55,737 bases of DNA, taken from the NCBI GenBank assembly GCA_937902455.1, contig CALELI010000144.1, positions 1-55,737 on the forward strand. Direction: 5' to 3'. Positions 1 to 55,737 of this stretch are shown here, piece by piece. A program made the translations under genes and the position numbers. The DNA is from an uncultured Prevotellaceae bacterium. Lineage in GTDB: Bacteria; Bacteroidota; Bacteroidia; Bacteroidales; Bacteroidaceae. Below the pieces are notes generated by a model, which worked only from the letters and a program-made list of their open reading frames with translations, was not told the origin of the DNA and made no database searches. Positions within the stretch are counted from its first letter, which is position 1; every line of letters begins with the position of its first letter.

Positions 1-38
1 ACGTCCGACTGTTGCTGTGTCGGTCGTGCGTGTCGCTG

Positions 39-218
39 TTACCATTCTTCTGCGCTGCCGAAGAGGTCGGATTCGATGTCCTCTGCGAAGTCGATCTGGC
101 TCTTAATGTCAAAATCTTTTGTTGGATCATCATCGAATCCAATGTAAGAAGCTGCAATCATACTGTGGAGAGCAATTGACTGGAATTCGATGGTCGGTTC
201 TATATAATTCTTTTTCAT
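39..218 (-). CDS. Unannotated 59-aa acidic small protein (MKKNYIEPTIEFQSIALHSMIAASYIGFDDDPTKDFDIKSQIDFAEDIESDLFGSAEEW)
   Basis: Hand translation gives ATG at 218-216 and TAA at 41-39, just under the 60-aa ORF-track cutoff. It sits 39 bp downstream of the LRR gene, exactly as its paralog 50933..51112 does. Motifs are conserved at the protein level (MKKNY..P, AS, IG, DIK, SDLFG, AEEW) while the nucleotides diverge. Confidence 0.6.
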   Translation of the reverse strand: MKKNYIEPTIEFQSIALHSMIAASYIGFDDDPTKDFDIKSQIDFAEDIESDLFGSAEEW

Positions 219-257
219 ATCTGAAAATCTTTCTTTTTACGTTAACACCTGTCCTGA

Positions 258-3200
258 TTATTTAGCAAGCTTCTTGACACCGTTCTGGATGTATACCTGA
301 CCCTTGGCCGGTGCTGCAATCTGACGGCCCATGAGGTCGAACATTGGAGCATTGAGGCTTTGTGCGTTGATGTCCTTGATGCCTGTTGCTTCCTCGTCGT
401 CGAGAACTACGAGCTTTACTGCATAAGGGTTAGCAAGTCCCTTAGTCTTCATGAAGATACGGCAAGCGTGAAGTGTCGCATCAGCTAATGCAGGGTGGAA
501 TGCGTTACTCTTGAGAGCATAGAATGGATTTGTTGGCGCACCCTTGCCATTATTGCCAGATTTTACATCGTCATAAGTGCCTTCGATAGTATATTCAGTA
601 TCAATGTCAGCAACAACAACCTTGTTAATTGGGTTGATAAGCTTACCCTTACTATCCCTAGCTCCATCATCGAATGTCTTCTTAATACCTACTGCATTGA
701 AAGTGATTTCCTCGGCACCTGGGATAAAGATGTAAGGTGTATTAGCCTTGACATCGCCCTTCTCTTCCACGAGTTCAAGGGTTGTGACAGGAGTTCCATC
801 GTTATCACCTACTGCGGTGTCATAGATTCTGTAGAACTTAGCGCCCTGCTTGTCAATATCCTGAAGTGTGAACGGTACAAACCAAGCCTGCAGATTGGTT
901 GGATTTGATACTTTACGAGTGTAGTGCACAAGCATCTTAGGGTCTGCTGTATTCACCTTGAGATGAGAGATTGTGTTGTCATCCGTGAAGGCAAGTATGC
1001 GGGTTGCATCATCATTGTCTATGTCAATCTGAACATCAAGACGTCCAGTATACAGACCTGACTTGATCTCGATAGCCTCACCTCTTGTAAATTTATGGGA
1101 ATCATTGAACAAACCATCACCAACCTCTGCATAGTAACCATCAAAACCAGATGGGATGTAAAGCTTACGAGGAATGTATTCCTGCTTTGTTCCACGCCAG
1201 TGCCATACTGCGTCTCCGAATGAATTTTCGTTAACTGTAATTTCATCGTCTGTCCAATTAACTGTCACGTCAGAAACTCCGACAAATGCACCATTGACAG
1301 CCTTTCCGTCAAATACATTTTGGCCGATTGAAGCTACAGACTTAGGGATGTTGATGCTTGTGAGCTTAGTGTTAAAGAAAGCCTTATCACTGAGTGTAGT
1401 TACGTTGTCACTGATTGTGAATTTGCTGATTGCAGTTCCTTCGAATGCGCTGGCACCGATAACATCATCGTACTTGGTCTTGGCGTTGTTGAAGGCGGCG
1501 AGCTTTCCGCAAGACTTGAATGCATTGTCACCCAGCTTAACTATTGCAGGTACGTTAGCACTTGCGCCACACCAACCAGTAGTGTTGTCTGTTTCGATAG
1601 CACAGAGGTTAACTGTCTCAAGTGCCTTGAAGTTTGTGAAAACATTTGCAAGATCAAGCTTATCAGCCTGAATGTTAACAGTCTGAATCTTCTCCTTCAA
1701 GACATACTTGTCGGAAGATTTTGCATTAGCAGGAACTCCTGAAAAGTCAAAGGCTGTAGTATAACCAGTTATTTCTTCTTCCTCATCCATAACTGGTGTA
1801 ACCTTAACACCTGCAACTTCATAATATGCATAAAAATCTTTGTTATTCTCACCTTCCTTTACAACTGTCTGAGGGAGGTTGAGCTCGTTTCCAGAGAAAA
1901 GAGCAGTATATTTTGCACCTTTATGCTTTCCGTCATTGTTGAAGTCTGTATTCTTATTGTCTTTGTTATCAGCACCCTTATATTGTGTCCACTGGCATAC
2001 ACCTGCAATCACAGCCTGAGGAGCCTCAGTGAAAGTTGCTTCAGTGCTGTACTCGTTACTCCAAGGAGCCACCTCATATTTGAATGCACCATTATAGAAT
2101 GTCTCAGTGCTTTCTATGGCTGGACGGGCAACTTTGATTATATTTGCATTTGACCAGTTGTAACCGTGCTCTTTGTCAGTTATAGTTGCATAAGCCTTCA
2201 TCAGACCCATTGGAACAACCAGAGTAGTTTTTTCTCCTGCACTACCAAGTGGAGAGTTGCTGTAATATACATTCTTTTTACCATCCCAATACCAAGAGTA
2301 TGATTCTATGACAGCAGATTTTGCGTACGGATCACTGATTTCCTTTGCAACGATCGTGATGGTTCTGTCATTAGACAAACTTCCTCCAAAGGCATTGTTG
2401 CCAATAGATGTCACTGTGCTTGGGATTTTGACATCCAAATAGGAGCGTGTGCCATTGAATGCATACCCTTCGATGCTGGTAACTTTTGTGTCTGTCAGGT
2501 TACATTTTTGAAGAGCATCACAATAAATAAATGCATTCCAACCTATTGTGGTAATGCTTTTTGGCAATACCACTTCAGTAATCCGGTTACTATTGAATGC
2601 GTCGTTAAAGTATGTCATATCGTCGAGTGCAGTGAAATCGAATTTCCCGGTAAGTCCGCAACATGGGAACGCACTACTTTCGTAATTGAGTTCTTTCTTG
2701 AGTTTTACACCACCACTGATAGGATCTGCTGGGAAGAGGTTGCAGAATTCTGCATTCGTGAGCCATCCGCAACCATAGAAAGCATAACTGCCTACCTTTG
2801 TTATCTTACCTTGGGAAACCACAGGGAAACGGAAATCAACTGATGTTGCATCTGGGTTAAATGCATATTCAAATGATGAACTTCCTATGGTTGTTAATGT
2901 AGCTGGAAGATAATACTTGCCTGCATCGTAATAGCCGAAGTGCTCAATTGATTTACAATATGCGAACGCACCGTTGCCTACAGTCGTAAGTGTGCTCTTA
3001 GGATCCAGTTCTACAGTCTTCAGGTTTTGAGCACTCTCGAAAAGATTAGAAGGGATTACAGAAATTGTTCCAAGCTTTACGGTTGAACCTACAGGGAAAT
3101 TAACAGCATAGAACGCATAGTTTCCTAATTGATTAACCTTGGAAAGGTCTAAAACGAATTGAGCGCCACCAGTCAGAGTTATCGGACGACTACTATCCCT

Positions 3201-3677
3201 ATCAGTAATAGTGCCCCAATCATATGTATACACTGTATATGGCGCAAAAGCATCTTCTCCAATTGTCTTAACACCTGTGAGTTCTGTTACATCGATAGTA
3301 CCAACTGTCGTTAACCAACTGAATGCCTGCTTTCCGATTGTCTTAATGTGACTACCAAGGGAAATAGAAGAAGTAAGCGCCTTGCCATTGAATGCACCGT
3401 GATCCTTGTCTGAAACCTCACCCTTAATAGCAGTACAGAAATACTCGTGACCATAGGAATCTTTGATGGCTTCAGTTCCAAAAGATGTGGATGTTCCTCC
3501 ATAGGAAACGAGCATAACCTCACCGGATGTCTTCGCGTTATCCACGGACGGGTCCTCGGTGGTAATCTGATACTTGTCACCGTTGGCAGTGAATGTGTCA
3601 CCCTCTCCGGCAAACGCACCAATGCTCATCCAGCTCATGAGAGCGAGAGCACCAAAACGTAAAATTGATTTTTTCAT
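258..3677 (-). CDS. BspA-type leucine-rich-repeat (LRR_5) surface protein with signal peptide and T9SS C-terminal sorting domain
   Basis: 1139-aa ORF. The N-terminal signal is MKKSILRFGALALMSWMSIGAFA. IGxxAF...L..I.IP.SV LRR units recur. The C-terminus ...DLMGRQIAAPAKGQVYIQNGVKKLAK is typical of a Por/T9SS CTD. Confidence 0.85.
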   Translation of the reverse strand: MKKSILRFGALALMSWMSIGAFAGEGDTFTANGDKYQITTEDPSVDNAKTSGEVMLVSYGGTSTSFGTEAIKDSYGHEYFCTAIKGEVSDKDHGAFNGKALTSSISLGSHIKTIGKQAFSWLTTVGTIDVTELTGVKTIGEDAFAPYTVYTYDWGTITDRDSSRPITLTGGAQFVLDLSKVNQLGNYAFYAVNFPVGSTVKLGTISVIPSNLFESAQNLKTVELDPKSTLTTVGNGAFAYCKSIEHFGYYDAGKYYLPATLTTIGSSSFEYAFNPDATSVDFRFPVVSQGKITKVGSYAFYGCGWLTNAEFCNLFPADPISGGVKLKKELNYESSAFPCCGLTGKFDFTALDDMTYFNDAFNSNRITEVVLPKSITTIGWNAFIYCDALQKCNLTDTKVTSIEGYAFNGTRSYLDVKIPSTVTSIGNNAFGGSLSNDRTITIVAKEISDPYAKSAVIESYSWYWDGKKNVYYSNSPLGSAGEKTTLVVPMGLMKAYATITDKEHGYNWSNANIIKVARPAIESTETFYNGAFKYEVAPWSNEYSTEATFTEAPQAVIAGVCQWTQYKGADNKDNKNTDFNNDGKHKGAKYTALFSGNELNLPQTVVKEGENNKDFYAYYEVAGVKVTPVMDEEEEITGYTTAFDFSGVPANAKSSDKYVLKEKIQTVNIQADKLDLANVFTNFKALETVNLCAIETDNTTGWCGASANVPAIVKLGDNAFKSCGKLAAFNNAKTKYDDVIGASAFEGTAISKFTISDNVTTLSDKAFFNTKLTSINIPKSVASIGQNVFDGKAVNGAFVGVSDVTVNWTDDEITVNENSFGDAVWHWRGTKQEYIPRKLYIPSGFDGYYAEVGDGLFNDSHKFTRGEAIEIKSGLYTGRLDVQIDIDNDDATRILAFTDDNTISHLKVNTADPKMLVHYTRKVSNPTNLQAWFVPFTLQDIDKQGAKFYRIYDTAVGDNDGTPVTTLELVEEKGDVKANTPYIFIPGAEEITFNAVGIKKTFDDGARDSKGKLINPINKVVVADIDTEYTIEGTYDDVKSGNNGKGAPTNPFYALKSNAFHPALADATLHACRIFMKTKGLANPYAVKLVVLDDEEATGIKDINAQSLNAPMFDLMGRQIAAPAKGQVYIQNGVKKLAK

Positions 3678-3906
3678 GTTGTTAAAAAATTTAGTTGAAC
3701 AAAATTGTTGATAAACACTTAATATTATGTTGTTAATACATCATTATGTTGTCTGTTGTTTACACCTTATTATATATTATATATAGTATAGCTTCAATCT
3801 TCAGGATTCGGATTCATAATCATCCATCCCGTTGTATCGTCATAGCGCAGTAAATCCGACCGACGTGCACCGTGTGCAGCCTGCCGTTCCCGTGTCCAGT
3901 GTGTAC

Positions 3907-3914
3907 CAAATCTA
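3907..3914 (-). promoter_or_regulatory. Candidate Bacteroidetes -7 box TAGATTTG for the LRR gene, inside the conserved 5' block
   Basis: The minus strand reads TAGATTTG (TAnnTTTG consensus). The identical block is present upstream of the paralog at 54185-54192. No clear -33 TTTG was seen. Confidence 0.4.
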
Positions 3915-4029
3915 TTGTCATTTTCTCATATATTTATGTCCTACTCATCAGTTTCCGGCCATCATCCAGCACCCTCGATTTCCAGCGTTCTTTATTCGAC
4001 CGTTTAATTCTTAACCTACTAAATCGCCA

Positions 4030-4061
4030 CAAAGTTATATTTTTTTTCTATATTCACCAAA
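4030..4061 (-). promoter_or_regulatory. Candidate full promoter: -33 TTTG, a 20-nt spacer containing an A8 run, and -7 TAACTTTG, pointing toward the LRR gene
   Basis: The minus strand reads cTTTGgtgaatatagaaaaaaaataTAACTTTG. The spacing fits the 19-21 nt Bacteroides consensus. This element is found only in cassette A. Confidence 0.4.
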
Positions 4062-4285
4062 GATTTTTTGCATTTTTTTATGTTTTAACACTTTTTTTGG
4101 TCAAAATAGGCGAAAAAAATGTTTTTTTTTTACAAACTTATAGAAAAAGGTGTAAATGGGGAAGGGAGAATGAAGGGATTTCGTGGATTCAACGGTAAAT
4201 CCCTGCGTCCGTGTGGTTAGCGCTTTCGCGGGGGAAAGTTCCCTTTAGGGGTCGAAGCAAGACACAGGGGTGCATGTGAGCCGAT

Positions 4286-4942
4286 TTAGGATGGAGGGTC
4301 CTTCTTGATTGGTGTTGGTTTCTTGCGGCGTTGGAGGAGGGCATGTAGGTGCTGGTCCTGTCGGGCAAAGGTGAGGAATGTGTCGCGGCACACGTTGAAC
4401 TGCCGGCAAACGGACGCTATGGTTTCGCCGGAGGAGATGAGGATGGTGATCTTTGCCTTGTTGTTTTCGAGGTGTGCCATCTTCGGACAGCTTCCCTTCC
4501 TCCGTCCCAGGGTCACCCCTTCCGCCCTGCGGAGTGCGAGGGCTTCCTTTGTCCGCAGGGAGATGAGCTTCCTCTCGATCTCCGCCACGAGTCCGAAGGC
4601 GAAGCAGAGGACTTTGCTGTTAATGGTGTCGTCGAAGGTGTAGCCTTCCTTTATGCAATGGAGGACGATGCCTTTCCTTACGCATTTCTCCATGATGACC
4701 ATGATGTCGGTGAGTGTCCTGCTGAGTCGCGAGACTTCGGTGACGAGGAGAGTGTCTCCGCCCTTCATGCTGTTAAGCACCCGTCCGAGTTTACGGGAGG
4801 ACTGTTTCTTCTTTCCGCTGACGACCTCTGTCACCCATTTGTCGATGACTATTGACTGCTTGAGCGAGTAGCTCTCGATTTCGTTACGCTGGTTGTCTAA
4901 CACTTGTTTTGCCGTGCTGATTCTTAAATAAGCTATTACCAT
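4286..4942 (-). CDS. Small serine recombinase (resolvase/invertase family) with C-terminal HTH
   Basis: 218 aa. The N-terminal MVIAYLRISTAKQ carries the catalytic Ser motif. GDTLLVTEVSRLSR, AEIERKLISLRTKEAL and LGRRKG are characteristic, and the C-terminal tail is HTH-like. Confidence 0.85.
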   Translation of the reverse strand: MVIAYLRISTAKQVLDNQRNEIESYSLKQSIVIDKWVTEVVSGKKKQSSRKLGRVLNSMKGGDTLLVTEVSRLSRTLTDIMVIMEKCVRKGIVLHCIKEGYTFDDTINSKVLCFAFGLVAEIERKLISLRTKEALALRRAEGVTLGRRKGSCPKMAHLENNKAKITILISSGETIASVCRQFNVCRDTFLTFARQDQHLHALLQRRKKPTPIKKDPPS

Positions 4943-5040
4943 ATTGAACGTTTATTTTTATACCTTATATGTAATATAACGAAATTAGGAATGAAAAATG
5001 AAGAATTTTACCCTTAGATTTACGTCAGATTTATGGAAAG

Positions 5041-5210
5041 ATTGATTTTATCTTGTCTCGGCTGCACTCGGGATAGCAATCAAAAGAGTTTTGTTGCGGC
5101 TTCGCCCCTCCGCCGCCATAGGAGATATGGCTCCCCTTTGCGCGGGCAAACATACATAATGTTTGCTTATCCGCAGTCGCCTCTCATTTGCACGAGCCAT
5201 CAAGCGAAGC
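5041..5210. repeat. Intergenic repeat element R1 with a nested ~80-bp insertion. It is an inverted copy of 11452..11540.
   Basis: atcttgtctcggctgcactcgggatagca...gtcgcctctcatttgcacgagccatca matches the reverse complement of 11452-11540. Roughly 5097-5175 is extra sequence containing the hairpin gcaaacat/atgtttgc. Confidence 0.8.
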
Positions 5211-5267
5211 GCCTCTCCAAAAAATGCTCCCAGAATATTTTTGCGAGATTTAAGGAAAGATGTTTTC

Positions 5268-6035
5268 GTGAGATTTAAATCCTGTCATAAATCTTATGAT
5301 AAATTTCGTATAGACGGAAGGGATTCGAAAGGAGTTGACACTCCGCCAGATGATGCCATCAACCAGATGCATCGTTATCGTGACGCTATCTATTATAAGG
5401 ATCATGGTTCTGAAGACCTGAAGAAAGAGGTCATCGGTGGTTACATCTTGTTCCCTGGGGATGGAGAACCAGCAAATGTTGAGGTGCCACGCTTTTACAG
5501 GACGATTGATGAGGTCAATATTGGTGCTTTCCCTTTGCGACCGAAGGACAAACGAAACCGTGTACTTTTAGAGAATTTCATCAAAGGACTTATTGATAAT
5601 GCGGCGACGGAAATACTCGCAAAGTCAATTCCGCAGAAGGGTCTGTTCTACAGCAATACAGAGCCAAAGGAACCTACCTACATGATTCTGACTATTGACG
5701 ATAGCGTAAATGCTGATGTGGATGGCATCCTTTCCGGCAAGAGTTCAACTATCGTTATGGGACGTAAGGGCATGGAGGAAACCAAGGATATCCAGAGTGT
5801 CAGATACATTGCGCCTGTTTTCAAAGGTTGCCACATTACCGGCTATTACAAGGTAAAATCTGCAAGATGGACAGAACTTCCTGCTGAGGAGTATTCTATA
5901 CGCATTACGTTTGATGTTGCAGAATGGACCCAACTTGATGTTCCTGCAAAATTCGGATTGGTGCGTTATGCCTATCGTGGTGTCTGCATGACGAAGGAAG
6001 AATTCTTCAAGCACTGCAAGGAGCAGTCTATCTAA
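5268..6035 (+). pseudogene. 5'-truncated PD-(D/E)XK-type nuclease family gene remnant (DUF2357/McrC-like C-terminal part)
   Basis: The ORF 5163-6035 starts inside repeat R1. The recognisable protein begins at ...DKFRIDGRDSKGVDTPPDDAINQMHRYRDAIYY...YILFPG, the nuclease-core motif that normally lies deep inside much longer proteins. No N-terminal region is present. Confidence 0.5.
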
Positions 6036-6061
6036 AATTGCCAAAATAAATACCGATTTAT

Positions 6062-6092
6062 TTTGTATTTCGCTCACTTAATCGTAACTTTG
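6062..6092 (+). promoter_or_regulatory. cysS promoter (-33 TTTG, 19-nt spacer, -7 TAACTTTG)
   Basis: TTTG at 6062-6065 and TAACTTTG at 6085-6092, 20 nt before the ATG at 6112. Confidence 0.6.
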
Positions 6093-6111
6093 CAGACTAA
6101 ATCATCTGATT

Positions 6112-7626
6112 ATGGCTCTGTTTATCTATAATACTCTGACGAGAAGGAAGGAGGAGTTCAAGCCTCTGAATGCCCCGCATGTGGGGATGTATGTGTGTGG
6201 CCCTACGGTTTATGGCGATGCTCATCTGGGGCATGCACGCCCTGCCATCACGTTCGACATTGTGTTCCGGTACCTGCAGCATCTTGGCTACAAGGTGAGG
6301 TATGTGCGAAACATCACTGACGTGGGGCATCTGGAGCATGATGCCGACGAGGGCGAGGACAAGATCGCGAAGAAGGCGCGGCTGGAACAGCTGGAGCCGA
6401 TGGAGGTGGCTCAGTACTACATGAACCGTTTCCATGATGCCATGAGGGCGCTGAACGTGCTGAGTCCGAGTATCGAGCCTCTGGCTTCGGGGCATATCAT
6501 CGAACAGGAGGAGCTGGTGAGGCAGATTCTCGAGAACGGGTTTGCGTACGAGAGCAACGGGTCGGTTTACTTCGACGTGGAGAAATACAACGAGAAGTAT
6601 CATTACGGCAGGCTGTCGGGCAGGAACCTCGACGACATCATCAATAACTCACGCGAACTGGCGGGGGTGGGCGAGAAGAAGAACCAGGCTGACTTTGCGC
6701 TCTGGAAGAAGGCTCAGCCGGAGCATATCATGAGATGGCCGAGTCCGTGGAGCGACGGCTTCCCTGGCTGGCACTGTGAGTGTACGGCCATGGGCAGGAA
6801 GTATCTGGGCAGTCATTTCGACATTCACGGCGGCGGCATGGACCTCATCTTCCCTCATCATGAGTGTGAGATTGCCCAGGCGGTGGCAAGTCAGGGTGAC
6901 GAGATGGTTCACTACTGGATTCACAACAACATGATCACCATCAACGGCCAGAAGATGGGCAAGAGCCTGGGCAACTTCATCACTCTGCCTGAGTTCTTTG
7001 CGGGTGCTCACGAGAAACTGGAGAAGGCTTATGCTCCTATGACCATCAGGTTCTTCATCCTCCAGGCTCATTACCGCAGTACGGTGGACTTCAGCAACGA
7101 TGCCTTGCAGGCTGCGGAAAAGGGTCTCGAGAGGCTGATGGATGCTTGGAAGATGATAAGCAGCGAGAAGGGTCTGGGGTCAAGGGCCGAAGGAGAGGTG
7201 CCAGGTGTGGAGATGTCGTTTGTGGACGGTCTGAAGGACAAGTGCTACGAGGCCATGAACGACGACCTGAATACTCCTATCGTAATCAGTCATCTGTTTG
7301 ATGCCTGCAAGACCATCAATCAGGTGGCCGACAAGAAGATGAGCATGTCGGAGGATGTGAGAAAGGCTCTTGCTGATGTGTTCGGGTTGTTCGCATTCGA
7401 CATTCTCGGTCTTGTAAGGAGTCAGCAGGGTGCTCAGGGCGGAAATGGCAGCGAGGCAAGGGAGGCGGCTTTCGGCGAGGTGGTCGACATGCTCCTGGAA
7501 CAGCGCAACAAGGCAAAGGCTGCCAAGGACTGGGCTACTTCGGATGCCATCCGTGACAGGCTGGCTGCCCTCGGATTCGAGGTCAAGGACACTAAGGATG
7601 GTGCAACGTGGAAACTGACGCGCTAA
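6112..7626 (+). CDS. cysS: Cysteine--tRNA ligase
   Basis: 504 aa. The HIGH-type motif is [16 protein letters not shown], the KMSKS-type motif is KMGKSLGNF, and WHCEC is present. Confidence 0.97.
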
Positions 7627-7643
7627 GCGCGAGTGAATAGTCA

Positions 7644-7677
7644 GACCCTACCTAACCTCCCCTTTTAAGGGGAGGAA
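7644..7677. repeat. REP-like hairpin element gaccctacctaacctccccttttaaggggaggaa. An identical inverted copy lies at 50637..50670.
   Basis: The 34-nt sequence is an exact reverse-complement match. The internal stem is cctcccctt/aaggggagg. It sits just after the cysS stop and may also act as a terminator. Confidence 0.85.
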
Positions 7678-7715
7678 TTCAGAAGTGGATGGTCTGGAGT
7701 TGATAGGTTAAAGAA

Positions 7716-7740
7716 GGCTAATGGCTAATGGCTAATGGCC
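7716..7740. repeat. Heptamer-periodic tract (ggctaat)n
   Basis: ggctaatggctaatggctaatggcc. The same word family (gccatta) occurs at 17630 and 18784. Confidence 0.8.
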
Positions 7741-7758
7741 AAATTATGAATTAAATAT

Positions 7759-7938
7759 ATGAAGACTCTGAATAAATTGCTGATGACATTATCTCTGATA
7801 TTCGAGATAATCTGTCTGGTGGCATGTATATGGATGAGTACCGTCCTGAAGGATGGCCTGAGCTACCTGATGGTGTTCATCTTTGCTGCTGCCGTGGTGA
7901 TTACAAGCATCACTCTTTATAAGTCAACGAGAAAATAA
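7759..7938 (+). CDS. Possible 59-aa small membrane protein (MKTLNKLLMTLSLIFEIICLVACIW...VVITSITLYKSTRK)
   Basis: Hand-translated ORF below the track cutoff with two hydrophobic segments. No homology was recognised. Confidence 0.3.
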   Translation: MKTLNKLLMTLSLIFEIICLVACIWMSTVLKDGLSYLMVFIFAAAVVITSITLYKSTRK

Positions 7939-7948
7939 TGAAAATTTT

Positions 7949-9400
7949 TCATTCTATTATAACCTTTGCGCGGCTGGAGTCGGTGTAGTTGAGCGACTGC
8001 TGCTTGCGTAGCCAGCGTTCCACATAGTCGGAACATGGCATCTGGAGGTCTGTTCCCTGATCTGTCTTTGGAGAGGTGCTTATTGACTTGGCATAGCTGT
8101 TCGTTACCATCTTGTAGGTGGCCTTCTCGCTGAATTTACTGCCGTCGAGGAGTTCTATCTTGATGCTCTTCGGATGCTTTGTCTCCTTGTCGATTTTCAT
8201 GACATATCTGATTCCGCCAACTATCGGAATCTGCTTCTCGTCGACGTCGAAGTCGTTCATGATGAAGTCGGCCACTTCCTTGCCTGTCATCTCATAGACT
8301 ATGGCATTGTTGCCAAATGGGTCGAGGGCGAGGAGGTCGTAGACGGTGAATGGTCCTACATCGTGAGTGTCGTAGCGCACGCCGCCACCATTCTGGATGG
8401 CGATGTCGGCTCCTGTCTCGGCTATGAGGGCATCCATCTCCATGTTGCCGAGTTCTTCCTTGGTGTTGAACGGACTTGCAACCTGTGTGAGTGCCTGCCT
8501 GAGGACTGGGCTGTCCTGGAAGGTCTCTACCAGTGCCTTCACTTCCTTGTTCTCGGAACTGTTCGTCCCGACGTTAATGAGTCTGGCTGACTTGGCTGTG
8601 ACCTTGCCTTCGCTGACCTCGAAGGTGGAGAGTGTGGCGAACTGCACCTTGTTCTTTGCCTGAGTGACCATCACTCCGTTATGATATTTCGCTCCGTCGA
8701 TCTTTGTGTGGGAATGTCCTCCGATGATTGCATCAAGGAACGGATATTTCATTGCCGTGATGGAGTCGGCCAGGTATCCATTGTGAGAAAGGAGAATGAA
8801 TATGTCGCACTGACTGCGCATCCATTCGTAATCGGGAATGACATCGTCGATGTTCCTGAAGGTCACGCCCTTGATGCGGTCGATGTGGCAGTCGGGGATG
8901 TTTGCCGAGTTTATCTGTATTCCACCAAGCAATCCGATTCTTACTCCGTTGGCATCAATGAATCTGTAAGGATACACATGTGTGCGCATTGTGTCCGGCA
9001 GGAAGACATTGGCACAGAGATAAGGAAACCTTGAACGGTTGATCTGTGTGCGTAATCCCTCGATGTTGGCGTCGAACTCGTGGTTTCCGATTGCCGAGGC
9101 GTTGAACCCGATTGCGTTCATCAGTTCGGTCATAGGCCGTGATGGTTCTGCATTGCGGTCGTTGTAAGGGTTGCCTGTACGGTTGTCACCTCCGGAGAGG
9201 ATGATCAGTTCGGGATAGAGACTGCGCAGGCTGTCGGCTACGGCTGCCAGTTTTGGCATGTTGTCGATATTGGCATGCATGTCGTTTACGCTGAGGATGT
9301 GTACCTGCTTCTGGGCGAGGATGGTGTTCTCGCAATATTCCCCCCATGAGCATGGGAGGAATGTTGCTGAGAGCAATAGTGCGAATTGCTTAATAGTCAT
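7949..9400 (-). CDS. Bifunctional metallophosphatase/5'-nucleotidase (UshA-like), secreted
   Basis: 483 aa. The metallophosphoesterase motifs are SVNDMHA, GGDNRTGNP, GNHEFD and GGHSHT. The C-terminal part is a 5'-nucleotidase domain, and a signal peptide is present. Confidence 0.85.
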   Translation of the reverse strand: MTIKQFALLLSATFLPCSWGEYCENTILAQKQVHILSVNDMHANIDNMPKLAAVADSLRSLYPELIILSGGDNRTGNPYNDRNAEPSRPMTELMNAIGFNASAIGNHEFDANIEGLRTQINRSRFPYLCANVFLPDTMRTHVYPYRFIDANGVRIGLLGGIQINSANIPDCHIDRIKGVTFRNIDDVIPDYEWMRSQCDIFILLSHNGYLADSITAMKYPFLDAIIGGHSHTKIDGAKYHNGVMVTQAKNKVQFATLSTFEVSEGKVTAKSARLINVGTNSSENKEVKALVETFQDSPVLRQALTQVASPFNTKEELGNMEMDALIAETGADIAIQNGGGVRYDTHDVGPFTVYDLLALDPFGNNAIVYEMTGKEVADFIMNDFDVDEKQIPIVGGIRYVMKIDKETKHPKSIKIELLDGSKFSEKATYKMVTNSYAKSISTSPKTDQGTDLQMPCSDYVERWLRKQQSLNYTDSSRAKVIIE

Positions 9401-9428
9401 TTTAAACTCTTAAACTTCTAATTATTTT

Positions 9429-11399
9429 TTATTTCTGTATTTGATAGAGTACGAATGTCTTTGCAGGAACGGTGACAGCCATTTCGGATGTCGTGATGGC
9501 GCCTGCATCCTGAGTCTGAGGAACATATTTCCGTGGAGCATCAAGGGTGTTCTCGCCATCCATGTCGTCGGCGTGGAAAGCGACTTTCGTCACTTTGTGG
9601 CTCCCCTTCAGGCCCTTGAAGCTGAGATTGATGTCCTGAGGCTTGCTGCCTGTGTTGACAATCTTGACGCAGTACTGGTTCTTGTTCTTGTCGAAGTTTG
9701 CACTTGCAAAGAGGCCTTCCTGTCCTTCGATGCCCTCGACTGGCTTACCGTCCCATGTGAGAGGAACTACGTTGGTACCCTTGTTGAGGGAGAACATCTG
9801 CTGAACATAGTAGCTGCATGAATTGAATGTGCGTAGGTTGTCGTACCAGATCATGTCTGGTCGCCACTGCCATCCGTCGATATGTGCAAAGAGAGGTGCG
9901 TAGGTTGCCATTTCCACTACATCGGCATTGCGCTCGACGCCTGTCATGAATGCTGCCTCGAGAAGAGCTGCCTCGAAATGATTCCACTTCTTTCCCTTGC
10001 CGTGACATGCATATTCGCCGGCAAATACCTTGCTGCCCTTGCGAGGATAGTTGTCGTAGCGAGGACCACTTGTAAGGAACCATGATTCAGGGCGATAGAA
10101 ATGTTCGTCGACGAGGTCGGCACCAATCTTACGCATTTCAGGCCAGAGGAATTCGAAGTCGGCACCTTCGCTGTTAGGGCCTGATGTTCCGATAATCTTT
10201 ATGCCAGGGTACTTTGCGCGAACCTGGTCTACGAATGGCTGAAGGTGGTCGATGTATGTCTGTCCCCACTGCTCGTTGCCGATAGCCACGAACTTGAGGT
10301 TGAATGGTGCCGGATGTCCCATGTCGGCACGGATCTTTGCCCATTTGTTGGTCTGAGGATCACCATTGGCAAACTCGATGAGGTCGAGGACGTCGTCGAT
10401 ATATGGCTGGAGCTCGTCAACTGGCTGATGAGCCTTCTCGCTCTGGTTCTGGAACTGGCAGGCAAGTCCTACACTGATTACAGGCAGTGCCTCGGCTCCA
10501 ATCTCTTCGCAAAGCTGGAAATACTCGAAGAATCCCAGTCCGTAGCTCTGGAAGTAATCCGGGAAGAAACGGTAGTCAAAGGTGTAGTGCCAGCGGTTCT
10601 CGTTCAGAGGACGGTTCTCTACCGGACCTACTGAGTTCTTCCACTGATAGCGAGTGTTGAGGTCTGTACCTTCTACGATACATCCTCCAGGGAAACGGAA
10701 CACGCCTGGCTTGAGGTCTGCAAGAGCCTGGGCGAGGTCTTTTCTCATGCCGTTCTCGTGTCCTTTCCATGTGTCTACAGGGAAGAGGCTGATATGCTCA
10801 AGGTCAACGACTGCGCTGTTTCTGCTGAGCATGACACGGAGGGTTCCCTTGTCGACAGTCTTGTTTGCCTTCAGTACAATCTGATATTTCTTCCATTCTT
10901 TTCCGCTGATGGTCAGTTCTTTCTCTACGAACTGCTGGCGCTCGTCCATTGTCTTAGGGTCGCAGAGCATGACACGAATCTTGGCCGTACCACCCTCTGG
11001 AGTGCGGGCCCATACAGAGAAACGATAGTCGGCACCCTGCTGGTAGCCAATTCCGAAATAGCCCTCATTCTCAAGACCTGAATACTTGTCGTTGTGTCCG
11101 CTGTAGCCGAGACGGATGTAGTGAGGACATTTGTCGAATGGTCCGTCATTCTGTAGCTTTATGTTCCCGAAGACGTTCCATCCCATGTAATGGTCTGGAA
11201 ACTCAAAGGAACGGTTCTTTACCAATTCGCCATACAGACCTCCGTCTGCTGCGTAATTGATGTCTTCGAAGAAGATTCCGTACATGGTTGACTGAATGTT
11301 TGCGCCAACCTTCTTTGTGTTGACTTCAAACTGCTTCTGGGCATGCATACTAAGACCACAAAGGCCAAGTCCCAGTGTGAGTGCGAATAATTTTTTCAT
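9429..11399 (-). CDS. GH51 alpha-L-arabinofuranosidase
   Basis: The motifs FRFPGGCIVEG and IGNEQWG are typical of GH51. The likely start is MKKLFALTLGLGLCGLSMHAQ (the track ORF extends to 11420). Confidence 0.85.
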   Translation of the reverse strand: MKKLFALTLGLGLCGLSMHAQKQFEVNTKKVGANIQSTMYGIFFEDINYAADGGLYGELVKNRSFEFPDHYMGWNVFGNIKLQNDGPFDKCPHYIRLGYSGHNDKYSGLENEGYFGIGYQQGADYRFSVWARTPEGGTAKIRVMLCDPKTMDERQQFVEKELTISGKEWKKYQIVLKANKTVDKGTLRVMLSRNSAVVDLEHISLFPVDTWKGHENGMRKDLAQALADLKPGVFRFPGGCIVEGTDLNTRYQWKNSVGPVENRPLNENRWHYTFDYRFFPDYFQSYGLGFFEYFQLCEEIGAEALPVISVGLACQFQNQSEKAHQPVDELQPYIDDVLDLIEFANGDPQTNKWAKIRADMGHPAPFNLKFVAIGNEQWGQTYIDHLQPFVDQVRAKYPGIKIIGTSGPNSEGADFEFLWPEMRKIGADLVDEHFYRPESWFLTSGPRYDNYPRKGSKVFAGEYACHGKGKKWNHFEAALLEAAFMTGVERNADVVEMATYAPLFAHIDGWQWRPDMIWYDNLRTFNSCSYYVQQMFSLNKGTNVVPLTWDGKPVEGIEGQEGLFASANFDKNKNQYCVKIVNTGSKPQDINLSFKGLKGSHKVTKVAFHADDMDGENTLDAPRKYVPQTQDAGAITTSEMAVTVPAKTFVLYQIQK

Positions 11400-11451
11400 A
11401 TTTACAGGTTTAGAATACATATAGTTTTAATTATTTTATGTAATGACTGTT

Positions 11452-11540
11452 GCTCGCCTGATGGCTCGTGCAAATGAGAGGCGACCAACAAACTCGTTTG
11501 AGTGCTATCCCGAGTGCAGCCGAGACAAGATTAAATCAAC
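11452..11540. repeat. Intergenic repeat element R1 (short copy), inverted relative to 5041..5210
   Basis: Reverse-complement match to both arms of the element at 5041-5210. Confidence 0.8.
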
Positions 11541-11586
11541 TCTTTAAAAAAAACATACAATGTGTGAAGAATTATGAATTATTTTG

Positions 11587-11594
11587 TAACTTTG
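11587..11594 (+). promoter_or_regulatory. Candidate -7 box TAACTTTG for the antiporter gene
   Basis: TAnnTTTG match about 25 nt upstream of the ATG at 11619. Confidence 0.5.
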
Positions 11595-11618
11595 CAAAGG
11601 TAAAAAAAATTTTTGAGA

Positions 11619-12587
11619 ATGCTACTATTAATTATAAAATTTATTTTCGGTGTTGTTGCAGTGTTATCAGGCGCCGACTGGCTGACCGAGGGTGCATCGG
11701 CCATAGCAAGGAAACTGAAGGTATCGTCGATGATAATAGGACTTACGGTTGTTGCCTTCGGTACGAGCATGCCGGAACTGGTTGTGAGTACGATTGCAAG
11801 TATCCAGGGTAATTCTGATATGGCCATAGGCAATGTGGTCGGAAGCAATATATTCAACACTCTTGCCATAGTGGGATGCACGGCATTGATGTGTCCGGTG
11901 GCCTGCAAGAGAAATAGTATTCTGTACGAGATGCCTATCAACATATTCGTGTCAGTGCTTTTTCTTCTCTTCGTAGCCGAGTGTTCGATGGGTGGGGTCA
12001 CTATTGACAGGATTGAGGGTGTCATTCTGCTGTTGTGTTTCAGTTGCTTCCTTGCCTACACGTTAATCATGGCCAAGAAGGACCGCAAGAGTGCAGACTC
12101 AGATAATCAGCAGTCAAAGGAATCTGGTTCCATGATTAAGGCCGTTATTCTTGTACTCGGGGGGTTGGCTTGTTTGATTCTTGGAGGTGAGTTCCTCGTC
12201 AATGGCGCGTCAGGAATTGCCAGGACATTGGGTGTGAGCGATTCTGTCGTTGCCCTCACTATTGTTGCTGCCGGCACGTCATTCCCAGAACTGGCAACCA
12301 GTGTGATGGCTGCAAGGAAGGGTGATATCGACATGGCTCTCGGGAATGTAGTAGGTAGCAATATCTTCAACATATTACTTATATTAGGTGTGTCTTCTAC
12401 CATTTCGCCTTTGCAGATTGGTACTATCACGAATGTTGACTATGCCTTCCTGCTTGGCTCGTGCGTGGTACTCTGGATATTTGCCTTTATTGGTAAGAGG
12501 AAAGTGATAAACAGGGTGGAAGGTGGTTTTCTCGTGGTTTGCATGATAGCATACTATGTGTGGCTCGTATATAATTCACAGTCTTAG
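11619..12587 (+). CDS. Ca2+/Na+ antiporter (CaCA family, YrbG-like)
   Basis: Two alpha-repeat motifs are present: GTSMPELVVS...GNVVGSNIFN and GTSFPELATS...GNVVGSNIFN. The track start at 11613 is a TTG, and the ATG at 11619 is more likely. Confidence 0.9.
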   Translation: MLLLIIKFIFGVVAVLSGADWLTEGASAIARKLKVSSMIIGLTVVAFGTSMPELVVSTIASIQGNSDMAIGNVVGSNIFNTLAIVGCTALMCPVACKRNSILYEMPINIFVSVLFLLFVAECSMGGVTIDRIEGVILLLCFSCFLAYTLIMAKKDRKSADSDNQQSKESGSMIKAVILVLGGLACLILGGEFLVNGASGIARTLGVSDSVVALTIVAAGTSFPELATSVMAARKGDIDMALGNVVGSNIFNILLILGVSSTISPLQIGTITNVDYAFLLGSCVVLWIFAFIGKRKVINRVEGGFLVVCMIAYYVWLVYNSQS

Positions 12588-13347
12588 GACAGGTTATCGT
12601 ACAGGCAGGAGTGACAAGGAAGTCAGTTTTCTGTCCGAGGCATCTCTTCATACTGGGGAGATGACTTGCCTTTTAGGACCGAATGGGGCGGGCAAGTCTA
12701 CCTTGCTGCGGACAATGGCAGGGTTCCAGCCTCCTCTTGAAGGGGGAATATCGCTTTTCGGCAAGCCGCTGACAGACTACAAGACCAGTGAACTGGCACG
12801 GAAGGTCAGTATTGTTCTCACTGACAACAGCCATATTCACAACCTGTCTGTCTTTGATGTGGTGGCCATGGGTAGAAATCCCTATACCGGGTTCTGGGGA
12901 CGTCTGAGCAGTCACGACAAGGATGTGATACATCAGTGTATGGAATGGGTGAATATTGAGTATCTCGCCAGTCAGCGTATAGATGCCATAAGTGACGGTG
13001 AACGCCAGAAGGTGATGCTTGCGAAGGCAATAGCACAGGAAACTCCTGTCATACTGCTGGACGAGCCAACAAATTTCCTGTATTATCCTGACAAGGTACA
13101 CATCATGCAGCTTCTCAAAAAACTGGCTCATGAGATGGACAAGACGGTGCTGTTCTCGACTCATGCCGTGGAACTGGCACTACAGATGGCAGACCAGATT
13201 TGGTTTCTCGACAAGGGCCGTATGATTACGGGAACCCCAGAATCATTGTGTGAAAACAGAATAAACGAATTATCATATGAAAAGGTTATTGACTGTATTG
13301 ATGCTATTAATAGTGTGCATCAGTGCAATGGGGCAGATGATCAGTGA
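12556..13347 (+). CDS. ABC transporter ATP-binding protein (FecE/iron-chelate-type), orphan
   Basis: Walker A is GPNGAGKSTLL, the signature is LSDGERQKV and Walker B is VILLDEP. The start codon is uncertain. The 3' end overlaps the next gene by 71 bp. Confidence 0.8.
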   Translation: MCGSYIIHSLRTGYRTGRSDKEVSFLSEASLHTGEMTCLLGPNGAGKSTLLRTMAGFQPPLEGGISLFGKPLTDYKTSELARKVSIVLTDNSHIHNLSVFDVVAMGRNPYTGFWGRLSSHDKDVIHQCMEWVNIEYLASQRIDAISDGERQKVMLAKAIAQETPVILLDEPTNFLYYPDKVHIMQLLKKLAHEMDKTVLFSTHAVELALQMADQIWFLDKGRMITGTPESLCENRINELSYEKVIDCIDAINSVHQCNGADDQ

Positions 13348-14992
13348 GGAGGAGGCTAAAAGGAATGCTTTCAGATTTCTTTCCTCGATAGGCAATAATG
13401 TCAAGGCCAGAGACGGACAAGATATAAAACTGAACCTCGAACATAAGGCTGGCAAGGATGGGAAAGTCTCATACTATGTCTTCAACAAGTCCGACGGAGG
13501 CTTTGTCATTGCGGCTGGTGATGAGGTTGCCGAAGAAATTCTCTGTTATTCTGCAACGGGAACATTCGACAAGTCGGATATATCTCCAAATTTCCAGTAT
13601 TGGCTCGATGAATACGAACGACAGATTTCCTTTGCACTGGAAAATAGTGTCACTTCTTCTGCTGTCAAGGCTGCTGCCTCTGAACGGACGGATGTCACTC
13701 CTCTTGTAAAGACAAAATGGGATCAGCTGGCACCATATAATAATATGTGTCCGAAACTGAATAGTTCAGGTACAAGAAAAGCCTATACAGGATGTGTTGC
13801 AACTGCAATGTCTCAGGTTATGCGGTACCACGAGTGGCCAGAGGTAGCTCATGGCTCACATTCCTATTATGACATATTTTCCGAGGAGGACCGTTCGGGA
13901 GACTTTGACGGGCATAGGTATGACTGGAAGAATATGCTTCTGACTTATAATGGAACCTACACTGAGAAGCAGGCAAATGCTGTGGCACAGCTCATGCTGG
14001 ATTGTGGCATTGCAGTGGAGATGGCGTATAGTGGAGATGGCAGTGCTGCGTGGTCGGAGAACATAGCTTATGCGCTGGTGAACTATTTTGGTTATGATGC
14101 AGGAATCAGCCAGGTCTTTCATGACCATTGCACCGATGAGGAATGGGCAGGGTATATCTATAATGAGCTAAGCAGTAATCGCCCTGTCATCTTCAGCGGC
14201 GAGACTGTTGATTATGCTGGTCATTGCTTTATCTGTGACGGCTATGACGCTGCTACGGACAAGTATCATTTCAACTGGGGCTGGGGTGGTTCGGATGACT
14301 GTTATTGTGCTCTCACGGCAGTAAAGGCTGGTTACGATAAGTTCAGTTATTATCAGGACATAGTCTTTGGCATTCAGCCTCCTTTAGCCGAGACGGTTGT
14401 GCCGATTAACATAGCCGCTATGGAAGGAAATCTCTATTACACATCAAAGATCAAGGATGATAAGACGACTTTTACGGTAAAGTACAGGACGATGTATGGA
14501 ACATCCTTCGTGTACAATGCCACTTATTGTGATGTCGATGTCCTTTTCACCATGAAATATGAGAATGTGGAGACTGGTGACTGCCATTATGCCGCACTTA
14601 CGGACATTGAAGCAAACAGAAAGTCTTTCAAGGGGATATATCCTCTTAGGGAAGGTGAGGATGGCTATGTGTCTTATGATGGCTTTAAGGATATTACGGT
14701 ATCGGATGTCATGGTTCCAGACCTTCCTTCTGGCAAGTATAGGGTCACTCTTGTCTATAAGGACTATCTTTATAAAGACAGTACTGATAAGTCTATGTGG
14801 CAAGAGGTCCGGACAGATGTAGGCAGTAGGAATTACAGGGAAATAAGCATTGACAATCCTGATGCGATAGACGAATTGCCAGGCATGTCTGTGCAGGACG
14901 TGCAGGTATACGACCTTGCAGGAAGAAAGGTGACGGTCACACCTGCATCCGGCATATATGTCATTAACGGAAAGAAAATACTTTTAAAATAG
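13277..14992 (+). CDS. C10 family cysteine peptidase (streptopain/interpain-like) with pro-domain and T9SS C-terminal sorting domain
   Basis: Signal peptide [20 protein letters not shown]. The catalytic Cys context is [18 protein letters not shown] and the His context is [11 protein letters not shown]. The CTD is ...[30 protein letters not shown]. Confidence 0.88.
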
Positions 14993-14999
14993 TCACTAT

Positions 15000-15887
15000 A
15001 TGAAAGGAATAGTCTTAGCTGGTGGTTCAGGCACACGCCTCTACCCAATCACAAAGGGAGTCAGCAAGCAGCTGATACCAATTTTCGACAAACCGATGGT
15101 TTATTATCCGATAAGTGTACTCATGCTTGCGGGAATACGTGAGATACTCATCATATCCACTCCTTACGACTTGCCGGCATTCAGGCGTCTGCTTGGCGAC
15201 GGCAGCGATTACGGAGTGCATTTCGAGTATGCGGAGCAGCCATCTCCTGACGGACTTGCGCAGGCTTTCATAATAGGTGAGGAATTTATTGGCAATGACA
15301 GTGTCTGTCTCGTCCTCGGTGACAACATATTCCAGGGGTCAGGTCTTACCCGCATCCTCATGGAGGCTCGTCGTCAGGTAGAGGAAGAAAACAAGGCAAC
15401 AATATTTGGTTATTGGGTGAACGACCCTGAACGCTATGGTGTTGCTGAAATGGACAAGGACGGCAACTGCCTGTCAATAGAGGAGAAGCCTCTGAACCCG
15501 AAGAGCAACTATGCAGTAGTAGGCCTTTATTTCTATCCCAACAAGGTGGTTGAGGTTGCAAAGAACATAAAACCATCAGCTCGTGGCGAGTTGGAAATCA
15601 CTACTGTCAATCAGCAGTTCCTTAACGACCATGAACTGATGGTTCAGAAACTCGACCGTGGGTTTGCATGGCTTGATACCGGCACTCACGATTCCCTGAG
15701 CGAGGCAAGCACTTACATCGAAGTCCTTGAAAAACGAACAGGACTGAAGATTGCCTGTCTTGAGGGTATTGCCCTCGAGAAGGGATGGATCAGTCCTGAC
15801 AAGATTCGTCAGCTGGCTCAGCCAATGCTCAAGAACCAGTATGGTCAGTATCTTGTATGGCTGGCTGACAGGGCTGAGAACGGATAG
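15000..15887 (+). CDS. rfbA: Glucose-1-phosphate thymidylyltransferase
   Basis: [18 protein letters not shown]... full-length RmlA-like protein of 295 aa. Confidence 0.95.
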
Positions 15888-15889
15888 GC

Positions 15890-17599
15890 TTATAACCCGA
15901 TTGCCGGTCTATGATGTTCGATAGTCTGCTGGCTGATGCGATGAACATAGGTTGAATGTCTCGTTATCTCGCTCATGGCCATATTGAAGAATGTCTCCTG
16001 GCTTTTTGCGAATAGTTCAGGGGATTTCTTTGCGTCTCTCAGGATGAGTTGAGCCATCACTGTGTAGACGGTCATTTCGTACAGGCTCCTGCCACAATAG
16101 TCAAGCACTTCCTGGCTTTCCTGTGCCTTGACATATTCTGTTGCCTCTTCGAGCTTGTCAATCATGAAGTTGATGTCGTCATTCTTCCATTCCGACTCCT
16201 TGATGAAATTGAGGTAGGTTCCGTTTGTGATGTATCTGAGTGCAGCGACAACCTGAAGTTGTGTCGTTCCTTCATATATACTTGTGATGCGGGCATCCCT
16301 GTAGAGTCGCTGGCATCTGTATTCCTGCATGTACCCGCTTCCTCCATGAATCTGGATGGCATCGTAAGTACTCTGGTTGGAGAATTCCGAATTGATGCCC
16401 TTGGCAAGTGGAGTGAAAGCATCGGCCAATCGGGAGTAGGCCTTCAGCTCCTTCCTCTCATCGGGAGTGAGCTGACGCTCGCGACTGGTATACTCGAGGA
16501 TCTTGTAGACGTCAACATATTTGGCACACTCATAGAGCAATGTCCTTCCTGCGTCCAGACGTGCCTTTATCTTGCCGATCATCTCATACACTGCAGGGAA
16601 CTGAATTATTTCCTTTCCGTACTGCTTCCTGTCGTTGGCATAGGCTACTGCTTCTTCGTATGCTGCCTGTTGCAGACCCACCGACTGAGCTGCAATGCCC
16701 AGTCGTGCTCCGTTCATGAGTGACATCACATAGCGGATGAGACCAAGTTTTCTGTCACCGATAAGCTCAGCCTTTGCATTCCGGAACACCAGCTCGCATG
16801 TAGGACTTCCGTGGATTCCCAGTTTGTTCTCGATTCGTCTCACCGTCAGTTCCTTGCCGTTGTTGGCCTTGTTCTCTCGGTTGTCATAGATAAACATCGA
16901 GAGGCCTCGCCCGTCAGTAGTTCCTTCCTCGCTTCTTGCCAGGACGAGATGGATGTCGCTGTCACCGTTAGTGATGAAGCGTTTCACTCCGTTCAGGTAC
17001 CAGCAGTTATCCTCTTCCGAGAATGTGGCTTTAAGCCTTACGGACTGTAGGTCACTGCCGGCATCGGGTTCTGTGAGGTCCATCGACATTGTGGCCCCAT
17101 TGCATACAAGAGGGACATATTTCTTCCTCTGCTCATCTGTACCGAAGGAATAGAGGGTTTCGATGCAGTCCTGCAACGACCATACATTCTCGAATCCTGC
17201 ATCACCCGAGCTGATAATCTCGTTTACTGCCGTGTAGACGGTAAGTGGCAGATTCAGACCGCCATACATTCGTGGCATGGTGATTCCGCAGAGCCCGGCT
17301 TTCACGATGGCATCAAGATCTTCCGCAGTCTTGGCTGCAAATATCACTCGACCATTCTCACAGTGAGGGCCCTCATGGTCAATGGCTTCTGCGTTCGGAC
17401 TGATGACATTTGCATTGATGTCGCCTACTACGTCCAGTACTCTGTCGTAGGAGTCAAGGGCATCGTCAAGGTCTTTAGGCGCATAGTCGTATTCCGCAGC
17501 TTCGGTAAAGTCCTTTTCCCTCAGGCTGACGATTCGTCCCATCAGGTCGTTATTCTCAAGATGGAACCGATATTCTGGATTCTCTCTGTATGTATTCAT
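15890..17599 (-). CDS. Acyl-CoA dehydrogenase (long form), last gene of the etfB-etfA-acd operon
   Basis: 569 aa with ACAD N-terminal, middle and C-terminal domain motifs (...IHGGSGYMQEY...). It lies downstream of etfBA on the same strand. Confidence 0.85.
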   Translation of the reverse strand: MNTYRENPEYRFHLENNDLMGRIVSLREKDFTEAAEYDYAPKDLDDALDSYDRVLDVVGDINANVISPNAEAIDHEGPHCENGRVIFAAKTAEDLDAIVKAGLCGITMPRMYGGLNLPLTVYTAVNEIISSGDAGFENVWSLQDCIETLYSFGTDEQRKKYVPLVCNGATMSMDLTEPDAGSDLQSVRLKATFSEEDNCWYLNGVKRFITNGDSDIHLVLARSEEGTTDGRGLSMFIYDNRENKANNGKELTVRRIENKLGIHGSPTCELVFRNAKAELIGDRKLGLIRYVMSLMNGARLGIAAQSVGLQQAAYEEAVAYANDRKQYGKEIIQFPAVYEMIGKIKARLDAGRTLLYECAKYVDVYKILEYTSRERQLTPDERKELKAYSRLADAFTPLAKGINSEFSNQSTYDAIQIHGGSGYMQEYRCQRLYRDARITSIYEGTTQLQVVAALRYITNGTYLNFIKESEWKNDDINFMIDKLEEATEYVKAQESQEVLDYCGRSLYEMTVYTVMAQLILRDAKKSPELFAKSQETFFNMAMSEITRHSTYVHRISQQTIEHHRPAIGL

Positions 17600-17610
17600 T
17601 TATTTAAATT

Positions 17611-17750
17611 TTAACCTATAACCTTTATTGCCATTAGCCATTGGCTGTTAGTCATTTTACATTAGTCATTCATTGTTAACTGTTAACTATTAACTGATAA
17701 CTAAATTTAAAACTGGCTCTCAACTCTAAACTCTACACTCTACACTCTAA
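17611..17750. repeat. Intergenic spacer built from heptamer-periodic tracts (gccatta, ttaactn, ctctaca)
   Basis: ccattagccattggctgttagtcatt...ttaactgttaactattaactgataact...ctctaaactctacactctacactcta. Confidence 0.8.
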
Positions 17751-18778
17751 TTTTTATAGTACTTCATCAGCTTAGGCAATACGTCCTCCACATTACCCAC
17801 TATCTTGTAGTCGGCTATCTGAGAGATTGGTGCATCGGGGTCGTTGTTGATGGAGATGATGATTCCCGATTCCTTCATTCCGGCGACGTGCTGGATTGCA
17901 CCGCTGATGCCACATGCTATGTACACCTTCGGACGGACAGTCACGCCCGTCTGGCCTATCTGTCTGTCGTGGTCAACCCATCCTGCATCTACGGCAGCGC
18001 GACTGGCACCTACCTCTGCGTGGATTTCCTTTGCGAAGTCGAACAGGAGCTTGAAACCTTCCTTGCTTCCCACTCCGTAGCCACCTGCAACGATGATGTT
18101 AGCGCCTTTCAGGTTGTGCCTTGCTGCCTCTACATGGCGGTCAAGGACTTTCACCACGAAGTCAGCATCGCTGACGTATTTGCTTACATCGTGTCTTATG
18201 ACCTTATAATTGTCGTTCCTCACTTCCTTCTTCGCCATCACTCCGTCTCTCACTGTTGCCATCTGAGGACGATGTTCCGGATTGACGATAGTAGCTATGA
18301 TACTTCCTCCGAATGCCGGACGAATCTGCATCAGCTGGTTCTCGTAATGCTTCTCTTCGAACTCGCCCTTCTCGTTCTTCACCTTCATGTCGAAGTCGTC
18401 AATCTCCAGATGGGTGCAGTCGGCGGTAAGTCCGCTACCGAGTGCTGACGACACGCGTGGGCCAAGATCCCGCCCAATCACCGTTGCGCCCATGAGACAT
18501 ATCTGTGGCTGTTCTTCCCTGAAGAGTTGCACTATGATTGATGTGTGAGGAAGGGTAGTGTATGGGAAGAGCCTCTTGTCGTCGAAGACATGAATCTTGT
18601 CTGGACCATAAGGAGCAACCTGCTTTTCGATGCCGTCGAGTCCGTCACCTATGCAGATACATTCAAGGTCTGTCTGCAACCTGTCGGCCAGTTCACGTCC
18701 CTTGGTCAGCAGTTCCTGGCTTACTTCAGCCACCTTGTTCTGCTCACCTATTTCTATATATACAAATACACTGTCCAT
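17747..18778 (-). CDS. etfA: Electron transfer flavoprotein subunit alpha
   Basis: 343 aa of the FixB/EtfA family, with the FAD-binding C-terminal part ...YIACGISGAIQHVAGM... Confidence 0.92.
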   Translation of the reverse strand: MDSVFVYIEIGEQNKVAEVSQELLTKGRELADRLQTDLECICIGDGLDGIEKQVAPYGPDKIHVFDDKRLFPYTTLPHTSIIVQLFREEQPQICLMGATVIGRDLGPRVSSALGSGLTADCTHLEIDDFDMKVKNEKGEFEEKHYENQLMQIRPAFGGSIIATIVNPEHRPQMATVRDGVMAKKEVRNDNYKVIRHDVSKYVSDADFVVKVLDRHVEAARHNLKGANIIVAGGYGVGSKEGFKLLFDFAKEIHAEVGASRAAVDAGWVDHDRQIGQTGVTVRPKVYIACGISGAIQHVAGMKESGIIISINNDPDAPISQIADYKIVGNVEDVLPKLMKYYKN

Positions 18779-18782
18779 AATT

Positions 18783-18855
18783 TAGCCATTAGCCATTGGC
18801 CATTAGCCGTTAGCCTTTTTTTCACTATTCACTATTCACTGTTCACTGTTCACTC
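18783..18855. repeat. Heptamer-periodic tracts (gccatta)n followed by (tcactnt)n
   Basis: agccattagccattggccattagccgttagcc...tcactattcactattcactgttcactgttcact. Confidence 0.8.
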
Positions 18856-18870
18856 TGGCTTTGCCAGTAG

Positions 18871-19662
18871 TTATATTGTGTTGCTTTCTTTAAGTTCGTT
18901 AATCAGACCGCGAATATCCTCGTCAGAGCCGGAAAGGATCTTGGTCTCCTTTGCCTTGAACACAATGTTCTTCACTGCCTTCACGTTTGTGGGCGAGCCA
19001 GCCTTGCCAATTTGCGATGGGTCGGCATCAATATCGGCAGCACCCCACTGAGTGAACGACCTGTTCTTGTTTGCCAGCACCTTCTTCACGTTGCGGAACC
19101 GGCAAGGTGCAGCAGTGCCGTTTACGGTCAGCACACAAGGCATCGGGCATTCCACCGTCTCCTTCCCTCCGTCGATGTGACGTCTCAGGGTGAGCGATCC
19201 ACCCTCATGCCGTATCACCTCCTCCACGTATGTCACCTGTGGCAGTCCCAGTTTCTCAGCCACCTGAGGTCCCACCTGAGCCGTGTCGCCGTCGATAGCC
19301 TGCCGTCCGCAGAGGATAAGGTCATATTCCCCAATCTTTCTTATGGCCTGTGAAAGGGCATAACTTGTGGCGAGGGTGTCCGCACCGCCGAGAGCCCTGT
19401 CAGTCAGCAGGATTGCATCATCAGCACCTCTGAACACACCATCTCTCAGCACCTCCTCAGCCTTAGGCAACCCCATTGTGAGCAACGTCACCTTTCCGCC
19501 CTGCTCGTCCTTCAGCCTCAGAGCCATCTCGAGGGCATTCAGGTCATCGGGATTGAAAATGGCTGGAAGAGCACCGCGGTTGACCGTACCCTCAGCCGTC
19601 ATGGCATCAGGACCGACATTATGAGTGTCGGGCACTTGCTTGACCAGTACAATTATATTCAT
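18871..19662 (-). CDS. etfB: Electron transfer flavoprotein subunit beta
   Basis: 263 aa, MNIIVLVKQVPDT..., FixA/EtfB family. Confidence 0.92.
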   Translation of the reverse strand: MNIIVLVKQVPDTHNVGPDAMTAEGTVNRGALPAIFNPDDLNALEMALRLKDEQGGKVTLLTMGLPKAEEVLRDGVFRGADDAILLTDRALGGADTLATSYALSQAIRKIGEYDLILCGRQAIDGDTAQVGPQVAEKLGLPQVTYVEEVIRHEGGSLTLRRHIDGGKETVECPMPCVLTVNGTAAPCRFRNVKKVLANKNRSFTQWGAADIDADPSQIGKAGSPTNVKAVKNIVFKAKETKILSGSDEDIRGLINELKESNTI

Positions 19663-19690
19663 TATTCAGTAAATGTTTTGTTTCAAATTG

Positions 19691-19698
19691 CAAATATA
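19691..19698 (-). promoter_or_regulatory. Candidate -7 box TATATTTG for the etfB-etfA-acd operon
   Basis: The minus strand reads TATATTTG about 29 nt upstream of the etfB ATG. Confidence 0.5.
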
Positions 19699-19873
19699 GT
19701 AAAATTAACTGAAAAAAACATATAATGTACCAAAATAAGTAAATAGACGAATGGTTTCCGAGGGTCGCGCGTGCGGAGGCGGAAGGCTATGCGAGTGGAG
19801 TCGGGGTCGGATTTGTGTGGAGATGAAGTCGGGGTTGAAGTGGGGCTCATTCGGGTTTGTACTGAGGTGTAGT

Positions 19874-19961
19874 CTGAAAGATAGTTATCTTACGGCGTGA
19901 AGATAGTTATCTTACAGGCGAAAGATAGTTATCTTACGGGGTGAAGATAGTTATCTTTCAG
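19874..19961. repeat. Array of four 14-bp palindromic units AAGATA-GT-TATCTT at an exact 22-bp period, capped by ctgaa/ttcag
   Basis: Units lie at 19878-19891, 19900-19913, 19922-19935 and 19944-19957. The spacers are acggcgtg, acaggcga and acggggtg. Related arrays occur at 50289-50350 and 54818-54839. Confidence 0.9.
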
Positions 19962-20086
19962 AACACGCATCAGTTCAAGGGTGAGCAAACGACAGTACAA
20001 ACCTGAATGACAGTGCGTTCGACTCTGATGACATGACTGCAGGAATATGGCCGTATGAGCCGTTTATCGACCCTACCTGACAAGAT

Positions 20087-20122
20087 GAAAAAACTGGCAA
20101 ATAGCGGGATGCCATTTGCCAG
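20087..20122 (-). terminator. Rho-independent terminator after the blaR1-like gene
   Basis: The stem is ctggcaaat/atttgccag, with an A-run on the plus strand (a T-run on the transcribed minus strand). Confidence 0.65.
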
Positions 20123-20155
20123 TTGATAGTGTCTGCTGGATATTGCGTATCGGGA

Positions 20156-21952
20156 TCAGTTGAGGCGGAAGTTTATAGGGACGTTGAATAACACGCGGAC
20201 AGTCTTGCCTCTCTGCTTGCCTGGGGTCCAGGCTGGCATGGACTTGATGACTCTCTCGGCTTCGCTGTCGAGTTCGGTGCAGGCCTGGTCGTATCTTGCC
20301 TGGAGTACCTTTATCTGTTCGTCGGTAAGTCCCTTTGCCTTCTCGCTTTCTGCGTCGGGATGGTTTGTCTTTATGTCGCTTGCTGATTTCACGACTTTGA
20401 CTTCTTCGATGCCTCCGACTTTGTTGACCACAAATTTTACCATGACTCTTCCTTGTACGCCCAGTTCCTTGGCAAGTTGAGGATAATGGATGTTTTTGCT
20501 GAGAAATGCCATCAATGCCTGCATCCCGCCAGTGAACTCGGGCATTTCCTCTACGACCTGGAAGACTTCATCGTCGTCGGACGGCTGGCCGTCGGCTTGC
20601 TCCTGGACTATCGGCAGGTCTTCCTGTGCCGTTGACAGTTCTGCTTCCAGTTTCCGTATTTCCTGCCTCATTTCTTCTGCGTGTTTCTTGGTACGGATCT
20701 CGATTACGCCGTTCTTGCCCTGTTCGCCCCAGATGGCCTTTGCTGCTGCATCTTTGAGAATGGAGACGGATTCGATGTCGTCTTCCTTGAGTCCGAGTGA
20801 TTCGAAGACATTTTGTGAGATGTTGAGTGCAACTCCGCCTTCCTTAATGATTTTGGCTCCCTTGACATTTACGACATTGCCGTTGAGCACTACGAGCGGT
20901 TCGTCGTCGGTGACGATTGGTGCTTCTGGGACCTCCTCTAAGTCTTCTTCTAAAGGAAGAGACTTTGTAATGGTTGATGGTGTAGTTGGCTGTTCATTAA
21001 TGATGTTTGCCACTACATTGGTCTTGATTTCCTTCTTCACTCCTTCGAGTGAGATAGGGCGGGCGAATGCGGTGAGTGCAATGCCCATGATTGGAATGGC
21101 AGCGAGTAACCAGAGGGTGCGCCATTTTGTTGATTTTTGTTTTTTCATCATAATGATTCGTTTTTTAATGTTGAGATTGAACGAACTTGCAAGCGCATAG
21201 GCCTCTGCACCGACAGTTCTTATCAGTAGTAATCGCTGGTAGTCGCGTGACACGACATGATAATGATTGATCACTTCATCATCGGCTTCGTATTCATGGA
21301 CTATCTTGATTTCTTTCATTACAAGCCAGCATACTGGGTTGAGCACGGTGCATACGAGGAGGAAGAGGAGGTCGAGGAAGTGGAGCTGTTTCACGTGCGA
21401 CAGTTCGTGGAGTATGCTTGCACGGCGTGAGAATCCGGACTCTGAGGATGGAACGACTATGTAGTTGATCCAGTTGAACGGTCCGTAGGCTTCGTCGTGG
21501 GTGACTATGTGTGTCCATCTGCCGAGCCTGTGCTGTGGCTTGCCTCTCAGGAACTGAATGATCTTGACAGACGAGCGTGTCCATCCTATGAGAAGGGTGA
21601 CGACATAGATGGTGTAGATGGCTATTATGAGGAGTGCCCAGATGGTGTCGGACTGGCTGCCTGGATTGGTGCCGCTGGCAGTCACCTCGATGTCGGGAAG
21701 CATGAATGTGCTTTCGGGATTGTGGCGAAGGGCCTTCACGAGTGTGGTCTGTTCGATGGTGAACTGCTGAGCGTCGGGACTGCTTATGTGGAAAAGCGGC
21801 AGGATCATCGAGAGTGCGACGCTTCCGAGCAGATAGTACCGGTTGAACCTGTGGAGTGTGCTTCCGCTCAGACACAACTTATAGAGTGCCAGGAATATCA
21901 GCAATGCTAATGCCCATTCCAATATGTAGACTACAAATGTTCCTAATGACAT
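20156..21952 (-). CDS. BlaR1-type M56 peptidase membrane sensor fused to a TonB C-terminal domain
   Basis: 598 aa. The HExxH motif is HELSH. The protein has multiple TM segments, a coiled/acidic linker, and the C-terminal TonB_C region EEMPEFTGGMQALMAFLSKNIHYPQLAKELGVQGRVMVKFVV. Confidence 0.85.
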   Translation of the reverse strand: MSLGTFVVYILEWALALLIFLALYKLCLSGSTLHRFNRYYLLGSVALSMILPLFHISSPDAQQFTIEQTTLVKALRHNPESTFMLPDIEVTASGTNPGSQSDTIWALLIIAIYTIYVVTLLIGWTRSSVKIIQFLRGKPQHRLGRWTHIVTHDEAYGPFNWINYIVVPSSESGFSRRASILHELSHVKQLHFLDLLFLLVCTVLNPVCWLVMKEIKIVHEYEADDEVINHYHVVSRDYQRLLLIRTVGAEAYALASSFNLNIKKRIIMMKKQKSTKWRTLWLLAAIPIMGIALTAFARPISLEGVKKEIKTNVVANIINEQPTTPSTITKSLPLEEDLEEVPEAPIVTDDEPLVVLNGNVVNVKGAKIIKEGGVALNISQNVFESLGLKEDDIESVSILKDAAAKAIWGEQGKNGVIEIRTKKHAEEMRQEIRKLEAELSTAQEDLPIVQEQADGQPSDDDEVFQVVEEMPEFTGGMQALMAFLSKNIHYPQLAKELGVQGRVMVKFVVNKVGGIEEVKVVKSASDIKTNHPDAESEKAKGLTDEQIKVLQARYDQACTELDSEAERVIKSMPAWTPGKQRGKTVRVLFNVPINFRLN

Positions 21953-21965
21953 AATCTATTATTAA

Positions 21966-22493
21966 TTAATTATGAATTCTCTTGGTGCTGACTGGACGGA
22001 CATAGCGGAGGTTGTCTGCCTCGGTGTAGCTCATGTCGGGGTATGAGGTGTTGAAGTACATGAAGGCGATAAATGGCTTGTGGTCGGGATCGACGTCCTT
22101 GGTCCAGTAACCAGAACTGACGTGTGGGATGAAGATGGAATTGCCGTTTGGGCCTGTCACGATATATCCTCTTGGTGCGTCTTCCTGCCATTCCCATGTG
22201 CATTTGTCCATGAGTTCACTGACTTGCTCGAGGGTAGGTGCTTTCCATTCTTTTCCCCAGGTGCGTGACAGGGTCTTGTTCTGACGGCCTGAGTGTGCCT
22301 TGCCGTTCCATGTCAGTTCCTTTCCTATCTCTGCATCAGCAGAGGCTCCGTAATTGTGGTTTGCCCACATGACTGAAAGGCCGAGGTCGACTGGCTGGCC
22401 GATAGTGCCTATCAGCGTCTCCTGATGCTTGCAGCCTGTAAGTGATATGGCTGCGAGGGCAAGGATGAATGGTATGACTTTGTCGGTTTTCAT
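21966..22493 (-). CDS. Lipoprotein of unknown function (DUF1566/Fib_succ-like features)
   Basis: Lipobox MKTDKVIPFILALAAISLTGC. The motif WKAPTLEQVSELMDKCTWEW resembles the GW-R-LPT..E...L motif. It is translationally coupled (ATGA overlap) to blaI. Confidence 0.55.
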   Translation of the reverse strand: MKTDKVIPFILALAAISLTGCKHQETLIGTIGQPVDLGLSVMWANHNYGASADAEIGKELTWNGKAHSGRQNKTLSRTWGKEWKAPTLEQVSELMDKCTWEWQEDAPRGYIVTGPNGNSIFIPHVSSGYWTKDVDPDHKPFIAFMYFNTSYPDMSYTEADNLRYVRPVSTKRIHN

Positions 22494-22846
22494 TTCTCGA
22501 TCATCTTTATCAGCTCTTTCAGGTCGTCGATGCTGATTTCCTGTTCTGTGACTAACTGGGAGATGAAGTCCATGTACGATCCGTTGAAGAACTTGTCGAT
22601 GCTGTCCTTGTTCATCATCTCGGCATACTTCTCGCGGGTCATTGCTGCTTCATAGAGAAAGAATCGCGGGCCGAGTGCCTTATGTGTAATCATTCCATGA
22701 GTCTCCAGCCTGCGTACGTACGTTGCAAGTGTGTTGAAATGGGGCTTTGGCTCGGGCATCTGTTCTGTGAGGTCTCTCATTGACAATGCTCCTTTGTCCC
22801 AAAGTACATTCAAGATTTCCAGTTCTTTATCTGTCAGTTTCTTCAT
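22490..22846 (-). CDS. BlaI/MecI/CopY family transcriptional repressor
   Basis: 118 aa, MKKLTDKELEILNVLWDKGALSMRDL..., winged-helix penicillinase-repressor family. It is the first gene of the operon with the M56 sensor. Confidence 0.88.
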   Translation of the reverse strand: MKKLTDKELEILNVLWDKGALSMRDLTEQMPEPKPHFNTLATYVRRLETHGMITHKALGPRFFLYEAAMTREKYAEMMNKDSIDKFFNGSYMDFISQLVTEQEISIDDLKELIKMIEK

Positions 22847-22883
22847 AAATATTCAGTGTCTGCATTGCGATATAATGCCTGTT

Positions 22884-22920
22884 AAACTACTTTTGTGTTG
22901 CAAAGAAACTACTTTTTGTA
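22884..22920. promoter_or_regulatory. Candidate BlaI operator: direct repeat aaactac(t)ttttgt x2 upstream of blaI
   Basis: Copies lie at 22884-22896 and 22906-22919. Each contains a TAC-N-GTA type dyad on the minus strand (tacaaaaagta). Confidence 0.3.
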
Positions 22921-22985
22921 ATTATATCCAAATTATTTCACAAAAATTAAGGTTTTATGTGTAGTTATTAACACATGTGGTGAGC

Positions 22986-23021
22986 CCAAAAAAAGAAGGA
23001 GCCGTTGTGGTTGGCTCCTTC
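22986..23021 (-). terminator. Rho-independent terminator of the frd operon
   Basis: The stem is gaaggagcc/ggctccttc with an A7 run on the plus strand (a T-run on the minus transcript), about 40 nt after the frdB stop. Confidence 0.7.
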
Positions 23022-23059
23022 CTTTAATATTATATTATAATAATGTGTGCGGACGAATG

Positions 23060-23818
23060 TCAGTCTGCGAGTTTTGCCTTGATGTATTCGCGGTTGAGGC
23101 GGGCGATGTTGGCGATTGTCTCGCACTTAGGACATACGGCCTCACATGCACGGGTGTTGGTGCAGTTTCCGAATCCGAGTTCGTCCATCTTTGCAATCAT
23201 TGCCTTAGCACGCTTTGCTGCTTCAGGACGTCCCTGTGGGAGGAGTGCAAGCTGGCTTACCTTTGAAGAGACGAAGAGCATAGCACTTCCGTTCTTACAT
23301 GCAGCAACACAGGCACCGCAACCGATGCAGGATGCGCAGTCCATTGCCTCGTCGGCATTCTGCTTAGGGATGAGGATTGCGTTTGCATCCTGAGGAGCAC
23401 CAGTGCGTACACTTACATAACCTCCTGCCTGGATGATCTTGTCGAATGCAGAACGGTCGACCATGCAGTCCTTGATTACAGGGAAGCCTGCGCTGCGCCA
23501 TGGCTCGATGGTGATGACATCGCCGTCATTGAAGCGGCGCATATAGAGCTGACAGGTGGTTGCTCCGCGTTCCGTCTTGCCATGTGGAGTTCCGTTGATG
23601 TAGAGTGAGCACATTCCACAGATTCCCTCACGGCAGTCGTGGTCGAATACGAATGGTTCCTTGCCTTCCTCGATGAGCTGCTCATTGAGGATGTCGAGCA
23701 TTTCAAGGAATGAAGTGTCGTCTGGAATGTCCTTCATTACTCGTGAATCAAAATGTCCCTGATCCTTCGGACCATTCTGTTTCCAGTACTTTATTGTAAA
23801 ACTTATATTCTTTGCCAT
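23060..23818 (-). CDS. frdB: Fumarate reductase/succinate dehydrogenase iron-sulfur subunit
   Basis: 252 aa with the Cys clusters [10 protein letters not shown] and [11 protein letters not shown]...C..C. Confidence 0.95.
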
Positions 23819-23823
23819 GACGT

Positions 23824-25803
23824 TTAGTTCTTATAGTTACGGGTTTGTACTTTGATTGCTTCATATTCGAGAGGTTCCTTGAGGAGGGTTGGCTCCTTGT
23901 CGTCAGAACCTTCATATTTCCAGCATCCAACATAGAAGTAGTTGGCATCGTCACGCTTGGCTTCGCCTTCTTCTGTCTGGTATTCCTCGCGGAAGTGACC
24001 ACCACAGCTCTCGTTGCGTGAGAGAGCATCGTAGGCGATAAGCTTACCCATTGTGAGGAAGTCGTCGAGATGAACTGCCTTGTCGAGCTCTACGTTCAGG
24101 CCTTCCTTTGTGCCTGGAATGAAGAGGTTGGTCTCGAATTCCTTGCGGAGTTCCTCAATCTTCTTGAGACCAGTCTTGAGGCCTTCCTCAGTACGGCCCA
24201 TTCCGATGTATTCCCAGCAGATGTGACCGAGTTCCTTGTGGATAGAGTCGACACTGCGCTTTCCCTTGATATTCATAAGGTGGTCGATACGGTCTGCAAC
24301 GGCCTTTTCTGCCTCGTCGAATGCAGGGTTGTCAGTAGGAACCTTGCCCCAGAGTGACTGGTCGGCGAGGTAGTTCTGGATTGTGTATGGGAGTACGAAA
24401 TAACCGTCTGCAAGTCCCTGCATGAGGGCAGATGCACCGAGGCGGTTTGCTCCGTGGTCGGAGAAGTTACATTCACCGATTGCGAAGAGTCCAGGAATTG
24501 AAGTCTGGAGTTCATAGTCTACCCAGATGCCACCCATTGTGTAGTGGATTGCAGGGAAGATCATCATTGGCTTGTAGTAGTCGATTCCGTTTTCTGTCCT
24601 TACCTTTTCGCCTGGGTTTACGTCTGTGATTTCCTCATACATGTCGAAGAGGTTTCCGTAGCGCTGGCGTACGATGTCAATGCCAAGGCGCTGGATGCTC
24701 TCTGAGAAGTCAAGGAATACTGCAAGGCCGGTGTTGTTCACACCGAATCCCTTGTCGCAACGTTCCTTTGCTGCACGGCTGGCAACGTCGCGAGGCACGA
24801 GGTTTCCGAATGCAGGATAGCGGCGCTCGAGATAATAGTCGCGGTCCTCTTCAGGAATGTCCCATCCCTGCTTTGTGCCTGCCTGGAGTGCCTTTGCATC
24901 TTCGAGCTTCTTTGGAACCCAGATACGACCGTCGTTGCGGAGTGACTCTGACATAAGGGTCAGCTTACTCTGCTTGTCACCGTGAACAGGAATACATGTA
25001 GGGTGAATCTGTACATAGCAAGGATTTGCCATGTAAGCGCCCTTACGGTAGCATGCGAGTGCTGCGGAGCAGTTACATCCCATTGCGTTGGTTGAGAGGA
25101 AATATGTGTTTCCGTATCCACCGGTTGCGATTACGACTGCATTTGCTGTGAAGCGCTCGAGCTTTCCTGTCACGAGGTTCTTTGCAATGATACCGCGAGC
25201 CTTGCCGTCGATGATGACGACGTCGAGCATCTCATAACGTGTATAGAGCTTTACCTTTCCTGCCTGAACCTGTGCAGAGAGTGCACTGTAGGCACCGAGA
25301 AGGAGCTGCTGGCCTGTCTGTCCCTTTGCGTAGAAGGTACGTGATACCTGTGCTCCACCGAATGAACGGTTAGCAAGCATACCGCCATATTCGCGGGCAA
25401 AAGGAACACCCTGTGCCACGCACTGGTCGATGATGCTGTTGCTGACTTCTGCAAGACGATAGACATTAGCTTCGCGAGCACGATAGTCACCACCCTTTAC
25501 TGTATCGTAGAAAAGACGGTATACAGAGTCACCGTCGTTCTGATAGTTCTTTGCTGCGTTGATACCACCCTGGGCAGCGATAGAGTGAGCACGGCGTGGT
25601 GAGTCCTGGATACAGAAGTTCAACACGTTGAAACCCATCTCGCCAAGACTTGCGGCTGCACTGGCACCTGCAAGACCTGTACCTACTACGATGACATCAA
25701 GTTTCAGTTTGTTCTTTGGATTTACCAAACGCTGATGAGCCTTGTAGTTGCTCCATTTTTCAGCTACAGGTCCTTCTGGAATTCTTGAATTTATCTGTGG
25801 CAT
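23824..25803 (-). CDS. frdA: Fumarate reductase/succinate dehydrogenase flavoprotein subunit
   Basis: 659 aa. The FAD motif is [12 protein letters not shown], with [11 protein letters not shown] and HYTMGG. Confidence 0.95.
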
Positions 25804-25810
25804 AGTTTTA

Positions 25811-25876
25811 TTTACTATTTTACTATTTACTATTTCTTGCGCTCCGTAGGTGCTCAGGCGAGCAAGCTCGGAGTCC
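25811..25876. repeat. Left arm of a long inverted repeat bracketing frdC and its promoter
   Basis: The core cttgcgctccgtaggtgctcaggcgagcaagctcggagtcc (25836-25876) is the reverse complement of 26799-26840 with one indel. Similarity continues into the heptamer tracts on both sides. Confidence 0.85.
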
Positions 25877-25915
25877 TATTTATTTTATCATTTGGTCATC
25901 TGACCCCTTAATTAT

Positions 25916-26596
25916 TTAGCAGAATCCTAAGCTCTTCACGAAGAATGCGACTACGACAGCAACGAAGAGCAGCATGACGAGTGTAACGTATACGATACCG
26001 ATTACTCTCCAGCGATTGAACCAGATGTGTCCGTTCCAGCCGAGAGTCTGGATTGCACTCCAGAAACCATGAGTGAGGTGGAACCAGATAGCAAGAAGCC
26101 ATACGATGTAGAGAACAACGAAGATAGGATTGCTGAATGTGTCCTGAATGTATGCGAAACCATCGGAAGCACTGTGACCACCCATGAATGGAGTTCCGAG
26201 GAGTTCTGCAAACATCATGTTGTACCAGAAGTTGAAGAGATGCAGCAGCAGACCGAGAACTACGATGATTCCGAGAACGAACATGTTCTGTGATGCCCAT
26301 TCCACCTTCTCAGGCTTGCTTGTTACTGCATAACGATTGTTACCACGTGCCTTCTTGTTCTGGATTGTGAGGATGAAAGCATACACGATGTGAATAACAG
26401 CGAGTGCTGCTAATGCCAGTGTAGCCACAACTGCGTACCAGTTGGCACCTAAGAATTCACAGACTGCATTGTAGGCGTCACCACTGAAGAGTGCCACTGC
26501 ATTCATACATCCGTGAAAGGTAAGGAAGAGAATGAGGCAAATTCCAGTAACGGACATAACCACTTTCTTTCCTACAGATGAACTAATTAACCACAT
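25916..26596 (-). CDS. frdC: Fumarate reductase/succinate dehydrogenase cytochrome b subunit
   Basis: 226-aa polytopic membrane protein. It is the first gene of the frdCAB order typical of Bacteroidetes. Confidence 0.9.
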   Translation of the reverse strand: MWLISSSVGKKVVMSVTGICLILFLTFHGCMNAVALFSGDAYNAVCEFLGANWYAVVATLALAALAVIHIVYAFILTIQNKKARGNNRYAVTSKPEKVEWASQNMFVLGIIVVLGLLLHLFNFWYNMMFAELLGTPFMGGHSASDGFAYIQDTFSNPIFVVLYIVWLLAIWFHLTHGFWSAIQTLGWNGHIWFNRWRVIGIVYVTLVMLLFVAVVVAFFVKSLGFC

Positions 26597-26648
26597 GTTT
26601 TTTTAAGTTTTTGTGTTGTTGAAATTATTTTGAATTTATAGATTTCTG

Positions 26649-26656
26649 CAAAGTTA
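26649..26656 (-). promoter_or_regulatory. Candidate -7 box TAACTTTG for frdCAB
   Basis: The minus strand reads ctaactttgcaga, the same context as the cysS and C10-LRR promoters, 53 nt upstream of the frdC ATG. Confidence 0.55.
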
Positions 26657-26798
26657 GTAAAAAATCATGAATAATGAAGAATGAACTACTTATTATTTAC
26701 CATTTACCATTTACAATTTACCATTTATTTACGATTTGGTAATTTAATCATGCTATTTAAGTCAATAGTCGGTGAAATGACTAAATGGAGAATAAATG

Positions 26799-26863
26799 GG
26801 ACTCCGAGCTTTGCTCGCCTGAGCACCTACGGAGCGCAAGAAATGGTAAATGGTAAACAAACT
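26799..26863. repeat. Right arm of the inverted repeat bracketing frdC
   Basis: ggactccgagctttgctcgcctgagcacctacggagcgcaag followed by aaatggtaaatggtaaa, which mirrors 25811-25876. Confidence 0.85.
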
Positions 26864-26895
26864 GAATTATGAATTATGAATTACACAGGTGGAGT

Positions 26896-29295
26896 TTATT
26901 CCTGAACATACACTCTTTGTACTCGCGTTGATATTCCTGTCAGGATTTCGTAAGGGATGGTTCCGATGGCATCGCTGAGGACGGTCACTGGGAGATCATT
27001 TCCGAATATTATGACCTTATCGCCTTCCTTGCAGTCAATGTCGGTGACGTCAATCATACATACATCCATGCAGATGTTGCCGACATAGTAAGCCTTCTGT
27101 CCACCTACGAGGCAATAGCAGTTCCTGTTTCCCAGTTTGCGGTTCAGGCCGTCAGCATATCCTATAGGGATGGCTGCTATGCGTGAATCACGTTCCACAA
27201 ATGACTTTCGGCTATAGCCTATGCTGTCGCCGGCAGGTACGTCACGAATCTGAAGGATTGTGGTCTGAAGGGTTGCCACATTATTAATTATCTTGTTATT
27301 CCGTGGATTGATTCCATAGAGTCCAAGCCCTAATCGCACCATGTCCATGTGGTAGCGAGGGAAATGCTCGATACCTGCGGAGTTGCAGATGTGGCGCAGA
27401 ATCTTATGGTTGTAGGCATTTTGAAGTTGTGTGCTTGCCTTGTCGTAGAGTTTGAACTGCTGATGAGAGAATTCGTCGAACTCATCGCCGTCACTTCCGA
27501 CGAAATGGCTGAAGATGGAGCAAGGAACAAGTGCGTTCTGCTTGCTCAGGCGATTGATGAGGCGTTCCATGTCGGTATCGGCATTGAATCCTAACCGGTG
27601 CATTCCTGTGTCAATCTTCACGTGGATAGGGAAGTTTGTGATGCCTTCCTTCTCGGCTGCTGTTATGAGTGCTTCGAGTAGTTGGAAATTATATACTTCA
27701 GGTTCGAGCTTGTAGTCGAACAGCATCTTGAACGACGTGAGTTCAGGGTTCATCACCATGATATTGGCGGTGATGCCGGCCTTTCGCAGTTCCATTCCCT
27801 CGTCGGCTACGGCTACGGCAAGATAGTCGATGCCCTGGTCTTGGAGTGTCTTGCTTGTCTCGAACGAACCGATTCCGTATGCAGATGCCTTCACCATGCA
27901 GACCATTTTTGTGTTTGGCTGCATGAACGACTTGTAGTAGTTTACGTTGTCAATAAGTGCGTTGAGATTAATCTCAAGTATTGTCTGGTGGACTTTCAGG
28001 GTAAGGAGGTCGGACAATTCGTCGAAGTGGAACTGGCGTGCTCCTTTTATTAGGATAAACTCGTTGTTCAGGTTGTTGAACACTTCACTGCCTATGAGTT
28101 CTTCTGTATCCTTGAAGAAATAGCTCTCCATATAGAAATAGTCTGCACAGGCATTTATCTGCTCACCGACACCGATGAATTTCTCGATTCCACGCATAGA
28201 GGCCATCTCTGCCACGCGCTTATAGAGTGTCCTGGCTGATTCTCCGCTCTGGAGGATGTCGCTGAGTATCAGCGTGCGCTTCTGTTCCTTTGTGTCAGGT
28301 CGGCGCATCATGAAGTCGAGGGCAATGTCGAGCGAATGAACATCGGAGTTATATGTGTCGTTTATCAGAGTACATCCATTCTTGCCGTCTTTCACCTCCA
28401 GACGCATTGCAACTGGTTCAAGGGATGAGAAGCGGGTAAGTATGTGCTCCACGGACAGATTTGGCAGGTAGTCTTTCAGTGCCAGACAGGTCGCGAGACA
28501 TGTGATGGAATTCTCGATGGCGGCATCGTCGATGAAAGGAATGGTGTAAGTGAATGTCTCGTCGTCCTTTGACTTGCAGCTAACGGTTGCATTTGAATTG
28601 TCTTTGTCGACTGAGATGATTTCGAGTGATGACGGCGATACGGTCTTCTCACAGTTGCAGAATAACTTCATCTTCTCGTTGTACTTCTCTTCCATTGAGA
28701 TGAAATTCTCCTGATGAGCCTGGCCGATATTTGTGAACACACCTATTGTCGGACGGATGATTCTTTCCAGCTTTGCCATTTCGCCAGAATGGGAAATGCC
28801 TGCCTCGATGATTGCCATGTCGTTGTGGCCATTGATGAGCCAGAGCGACAGAGGTACTCCGTACTGGGAGTTGTAGCTTCTCGGTGAACGGCAGACGTTG
28901 AAATCTGGCGAGAGTAACTGATAGAGCCATTCCTTCACTGTCGTCTTGCCGTTGCTTCCGGTTATGGCTACTACTGGCATGGTGAACTGATGCCGGTTAT
29001 AGGCTGCGAGTGTCTGTAAGGCATCAAGGGTGTCGTTGACGATGAGGAAATTGCAGAGCCTGTAACCTTCCATCTGGAAAGGTACTTCGCTTACCACGAA
29101 ATTCCTTACTCCACGACGGTAGAGTTCCTCGACATACTTGTGTCCGTCGTTCTTCTGCGTCTTGATTGCAAAGAACAATGTCTGTTCTGCAAAACACAAT
29201 GACCTGCTGTCGATTAACAGCCAGTTTATCTGTGCATCTTCGCATCCTCTTCTTTCTGCACTGATTATTCGTGCTATGTCACTTATTCTATACAC
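26896..29295 (-). CDS. murF: Bifunctional UDP-N-acetylmuramoyl-tripeptide--D-alanyl-D-alanine ligase / alanine racemase (MurF-Alr fusion)
   Basis: 799 aa. The N-terminal half is Mur ligase (ITGSNGKTT). The C-terminal half is alanine racemase (VKASAYG PLP site, ...GYADG...). Confidence 0.9.
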   Translation of the reverse strand: MYRISDIARIISAERRGCEDAQINWLLIDSRSLCFAEQTLFFAIKTQKNDGHKYVEELYRRGVRNFVVSEVPFQMEGYRLCNFLIVNDTLDALQTLAAYNRHQFTMPVVAITGSNGKTTVKEWLYQLLSPDFNVCRSPRSYNSQYGVPLSLWLINGHNDMAIIEAGISHSGEMAKLERIIRPTIGVFTNIGQAHQENFISMEEKYNEKMKLFCNCEKTVSPSSLEIISVDKDNSNATVSCKSKDDETFTYTIPFIDDAAIENSITCLATCLALKDYLPNLSVEHILTRFSSLEPVAMRLEVKDGKNGCTLINDTYNSDVHSLDIALDFMMRRPDTKEQKRTLILSDILQSGESARTLYKRVAEMASMRGIEKFIGVGEQINACADYFYMESYFFKDTEELIGSEVFNNLNNEFILIKGARQFHFDELSDLLTLKVHQTILEINLNALIDNVNYYKSFMQPNTKMVCMVKASAYGIGSFETSKTLQDQGIDYLAVAVADEGMELRKAGITANIMVMNPELTSFKMLFDYKLEPEVYNFQLLEALITAAEKEGITNFPIHVKIDTGMHRLGFNADTDMERLINRLSKQNALVPCSIFSHFVGSDGDEFDEFSHQQFKLYDKASTQLQNAYNHKILRHICNSAGIEHFPRYHMDMVRLGLGLYGINPRNNKIINNVATLQTTILQIRDVPAGDSIGYSRKSFVERDSRIAAIPIGYADGLNRKLGNRNCYCLVGGQKAYYVGNICMDVCMIDVTDIDCKEGDKVIIFGNDLPVTVLSDAIGTIPYEILTGISTRVQRVYVQE

Positions 29296-29315
29296 GTCTG
29301 TTTTTTACGAATTAC

Positions 29316-30128
29316 TTATTGCGAGTTTTGTGTCGCAAATGGAATATGTTGTTCTTGTTTATGTATCTTTTCTTTGTTGAGAGTTATCTGCCTTGTCTGT
29401 TCCGAGAAATATGTTTCCTGGAATTGCTCCCAGATATAGTCGACGGCTACTGCTGATGGATGCATCATGTCTTCGGCATAGAAGCGGTAATCCCTCAGTT
29501 CGTCCATCATGATTTCGAAGGCAGGGAAATATTCACACTTCTCCGGATACCTTTTGCAGAGTTCGTTGACTGCAAGAAGTAGTGTCGCCTTGCTGACCTG
29601 GTTTTCGTGGAGGCCATCCTTCTTGTGCCGGATTGGGCTTACTGTAAAAATCATTCTTGGGCATTCGCCGTCAGGCCAGTTCTCTATGAGTTGACTCCAG
29701 GTGTCGACGATTGCATCGACCGAGAGTTTCTCTCTGACGAAGAGTCTGTCTGGTTGTTTCTTGCAGTTTGCCACGACCATTCCTGTCTCTTTCAGCCGGT
29801 AAATCCATGCTGTGCCGAATGTGATGCAGAGTATGTCGGTGCTTAATGAGTCAGGAGTTTCCGCCCATGACAGGTCTGCCTTTGAGTGGAGCCAGTCGAA
29901 GAATTCCCCATTTCGCTGTCCGGCAGGCTTGGCGCACTCGGTAATCACACTTGCTATTGATGCTGGATTATAGAGGGTGCCGAGAGGATTGACAGTTGCC
30001 GAAAAACCGCCATTGACGAGTTTCTCTCCGATATTGTCGGAGAAACAACTTCCGAGCAGGAGTATTTTCTGCCCGTGGCTGATTTCATTCTTGCTTTTCT
30101 TTATGTCAACTCTCGTCCTGAACTCCAT
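29316..30128 (-). CDS. GSCFA domain protein
   Basis: 270 aa with the LLGSCFSDNIG motif characteristic of the GSCFA family. Confidence 0.75.
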   Translation of the reverse strand: MEFRTRVDIKKSKNEISHGQKILLLGSCFSDNIGEKLVNGGFSATVNPLGTLYNPASIASVITECAKPAGQRNGEFFDWLHSKADLSWAETPDSLSTDILCITFGTAWIYRLKETGMVVANCKKQPDRLFVREKLSVDAIVDTWSQLIENWPDGECPRMIFTVSPIRHKKDGLHENQVSKATLLLAVNELCKRYPEKCEYFPAFEIMMDELRDYRFYAEDMMHPSAVAVDYIWEQFQETYFSEQTRQITLNKEKIHKQEQHIPFATQNSQ

Positions 30129-30141
30129 GAATCTTGATTAT

Positions 30142-30753
30142 TTAAAGTCTGACTGTCTTTATTCCGTCGTAAGTGTTGATTCTCATGACAAGGCTATCGC
30201 AGTCGGTGTAGTCTCTGAGGGGCATACTGAAATACTTGTCCTCAGTGTACGACTCTGCATCTTTGGCATTCCGCTCGTGTAGCAATGTGAAGTATGCTAT
30301 TGTCTGTCCCTGTTCGTTCTGCATTGTCGTATCTGCTGCAAAGGCATATTTGTGTCCTCCGTTTCCTGTGGTCATCAATCCGAGATGCAGATTCAGGTAG
30401 CCTCCGCTCTTCCATGAACTGATGAACTTCATGGGATCAGTAGGTGTGGACTTGAATTTCCTTACGGGATGTGGAATGTCAGAGAACACCTCCTTGATTG
30501 AATACACGTTCAGCCTTCCGTTCTCGCTTATGTTGTAGGTACACAGGCATCTCAGGACACTGTCGGCAACATTAGTCATAATGCTGTGATTCAGTTTCCA
30601 TCTTGTTCCGTCGTCGGTAATGATTGCGACGACATTCTTGTCGCCTCCGGTCTCTATCTCTACGAGGTCAGAGAGTACGGGAGGCACATTCCCTTCGTCA
30701 TCCTTGTCACATGCCTGCAACAGCAGCATTGTGATTGCGAAGAGGATTGGCAT
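30142..30753 (-). CDS. Lipoprotein, NigD-like
   Basis: The probable start is the internal MPILFAITMLLLQAC lipobox (the track ORF extends to 30873 and overlaps the upstream gene). DKDD follows the Cys, and DPMKFISSWKSGGYLNLHL resembles the NigD C-terminal domain. Confidence 0.5.
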   Translation of the reverse strand: MPILFAITMLLLQACDKDDEGNVPPVLSDLVEIETGGDKNVVAIITDDGTRWKLNHSIMTNVADSVLRCLCTYNISENGRLNVYSIKEVFSDIPHPVRKFKSTPTDPMKFISSWKSGGYLNLHLGLMTTGNGGHKYAFAADTTMQNEQGQTIAYFTLLHERNAKDAESYTEDKYFSMPLRDYTDCDSLVMRINTYDGIKTVRL

Positions 30754-31843
30754 ACATAGTAAGAATCCTTTCGCGAAGGAATTCCCGGTCAGGGTTGTCG
30801 ATGTTGATTTTCTTGAGTTGCTGTTCAATGTATTCATTTGAGGTCTTGAGTGCGTACTTGTCGGAATTGTCAAGATAACTGAGCGCTTCTTCGTTTATTG
30901 GATAGATGCGGTAGTTCTTGTGGATTTCCTCGTCGATATGTTTTGCCACGATGTCGAAGAGTTCTGTCTTTGGAGTGTCAGGGTCGAGTGTGTCGAGCCA
31001 TTCGTTTATGCAAGGTGCTGCATGATAGTGAACGTGTCCTTTCTTGCCGAATATGCCAGTCTTCATGTTGTTGAGGTCGTCCTGCTGGCTCTTCCTGAAA
31101 TCAGGAATGTCGCGTTTGTTCTGGAATTCCTCTGCCTTCAGGTAGTCGCAAGGGTCGTATTCGTAGGAGATGGTGAGTGGGACGATGTTGAGTTCCTTGA
31201 GGCTCTCTATCACCGAACCGCTTTTTCCTCCGAGACAGAGCATTTTCAGCACGCTGTCCTGTGTCCTGTCGTTGCTGTCTTTCGCGCGTCCTTCACGCTG
31301 GGCAATCCACACGTTGCTTCTCTTTTCCTGAATGACGTAATGGATGTATTCCGACATTTTCTTGGAAGCCATCAGCATCTGTCGCATAGTCAGCGCTCTC
31401 TGGACGATGAACGAGCGGTTCACCCTCACGAGGTTTCTTATCCAGGGATGAATGAGCAGGTTGTCGCCTATGGCAATCTCTACCGTGTCCTGCTTGTGGT
31501 CGAGGAGCAGAGCGCACAGGAATGCCGAGTCGAGGACTATGTCGCGGTGGTTGGATATGAAGGTGTATCCGGTCGAGAAGTCCAGCGAACTGAAGTCGGC
31601 ATCGAGTCCGTCGCTTGCCGTAGCGGCAATCTTCATCACGAAATGATATACGAGTCTCTCCTGGAATTCCTGGCTTGTCTTGCATGAACGCATTACGGCC
31701 GCGAATTGTTCGAAGGGTATCTCTGGAATGACCTTTGAGATTACCTCCACGAATTCCGGGTCGGAGATGAGTGTGTCGAACGCCTCCGGCAACTCTTCCG
31801 GTAGGAATGGTCTTATGTCGTCAAAATAATGTATGTCTTGCAT
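30707..31843 (-). CDS. PlsC-family acyltransferase (1-acyl-sn-glycerol-3-phosphate acyltransferase-like)
   Basis: 378 aa with the HX4D motif NHRDIVLD. Confidence 0.8.
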   Translation of the reverse strand: MQDIHYFDDIRPFLPEELPEAFDTLISDPEFVEVISKVIPEIPFEQFAAVMRSCKTSQEFQERLVYHFVMKIAATASDGLDADFSSLDFSTGYTFISNHRDIVLDSAFLCALLLDHKQDTVEIAIGDNLLIHPWIRNLVRVNRSFIVQRALTMRQMLMASKKMSEYIHYVIQEKRSNVWIAQREGRAKDSNDRTQDSVLKMLCLGGKSGSVIESLKELNIVPLTISYEYDPCDYLKAEEFQNKRDIPDFRKSQQDDLNNMKTGIFGKKGHVHYHAAPCINEWLDTLDPDTPKTELFDIVAKHIDEEIHKNYRIYPINEEALSYLDNSDKYALKTSNEYIEQQLKKINIDNPDREFLRERILTMYANPLRNHNAAVAGM

Positions 31844-31893
31844 TTAATTACGAAATACGAGTTACGAAATACGAAATGGGAGCCATGAAGGGC

Positions 31894-32922
31894 TTATTTC
31901 AGTTTTGAGGCAATCACTTCGTCGAGTATGTAATTCATCTCGAGTCCGTCAGCCTTTGCCTGCTGAGGGATGAAACTGGTTGGGGTCATCCCCGGGGTGG
32001 CATTGATTTCCAGAAGGTTGATGACGTCTACTGTTGGGGTTTCGTTCTCGACGAGGATTCCGTGCTCGTGAACCGATTTCGTGATGATGTAGTCGACTCT
32101 CATGATTCCGTTGCCTCCGAGAATGGTGTAGATTGACTTGGTGAGTGACTTCACTCTGCTCGTGGTCTCAGGGCTGAGTCGTGCAGGGGTGATTTCCTCC
32201 ACCTGACCATTGTATTTCGCATCGTAGTCGAAGAACTCGTTCTTGCTTACTACTTCCGTGATTGGCAGCACATGAATCTCGCCGTTAGCCTTGCGGAATA
32301 CTCCGTTGGCGATTTCCGTACCTTTCAGCTCGGCTTCTATCATTACCTCACCGCCTTCGGTCCTTGCGAATTCGATGGCTTTCTGGATGTCTTCCTTCTT
32401 TGCTACACGAGAGACTCCGAAACTGCTTCCCGAACCGTTTGGCTTTACGAAACAGGGAAGTCCCACTCTCTTGATGACGTCGTCGTCTGTGATGTTCTGT
32501 CCTGCACGCAGGAGGATTGAGTCAGCCACCTTTACTCCGAAACGGCGGAGGTAGTGGTTGTTGGCGAACTTGTCGAATGTGAGTGCTGCCGTGAGCACGC
32601 TGCAAGTGGAATAAGGTATTCCGAGCAGTTCGAAGTAGCCCTGGAGGATTCCGTTCTCTCCTGGTGTTCCGTGAATGGTGATGTAGGCGAAGTCCGGATT
32701 TATCTTCTCGTCACCTTTCATGAACGAGAAGTCATGACGGTTTACAGGTGAGAGTGTGCCGTCTTCGAGGACTGCGTTCCACTCCAGGCCTCTTGTCTCG
32801 ATGATATATACTTCGTACTTGTCCCTGTCGAGCCAGGAACTGATGCCTGCAGCGCTTTTCATCGACACCTCATGTTCCGATGAGTCGCCACCTGCAACTA
32901 TTGCAATGATTTTCTTATTCAT
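31894..32922 (-). CDS. ddl: D-alanine--D-alanine ligase
   Basis: 342 aa with ATP-grasp features, MNKKIIAIVAGGDSSEHEVS..., and C-terminal EINATPGMT. Confidence 0.93.
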   Translation of the reverse strand: MNKKIIAIVAGGDSSEHEVSMKSAAGISSWLDRDKYEVYIIETRGLEWNAVLEDGTLSPVNRHDFSFMKGDEKINPDFAYITIHGTPGENGILQGYFELLGIPYSTCSVLTAALTFDKFANNHYLRRFGVKVADSILLRAGQNITDDDVIKRVGLPCFVKPNGSGSSFGVSRVAKKEDIQKAIEFARTEGGEVMIEAELKGTEIANGVFRKANGEIHVLPITEVVSKNEFFDYDAKYNGQVEEITPARLSPETTSRVKSLTKSIYTILGGNGIMRVDYIITKSVHEHGILVENETPTVDVINLLEINATPGMTPTSFIPQQAKADGLEMNYILDEVIASKLK

Positions 32923-32937
32923 ATTGTTTTTTTATAA

Positions 32938-32981
32938 CATTAATCAAACATTAATCTGAACATTAATCAGACATTAATAAT
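32938..32981. repeat. Four CATTAAT words at ~11.5-bp phasing. This is the left arm of an inverted repeat around the GxxExxY gene.
   Basis: cattaatcaaacattaatctgaacattaatcagacattaat. The 19-mer acattaatcagacattaat (32960-32978) recurs as its reverse complement at 33478-33496 and 33501-33519. Confidence 0.85.
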
Positions 32982-33466
32982 TCTATCAAGTGCTCATTCG
33001 CAACATTTGTTTCAAATAATTTGTTGTAATCAACATCATATACAGGATTCATTTCCTTGTCAACAACAAAACACTTGTTGCTGCTGGAATCTAAGGCCCA
33101 TCTTTCACAAATCAAGTCCTCTTCTCCAAAGTTGATTAACAGTCCTATAGGCTTTCGTGTCAATCGCAAATAATTGCATAATTGAGCCCGATGTGCAGGT
33201 ATGATATGTGAAACGGATTTAAGTTCAACTATAATGTCATTGTTCACGACAATGTCCATTTTATATTGTTTGTCAAGTTTTTGTTTTTTGTAGAATACAT
33301 CAATTGATTCTTCTCTATTGTTTGTTATTCCCCTTGAAATGAGTTCCACACTAAGTGCTTCTTGATATACAGGTTCAAGCAATCCCCAGTTTAGTTCACG
33401 ATGTACAGTCATTGCAGCACCGATTATTTCGTAAACCAATTTTGCATATTGCTTATGTATGTTCAT
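32963..33466 (-). CDS. GxxExxY protein (PD-(D/E)XK nuclease-like family)
   Basis: 167 aa. The motif GLLEPVYQEAL matches G..E..Y. The last codons (ELLMSD*) are encoded by the flanking repeat. Confidence 0.8.
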   Translation of the reverse strand: MNIHKQYAKLVYEIIGAAMTVHRELNWGLLEPVYQEALSVELISRGITNNREESIDVFYKKQKLDKQYKMDIVVNNDIIVELKSVSHIIPAHRAQLCNYLRLTRKPIGLLINFGEEDLICERWALDSSSNKCFVVDKEMNPVYDVDYNKLFETNVANEHLIELLMSD

Positions 33467-33477
33467 TGTTCAAGAGT

Positions 33478-33527
33478 ATTAATGTCTGATTAATGTTTTA
33501 ATTAATGTCTGATTAATGTTTATAATA
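33478..33527. repeat. Right arm: inverted CATTAAT array (two 23-bp copies of attaatgtctgattaatgt)
   Basis: attaatgtctgattaatgttttaattaatgtctgattaatgtttataat. Confidence 0.85.
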
Positions 33528-33530
33528 TGT

Positions 33531-34592
33531 TTAACATAAATCTCCATTATATTTTCTCCATTTGTCGAGTAGGGCAGTCATGTCGGCTGGGATTTCGGAG
33601 TCGAACATCATCTCCTTCCTGGTTCTTGGATGGACGAATCCGAGAGTCTTGGCATGGAGTGCCTGACGAGGACAGACTTTCATGCAGTTGTCCACGAATT
33701 GCTTGTACTTGCTCGAAGTGGTTCCCTTGAGGATGACGTCGCCGCCATATCGCTCGTCGTTGAAGAGCGTGTGACCGATGTGCTTCATGTGGACCCTTAT
33801 CTGATGGGTCCTGCCTGTCTCGAGAACGCACTTCACGAGTGTGACGTACCCGAACTTCTCCTTTATATAATAATGTGTGACGGCATGTTTGCCAATCTCC
33901 GAGTCAGGGTCGAACACGGCCATCTGCATCCTGTCCTTAGGGTTGCGGGCGATATTTCCGATGATTGTCCCCTCGTCGGTGTCGAAGTTGCCCCACACGA
34001 GGGCGTTGTACTCGCGCTTCGTGGTCTTGTTGAAGAACTGCTTGCCGAGATGAGTCTTCGCGTCGGCCGTCTTTGCCACTACCAGCAGCCCGCTCGTGTC
34101 CTTGTCGATTCTGTGGACGAGTCCTATCTCCGGGTTGTTGATGTCGAACTGAGGATGGTCTTTCAGGTGCCATGCAATGGCGTTGAGCATCGTTCCGTGC
34201 CAGTTTCCGAATCCGGGATGCACCACCATCCCTGCCGGCTTGTTCACCACCATGAGGTCGTCGTCTTCATAGACCACGTCGAGAGGGATTTCCTCAGGCT
34301 CTATCTTGTTCTCATAGTGAGGCCTGTCGAGCATTATCTTGATGACGTCGCCCGGCTTCACCTTGTAACTTCGTTTCACAGGCTTGTCGTTGCACACGAT
34401 GAAACCTGCGTCAGCGGCTTTCTGAACCCTGTTGCGGGAAGTGTCTTTCAGGTGGTCGATGAGGAACTTGTCGATTCGTTCCAGTTTCTGTCCCTTGTCG
34501 GCAACTATCTTGAAATGCTCATACAGTTGCGCCGACTCCTCGTCTTCGTCTTCTGCCTCGGTGTCAATGTATATTTCCTCAAGATCGGCCAT
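33531..34592 (-). CDS. rluD: 23S rRNA pseudouridine synthase, RluD/RluA family
   Basis: 353 aa with an S4 domain and the catalytic motif HRIDKDTSGLLVVAK. Confidence 0.92.
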   Translation of the reverse strand: MADLEEIYIDTEAEDEDEESAQLYEHFKIVADKGQKLERIDKFLIDHLKDTSRNRVQKAADAGFIVCNDKPVKRSYKVKPGDVIKIMLDRPHYENKIEPEEIPLDVVYEDDDLMVVNKPAGMVVHPGFGNWHGTMLNAIAWHLKDHPQFDINNPEIGLVHRIDKDTSGLLVVAKTADAKTHLGKQFFNKTTKREYNALVWGNFDTDEGTIIGNIARNPKDRMQMAVFDPDSEIGKHAVTHYYIKEKFGYVTLVKCVLETGRTHQIRVHMKHIGHTLFNDERYGGDVILKGTTSSKYKQFVDNCMKVCPRQALHAKTLGFVHPRTRKEMMFDSEIPADMTALLDKWRKYNGDLC

Positions 34593-35251
34593 TACAGTGC
34601 TATGTCAAATTTGTTTCGTTCAATTTCGGCAGTGTCAGCCATGAATTCCTTGTTGGCTTCATAGAAGGAATCGACGTCGAGCGAGTCGATGAAGTCTTCC
34701 TCCTCGCCACCTCCACAGACTAATGTCAGAGGCTTTTCCTTGTTCACGTTGCTTCCGGCAAGAATCTCTCTGCCTCCTTGCTTGATGGCAATCACGAGGT
34801 CCTTGGGACGACCTGTGATCATGATAGGTGCGGTGAGCTTGAATCCCATGTCCTTCAGGATTACCTCTGCCTGGCGTCTCGAGCTGTTTCCTGCAAGGTC
34901 AGGCAGTTTCACCATCGGTGCACCATGAAGGTTGATGGTGAGATGAACCACATGACCGGTCTTCACGATTGTCCCGGCCTTAGGGTTCTGGTCGAGTATG
35001 CAACCTGGCTTTGCGCCTTTCCTGTAGACGGAGTCGGTCACTACCGGCTCCAGTCCTGCCTTTTCGAGCAACTTGATGCCTTTGTAGTCCCTCTCGCCTA
35101 CGACCATAGGCACGTCGAGTTTCTCACCGTGATGAGTGTAACCATCAATCGTGAAATATATTACGACCGGAATGGCGACCACTACGGAGATGGCGAGCAG
35201 TACGTTGAGCCAGAAGAGGCAACCGGTCTTACCAGAGAAATATTGTTTCAT
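34592..35251 (-). CDS. PASTA domain-containing membrane protein
   Basis: 219 aa with an N-terminal TM segment and repeated PASTA-like units. Its stop overlaps the rluD start (TAATG). Confidence 0.7.
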   Translation of the reverse strand: MKQYFSGKTGCLFWLNVLLAISVVVAIPVVIYFTIDGYTHHGEKLDVPMVVGERDYKGIKLLEKAGLEPVVTDSVYRKGAKPGCILDQNPKAGTIVKTGHVVHLTINLHGAPMVKLPDLAGNSSRRQAEVILKDMGFKLTAPIMITGRPKDLVIAIKQGGREILAGSNVNKEKPLTLVCGGGEEEDFIDSLDVDSFYEANKEFMADTAEIERNKFDIAL

Positions 35252-35481
35252 AATTTAATCCTGACATCGTTTCCAGTTGCAAATTTACACAAAATTTCTG
35301 ACATTATCTCCTCCCATTCGCTTTATTTTTCCTAAATATTAGTGTTTGCCCGCCCGCGTAGACGTAAAGCCCGCCCCGACTATGTGTTTCTCTCCTCCGG
35401 AAGATGCCAGTAAGGAAGCTCCGTCATATCGGACAATCTGGTGCGCGACATCGGAAAACAAGGTCTGGTCAAACGGACGAT

Positions 35482-35581
35482 AAGGTCAATGCATTAATAA
35501 TGCGATGCCATTTGCATTAATAATGCATCGTCCATTGCATTAATAATGCATTTGCCATTGCATTAATAATGCGTTGACCTT
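35482..35581. repeat. Array of four 13-bp palindromes GCATTA-A-TAATGC at an exact 23-bp period, capped by aaggtcaa/ttgacctt
   Basis: Units lie at 35491-35503, 35514-35526, 35537-35549 and 35560-35572. Confidence 0.9.
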
Positions 35582-35665
35582 GTTCTCAGGTATTGCGCAC
35601 CTTGTTTTCAGGTATTGTGTGCCTTGTTCTCAGGTGTGGTTGACCTTCATTTCAGGAATAGATGT
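35578..35665. repeat. Four 22-bp direct repeats ccttgttctcaggtattgcgca (degenerating), abutting the palindrome array
   Basis: Unit starts are at 35578, 35600, 35622 and 35644. Confidence 0.85.
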
Positions 35666-35931
35666 TCTTCGTGTCCGGCATGGATGGTCGGGGCTTCCGA
35701 AATGGTCGTTTCCAGTGTCCGAAATCCGGGATTTATGAGCCTGTAAATACTCAATTCTGCTTCTTTTTTCGCTCATAATAGCATTGGATATGGTAAATTT
35801 TTGAGAACAAAATGTTAGAAAGCCCGTTTGGCTGGTGTGGTTTTCGGCGTCTTTTGCTGTCAATTTGTAAAGCGAAATGTTAAAACTTAAATTTTCTTAA
35901 AAGATGTTTTCGCCGTGTTAAATTTTTTTCG

Positions 35932-35939
35932 TACTTTTG
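35932..35939 (+). promoter_or_regulatory. Candidate -7 box TACTTTTG for the susC-like operon (would give a ~190-nt leader)
   Basis: TAnnTTTG match in an AT-rich stretch upstream of 36135. Confidence 0.4.
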
Positions 35940-36134
35940 CGTGCTTTTATAAATTATATAAGGTGAATGAAGTGCAAAAACAGACCATTAAATCTCTCGG
36001 GATGCGAGCATGATTTCATTTTTATGAGAGCGGATGAAGCGCAGGGTTGAAAATACTCTTTGTGAAGGTAAAATTGAAGGACAAAATCAGAGACTAATTT
36101 ATATTTATTTATTAATTTTTAAAAACTTCAAAGA

Positions 36135-39100
36135 ATGGGAAAAAAATTATGGTTGTTCATTGCTTGCACATTACTTTCTGCAAGTATGGCATTCGCCCAG
36201 ACACAAGTTTCAGGTACAATCGTATCTAAGACTGATGGAGAGCCAGTCATTGGCGCTGCTATCAAGGTTTTAGGCACATCTACCGGAACTACGTCAGACA
36301 TCAACGGACGCTTCAATCTCACTGTTCCTGCTGGTTCAAAGGAGGCTGAGGTATCTTATGTAGGTATGGCAACGCAGACAGTTGTTCTCAGGAACGGCAT
36401 GCGTATCGTCATGGAAGAGGACGTAAGAGCTCTTGACCAGGTAATGGTCATCGCTTACGGTACTCAGAAGAAGTCTGCTTTCACAGGATCTGCCGCAGTA
36501 GTAGGTGCTGAGGAAATCGGCAAGGTACAGGTAACAAACGCAGTAGACGCCTTGAAGGGTAAGGCCTCAGGTATCCAGATCAACACTTCATCTGGTCAGC
36601 CAGGCGAGACTCCTTCAATCCGTATCCGTGGTATCAACTCAATCTTCGCAGGTAGCGATCCGTTGATCGTTGTCGATGGTTCACCTTACGATGGTTCATT
36701 CAATGACATCAACCCTGCCGACGTAGAAAGCATGTCAGTGCTGAAGGATGCTGCTTCATCTGCACTCTACGGTGCACGTGGTGGTAACGGTGTCATCCTC
36801 ATCACTACTAAGGCCGGTAAGAAGGGCGAGAATGCAAAGATAACAGTCGATGCAAAGTGGGGTTCAAACTCTAAGGGTACTCCTGACTACAACACAATCT
36901 CTAACCCGGCACACTACTACGAATTGTGGTATACAGGTCTCAACAACTACGCACAGAATGTTCAGGGCATGGATCCTATGACTGCCTGGGCTTGGGCAAA
37001 CACAAACCTCATCGACGGTTCTCCTTACGGACTGGGATACAACGTATTCACAACTCCTGAAGGCCAGACTCTCATCGGTCAGAATGGTCGTCTGAACCCT
37101 AACGCAACTCTCGGTCGCTTTGTTCAGAACAATGGCGAGACTTACTTCATCACTCCAGATGACTGGACAGACGAGACTTACAAGAACAGTCTCCGCCAGG
37201 AATACACAGTGACAGCTACAGGTGCTACAGACAAGAGCACTTTCTATGCTTCTGCAAACTACCTCAAGAACGAAGGTATCACAGCCGCATCTGACTACGA
37301 GCGTTTCACAGCACGTCTGAAGGCTGACTATCAGATCAAGCCTTGGCTGAAGTTCATCGGTAACGTTTCTTACACTCACACTGACCGCAACTATCTGCAG
37401 GATGACGGTGAGGCAGGTTCTTCAGGCAACGCATTTGCGCTGACAAGCTCAATCGCACCAATCTATCCAATGTATATCCGCGATGCCAACGGTAACTTAA
37501 TCTATGACAAGGCATCTGGAATCAACCTCTACGACTTCGGTGACCGTTCAATCAATGGTCTCTATCGTCCTTACCTCACTCAGGCAAACCCTGTTGCAGG
37601 TAACCTCCTTGATGTGAACAACACAAATGGTAACGGATTCAACGGTACAGGTACTTTTGAAGTAACTCTCCCTTACGGATTCAAGTTCACTTCAATCAAC
37701 AATGTATATCTCCACGAAACTCGTCAGACAAACACTACTAACCCATTCTTCGGTCAGTATGCTTCTTCAAAGGGTATCGTCTACAAGTATCATACTCGTG
37801 CGTTCTCTCAGAACTATCAGCAGCGTCTCAACTGGCACCAGCTGTTCGGACTCCACGACATCGAAGTGATGGTTGGTCATGAAAGTTACGATTACGACTA
37901 TGCATATCTCTATGGTCATCGTACAAACCAGTTCTCACCAGACAACACAGAACTTGCAGGTGCAGTAATCGCTGTAACCAACAGTTCTTACACTGACGAA
38001 TACAACACAGAGTCATGGCTCAGCCGTGCAATGTACAACTACGATGAAAAGTACTTTGCATCAGTATCTCTCATGAAACAGGCATCTTCACGTTTCGCTA
38101 AGGACGGTGGCCGCTGGTGGGGTACATTCTGGTCAGCAGGTCTCGGATGGCTCATCAACAAGGAAAAGTGGTTCAACGCATCTTGGGTAGACGAACTGAA
38201 GCTCAAGGCATCTTACGGTGAAAACGGTAACGACCAGATCAGTGACTACCTCTACACAGGTCGCTATTCAATCGTGAACTCAAACGACGAAGTTTCAATC
38301 GTTCCTTCTACAACAATGGAGAACATCGACATCACTTGGGAAAAGAACGGTAAGTTCAATGCAGGTATTGACTTCTCTCTCTTCAACAGCCGTTTGACAG
38401 GTACAATCGAGTACTACCGCAACTCGACTAAGGACATGCTCTTCTCATTCCCTCTCCCTCCATCACTTGGCTACACAAGCTTCTATGACAACATCGGTGA
38501 CCTTATCAACTACGGTTTCGAGTTCGACCTCCACGGAGACATCATCCGCAACAAGGATTTCAACTGGTCAGCATACGTGAACTTGACAACAAATGCCAAT
38601 GAAATCACTCGTCTCCCAGAAGAGCGTAGAACCCAGCACCTCGCATGGGACAACGCTGACGGTTTCTCTTCAGGCAGTTTCTTCTATGCAGAAGGTTCTT
38701 CACGCTACACATACTATACAAAGGCATACGCAGGCGTCTGCAACCAGGAAGATGTTGATGCTTCTGATGGAAAATTGACAAGCGCTGACCTTGGTAAGGC
38801 TATGTACTGGAAGACTATCTATCTGACAGACGAGTCAGGCAACCAGCTTGACGAAGACGGCAACAAGGTTGCTGATTCAGGCAAGAATGCAGTTGCTATC
38901 GGCAGGGAAAAGACTGTGAACGGTGGTGAATCAGACTACTACCTCGCAGGCGATGTATTGCCAGACGTATATGGCGGTTTCGGAACTTCTCTCACATACA
39001 AGGGATTCGACTTCTCAGTTGACTTCCAGTATCAGCTCGGCGGTAAGGTCTACGACGGAACTTATGCAAGCCTCATGGGTGTTGATCCAGGTCATGCATT

Positions 39101-39440
39101 CTCTCCAGACATCCTCGGTGCATGGACTCCAGAGAATACTAACTCAAATATTCCTCGTCTCCAGTACAACGACACTTACATGAACTACGGTAGTGACAGA
39201 TTCCTCACTAACGCTTCCTATCTCTCACTTGCTAACATCACAGTTGGTTACACTCTTCCAAAGAATGTAGTTTCAAAGCTTGGTCTTGGCAATGTAAGAG
39301 TATACGCTGTAGCAGACAATATCTACACTTGGTCAAAGCGTAAGGGTCTTGATCCTCGCCAGAGCATCACTGGTGGTGCTACAGGTGCAATCTATTCTTC
39401 TATACGTACGATTTCCGGTGGTATTTCAATTACATTCTAA
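36135..39440 (+). CDS. SusC/RagA family TonB-linked outer membrane protein
   Basis: 1101 aa with a signal peptide, a carboxypeptidase-regulatory-like domain (VSGTIVSKTDGEPVIGAAIKV), a plug (VIAYGTQKK) and a beta-barrel ending ...ISITF. Confidence 0.95.
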   Translation: MGKKLWLFIACTLLSASMAFAQTQVSGTIVSKTDGEPVIGAAIKVLGTSTGTTSDINGRFNLTVPAGSKEAEVSYVGMATQTVVLRNGMRIVMEEDVRALDQVMVIAYGTQKKSAFTGSAAVVGAEEIGKVQVTNAVDALKGKASGIQINTSSGQPGETPSIRIRGINSIFAGSDPLIVVDGSPYDGSFNDINPADVESMSVLKDAASSALYGARGGNGVILITTKAGKKGENAKITVDAKWGSNSKGTPDYNTISNPAHYYELWYTGLNNYAQNVQGMDPMTAWAWANTNLIDGSPYGLGYNVFTTPEGQTLIGQNGRLNPNATLGRFVQNNGETYFITPDDWTDETYKNSLRQEYTVTATGATDKSTFYASANYLKNEGITAASDYERFTARLKADYQIKPWLKFIGNVSYTHTDRNYLQDDGEAGSSGNAFALTSSIAPIYPMYIRDANGNLIYDKASGINLYDFGDRSINGLYRPYLTQANPVAGNLLDVNNTNGNGFNGTGTFEVTLPYGFKFTSINNVYLHETRQTNTTNPFFGQYASSKGIVYKYHTRAFSQNYQQRLNWHQLFGLHDIEVMVGHESYDYDYAYLYGHRTNQFSPDNTELAGAVIAVTNSSYTDEYNTESWLSRAMYNYDEKYFASVSLMKQASSRFAKDGGRWWGTFWSAGLGWLINKEKWFNASWVDELKLKASYGENGNDQISDYLYTGRYSIVNSNDEVSIVPSTTMENIDITWEKNGKFNAGIDFSLFNSRLTGTIEYYRNSTKDMLFSFPLPPSLGYTSFYDNIGDLINYGFEFDLHGDIIRNKDFNWSAYVNLTTNANEITRLPEERRTQHLAWDNADGFSSGSFFYAEGSSRYTYYTKAYAGVCNQEDVDASDGKLTSADLGKAMYWKTIYLTDESGNQLDEDGNKVADSGKNAVAIGREKTVNGGESDYYLAGDVLPDVYGGFGTSLTYKGFDFSVDFQYQLGGKVYDGTYASLMGVDPGHAFSPDILGAWTPENTNSNIPRLQYNDTYMNYGSDRFLTNASYLSLANITVGYTLPKNVVSKLGLGNVRVYAVADNIYTWSKRKGLDPRQSITGGATGAIYSSIRTISGGISITF

Positions 39441-39460
39441 AAACATAGGAGGAAACATAT

Positions 39461-41116
39461 ATGAAATTAAATAAATATTTATTGATAGCTGCAGCAACCT
39501 TGACTCTCGGTTTGACGACATCCTGTATTGACGAGGTTGAACCAACTGACGGTGCAATCACAGAACAGGTACAGAAATCCCCTGCTGCTGCAAAGGCCAT
39601 GCTCATGGCAATGCCTGCATACGAGAACGAAATCTGGATGACAGGTTACAATAGCAACTGGCACAACTGCTTCGGCTATGCTGCTATGATGCACATCCGT
39701 AACGTGATGGGTGCAGACCTTACTAATAATAACGGTGACGGCTACGGTTCTCACTTCTACTACTGGGCTCGTAACAAGTCAATGGATGAAGGCAAGATGT
39801 TCGGCCAGTTCATCTGGAACTACTATTACGGATTCCTTATGACAGTCAACACTCTCGTTGGAAGCGTAAACCCTGAGGCAGCAACGGAAGAGCAACTCGG
39901 CTACTATGGTGCCGGTCTTGCATTCCGCGCAATGCTCTATCTCGACCTTGCCCGTATGTACGAATACCTCCCTACAGACGGTACTTCAAACATCAACAAG
40001 GAAGGCAACGACGTTACAAACCGTACAGTGCCTATCGTAAAGGATGGCATGAGCGTTGAAGCGGCTCGCTTCAACCCACGCGCAACTCGCGACTCTATGT
40101 ACAACTTCATCGCTGAAGACCTCGCAATGGCAGAGAAGTGCATCGTTTATCTCGAGGATACAAAGGGTAAGGTTCTTCCTGACCTCGGCTGTGTCTACGG
40201 ACTCGAAGCTCGTCTGAATATGTGGGTAGAGAAGTACGACCTCGCAAAGGAATATGCTCGCAAGGCTATCGACGCTTCAAACGGACATGTAATGTCAATG
40301 GCTGAATGTCTTGATGTCACTACAGGCTTCAACACAGCTGCTCCTTGGATGTGGGCTTCACAGCTTACTTCTGAATCCGACCCAGTGAAGACTGGTATCA
40401 TCAACTGGATTTCATGGATGTCAAACGAGACCACATTCGGATACAAGGGCGTCGGAACAGGTATGTACACTTGTATCGACAAGAACGCTTACGAGCGTAT
40501 TGGCGATGACGACTTCCGTAAGGCAATGTTCAAGGCTCCTGCAGACCGTCCTGACCTTGGAGCAAAGAATGTATATCTCATTCCAGAACTTGCAACATAC
40601 GATGAGAGCAGCCAGTTCTACATGCCTCCTTACGCATCACTCAAGTTCCGCCCTGCACAGGGTAACCCTGATGACTATTCTACAGGTGCTGCATGTGCAT
40701 ACCCTCTCATGCGTGTCGAGGAAATGTACTTCATCGAGGCAGAGGCTGCAGCTCATCTTAATCCTGCAGAAGGTCTTGCTCTCGTGACAGACTTCATGAA
40801 GACTTATCGTAACCCACAGTATTCTCCAAAGGCAGAAGGCAAGGATGCAATCGTTGACGAGATCTACTTCCAGAAGAGTATCGAACTCTGGGGCGAAGGT
40901 CAGTCATTCTTCGACGTCAAGCGTCTCGACAAGCCAGTGCTCCGTGGATATCCTGGTACAAACTGGGGTGATGACCTTACTCGTCTCAACTCTACAAGAC
41001 GTCCTGCATGGATGAACATCGTTATCGTTCAGACAGAGAAAAACAACAATAAGGCTCTCGTAGGCTGGAACAACCCAGATCCGACAGATTGCTATACTCC
41101 TTGGGTTGAACAATAA
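39461..41116 (+). CDS. SusD/RagB family nutrient-binding outer membrane lipoprotein
   Basis: 551 aa with lipobox LGLTTSC, immediately downstream of the SusC-like gene. TPR-like SusD features are present (E.YFI.AEA, ELWGEGQSFFD.KR). Confidence 0.92.
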   Translation: MKLNKYLLIAAATLTLGLTTSCIDEVEPTDGAITEQVQKSPAAAKAMLMAMPAYENEIWMTGYNSNWHNCFGYAAMMHIRNVMGADLTNNNGDGYGSHFYYWARNKSMDEGKMFGQFIWNYYYGFLMTVNTLVGSVNPEAATEEQLGYYGAGLAFRAMLYLDLARMYEYLPTDGTSNINKEGNDVTNRTVPIVKDGMSVEAARFNPRATRDSMYNFIAEDLAMAEKCIVYLEDTKGKVLPDLGCVYGLEARLNMWVEKYDLAKEYARKAIDASNGHVMSMAECLDVTTGFNTAAPWMWASQLTSESDPVKTGIINWISWMSNETTFGYKGVGTGMYTCIDKNAYERIGDDDFRKAMFKAPADRPDLGAKNVYLIPELATYDESSQFYMPPYASLKFRPAQGNPDDYSTGAACAYPLMRVEEMYFIEAEAAAHLNPAEGLALVTDFMKTYRNPQYSPKAEGKDAIVDEIYFQKSIELWGEGQSFFDVKRLDKPVLRGYPGTNWGDDLTRLNSTRRPAWMNIVIVQTEKNNNKALVGWNNPDPTDCYTPWVEQ

Positions 41117-41136
41117 TTAAAAAAACAGTAACTATT

Positions 41137-42978
41137 ATGAATAAAATATTTAATTATACATTGTTGGCTCTTCTGGCAGTTATTACTTTCGGAGTGAGCT
41201 CATGTCAGAGCGAAGACGGAGACTATAGTCCTGTTGCTCCAGAGGAGAACATGAAGGCTTATTTCCCACAGCAGGCACAGTCAGTTGAACTCCTGACAGA
41301 CCAGAATCTGGTTTCTGTACCATTGTACATTGGACAAGCAGAAGGCGAAACTGTCGTGGACGTAAAACTTACAGATCCATCAGGTCTCTTCTCTCTCAAG
41401 AGTAATAAGGTAACATTCGCAGATACCGTATCTACAGCTAATGTTGACGTAGTCTTCGACTTCAGCAAGATTCAGCCTGACACTGAATACAAGATTGAAC
41501 TTGCTGTCGCAGATTCTGCAGTTCAGACTCTCTACGGATACGCCTCAACTACATTAACCCTCAAGTATGCTCCTTGGAGTGCATGGGCACCATGGGGTAA
41601 AGGTAAGGGAGACTATACTTACACACAGTACTGGTCAGGTGTTGACCCAGGTCTTAATATCTTCTATCGCGAATCACTCATCCCAGGAAGCACACAGGCT
41701 CAGTTCCGTATCGACAACTGGGGTGGCGGCGTGCCACTGTACATCGACTATGACAAGGCTACTGGCGATTGCTATGTATACGAACAGTTCACAGGTGTAC
41801 ACTCTTCTAACTATGACGAAGACATCATGGTAGGCGATATCCCGACATGGCAGGGTAACGAGGCTCTCCGCCCAGGCTATCCTTCATGGTATGATGCCGA
41901 GACAGGTACATTCTATCTCAATCTTGCTTACTACATCAGTCTTGGTTCATTCGGTTATGGTATGGAAACATTCCAGTGCGACGGATTCTATCAGCCAGAC
42001 TATAATGTCTACATGAACTATCAGGGCGCATACAAGGATACTAAGGACAAGACAGGTGCAATCGTCAGCTTCACAAAGGGTGTCGACGTTGCTTCCTACA
42101 AGTACCTCATCCTTGAAGGTGCTTATGGCGAAGACCAGGCAGAAGCAATCGCAACAGTCATCGATACTGACGAGGAAGGACAGTTTGGCGCTATCGCATC
42201 AGACGAAGACGGCACTAAGCTCATCGAACTCGAAGCAAACGGCAAGTACACAGTTGCAACTGCAAACTACGATGCTGACGGCAATCTCGTAGGTGGAAGT
42301 GTCTGCACATTCGTTTACGAAGCTCCAGGCGGTGCTAAGTGGGAATCAATCGGCCTGTGCAAGTACACAGATGACCTCATCGGCCCTCTCTTCGAGGCTG
42401 AGCCTATATCATACGATGTAGAAGTCAGAGTTAAGGCTGACAAGCCAGGTATCTACCGTATGGTCAACCCTTACGGTGCAACATACCCTTACAATAAAGA
42501 AGGTGACTATGATGCATCACAGGATTACTTCATCGACATCAACGCAGTAGATCCAGAAGGCGTTTACATCGAAGAACAGGCAACTGGATGTGACTGGGGT
42601 TATGGTAACATGACAATCATGTCAATGGGTTACTACTATATGGCTGCTGGCAATCCATTTGAGGCTGTCAAGGCTGCCGGATACATGGGAACTCTTAAGG
42701 ACAACGTAATCACATTCCCAGTTAAGGGTATGTTGGTAGGAGATGATGACGGAAAGTACTATGCTAACCAGAATGGTGCATTCTCGCTCAACCTCAATCC
42801 TGCAAATGCTAAGGCAAGAGCTGCAAAGGCTCATGTAAGCATCAGCAAGGCACACAAGGCTGGCAAGTCTGACCTCAAGATGCCTGAGTACAGAAAGGCT
42901 GCAAATGTCCATGTTTACAAGATTTCTCGTGAACAGGCATGGAAGGGTCTCCAACTTCGCAAGGACGTGAAGTTGTAA
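41137..42978 (+). CDS. PUL-encoded surface lipoprotein. It shares a ~400-aa module with the downstream C10 protease and has a basic C-terminal tail.
   Basis: 613 aa with lipobox ITFGVSSC. Colinear similarity to residues ~505-905 of 43113..45977 (e.g. YIEEQATGCDWGYGNMTIMSMGYY vs YIEEQKTGCDWGYGNMIIMSMGYY). Confidence 0.8.
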   Translation: MNKIFNYTLLALLAVITFGVSSCQSEDGDYSPVAPEENMKAYFPQQAQSVELLTDQNLVSVPLYIGQAEGETVVDVKLTDPSGLFSLKSNKVTFADTVSTANVDVVFDFSKIQPDTEYKIELAVADSAVQTLYGYASTTLTLKYAPWSAWAPWGKGKGDYTYTQYWSGVDPGLNIFYRESLIPGSTQAQFRIDNWGGGVPLYIDYDKATGDCYVYEQFTGVHSSNYDEDIMVGDIPTWQGNEALRPGYPSWYDAETGTFYLNLAYYISLGSFGYGMETFQCDGFYQPDYNVYMNYQGAYKDTKDKTGAIVSFTKGVDVASYKYLILEGAYGEDQAEAIATVIDTDEEGQFGAIASDEDGTKLIELEANGKYTVATANYDADGNLVGGSVCTFVYEAPGGAKWESIGLCKYTDDLIGPLFEAEPISYDVEVRVKADKPGIYRMVNPYGATYPYNKEGDYDASQDYFIDINAVDPEGVYIEEQATGCDWGYGNMTIMSMGYYYMAAGNPFEAVKAAGYMGTLKDNVITFPVKGMLVGDDDGKYYANQNGAFSLNLNPANAKARAAKAHVSISKAHKAGKSDLKMPEYRKAANVHVYKISREQAWKGLQLRKDVKL

Positions 42979-43067
42979 TCCTACACCTTATATATATAAA
43001 GGAGGATGCTCGCATGAGTGTCCTCTTTTTTAATGAAGAGAATGACGTATTATTCATTATTTTTCCG

Positions 43068-43075
43068 TAACTTTG
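43068..43075 (+). promoter_or_regulatory. Candidate -7 box TAACTTTG for the C10-LRR gene
   Basis: ccgtaactttgcagat lies 38 nt before the ATG. It is preceded by an imperfect hairpin plus T6 run near 43003-43030. Confidence 0.5.
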
Positions 43076-43112
43076 CAGATTAGAATAATGTAACAATAAC
43101 AAAATAACAATT

Positions 43113-45977
43113 ATGCGCAAAGTATTACTCATTATTGCCACACTGTTCATTGCGTGTGGCGTACAGGCAAAGAAGATCAAGGTTCAGGATGCAGAGCTGA
43201 TAGCACGTCAGTTCGTTGCCGGCAATAGTGCCCGACCACTGGATCTCGCCTACACATTCTCTACGGGAGACAAGCCGGATCTCTACATCTTCAACAAGTC
43301 GTCAAGGGACGGATTCGTTGTTATCGCTGCTGATGACGTGGCCGATAACCTCGTACTGGGATATTCCGACAGAAGTCTCTTCGACAAGGATGACATTCCG
43401 GAAAACCTCAGATGGTGGCTGGGAGAGTATCAGAAGCAGGTTAACCATGCCCGCGAGAAAGGCTACAAGTCTTCTTCACGCAAGAGTGGCAGGAAGTCGG
43501 ACAACATTGTCGTTGCTCCGCTGCTCGGCAATCTTGCATGGGGTCAGGGTGCACCATACAACAACCTCTGCCCTATGGATGGCAAGAGTCACAGTGTGAC
43601 AGGTTGTGTGGCTACCGCAATGGCACAGATTATGTACTACAATAAATGGCCACTCAAGGGAAAGGGCAACCATTCCTATGTATGGAAAGGCGATACAATA
43701 AGTGTCGACTTCAGCAAGTCGGTGTACGACTATTCCAAGATGAAACTGACCTACGACACATACACCGAGGAGCAGGCAAATGCAGTTGCAGTGCTGATGC
43801 GCGACTGTGGTGTCAGCATCAACATGCAGTACTCAGCTACTAGCAGCGGTGCCTATGATGTGGATGTTCCAAAAGCACTGACGACATACTTCGACTATAG
43901 TCAGTCAGTAAAGTTACTGGACCGTTCTGAGTATAAGACTATGGATGAGCAGTGGGAGAACACAATCCGTAAGGAACTCGATGAACGCAGGGTTGTCTAT
44001 TATTCCGGTCAGGGTGATGCCGGAGGTCATGCCTTTGTGTGCGATGGATATAAGGACAACGGCTTCTTCCACTTCAACTTCGGATGGTCGGGCGGCAGCA
44101 ACGGATATTTCGTTACCAAGGCAATCACAACCTCTTCTGGATCGTTTAACCTGAATCAGATGATCATCATAGGACTCAAGTCGAAGAACAAGCAGAAAGT
44201 GGGTAGCCTCTATTACAGCATTTCAGGTGAGAGTAGCGTTGCCGTCCAGAGTCCTGACACTCCGTCGGAATATTCAGGCGACATGATAGTTCCGGCATCA
44301 GTCACTATCGATGGCAAGAACTATCAGGTCACTGAACTCTCCGCATACGCATTCAACGGGACGGATATAACTACTCTCCATATTCCTTCATCCGTGACAA
44401 TCATCGGTTCGGGAGCCATTGCCGGCTGCAAGAGCCTCAGGAACATTGTGGCAGAATGGACTTCTCCGGAAAACGTGAACATGACCAACGATGCACTCGG
44501 CGACGATATATACTACAGTGTCCTTCTGACAGTTCCTGCCGGATGTATTGAGACCTATTGCAATACTGCCCCATGGTGGCTGTTCTCCACAATAAAGGAC
44601 ACGAAGGGCGAGTCTGTCACATTCTCCTCATGGAAGGATTTCTATGCCGGTACAGGTACGTTCTACTATAGTGCAGCACTGAGTGGACAGGATCCAGGAC
44701 TGTCAATCCAGTATCGTGAGAACACAGCCGACCCTGATCAGCAGCAGATTATCATCGCCAACTGGGGAGGTGGAGTCAACCTGATGATAAAGTACGACAA
44801 GGCTAATGACCGTTATGTCGTTCCACGCCAGAACTCGAAGATCTCGTCCAGCGTTGGTGATGTCTACGTGGCCGACATGCCGACAGCATATCCTGACCAG
44901 TACACGTATGAAACCTGTCCGAACACATACGATGCCAAGAAAGGACAGCTCTGGCTGTATCTGGCTTACACAGACATTAATAAAGAGATTAACTTTGGCT
45001 ATGGGCAGGAACTGTTCCAGCTCGACGGCTATCCGGACTATTCCGTCAGCGTGGAGACAAAGACCCTGACGGAGCAGTCCGACGGTTCTGCATTCCAGCT
45101 TACGAGCTTCGAATGGGGCGAAGGCATCACGACTGTGAAATATGCACTTGTTCCGGAGCACATCACGAGATATGATCAGCTTGATGAATGTATTGCCGGT
45201 ATGCTCGACGGTACTATCGAGACAAAGACAGTATCGGAGAGAATGAAGAACCGTACGGTCATCACCCTTCCGCACGAAGGTAAGTATACCATTATCGCAA
45301 TCGGGTTCGATAAGGATGGGGAATACACCTCCTATGATTTATGCACCGTCACATTCTCAAGTGCTGCTTCATGGGTTGCCATCGGACAGGCAACATACAC
45401 CGATGACATCATCGGTTCTCTCTTCGGCATGGATCCAGTCACATACAAGGTCGACATGGAAGCCAGCACCGTCACTCCTGGAGTCTACAGGATGAAATAC
45501 CCGTACGGTCCGACATACCCATACAACGAGGATGGCGACTATGCTGCAGGCAAGACCTATGACATAGTCATCAATGCGTCCGACCCCGACTGCGTCTACA
45601 TCGAAGAGCAGAAGACCGGATGTGACTGGGGATACGGCAACATGATCATCATGTCAATGGGCTATTATGATGTGGCATACCAAGGCTACGACTGGGCACA
45701 GGTCAAGGCCGAAGGACAAGGAGGCCAGCTGAAGGACAATGTCATCACGTTCCCTGCTTATGGCATAGTAGTTGTACTCAATGACGGTGCCTATTATGCC
45801 AACAGAAATGCTGGGTTTGCACTCGACCTCACAGGAACCCATATTCCTGATGCCATTGAGGATAACCTTGCAACCCGCACCGCCACAGCCGTCACCTACA
45901 ACCTCCAGGGCCAGCAGGTCGATGGCGGCTACAAGGGCATCGTCATCCAGAACGGCAAGAAGATGCTGAAACGATAA
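43113..45977 (+). CDS. Multidomain C10 cysteine peptidase: pro-domain, C10 catalytic domain, BspA-type LRR, module shared with 41137..42978, and T9SS sorting domain
   Basis: 954 aa. The Cys context is [18 protein letters not shown] and the His context is GGHAFVCDGYKDNGFFHFNFGWSG. The LRR region is ...NYQVTELSAYAFNGTDITTLHIPSSVTIIGSGAIAGCKSL. The CTD is ...AVTYNLQGQQVDGGYKGIVIQNGKKMLKR. Confidence 0.88.
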   Translation: MRKVLLIIATLFIACGVQAKKIKVQDAELIARQFVAGNSARPLDLAYTFSTGDKPDLYIFNKSSRDGFVVIAADDVADNLVLGYSDRSLFDKDDIPENLRWWLGEYQKQVNHAREKGYKSSSRKSGRKSDNIVVAPLLGNLAWGQGAPYNNLCPMDGKSHSVTGCVATAMAQIMYYNKWPLKGKGNHSYVWKGDTISVDFSKSVYDYSKMKLTYDTYTEEQANAVAVLMRDCGVSINMQYSATSSGAYDVDVPKALTTYFDYSQSVKLLDRSEYKTMDEQWENTIRKELDERRVVYYSGQGDAGGHAFVCDGYKDNGFFHFNFGWSGGSNGYFVTKAITTSSGSFNLNQMIIIGLKSKNKQKVGSLYYSISGESSVAVQSPDTPSEYSGDMIVPASVTIDGKNYQVTELSAYAFNGTDITTLHIPSSVTIIGSGAIAGCKSLRNIVAEWTSPENVNMTNDALGDDIYYSVLLTVPAGCIETYCNTAPWWLFSTIKDTKGESVTFSSWKDFYAGTGTFYYSAALSGQDPGLSIQYRENTADPDQQQIIIANWGGGVNLMIKYDKANDRYVVPRQNSKISSSVGDVYVADMPTAYPDQYTYETCPNTYDAKKGQLWLYLAYTDINKEINFGYGQELFQLDGYPDYSVSVETKTLTEQSDGSAFQLTSFEWGEGITTVKYALVPEHITRYDQLDECIAGMLDGTIETKTVSERMKNRTVITLPHEGKYTIIAIGFDKDGEYTSYDLCTVTFSSAASWVAIGQATYTDDIIGSLFGMDPVTYKVDMEASTVTPGVYRMKYPYGPTYPYNEDGDYAAGKTYDIVINASDPDCVYIEEQKTGCDWGYGNMIIMSMGYYDVAYQGYDWAQVKAEGQGGQLKDNVITFPAYGIVVVLNDGAYYANRNAGFALDLTGTHIPDAIEDNLATRTATAVTYNLQGQQVDGGYKGIVIQNGKKMLKR

Positions 45978-45989
45978 CAGATTATAAGG

Positions 45990-46016
45990 AAAAAGCAGTC
46001 ATACGGCTGCTTTTTC
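45990..46016 (+). terminator. Terminator-like hairpin after the C10-LRR gene
   Basis: aaaaagcag...ctgcttttt flanked by A and T runs. Confidence 0.5.
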
Positions 46017-46050
46017 CTTTACTCTTGTGCACATATCCAAAAATATTTTA

Positions 46051-46058
46051 TACCTTTG
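46051..46058 (+). promoter_or_regulatory. Candidate -7 box TACCTTTG for the 1335-aa gene
   Basis: TAnnTTTG match 43 nt upstream of the ATG at 46101. Confidence 0.45.
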
Positions 46059-46100
46059 CACCCGACTACTAATTATATACTTTTATTAATGTTCAAGCTT

Positions 46101-49100
46101 ATGAAAAAACTTCTTACTCTCATTGTGGCTATGGGAATGACTGTAGCCGTGAGTGCTCAGGATCTGCCGAAGGCTGTCTTCATGCTCGACTTCGAGGGCG
46201 TGACCAGTGCGGAGGCAATCGGGGCAGAACAGGTTGGCGACGGAGAATTCCGTGTGAGCGAAAACGCCAACTTCGGTACTTATTACCAGAACAAGCCTAA
46301 CGGTACGGAGAAGACTTCTCACGTCAACTACCTCATCGTGCCTTCCCAGGGCTTCATCAATGCTCAGGCACAGAACGGCCAGCAGGTTTCCATCTGTCTC
46401 TGGGTGAACGGTACGGTTGCAAACGCTATCGGTGTCGACCATTTCTATTCAACACTGATTTCGGCCTACAACTCAAGTAGCAGTTACAAGATGTGGCAGT
46501 GGCCTATGTTCAGTGCCCGTGCCAGAGGTACGTTGCAGATCAACTGTGGTGGATGGAGCGACTTCGTGGCAGGCGAAAGTGCAACAGGTGTCGTAGTCGA
46601 GAACAACGACTGGATCAAGAACAACGTTGGCGAGAACTTCGATGACAACTGGCATTTCGTTGCTATCGTCATTGACGGACAGAACTACAAGTACTACATC
46701 GACAATGTCATCGTAAACGAATGGAACACCAATGCCACGGAAGGTAGCAACAACTATCAGTTCACAACCGTGATGGATCAGCTCGACCAGATATATCTCG
46801 GCGACTGTGGTCCGTTCTGGCAGGATGAGGACCCAGCCTATGCATACGACGACGTTGCCATCTATCCTTCGGCACTCACTTCCGATGATATCCAGCTCAT
46901 CATGGACGTAAAGCAGGGCAAGCTTACTCCTGAAATACTTCTCATGGTTGCGAAGAACAAATACCAGGTTGCATTCGACGACCTCACAGCCTATGCAGGT
47001 CAGATTGGTGAGGACGGCTACACTCTGCTCGGCCAGACTCTCGATGACTATGCAATGGAATATACTATTGAGGAGGAAACCGTTGAGGCTTACAACAAGG
47101 GAGCAAACGACATGGCTGCAAAACTTGCAGAGGCACAGGCTGTCGTAAAGCAGTGTGAGGCATTCAAGGCTGAATGCGCAGCAATCGAGGCATTTGCCAA
47201 TGCAACTCAGTATCCAGGCTACGAGGCATTCATGAGTGCCCTGGGTCTTGCAACTCCAGATTATTCAGCCCTGACATCTGCAGAGCCTGTAGCTGAGGGC
47301 AAGGTAAAGCTTGCAGAGGCTAAGGCTGCATATCTCTTCTCACAGGAACTTCCTGCCGACGGTTCGGGTATCGTAGTCACAAAGATGATCCAGCACCCTT
47401 GGTTCGTGGAAGAGGCAATGGAGCCGACCCTTGACGAGAATGGCCTGGCAACATATCCTACTGACAATCCTGGTGCCTACCTCAACAACGGTGGCTGGGA
47501 GAACACAAGCACTGTCCCTGGTTCCGACTGTACGATGTACTACACTCAGGGACGTACCACATGGAACAACTTCCATTCATCAACAGTAGTGGGTGGAATC
47601 CTCGACATCCATCAGACAGTCGGAGGTCTCAAACCAGGCTACTACACAGTAAGTGCAGACATGGCAAGTAGTTCTGCTGCATCCGACAACCATGTATATG
47701 CATCAGCAAATGATGCCCTGCGCGTTTCTCCAGTCTTCTCAGGATTCGGATGGGATGCCGTGGAGACAGGTATTGCAAAGTGGGAAACCCTCACAACCGA
47801 CAAGATTTATGTAGGTGAGGACGGAACATTGCTTCTCGGAGCTACATCCACAACCAACGGAGATATGTACACTGGCTGGTATTGTGCAACTAATTTCGTC
47901 CTGACGTACTACGGAACGGACGTTGACCTGGACGCAGAACTTGCCGCCAAGGTTGAGCAGGCTAACAGCACCATTGCCGACATGCAGCTCGGAGGCGACA
48001 TAGCTAAGGCAAACGAACAGCTGAAGGCCGTCCTTGAAAGCAACATGACCGACTACGACAAGATTTCACAGATTTCTTCCTACATCACCGACGAATGGAA
48101 CAAGTGGATTGCAGCAGAGACGAGCTTCACTTCGCTTGACGATTTCACGGTATTTGCCGAGACTGAGGAGGATTCTGAACTTCAGGCAATCGAACTTGCA
48201 GTAATCAAGAACCTGAATGCAACTTTCTCCACAATCACTTACGACCAGCTTCCTAAAATCACTGACACATACAAGGAATTCGTGGTCTACTCTTCTATCG
48301 TGAAGGATGCAAAGGCGTGGGGCAAGACAGAAAAACTCGCCGAGCAGTTTGCTGCACTGAAGGGTGACTTCACTCTGGCAGACCTGAAAGGCTACGGCGA
48401 CGAACTCATCGGTCTCATGAAGGCTGACATCGCGTCAAAGGATGCTTCCAAGGAGAATCCGGTTGATGTGTCATTCCTTATCAAGAATGCTTCATTCCGC
48501 ACAAACGACAGCTACATGTGGGAAGGCGATGTCCCTGCTGTATCGTTCAACGAGGCTGAGTTCTTCAACAGGAACTTCGATATCCACCAGACTCTCACCG
48601 ACATGCCTAAGGGTATGTACCGTCTCGTTGCAAAGGGTTTCTACCGCGACGGTGCAAACGATGTGGCATTGCCTAAATATCCGGCAGCTACTGCCTACAA
48701 CGTAAAACTCTATCTCAATGATGCAGTGGGCAATCTCCATGCTTGGGCTTCCGACTCTCTCGTAGTGGCAGACGGCAGCGACCCTTACAGCGATGATGAC
48801 TATACTGAGTCGTTCATGGCATACTATCCTAACTCCATGTCAACCGGAGCACAGTACTTCGCTGACGGATATTATGCAGGCAGTTTCGCCGAATATGCTC
48901 ACGAAGAGGATGGCGACATCACTCTCGGTCTCAAGAAGCAGGCAACCATTGCTAACGACTGGGCTCTCTTCACTGACTTCGAACTCTATTATCTCGGCAA
49001 TGCCATGCCTTCACGTACAGATGACTATCGCGTCACTTGCGGTGAAGAAGGAAACGTAGACTATGCATTCTGGGAAGTATTCTCTGACTACTATACTCTC

Positions 49101-50108
49101 AAGAACGGCAACACAGCACACTTCCAGTTCACCAACAACAGCGACATGGTGAACAACTGGGACAACTGGATTCTCGTGGCAGCCAACGGCGAGAGAGGCA
49201 GTGAAGGCTACAAGGAGTACTTCGTTCTCCGTGCCGACAACTACGGCTGGGGCGATCTCTACGGAACAGGTACACTCGTATGCGACTACAACTGGGATAC
49301 ATTCAAGCAGGACATGAATGGTGCAGAAGTCGACATGAACGTCACTTACAAGAACGGCATGGCCGACATGGTAGCAACCATCGTGACAGTTGACGGCAAG
49401 ACCTATCACTACTCTGCAACTGGTTTCACAGGCATCACAGATGAGGAAATCACACTCTTCTTCACTACCGAGAAGGCTAATCTCCAGAATGGCATAGCCA
49501 ACTATCTCGTCACTTGCGGCGAAGCAGGAAACGTAAGCTACGGATTCTGGGAAGTATTCTCCGACTACTACACTCTCAAGAACGATCACACAGCACACTT
49601 CCAGTTCACTAACTACAGTGACATGGTAAATAACTGGGACAACTGGCTTCTCGTGGCAGCCAACGGTGAGAGAGGCAGTGAGGGCTACAAGGAGTACTTC
49701 GTTCTCCGTGCCGACAACTACGGCTGGGGCGACCTCTACGGAACAGGCTCACTCGTATGCGACTACAACTGGGATACATTCAAGCAGGACATGAATGGTG
49801 CAGCAGTCGACATGAACGTAACTTACAGCAACGGCAAGGTCGACATGGTGGCAACCATCGTGACAGCCGACGACAGTAAGTCATACAACTACTCTGCAAC
49901 TGGTTTCGCAGGCATCACCGACGAAGAAATCACACTCTTCTTCACTACTGAGAAAGCCAACCTCCAGGGCGAGTACGTAACAGCCATTGACGACGTTCCG
50001 TCAGTCATCCCTGCAAGCACTACTGCTTATAACCTCCAGGGACAGGTTGTCGGAGCCGACTACAAGGGCATCGTCATCCAGAACGGCAAGAAAATGCTGA
50101 AGAAGTAA
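46101..50108 (+). CDS. Large T9SS-secreted protein: LamG/concanavalin-like N-domain, helical linker, beta-sandwich/CBM-like domains, tandem 159-aa repeat, and C-terminal sorting domain
   Basis: The likely start is MKKLLTLIVAMGMTVAVSAQ (the track start 46056 is a TTG). The LamG-like block is ...NWHFVAIVIDGQNYKYYIDNVIVNEW.... The CTD is ...AYNLQGQVVGADYKGIVIQNGKKMLKK. Confidence 0.8.
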   Translation: MKKLLTLIVAMGMTVAVSAQDLPKAVFMLDFEGVTSAEAIGAEQVGDGEFRVSENANFGTYYQNKPNGTEKTSHVNYLIVPSQGFINAQAQNGQQVSICLWVNGTVANAIGVDHFYSTLISAYNSSSSYKMWQWPMFSARARGTLQINCGGWSDFVAGESATGVVVENNDWIKNNVGENFDDNWHFVAIVIDGQNYKYYIDNVIVNEWNTNATEGSNNYQFTTVMDQLDQIYLGDCGPFWQDEDPAYAYDDVAIYPSALTSDDIQLIMDVKQGKLTPEILLMVAKNKYQVAFDDLTAYAGQIGEDGYTLLGQTLDDYAMEYTIEEETVEAYNKGANDMAAKLAEAQAVVKQCEAFKAECAAIEAFANATQYPGYEAFMSALGLATPDYSALTSAEPVAEGKVKLAEAKAAYLFSQELPADGSGIVVTKMIQHPWFVEEAMEPTLDENGLATYPTDNPGAYLNNGGWENTSTVPGSDCTMYYTQGRTTWNNFHSSTVVGGILDIHQTVGGLKPGYYTVSADMASSSAASDNHVYASANDALRVSPVFSGFGWDAVETGIAKWETLTTDKIYVGEDGTLLLGATSTTNGDMYTGWYCATNFVLTYYGTDVDLDAELAAKVEQANSTIADMQLGGDIAKANEQLKAVLESNMTDYDKISQISSYITDEWNKWIAAETSFTSLDDFTVFAETEEDSELQAIELAVIKNLNATFSTITYDQLPKITDTYKEFVVYSSIVKDAKAWGKTEKLAEQFAALKGDFTLADLKGYGDELIGLMKADIASKDASKENPVDVSFLIKNASFRTNDSYMWEGDVPAVSFNEAEFFNRNFDIHQTLTDMPKGMYRLVAKGFYRDGANDVALPKYPAATAYNVKLYLNDAVGNLHAWASDSLVVADGSDPYSDDDYTESFMAYYPNSMSTGAQYFADGYYAGSFAEYAHEEDGDITLGLKKQATIANDWALFTDFELYYLGNAMPSRTDDYRVTCGEEGNVDYAFWEVFSDYYTLKNGNTAHFQFTNNSDMVNNWDNWILVAANGERGSEGYKEYFVLRADNYGWGDLYGTGTLVCDYNWDTFKQDMNGAEVDMNVTYKNGMADMVATIVTVDGKTYHYSATGFTGITDEEITLFFTTEKANLQNGIANYLVTCGEAGNVSYGFWEVFSDYYTLKNDHTAHFQFTNYSDMVNNWDNWLLVAANGERGSEGYKEYFVLRADNYGWGDLYGTGSLVCDYNWDTFKQDMNGAAVDMNVTYSNGKVDMVATIVTADDSKSYNYSATGFAGITDEEITLFFTTEKANLQGEYVTAIDDVPSVIPASTTAYNLQGQVVGADYKGIVIQNGKKMLKK
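49021..49974 (+). repeat. In-frame tandem duplication, 2 x 477 bp (159 aa), inside the large T9SS gene
   Basis: cgtcacttgc at 49031 recurs at 49508. Both copies encode ...VTCGE.GNV.Y.FWEVFSDYYTLKN..TAHFQFTN.SDMVNNWDNW.LVAANGERGSEGYKEYFVLRADNYGWGDLYGTG.LVCDYNWDTFKQDMNGA.VDMNVTY..., and most residues are identical. Confidence 0.92.
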
Positions 50109-50133
50109 TTCACACAGACAAACATCACATTGA

Positions 50134-50163
50134 GGGCAGTCTTTCAGGAGGCTGCCCTTTTTC
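50134..50163 (+). terminator. Rho-independent terminator of the large T9SS gene
   Basis: The stem is gggcag/ctgccc followed by ttttt, 26 nt after the stop codon. Confidence 0.7.
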
Positions 50164-50288
50164 TTGCGCTTGTCTGCCACTGATATAGCGCAGACATTAC
50201 CGTGCGTGAATGCTTGTATTATCAGCCTTGAACGCACGCTTTATCTGTCTTGTACTGAGGCTTTTTACAGTTTGAGCTGAGGCTTAGT

Positions 50289-50350
50289 CTGAAAGATAGT
50301 TATCTTCATGGCGAAAGATAACTATCTTCATGCCGTAAGATAACTATTTA
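50289..50350. repeat. Array of three AAGATA-NN-TATCTT units at a 22-bp period, with mixed centre orientation (GT, AC, AC)
   Basis: Units lie at 50293-50306 (GT), 50315-50328 (AC) and 50337-50350 (AC, degenerate). The leader tgtactgagg...tagtctgaaagatag resembles the leader at 19858. Confidence 0.88.
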
Positions 50351-50362
50351 AAGTTTCGGATG

Positions 50363-50396
50363 TTTTTAAACATTAATGACCATTAATGTTTTAAAA
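50363..50396. repeat. Near-perfect palindrome built on CATTAATG (tttaaacattaatg-ac-cattaatgtttt aaa)
   Basis: The arms at 50365-50378 and 50381-50396 are reverse complements apart from one extra t. Confidence 0.8.
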
Positions 50397-50636
50397 TAAA
50401 GGGAATGATATACATGTTGACTAATTGATGCCCGAATATATTATACGACCTTTGTTTAACTGAACATGCAGACATTTTAATCGCAGAGAAAATCTTGCCT
50501 TGTCAGGTCTGCATCAGCATGTTGCTGTAATCCTCAAAACTCGCAAGGCTCGCTTTGGTCTTACATCCTCATGCTTATGCAAAACATCCCTGATGTTTCA
50601 AGATTTTTGCAGAGAAGCAGAGATGTCGCAGAGAAG

Positions 50637-50670
50637 TTCCTCCCCTTAAAAGGGGAGGTTAGGTAGGGTC
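50637..50670. repeat. REP-like hairpin element, inverted identical copy of 7644..7677
   Basis: ttcctccccttaaaaggggaggttaggtagggtc is the exact reverse complement of 7644-7677. Confidence 0.85.
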
Positions 50671-50857
50671 ATTCTTTGCGATCCCTCTGCGCCTCTGCGA
50701 TGCAACTCGTAGGTTTTTGTGAGCAAAAACTAATATATGGCTTGGTGTAATTAATTATTCAAGTTCCCACTACACACCACTTCACAAACACAGGGGTTTT
50801 ACGAATGAGTCCATTTTTGTGGGGAAAACAGGTGGGTGCAGGTGTTTTTTAACAGCA

Positions 50858-50883
50858 AAGAGCAGGCAAATTGCCTGCTCTTT
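50858..50883. terminator. Perfect 26-bp palindrome/hairpin downstream of cassette B (probable terminator of the LRR-small ORF unit)
   Basis: aaagagcaggcaa/ttgcctgctcttt, about 50 nt after the stop of the 59-aa ORF. There is no canonical T-run on the minus strand. Confidence 0.4.
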
Positions 50884-50932
50884 GGGTATTGAGGACGTCC
50901 GACTGTTGCTGTGTCGGTCGTGCGTGTCGCTG

Positions 50933-51112
50933 TTACCATTCTTCTGCGCCGCCGAAGGACTCGTTGCCGAAGAGGTCGGATGAGATGTCCTCAAAGTCCT
51001 TGATGTCGGCATCATGTGTTGCATCACCACCAATTGGAATACTTGCTTCCATGATATGCTCGCAAACGACAACTGAAGCTACGATTGCCGGTTTGAAATA
51101 GTTCTTTTTCAT
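50933..51112 (-). CDS. 59-aa acidic small protein, paralog of 39..218 (MKKNYFKPAIVASVVVCEHIMEASIPIGGDATHDADIKDFEDISSDLFGNESFGGAEEW)
   Basis: The internal Met of track ORF 50933-51148 gives the same length, the same N-terminus MKKNY..P and the same C-terminus AEEW as cassette A. It lies 39 bp after the LRR gene stop. Confidence 0.6.
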   Translation of the reverse strand: MKKNYFKPAIVASVVVCEHIMEASIPIGGDATHDADIKDFEDISSDLFGNESFGGAEEW

Positions 51113-51151
51113 ATCAATAACTTTCTTTTTAGCCGTTAATACATACATTGG

Positions 51152-53971
51152 TTATTTGGCAAGCTTCTTCACACCGTTCTGGATGTAAACCTGACCCTTG
51201 GCTGGTGCTGCAATCTGACGGCCCATGAGGTCGAACATTGGAGCGTTGAGTGAGTTGGCCTTTACATTCTCGATTGCAGTTGCATCCTCGTCGTCGAGAA
51301 CTACGAACTTGACAAGACCGTAAGGATTAGTCTGACCTTTATATGTCATATAGAACCTGTAGGCATTGACACCGAGATTTGTCTTACCTTTATAGTTGTC
51401 AAGCTTACCACCTGACAATGCATACCAGTCTGCTTCTTCTTTTTCTACACCAGTCTTTCTTGCATAGATACCAGTAAATGTAAACTGATTCTGTACGTTG
51501 CCGACAGTTATTTTATTTTCTCCAACGGTATTCTGGATTGCATCTGCTTCGAAAGTTAATTCCTTGGCGGCAGTAGCCTGGATTACATAAGGAGTATTGG
51601 CCTTAATTACTGTTCCTTGCTTTCCGACTGCCACTTCCTTCAGTTCAATTGAGGTTGTTCCGTCTGCAGTGAAATCACTCTGTTTAGTATCATAGATGTA
51701 GTAGAACTTAAAGTCTTCGCTTCCTGTGTAGGTATAGTCGAATGGCACATACCAAGCCTGGAAGTTGGTATTCTTGAAGTCACGGATATACTGAACCTTA
51801 GGAGCGCCCTTTTCTGGAACACCTGTTACAGAGACCTTGGCAATATCGCCTGCGTCCTTAAGCTGATAAATCCGAGCACCCTTTTGGTCATCGATTGTAG
51901 CAATACGGATTTCCTTTGCTTTTTCTTCATTCTTAGTAACATTTACCGTAAAAGTGTTGTCGAAGAACAGTTTCCAACCATTTTGGAGAAGATAATCCTC
52001 TCTTGTAGCTTCTGTGACATTGAGAAGAGCTGTGAAAGTACTATCCTTTGCATAGAATGCATCCTCTGGAATTGCGAACAAATTCTTAGCAGCATAACTT
52101 ACATTTACTTTCTTAAGTGTTTGTGTGGCGAAAGCACTTTCACCAATTGTTTTAAGGCTTGCTGGAAGAGTTACTTCTGTAATCTTTGTATTTGCGAATG
52201 CTGATGCTCCGACTTCTTCGATGCCATCACCTAACGCAACAGCTGTAAGATCCATACAGTTTGCAAGTGCTCCTGCAGGAATTGCAGTATACCCTGTTAC
52301 TTCAATGCCATCGAATGATGCTTTAGGAGAGAAGGTAATCTTAGTAACCTTAACGGCCTTTTTATCATTATCTTGAGCTGTAACAGTTTCAGCGAAACCG
52401 TCTACCTTGAAATAAAGATTGTAGGTATAACTACCCTTTTTGGAAGTCGTCCTGAGTAATCCATTGACTGTAGGCTCTGCTGCTTTGTAGTTTGTAACTT
52501 TTATTGGAATAAGACCTGTAGACTCATCGGCTGCTCCTGCGTTACCATAAACGATATCATTATATTCAATTCCACCAATGGTATTCAAAACTGAAACATA
52601 TTGAACATTTTTCCAACCTTTGGCATCATATACACTCTTCGATGTCTTTGTGACTTTATTATCTACCCATGCAGGGACAACAGGAACGTATGTTGCATCA
52701 ACTGTCAAATTAGTTTGCTCGTCTAATGTCGGAACATCACCAACGTTAAATTTAGGATTTACAAAAATCTGGTTAATCTTTCTGTTGCCTATTCCGTCCT
52801 TACCGATAGACTTAAGCGATGCTGGGAGATAGAGGTCTTTTTGAATAAGTGTTCCTTCCCATGGAGTACTACTACACAATCCACCGTCCCCTATCTGTAC
52901 AAGACCTTCTGGAAGAGTAATTGCGGCAATACTATGTCCATTGAATGCATTTTTGCCAATTATTGTACATCCTTTCGGAAGAGTAAGTTTAGTTAGACTG
53001 TAGTTACCGCAGAATGCTTCTTCTGGTATTACTGTAATGGCAGATTTCTCAAGATCAATATTTGTTAAAGAACAGCCGTAGAAGGAACCTTTGGAATATG
53101 TAAGACCTTCAAAAGATTTGAAGAGGTTTTTGAATGTGGCATCATCCATATAGCAATATTGGAATGCATATTCTCCAACTTCCGTGATGCGTGCTCCTTC
53201 TGCATAGGCGGAGAATTGAATCTTGTTGAGATTATTACAGTAATAAAATGCAAAATCACCGATAGTCTTCAGTGTCTTAGGAAGGAAATAGGTACCATTG
53301 TCAACATAGCCAAAGTTAGTCAAACCACCACGCCACTTTAATGCACCGACACCTACCTCTGTAAGAACATCCTCCATACCTGCGTGTGAGAATACGATGG
53401 CCTTGATGTCATATGTAGGCTCATCTGCACCGAAAATTTCATCTTCCAGTTTTGTTACCTTGCCCATGTTAATCACTGCGTCATAAGCAAATTTTGCATT
53501 ATGGAATGCGCCCTTTGGAAGGAGTTTGCAGACGGCAGAGAAATCGATTTCTGTTCCAAGTTGCGTAACTGTAGTGCCATCAAATGCATACTCTCCGATG
53601 GATGTAAGATGTTTGAGAGTCTTGTCTGCAAAACGAAGTGTCTGATTCTTCAATGCGTAGTAACCCAGTTCTGTGACTGTTTCAGGAATATCTACGCTAT
53701 CTGGAATGGTGGCATTTGCAAAAGCGAAGTTACCAATCTTAGTGATTGTGTAAATTTTGTCATCGTACTTTACCTTTCCCCGTACACTCTTTTTGTCGAT
53801 TGTTACAGAGCTGATGTTACTTGCAGCGGTCAAGAGCTCAACTTTCAGATTTTCTTTGTCGGTCACTTGATAGTAGTTACCGGCCTCATCCTTGAAGTTT
53901 TGTGCCCAAGTGCTAATGCTCATCATACTCATAAGAGCGAGAGCACCAAAACGTAAAATTGATTTTTTCAT
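51152..53971 (-). CDS. BspA-type leucine-rich-repeat surface protein with signal peptide and T9SS C-terminal sorting domain (paralog of 258..3677)
   Basis: 939 aa. The N-terminus MKKSILRFGALALMSMMSI and the C-terminus ...LNAPMFDLMGRQIAAPAKGQVYIQNGVKKLAK are essentially identical to the paralog. LRR_5-type repeats fill the middle. Confidence 0.85.
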   Translation of the reverse strand: MKKSILRFGALALMSMMSISTWAQNFKDEAGNYYQVTDKENLKVELLTAASNISSVTIDKKSVRGKVKYDDKIYTITKIGNFAFANATIPDSVDIPETVTELGYYALKNQTLRFADKTLKHLTSIGEYAFDGTTVTQLGTEIDFSAVCKLLPKGAFHNAKFAYDAVINMGKVTKLEDEIFGADEPTYDIKAIVFSHAGMEDVLTEVGVGALKWRGGLTNFGYVDNGTYFLPKTLKTIGDFAFYYCNNLNKIQFSAYAEGARITEVGEYAFQYCYMDDATFKNLFKSFEGLTYSKGSFYGCSLTNIDLEKSAITVIPEEAFCGNYSLTKLTLPKGCTIIGKNAFNGHSIAAITLPEGLVQIGDGGLCSSTPWEGTLIQKDLYLPASLKSIGKDGIGNRKINQIFVNPKFNVGDVPTLDEQTNLTVDATYVPVVPAWVDNKVTKTSKSVYDAKGWKNVQYVSVLNTIGGIEYNDIVYGNAGAADESTGLIPIKVTNYKAAEPTVNGLLRTTSKKGSYTYNLYFKVDGFAETVTAQDNDKKAVKVTKITFSPKASFDGIEVTGYTAIPAGALANCMDLTAVALGDGIEEVGASAFANTKITEVTLPASLKTIGESAFATQTLKKVNVSYAAKNLFAIPEDAFYAKDSTFTALLNVTEATREDYLLQNGWKLFFDNTFTVNVTKNEEKAKEIRIATIDDQKGARIYQLKDAGDIAKVSVTGVPEKGAPKVQYIRDFKNTNFQAWYVPFDYTYTGSEDFKFYYIYDTKQSDFTADGTTSIELKEVAVGKQGTVIKANTPYVIQATAAKELTFEADAIQNTVGENKITVGNVQNQFTFTGIYARKTGVEKEEADWYALSGGKLDNYKGKTNLGVNAYRFYMTYKGQTNPYGLVKFVVLDDEDATAIENVKANSLNAPMFDLMGRQIAAPAKGQVYIQNGVKKLAK

Positions 53972-54184
53972 GTTTTAAAAAATTTAGTTGAACGAAATTG
54001 TTAATAAACACTTAATATTATGTTGTTAATACCTTATTATGCTGTTTACACCTTATATATTATATATAGCATGGCTTCATCATTGATGGCTTCATGTTCC
54101 GTCATCGCGCTGTATCGTCATAATGCAGTGAATCCGGCCGACTCGCACCGTGTGCAGCCCGCCGTACATGTGTCCAGTGTGTAC

Positions 54185-54192
54185 CAAATCTA
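54185..54192 (-). promoter_or_regulatory. Candidate -7 box TAGATTTG for LRR paralog B (the same conserved block as 3907..3914)
   Basis: Identical surrounding sequence gtgtccagtgtgtaccaaatctattgtcattttctcatatat. Confidence 0.4.
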
Positions 54193-54590
54193 TTGTCATT
54201 TTCTCATATATATATGCATTGTCCTTTCGTCTCCGGCCATCATCCAGCACCCTCGAGTTTCAGTGCCCATTATTCGACCGTTTAATTCGTGATTCACCCC
54301 CAACACAGTACCTTGTAGGGCACATTCCAATGACTCGAAAATGCCCATTTTTGTACATAATTGCCCTCAAACCCCACTACAGGCCCTTCTGAGCGGGGTC
54401 GGCTTTGTTCCAAAAATGCCCGGAAAATGGGGTCGTCACTGTCCGCATTGACCATGTGTCTTTTTCACGCAAAACGAGGATTATCAGTCGGTAAGTACTC
54501 TGACTTGAGCAAGAACTTGCATCCTTGCGCCGTAACAGTACATGGTTTCAAGTGTTCAGCATAATTTCAGTGGCTCACGAAACAAAAAAT

Positions 54591-54665
54591 CACGTCACCC
54601 CGACTTTTTTACAATCAGAAATTCTTCGCAAACGAATCTCAGAATGTAAAAAACAGGGTGACGTG
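54591..54665 (-). other. Long interrupted hairpin (10 + 9 bp stems, 31-nt loop) followed by a T-run on the minus strand. It could be a terminator or a structured RNA 3' end.
   Basis: cacgtcaccc/gggtgacgtg and ttttttaca/tgtaaaaaa. The minus strand continues attttttgttt. Confidence 0.3.
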
Positions 54666-54817
54666 TCATTAATTCCCCCACAGGATTTCTGTAGGCGCAG
54701 GCTTACCATGGCGATTACGGTCAGACGTGCATGATATACGTGTCTTCATGTCCACATGGAACAGGCAACTCTGTGTCCTTGAACTGATGTCTGGTCGAAG
54801 ACGATGGGAGGCTTATT

Positions 54818-54839
54818 GTGTAAGATAACTATCTTTCAG
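54818..54839. repeat. Single AAGATA-AC-TATCTT unit with a ttcag cap (same family as 19874..19961, opposite orientation)
   Basis: The unit is at 54822-54835. The nearby catcagttcaagg (reverse complement of 54777-54789) also follows the array at 19971-19983. Confidence 0.8.
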
Positions 54840-55012
54840 AATATGTGTCGGCTCAGGTGGGAACGAATCTCAGGTAAGGAAAGAGCGCACCTTCGCTCGT
54901 GTTGGAGTGGAAGTGCGCTCTTGTCCTTACAGTTCCGGGATATTGAATACGCTTATCTTGCTGATAATCGGTTCGGCCTTGGTGTCGGGCTGCTACATGC
55001 TTGTGTGCGGGA

Positions 55013-55737
55013 TTAGAACTGCTGTTCGTCGATTATGTTTCCGTCTTTGTCGATGATGCGCCAGTGGGTGATGTTGCGGTGTTCGCTGCTGATGCTGACT
55101 CCGCACTTGACCAGAGTTCGCAGACCTTGTGCTGAGCCAGTCGAAGCATCCGCCTCGTAAGGGATGGCGTAGCCCTTGTCGTCTATCTGTGCGAGGGAGT
55201 TCTCGACGGTGTCGTCAACTTTCAATTCAAGCACGAAGATATGGGTCTTTGTCCTGATTACTACGTCCGCCCTGCCGAGGATGCTCTTAACCTCGGTATC
55301 GACAGTGGAATTGAGCAGAGAGAATGCCATGTAGAGAAGGAGCTGATAGAAGGATTCGCGCTTTTCCTTGTCCTCCCATTCCTCCTTCGTTATGACATCG
55401 TATGGTATCTTGGAAATATAGGAGCGAAGTGCTGCGAGGGCATCGGACAGGCTGCCGTCGAATACGGCTCTTGCCATGGATTTCACGACATTGTTGTTGT
55501 CATGGACAGTGCGTTTCAATATGATGGGCATTAGGCAGTCGATGAGTCCCTTGCGAACTTCGCTGTTAGGAATTTTCAGTGTGTAATCTTGTAGCAATGG
55601 ATTGTAGGATGCAATGGTGAGATAGCCACTCTGATAAAGCAGCGGCATCGGTGTCTCAGCATCCTCGCATGGGATGCTGAACTCGTTCTCGCTCACTGCG
55701 ACACCGTCATAGTCCAAGGCACGGGTAATCGGGAAAC
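55013..55737 (-). CDS. AAA-ATPase-like protein with C-terminal PD-(D/E)XK nuclease domain (PDDEXK_9/DUF1703 type). It is partial: the N-terminus lies beyond the window end.
   Basis: The C-terminal part ...ESFYQLLLYMAFSLL...GRADVVIRTKTHIFVLELKVD...AQIDDKGYAIPY is typical of this abundant Bacteroidales family. The ORF is open to the window edge. Confidence 0.75.
   Translation of the reverse strand, partial: FPITRALDYDGVAVSENEFSIPCEDAETPMPLLYQSGYLTIASYNPLLQDYTLKIPNSEVRKGLIDCLMPIILKRTVHDNNNVVKSMARAVFDGSLSDALAALRSYISKIPYDVITKEEWEDKEKRESFYQLLLYMAFSLLNSTVDTEVKSILGRADVVIRTKTHIFVLELKVDDTVENSLAQIDDKGYAIPYEADASTGSAQGLRTLVKCGVSISSEHRNITHWRIIDKDGNIIDEQQF

Follow-up and report, generated by a model that had tools for sequence, protein, structure and literature searches.

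Known surface variation in gut Bacteroidales is mostly generated by invertible promoters and shufflons. Several described systems resemble the locus studied here. In Helicobacter pylori, inter-locus recombination among babA, babB and babC (loci A, B and C) produces chimeras and gene-locus changes, and strain genotypes differ (PMC4552749). The KLIKK proteases of Tannerella forsythia are variable by strain or species, and recombination is absent from the account of them (PMC4404884). BspA of T. forsythia and the LRR proteins AdpC/AdpF of Prevotella intermedia have BspA-type LRR bodies (Pfam LRR_5) and are listed among T9SS cargo, and T. forsythia has several BspA homologs that differ between strains (PMC7014623; PMC11969387). 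Finally, pilE/pilS, vlsE and tprK, as well as shufflons (Mycoplasma vsp/vpma, Bacteroides Mpi or Tsr), combine conserved ends, variable middles and segmental mosaics, all of which recur in the cassettes described below.

The window, that is, the whole stretch of DNA analysed, is the entire 55,737-nt contig CALELI010000144.1 (GCA_937902455.1) of an uncultured Prevotellaceae bacterium. It carries two cassettes, A (1-4010) and B (50626-54288), which are both complete transcription units and lie on the same strand as direct repeats. In each, an upstream block of 317-333 nt precedes the signal peptide, the BspA-type LRR body and its short C-terminal tail; a spacer, an acidic ORF and a terminator follow. 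The features of the window are as follows.
1..38, minus strand: conserved 3' flank of cassette A, including a small hairpin (5-23); what follows it, the terminator and X-type tail, is off the contig
39..218, minus strand: small acidic ORF A (59 aa), which reads MKKNY..P....IAL..MIAAS and then has an acidic tail
219..257, minus strand: spacer between LRR gene A and small ORF A, 39 nt; the B spacer is equally long
258..383, minus strand: short tail of LRR protein A, T/GIKDINAQSLNAPMFDLMGRQIAAPAKGQVYIQNGVKKLAK, resembling a short T9SS CTD and holding the 41-nt stretch identical in A and B (310-350)
258..3677, minus strand: LRR protein A, 1139 aa, with signal peptide, BspA-type LRR body, ~200-aa all-beta module and short tail
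3678..4010, minus strand: upstream block A, haplotype a-a-a, with a 36-nt invariant core at 3892-3927
4286..4942, minus strand: serine recombinase (Pfam Resolvase, 2.7e-32), neighbour of cassette A
50626..50856, minus strand: Z-type tail, which accompanies B-type 3' ends and terminates at a 34-nt palindromic element (50637-50670)
50857..50932, minus strand: terminator hairpin (50857-50883, kept in all cassettes) and conserved 3' flank of cassette B
50933..51112, minus strand: small acidic ORF B, 59 aa counted from the conserved start
51152..53971, minus strand: LRR protein B, 939 aa, with ends as in A
53972..54288, minus strand: upstream block B, of haplotype b-b-b; its invariant core spans 54170-54205
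55013..55737, minus strand: AAA-ATPase/PDDEXK_9 gene truncated by the contig end, with only its 3' part present; the gene end matches the end of contig L001

The sequence-only reading had recognised two like LRR cassettes on the minus strand, each with a ~330-bp upstream block, a 39-bp gap and a 59-aa acidic ORF. The ORFs are as it described and these parts were confirmed in both A and B; the limits of cassette B are taken here as 50626-54288 in place of 50895-54290. In A and B the repeat unit extends beyond the 3' flank and through the terminator hairpin. The terminator of cassette A lies just off the contig but is visible in L001, where a tail of ~235-240 nt follows, and the unit probably also takes in this ~240-nt tail. 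The Z tail of the window is common to L013, L017 and L022 and, more distantly, L018.

Both LRR proteins match Pfam LRR_5 (PF13306), the BspA type, over four stretches each, with E values of 1e-48 (A) and 2e-51 (B) and scores of 161.7 and 170.7 bits, respectively, against a gathering cut-off of 27.7. As judged by these profile matches, A and B are BspA-type LRR proteins. The likeness to BspA and AdpC/AdpF is confined to this repeat type, and with the NCBIfam LRR adhesin model, whose cut-off is 1250, the scores are 56-85 bits; the cassette proteins are putative adhesins. The N-terminus, MKKSILRFGALALMSWMSIGAFA, has by eye the basic, hydrophobic, A-x-A layout of a Sec signal peptide.

At the other end of the protein, the T9SS CTD claimed by the sequence-only reading fits the "short CTD" class by motif only. 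Short CTDs in P. intermedia are 43-55 aa long and predicted to form a three-stranded sheet; a PT/GI cleavage motif with a conserved Ile is accompanied by motif B (aromatic..G and a basic residue) and, after a short gap, by motif D (G.Y-I) and motif E (K/R) (PMC11969387). By eye against that description, the cassette tail (AT/GI ... MFDLMGRQI ... KGQVYI ... NGVKKLAK, about 41 aa) shows a like motif series in like order and spacing; it differs in having Phe for the conserved Tyr of motif B and one extra residue in motif D. An AF2 model of the tail consists of a disordered linker (pLDDT below 50) followed by short strands (pLDDT above 90). However, the T9SS-CTD models (TIGR04183 / PF18962, type B) did not match the tail at Pfam E<=0.01 or NCBIfam E<=1, and none of porK/L/M/N, sov and porU/V is on the window contig. 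From the motif likeness, the conserved tail is probably a T9SS "short CTD" sorting signal, and the LRR proteins would be displayed on the surface via T9SS. The tail motifs are shared by >300 other protein clusters. The ~200-aa all-beta C-terminal module is also present in >300 protein clusters, and its fold has no PDB match with E below 0.01.

The small acidic ORFs share the conserved start ATGAAAAAGAAYTAT; the ORF lister gives small ORF B as 71 aa by using an upstream ATG. Though strongly diverged, the small ORF is intact (49-67 aa) in 8/8 cassettes examined. It has no family match in Pfam or NCBIfam, and the sole database relative of small ORF A is itself. It may have a role, perhaps as a partner protein. 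The cassettes are like the KLIKK family in being strain- or species-variable and unlike it in composition: KLIKK cores are proteases and the KLIKK small ORF is an upstream lipoprotein without similarity among copies, whereas the cassette small ORF lies downstream and encodes an acidic peptide that is not a lipoprotein and whose N-terminus is conserved.

When 1-5000 was compared with the whole window by BLASTN, only two blocks were shared: an upstream-side block (3621-4010 vs 53915-54288, 83% identity) and a 3'-side block (1-419 vs 50895-51313, 76% identity). Within these, 1-63 and 50895-50957 are 98% identical, the single mismatch following 55 identical bases; the first 38 nt of the LRR CDS are identical, and the last ~94 nt contain 5 mismatches and, in the tail-coding stretch, a 41-nt exact run (310-350 / 51204-51244). 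The LRR cores have no nucleotide-level match and share 28% of amino acids. The 55-nt identical 3' flank, the near-identical CDS ends, a 5' region about 80 percent alike and the strongly diverged cores, all noted in the sequence-only reading, are thereby borne out.

Purifying selection alone might explain this pattern if A and B were old, stable paralogs that do not recombine, as the conserved parts are functional modules (promoter, leader, signal peptide and sorting signal), the 36-nt block core is retained in the distant L018 and the tail motifs are widespread among other clusters. However, where two of the proteins have an identical residue, their codons agree in 78-87% of cases at the ends (first 19 and last 36 codons) vs 43-47% in the cores; this holds for every A/B/C/D pair (Fisher p from 1e-3 to 3e-6), and the exact 55-nt non-coding match lies beside saturated cores. 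Because codon match is far higher at the ends, their shared history appears, with good support, to be younger than that of the cores. As a point against general recombination, selection on mRNA or regulation could raise synonymous identity at the ends somewhat. Further observations stand against purifying selection as the sole cause: the mosaic block haplotypes and clean chimeras described below, and a same-species strain that is 89-98% identical in nucleotides over a syntenic segment (6053-50347) and lacks both loci, neither cassette being found at the segment edges. The selection-only reading, which we consider very unlikely, is already contradicted by these data.

The upstream block carries TAGATTTG (3907-3914 in block A) within its 36-nt invariant core, and this core with TAGATTTG is kept even in L018. 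The distal edge of block A is sharp (GAATTAAACGGTCGAATAA, 3992-4010), and these 19 nt are identical in A and B. In independent assemblies the block is a patchwork of two haplotypes, and 34/171 site pairs within it fail the four-gamete test. The claim that the ends are kept uniform by recombination or gene conversion holds in part: the younger ends and the recombinants agree with it, but the two blocks of the window genome differ by 17%, so homogenisation within that genome is weak. The uniformity of the block is that of two haplotypes reassorting across the population. Rfam gave no match across the whole window, and a structured leader RNA was rejected, as its RNAalifold fold was weak with an unfavourable covariation term. 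An antisense ORF in the block (3832-4014, plus strand) was also rejected: its A/B differences fall 11/11/8 over codon positions, and it is thus non-coding.

More copies had been predicted elsewhere, and cassettes with like ends on differing cores fall into at least seven clusters at 50% identity. Proteins P0047, P0048 and P0049 have the same termini with other cores (33-34% identical to A), and P0166, P0167 and P0168 raise the core clusters to seven (50% identity). At the DNA level, these further members also have the block, the tail-coding stretch, the start of the small ORF and the terminator in common. The X tail goes with A, C and D cores and the Z tail with B, B', E and an A/B chimera. 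Every cassette with an assembled 5' side, A and B included, has a full ORF, start codon and signal peptide, and most have the upstream block, the exception being the second gene of L018, which lies 80 nt after the first. No truncated or promoterless silent copies were found among A, B and the other cassettes examined. Further scans found no match in plasmids, one irrelevant locus in genome contigs and, in two metagenome scans, 0 matches and 3 chance matches.

Swapped cores between conserved ends, also anticipated, were found. In L022 (MEGAHIT k141) an A-type core extends to the 41-nt tail-coding stretch shared by A and B, inside which the crossover falls; B-type 3' CDS, B-type small ORF and Z tail come next. 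L013 joins the recombinase-side flank of A to a mosaic block and a B-like core. L013 and L014, which come from independent assemblies and differ in their cores, share the block haplotype b-b-a and the private variant GCACGGCGGCC. The block beside the recombinase is b-type in four Logan runs and a-type in four. Within cores, a stretch of about 2.5 kb is 100% identical between B and B' save for a ~250-nt patch of 67-79% identity that includes an indel and whose donor is absent among the known cassettes, and in C vs C' segments of 100% identity alternate with segments of 42-70%. DGR-type mutagenesis was rejected as a source: the ORFs scanned gave no reverse-transcriptase match, and the B' patch contains the indel.

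Assembly artefacts (repeat chimeras, bubble popping or a two-strain MAG contig) are an unlikely source of the mosaics, or even of the joint occurrence of A and B on one contig. L013 and L001 are low-coverage SPAdes contigs of one sample, there are identical runs of 36-55 nt, which graphs with a small k could misresolve, and the window ends, in appearing to meet within the AAA-ATPase gene, would imply a circular graph that is implausible with cysS, sdhAB and ddl. However, L014, L015 and L022 are k141 contigs (MEGAHIT-style names; final k taken as 141) whose junctions involve identical stretches of no more than 60 nt, which means that individual reads must reach across them. Moreover, one mosaic haplotype turns up with differing cores in assemblies made independently, the a/b polymorphism at one junction is present in eight separate SRA runs, and new core types cannot arise from artefacts. 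L013 itself could be partly chimeric, given its low coverage, a point against general recombination.

The first 55 bases of the contig are an exact repeat of copy B, as would be left if copy B itself had broken the assembly graph at k=55. The earlier suggestion that the contig start implies further copies thus falls away, as copy B alone explains it. The window ends appear to meet in one AAA-ATPase gene (32/33 nt). A 57-kb plasmid or circle was rejected: cysS, sdhAB, ddl and alr-murF lie on the segment, which is chromosomal and has a syntenic counterpart in a 126-kb same-species contig. Given the further types, the recombinants, the cassette-free relative and the younger ends, A and B are not sole copies, their loci are not stable across related genomes, and their end conservation is not ordinary.

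As in the Mpi, Hin, vsp and vpma systems and other shufflons, a site-specific recombinase gene lies beside the locus. It resembles the Mpi family but, at 238 bits with NCBIfam NF009949, scores below the family cut-off of 272. Programmed cassette exchange or phase variation by this Mpi-like enzyme (cf. Hin/fljBA, Mycoplasma vsp/vpma, Bacteroides Mpi-controlled promoters) nonetheless seems quite improbable. The gene lies 275 nt from block A and adjoins a block in 11/11 other contigs carrying the recombinase, yet L015 and L018 do not show it at the corresponding position beside the block. Recombinase contigs break at both sides of the gene, but the breaks fall 30 nt into the block, as expected from k=31 (assumed) and a repeated block. 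The block edge is sharp and identical in A and B; however, it has no inverted copy with 3 mismatches allowed. The Mpi site consensus occurs at chance level and nowhere near the cassettes, and the only inverted repeat flanking block A (18 nt, 3759-3776 / 4139-4156) is A-specific, with no contig breaking there. A small ORF follows each LRR gene, reminiscent of fljB-fljA, but A and B are direct rather than inverted repeats, no contig has an inverted block, and crossovers fall inside long identical stretches instead of a single fixed site. No inverted recombination sites, which shufflons have, and no sign of a recombinase role in the cassettes were found. An invertible promoter was rejected, since scanning the two upstream regions for inverted repeats gave none in common. 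The presence of the serine recombinase beside cassette A in every contig carrying A, which counts against general recombination, is left as coincidence by a model with that process alone.

Nor does anything mark the candidate cassette system of the sequence-only reading as a dedicated one: both copies are complete, each with its own promoter-like block, and silent copies and inverted sites were not found. Unlike the pilE/pilS type, the cassettes are not arranged as one expression site plus silent, promoterless copies, and both look expressible. We regard as decidedly doubtful a stronger version in which the unit from block edge to terminator and tail is a dedicated exchangeable cassette, its exchange promoted or targeted, perhaps by the Mpi-like recombinase, and the small acidic protein is a cognate partner (a regulator for one-cassette expression, or a chaperone). 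If true, such a cassette with its small protein would constitute a true antigenic-variation system for T9SS-anchored LRR adhesins in a gut Bacteroidales lineage.

We think it probable that A and B both belong to a lineage-specific family of complete operons whose functionally conserved ends recombine by ordinary homologous recombination, with parallels in the Helicobacter bab adhesin genes and the Tannerella KLIKK protease family. Each operon would comprise a promoter-like block with a long leader, a Sec signal peptide, the LRR body, the all-beta module, the sorting tail, the spacer, the small acidic protein and the terminator. The ends would be conserved because they share the jobs of expression, export, anchoring and possibly partner protein, and, being long and near-identical, they would double as homology arms for general (RecA-type) recombination between paralogous loci, or between strains following DNA transfer. 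Core types and block haplotypes would then reassort, giving chimeras and short imported patches within cores, so that the surface-exposed LRR part would vary across the population while secretion and regulation would stay constant. Selection may favour such diversity.

Among the closest parallels is bab, with which the cassettes share paralogous surface genes with homologous 5' and 3' regions, a divergent middle, a silent-site excess at the ends, chimeras and locus swaps, L013 and L022 being the counterpart recombinants. They differ in that Bab proteins are beta-barrel outer membrane proteins whereas the cassettes carry LRR cargo, in that the conserved unit includes the 317-333-nt block, the downstream small ORF and the terminator, and in having no CT-repeat phase switch. 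Furthermore, intragenomic conversion is described for bab, whereas the cassettes show population-level recombinants only; all are metagenome assemblies from different samples, no event was seen within a single clone, and between-strain exchange is therefore inseparable from intragenomic gene conversion.

These data flag two uncharacterised conserved parts, the small acidic ORF and the ~200-aa all-beta C-terminal module, and suggest that the short T9SS tail pattern reaches past P. intermedia. Such cassette loci break assemblies and may yield chimeric MAG contigs. Phage, host antibody or partner cells probably exert diversifying pressure on these LRR proteins. Conserved-end shuffling is a familiar route for varying adhesins, here in uncultured gut-type Bacteroidales, and highly diverged, discrete LRR "types", reshuffled through recombination at the conserved ends of their operons, would give these bacteria another route to surface variation.

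Cassettes A and B, the two LRR surface-protein operons of the window, lie on the same strand, and the sequence-only reading had described them as similarly built, with matching ends and diverged cores. This description is accurate. The window is itself an entire contig (55,737 nt) from an uncultured Bacteroidales MAG. When its first 5 kb was compared with all of it by BLASTN, only two matching blocks were returned, one 5′ (3621-4010 versus 53915-54288, 83% identity) and one 3′ (1-419 versus 50895-51313, 76%), within which exact runs extend to 55, 41 and 38 nt. Both LRR proteins are BspA-type (Pfam LRR_5), and their cores share 28% amino acid identity. The two operons are composed of the following parts.

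3678-4010, minus strand: cassette A upstream block
258-3677, minus strand: cassette A LRR gene (1139 aa)
39-218, minus strand: cassette A small ORF (59 aa), separated from the LRR gene by a 39-nt spacer
1-38, minus strand: cassette A conserved flank
53972-54288, minus strand: cassette B upstream block
51152-53971, minus strand: cassette B LRR gene (939 aa)
50933-51112, minus strand: cassette B small ORF (59 aa counted from the conserved start), separated from the LRR gene by a 39-nt spacer
50857-50883, minus strand: cassette B terminator hairpin, beyond the conserved flank

A metagenome contig (L001) that is 99.95% identical to cassette A runs beyond the window start and contains the same terminator as B. 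The repeated unit is the whole transcription unit. The contig start within the repeat had been read as a sign of further copies. However, the first 55 nt of the window are an exact repeat found in copy B, and a start on this repeat is the pattern to be expected of a k=55 graph break, for which copy B alone would suffice. The last 33 nt of L001 (5287-5319) match window residues 55705-55737 at 32/33 positions, within an AAA-ATPase/PDDEXK_9 gene. Both contig ends may thus meet in this gene, so that the assembly graph would close into a circle apart from a gap of ~1.45 kb. Such a graph is at odds with the chromosomal housekeeping content and the synteny data, and the match would be explained by any of three alternatives: AAA-ATPase paralogs of near-identical sequence, a duplicated gene segment, or the merging of two strains in one contig.

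The distal edge of the upstream block, GAATTAAACGGTCGAATAA, is sharp, and the window contains exactly two copies of it. A 36-nt core within the block, which includes TAGATTTG, is invariant across every cassette and differs little even in a relative with a block of only ~71% identity. TAGATTTG matches TAnnTTTG, the -7 promoter consensus of Bacteroidetes; provided that this candidate element is used, the leader would be ~220 nt. A search for a structured leader RNA gave no support for one, and an antisense ORF considered inside the block was likewise unsupported.

The history of the cassette ends differs from that of the cores. Among identical residues, codon choice agrees at 78-87% of positions within the first 19 and last 36 codons, compared to 43-47% in the cores, a contrast that holds for all pairs of four core types (Fisher p 1e-3 to 3e-6). 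In addition, the 55-nt exact non-coding match adjoins saturated cores. Taken together, these data exclude the explanation that the ends are conserved solely through protein-level selection.

Recombination at the conserved ends, as the sequence-only reading had proposed, is independently supported by recombinant contigs, by a shared mosaic haplotype and by the four-gamete test. Contig L022 (ERZ27247120, a k141 contig) is A-type as far as the 41-nt stretch that is identical in A and B, past which the remaining CDS, the small ORF and the tail beyond the terminator (Z) are B-type. If 141 was the final assembly k, which the contig name suggests, single reads must cross the 41-nt junction. Contig L013 (ERZ1767598) contains the 3′ part of the serine recombinase gene found beside cassette A and the flank of A, followed by a mosaic block, in which A-like and B-like segments alternate, and finally a core that shares 96.6% identity with B. 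The same block haplotype (b-b-a, denoting segments as in cassettes B, B and A), including the private variant GCACGGCGGCC, is present in contig L014, which differs from L013 in core, sample and assembler. Within the block, 34/171 informative site pairs fail the four-gamete test. Among Logan contigs with the recombinase and an identical junction, the distal block is b-type in four and a-type in four. Most recombinase-bearing Logan contigs stop exactly 30 nt inside the block, the outcome to be expected, assuming k=31, when a sample contains the block twice in different contexts. The cores are also mosaic: B and its variant B' are identical over ~2.5 kb apart from a ~250-nt patch of 67-79% identity, while identical and strongly diverged segments alternate between C and its variant C'. 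Past the terminator, two alternative ~240-nt tails are found, X with A, C and D cores and Z with B, B', E and the A/B chimera.

More copies with the same ends do exist elsewhere, as had been suggested. A profile of A and B retrieved three further proteins with cores 33-34% identical to A, which share the signal peptide MKK[SV][IF]LR[FL]GALALMS and the last ~35 residues with A and B. With the C-terminal 251 aa as query, an exhaustive HMMER search identified seven closely related clusters (50% level), namely A, B, C, D, P0166, P0167 and P0168. In the DNA of contigs L014-L018, the block, the tail-coding stretch, a spacer of 39-40 nt, the start of the small ORF and the terminator all recur. The more distant relative L018 (GCA_045628285.1, JAZQPD010000075.1, 749-9100) has two LRR genes in tandem, 80 nt apart, behind one block. 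They encode proteins of 1651 aa and 1013 aa and have a single small ORF, a terminator and a Z-like tail in common; the signal peptide of the first protein was overlooked in gene calling. An intact small ORF (49-67 aa) is present in 8/8 cassettes, and its product combines the conserved N-terminal sequence MKKNY.xP....[IV]AL.NMIAAS with an acidic tail. Database comparison placed it in no known family, and we regard it as a genuine gene.

The LRR proteins had been assigned a T9SS C-terminal domain (CTD). Their tail agrees by eye in motif order and spacing with the P. intermedia short CTD class, in which an Ile cleavage motif and motif B, with Gly and a basic residue, are followed after a short gap by motif D and a basic motif E (PMC11969387); it has, however, no match to any curated CTD model. 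Export by T9SS is only plausible. In the AF2 model of the C-terminal 251 aa (pLDDT 84), an all-beta module is followed by a disordered linker (residues 208-219) and by short confident strands. This ~200-aa module, which precedes the tail (LRR A residues 889-1100, window 375-1013), contains the motifs W.A.YVPF, ANTPY, F.GTY, YAL and R.YM and is found at the C-terminus of >300 clusters of otherwise unrelated proteins with similar tails; it has no Pfam match and no PDB fold match. Two large secreted proteins, encoded at 43113-45977 and 46101-50108, terminate in short tails of the same kind, YNLQGQ..YKGIVIQNGKKMLKK, 86% identical over 74 nt. The relative of the former is a Peptidase_C10 protein; the latter has no Pfam domain and contains an internal 477-nt tandem duplication (49024-49323 versus 49501-49800, 92%).

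The cassette loci vary between strains. In GCA_045628625.1, from the same species, window region 6053-50347 has a syntenic counterpart of 89-98% nucleotide identity inside a 126-kb contig, and recombinase, cassette A and cassette B are all absent from the edges of this segment, which is bordered by a different LRR_5/Big_2 protein on the left and by chromate-transporter, KduI and SDR genes on the right. None of the three outcomes named as counting against the sequence-only reading was seen: the two copies are not the sole ones, their loci are not stable, and silent-site identity is higher at their ends than in the cores. The protein left of cysS in that genome (L023, 2169-7569) is a 1322-aa LRR_5 + Big_2 protein, followed by two ORFs, which suggests that this flank is generally a hotspot for genes of LRR surface proteins.

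At 5043 the recombinase gene adjoins another variable junction; most other recombinase contigs break or diverge exactly there, and L003 has AbiEii genes instead. One element is present twice in opposite orientations (50 nt at 94% and 32 nt at 97%), at 5042-5207, 100 nt upstream of the recombinase start and with an 85-nt insert, and at 11454-11539. The two copies enclose 6.3 kb with a PDDEXK_7 remnant, cysS, a 5'-nucleotidase and an arabinofuranosidase. Two further inverted pairs each enclose a single ORF: 25819-25865/26811-26857 (47 nt, 96%) one of 226 aa (25916-26596), and 32936-32979/33477-33527 (44 nt, 91%) one of 167 aa (32963-33466). The 34-nt element GACCCTACCTAACCTCCCCTTTTAAGGGGAGGAA has perfectly complementary copies 43 kb apart, at 7644-7677 and at 50637-50670, where L013 and L022 cease matching the window downstream of cassette B. 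Intergenic short-repeat arrays of AAGATAGTTATCTT, GCCATTAGCCATTGGC and 22-23-nt tandem units CATTAATAATGC/CCTTGTTCTCAGGT recur across the contig (19835-19990, 50250-50347, 54808-54835; 7711-7748, 17630-17670, 18785-18811; 35487-35665), with related arrays in lineage contigs L003 and L014.

The simplest account of these data is general homologous recombination in which the functionally conserved ends serve as homology arms, either between loci or between strains. A dedicated cassette-exchange system might be suspected, as the serine recombinase (4286-4942; 238 bits on the Mpi model, cut-off 272) constantly neighbours the block wherever it occurs. However, such a system is not supported. A and B are both complete and form direct repeats, no silent cassettes were found, the block edge has no inverted partner, the Mpi site consensus is absent near the cassettes, no contig contains an inverted block, and L015 and L018 have no visible recombinase at the corresponding position beside the block. 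The term cassette system holds loosely, for a recombining paralog or allele family, but not for dedicated machinery. In H. pylori, inter-locus recombination among the bab adhesin paralogs generates chimeras and locus swaps (PMC4552749), and the proposed recombination between these operons would operate similarly. The cassette architecture resembles that of the T. forsythia KLIKK proteases, T9SS cargo proteins that differ in their cores but have nearly the same C-terminal domain, and whose genes each have a small ORF next to them (PMC4404884). Recombination of these operons at their conserved ends is one more example of an already known kind of system.
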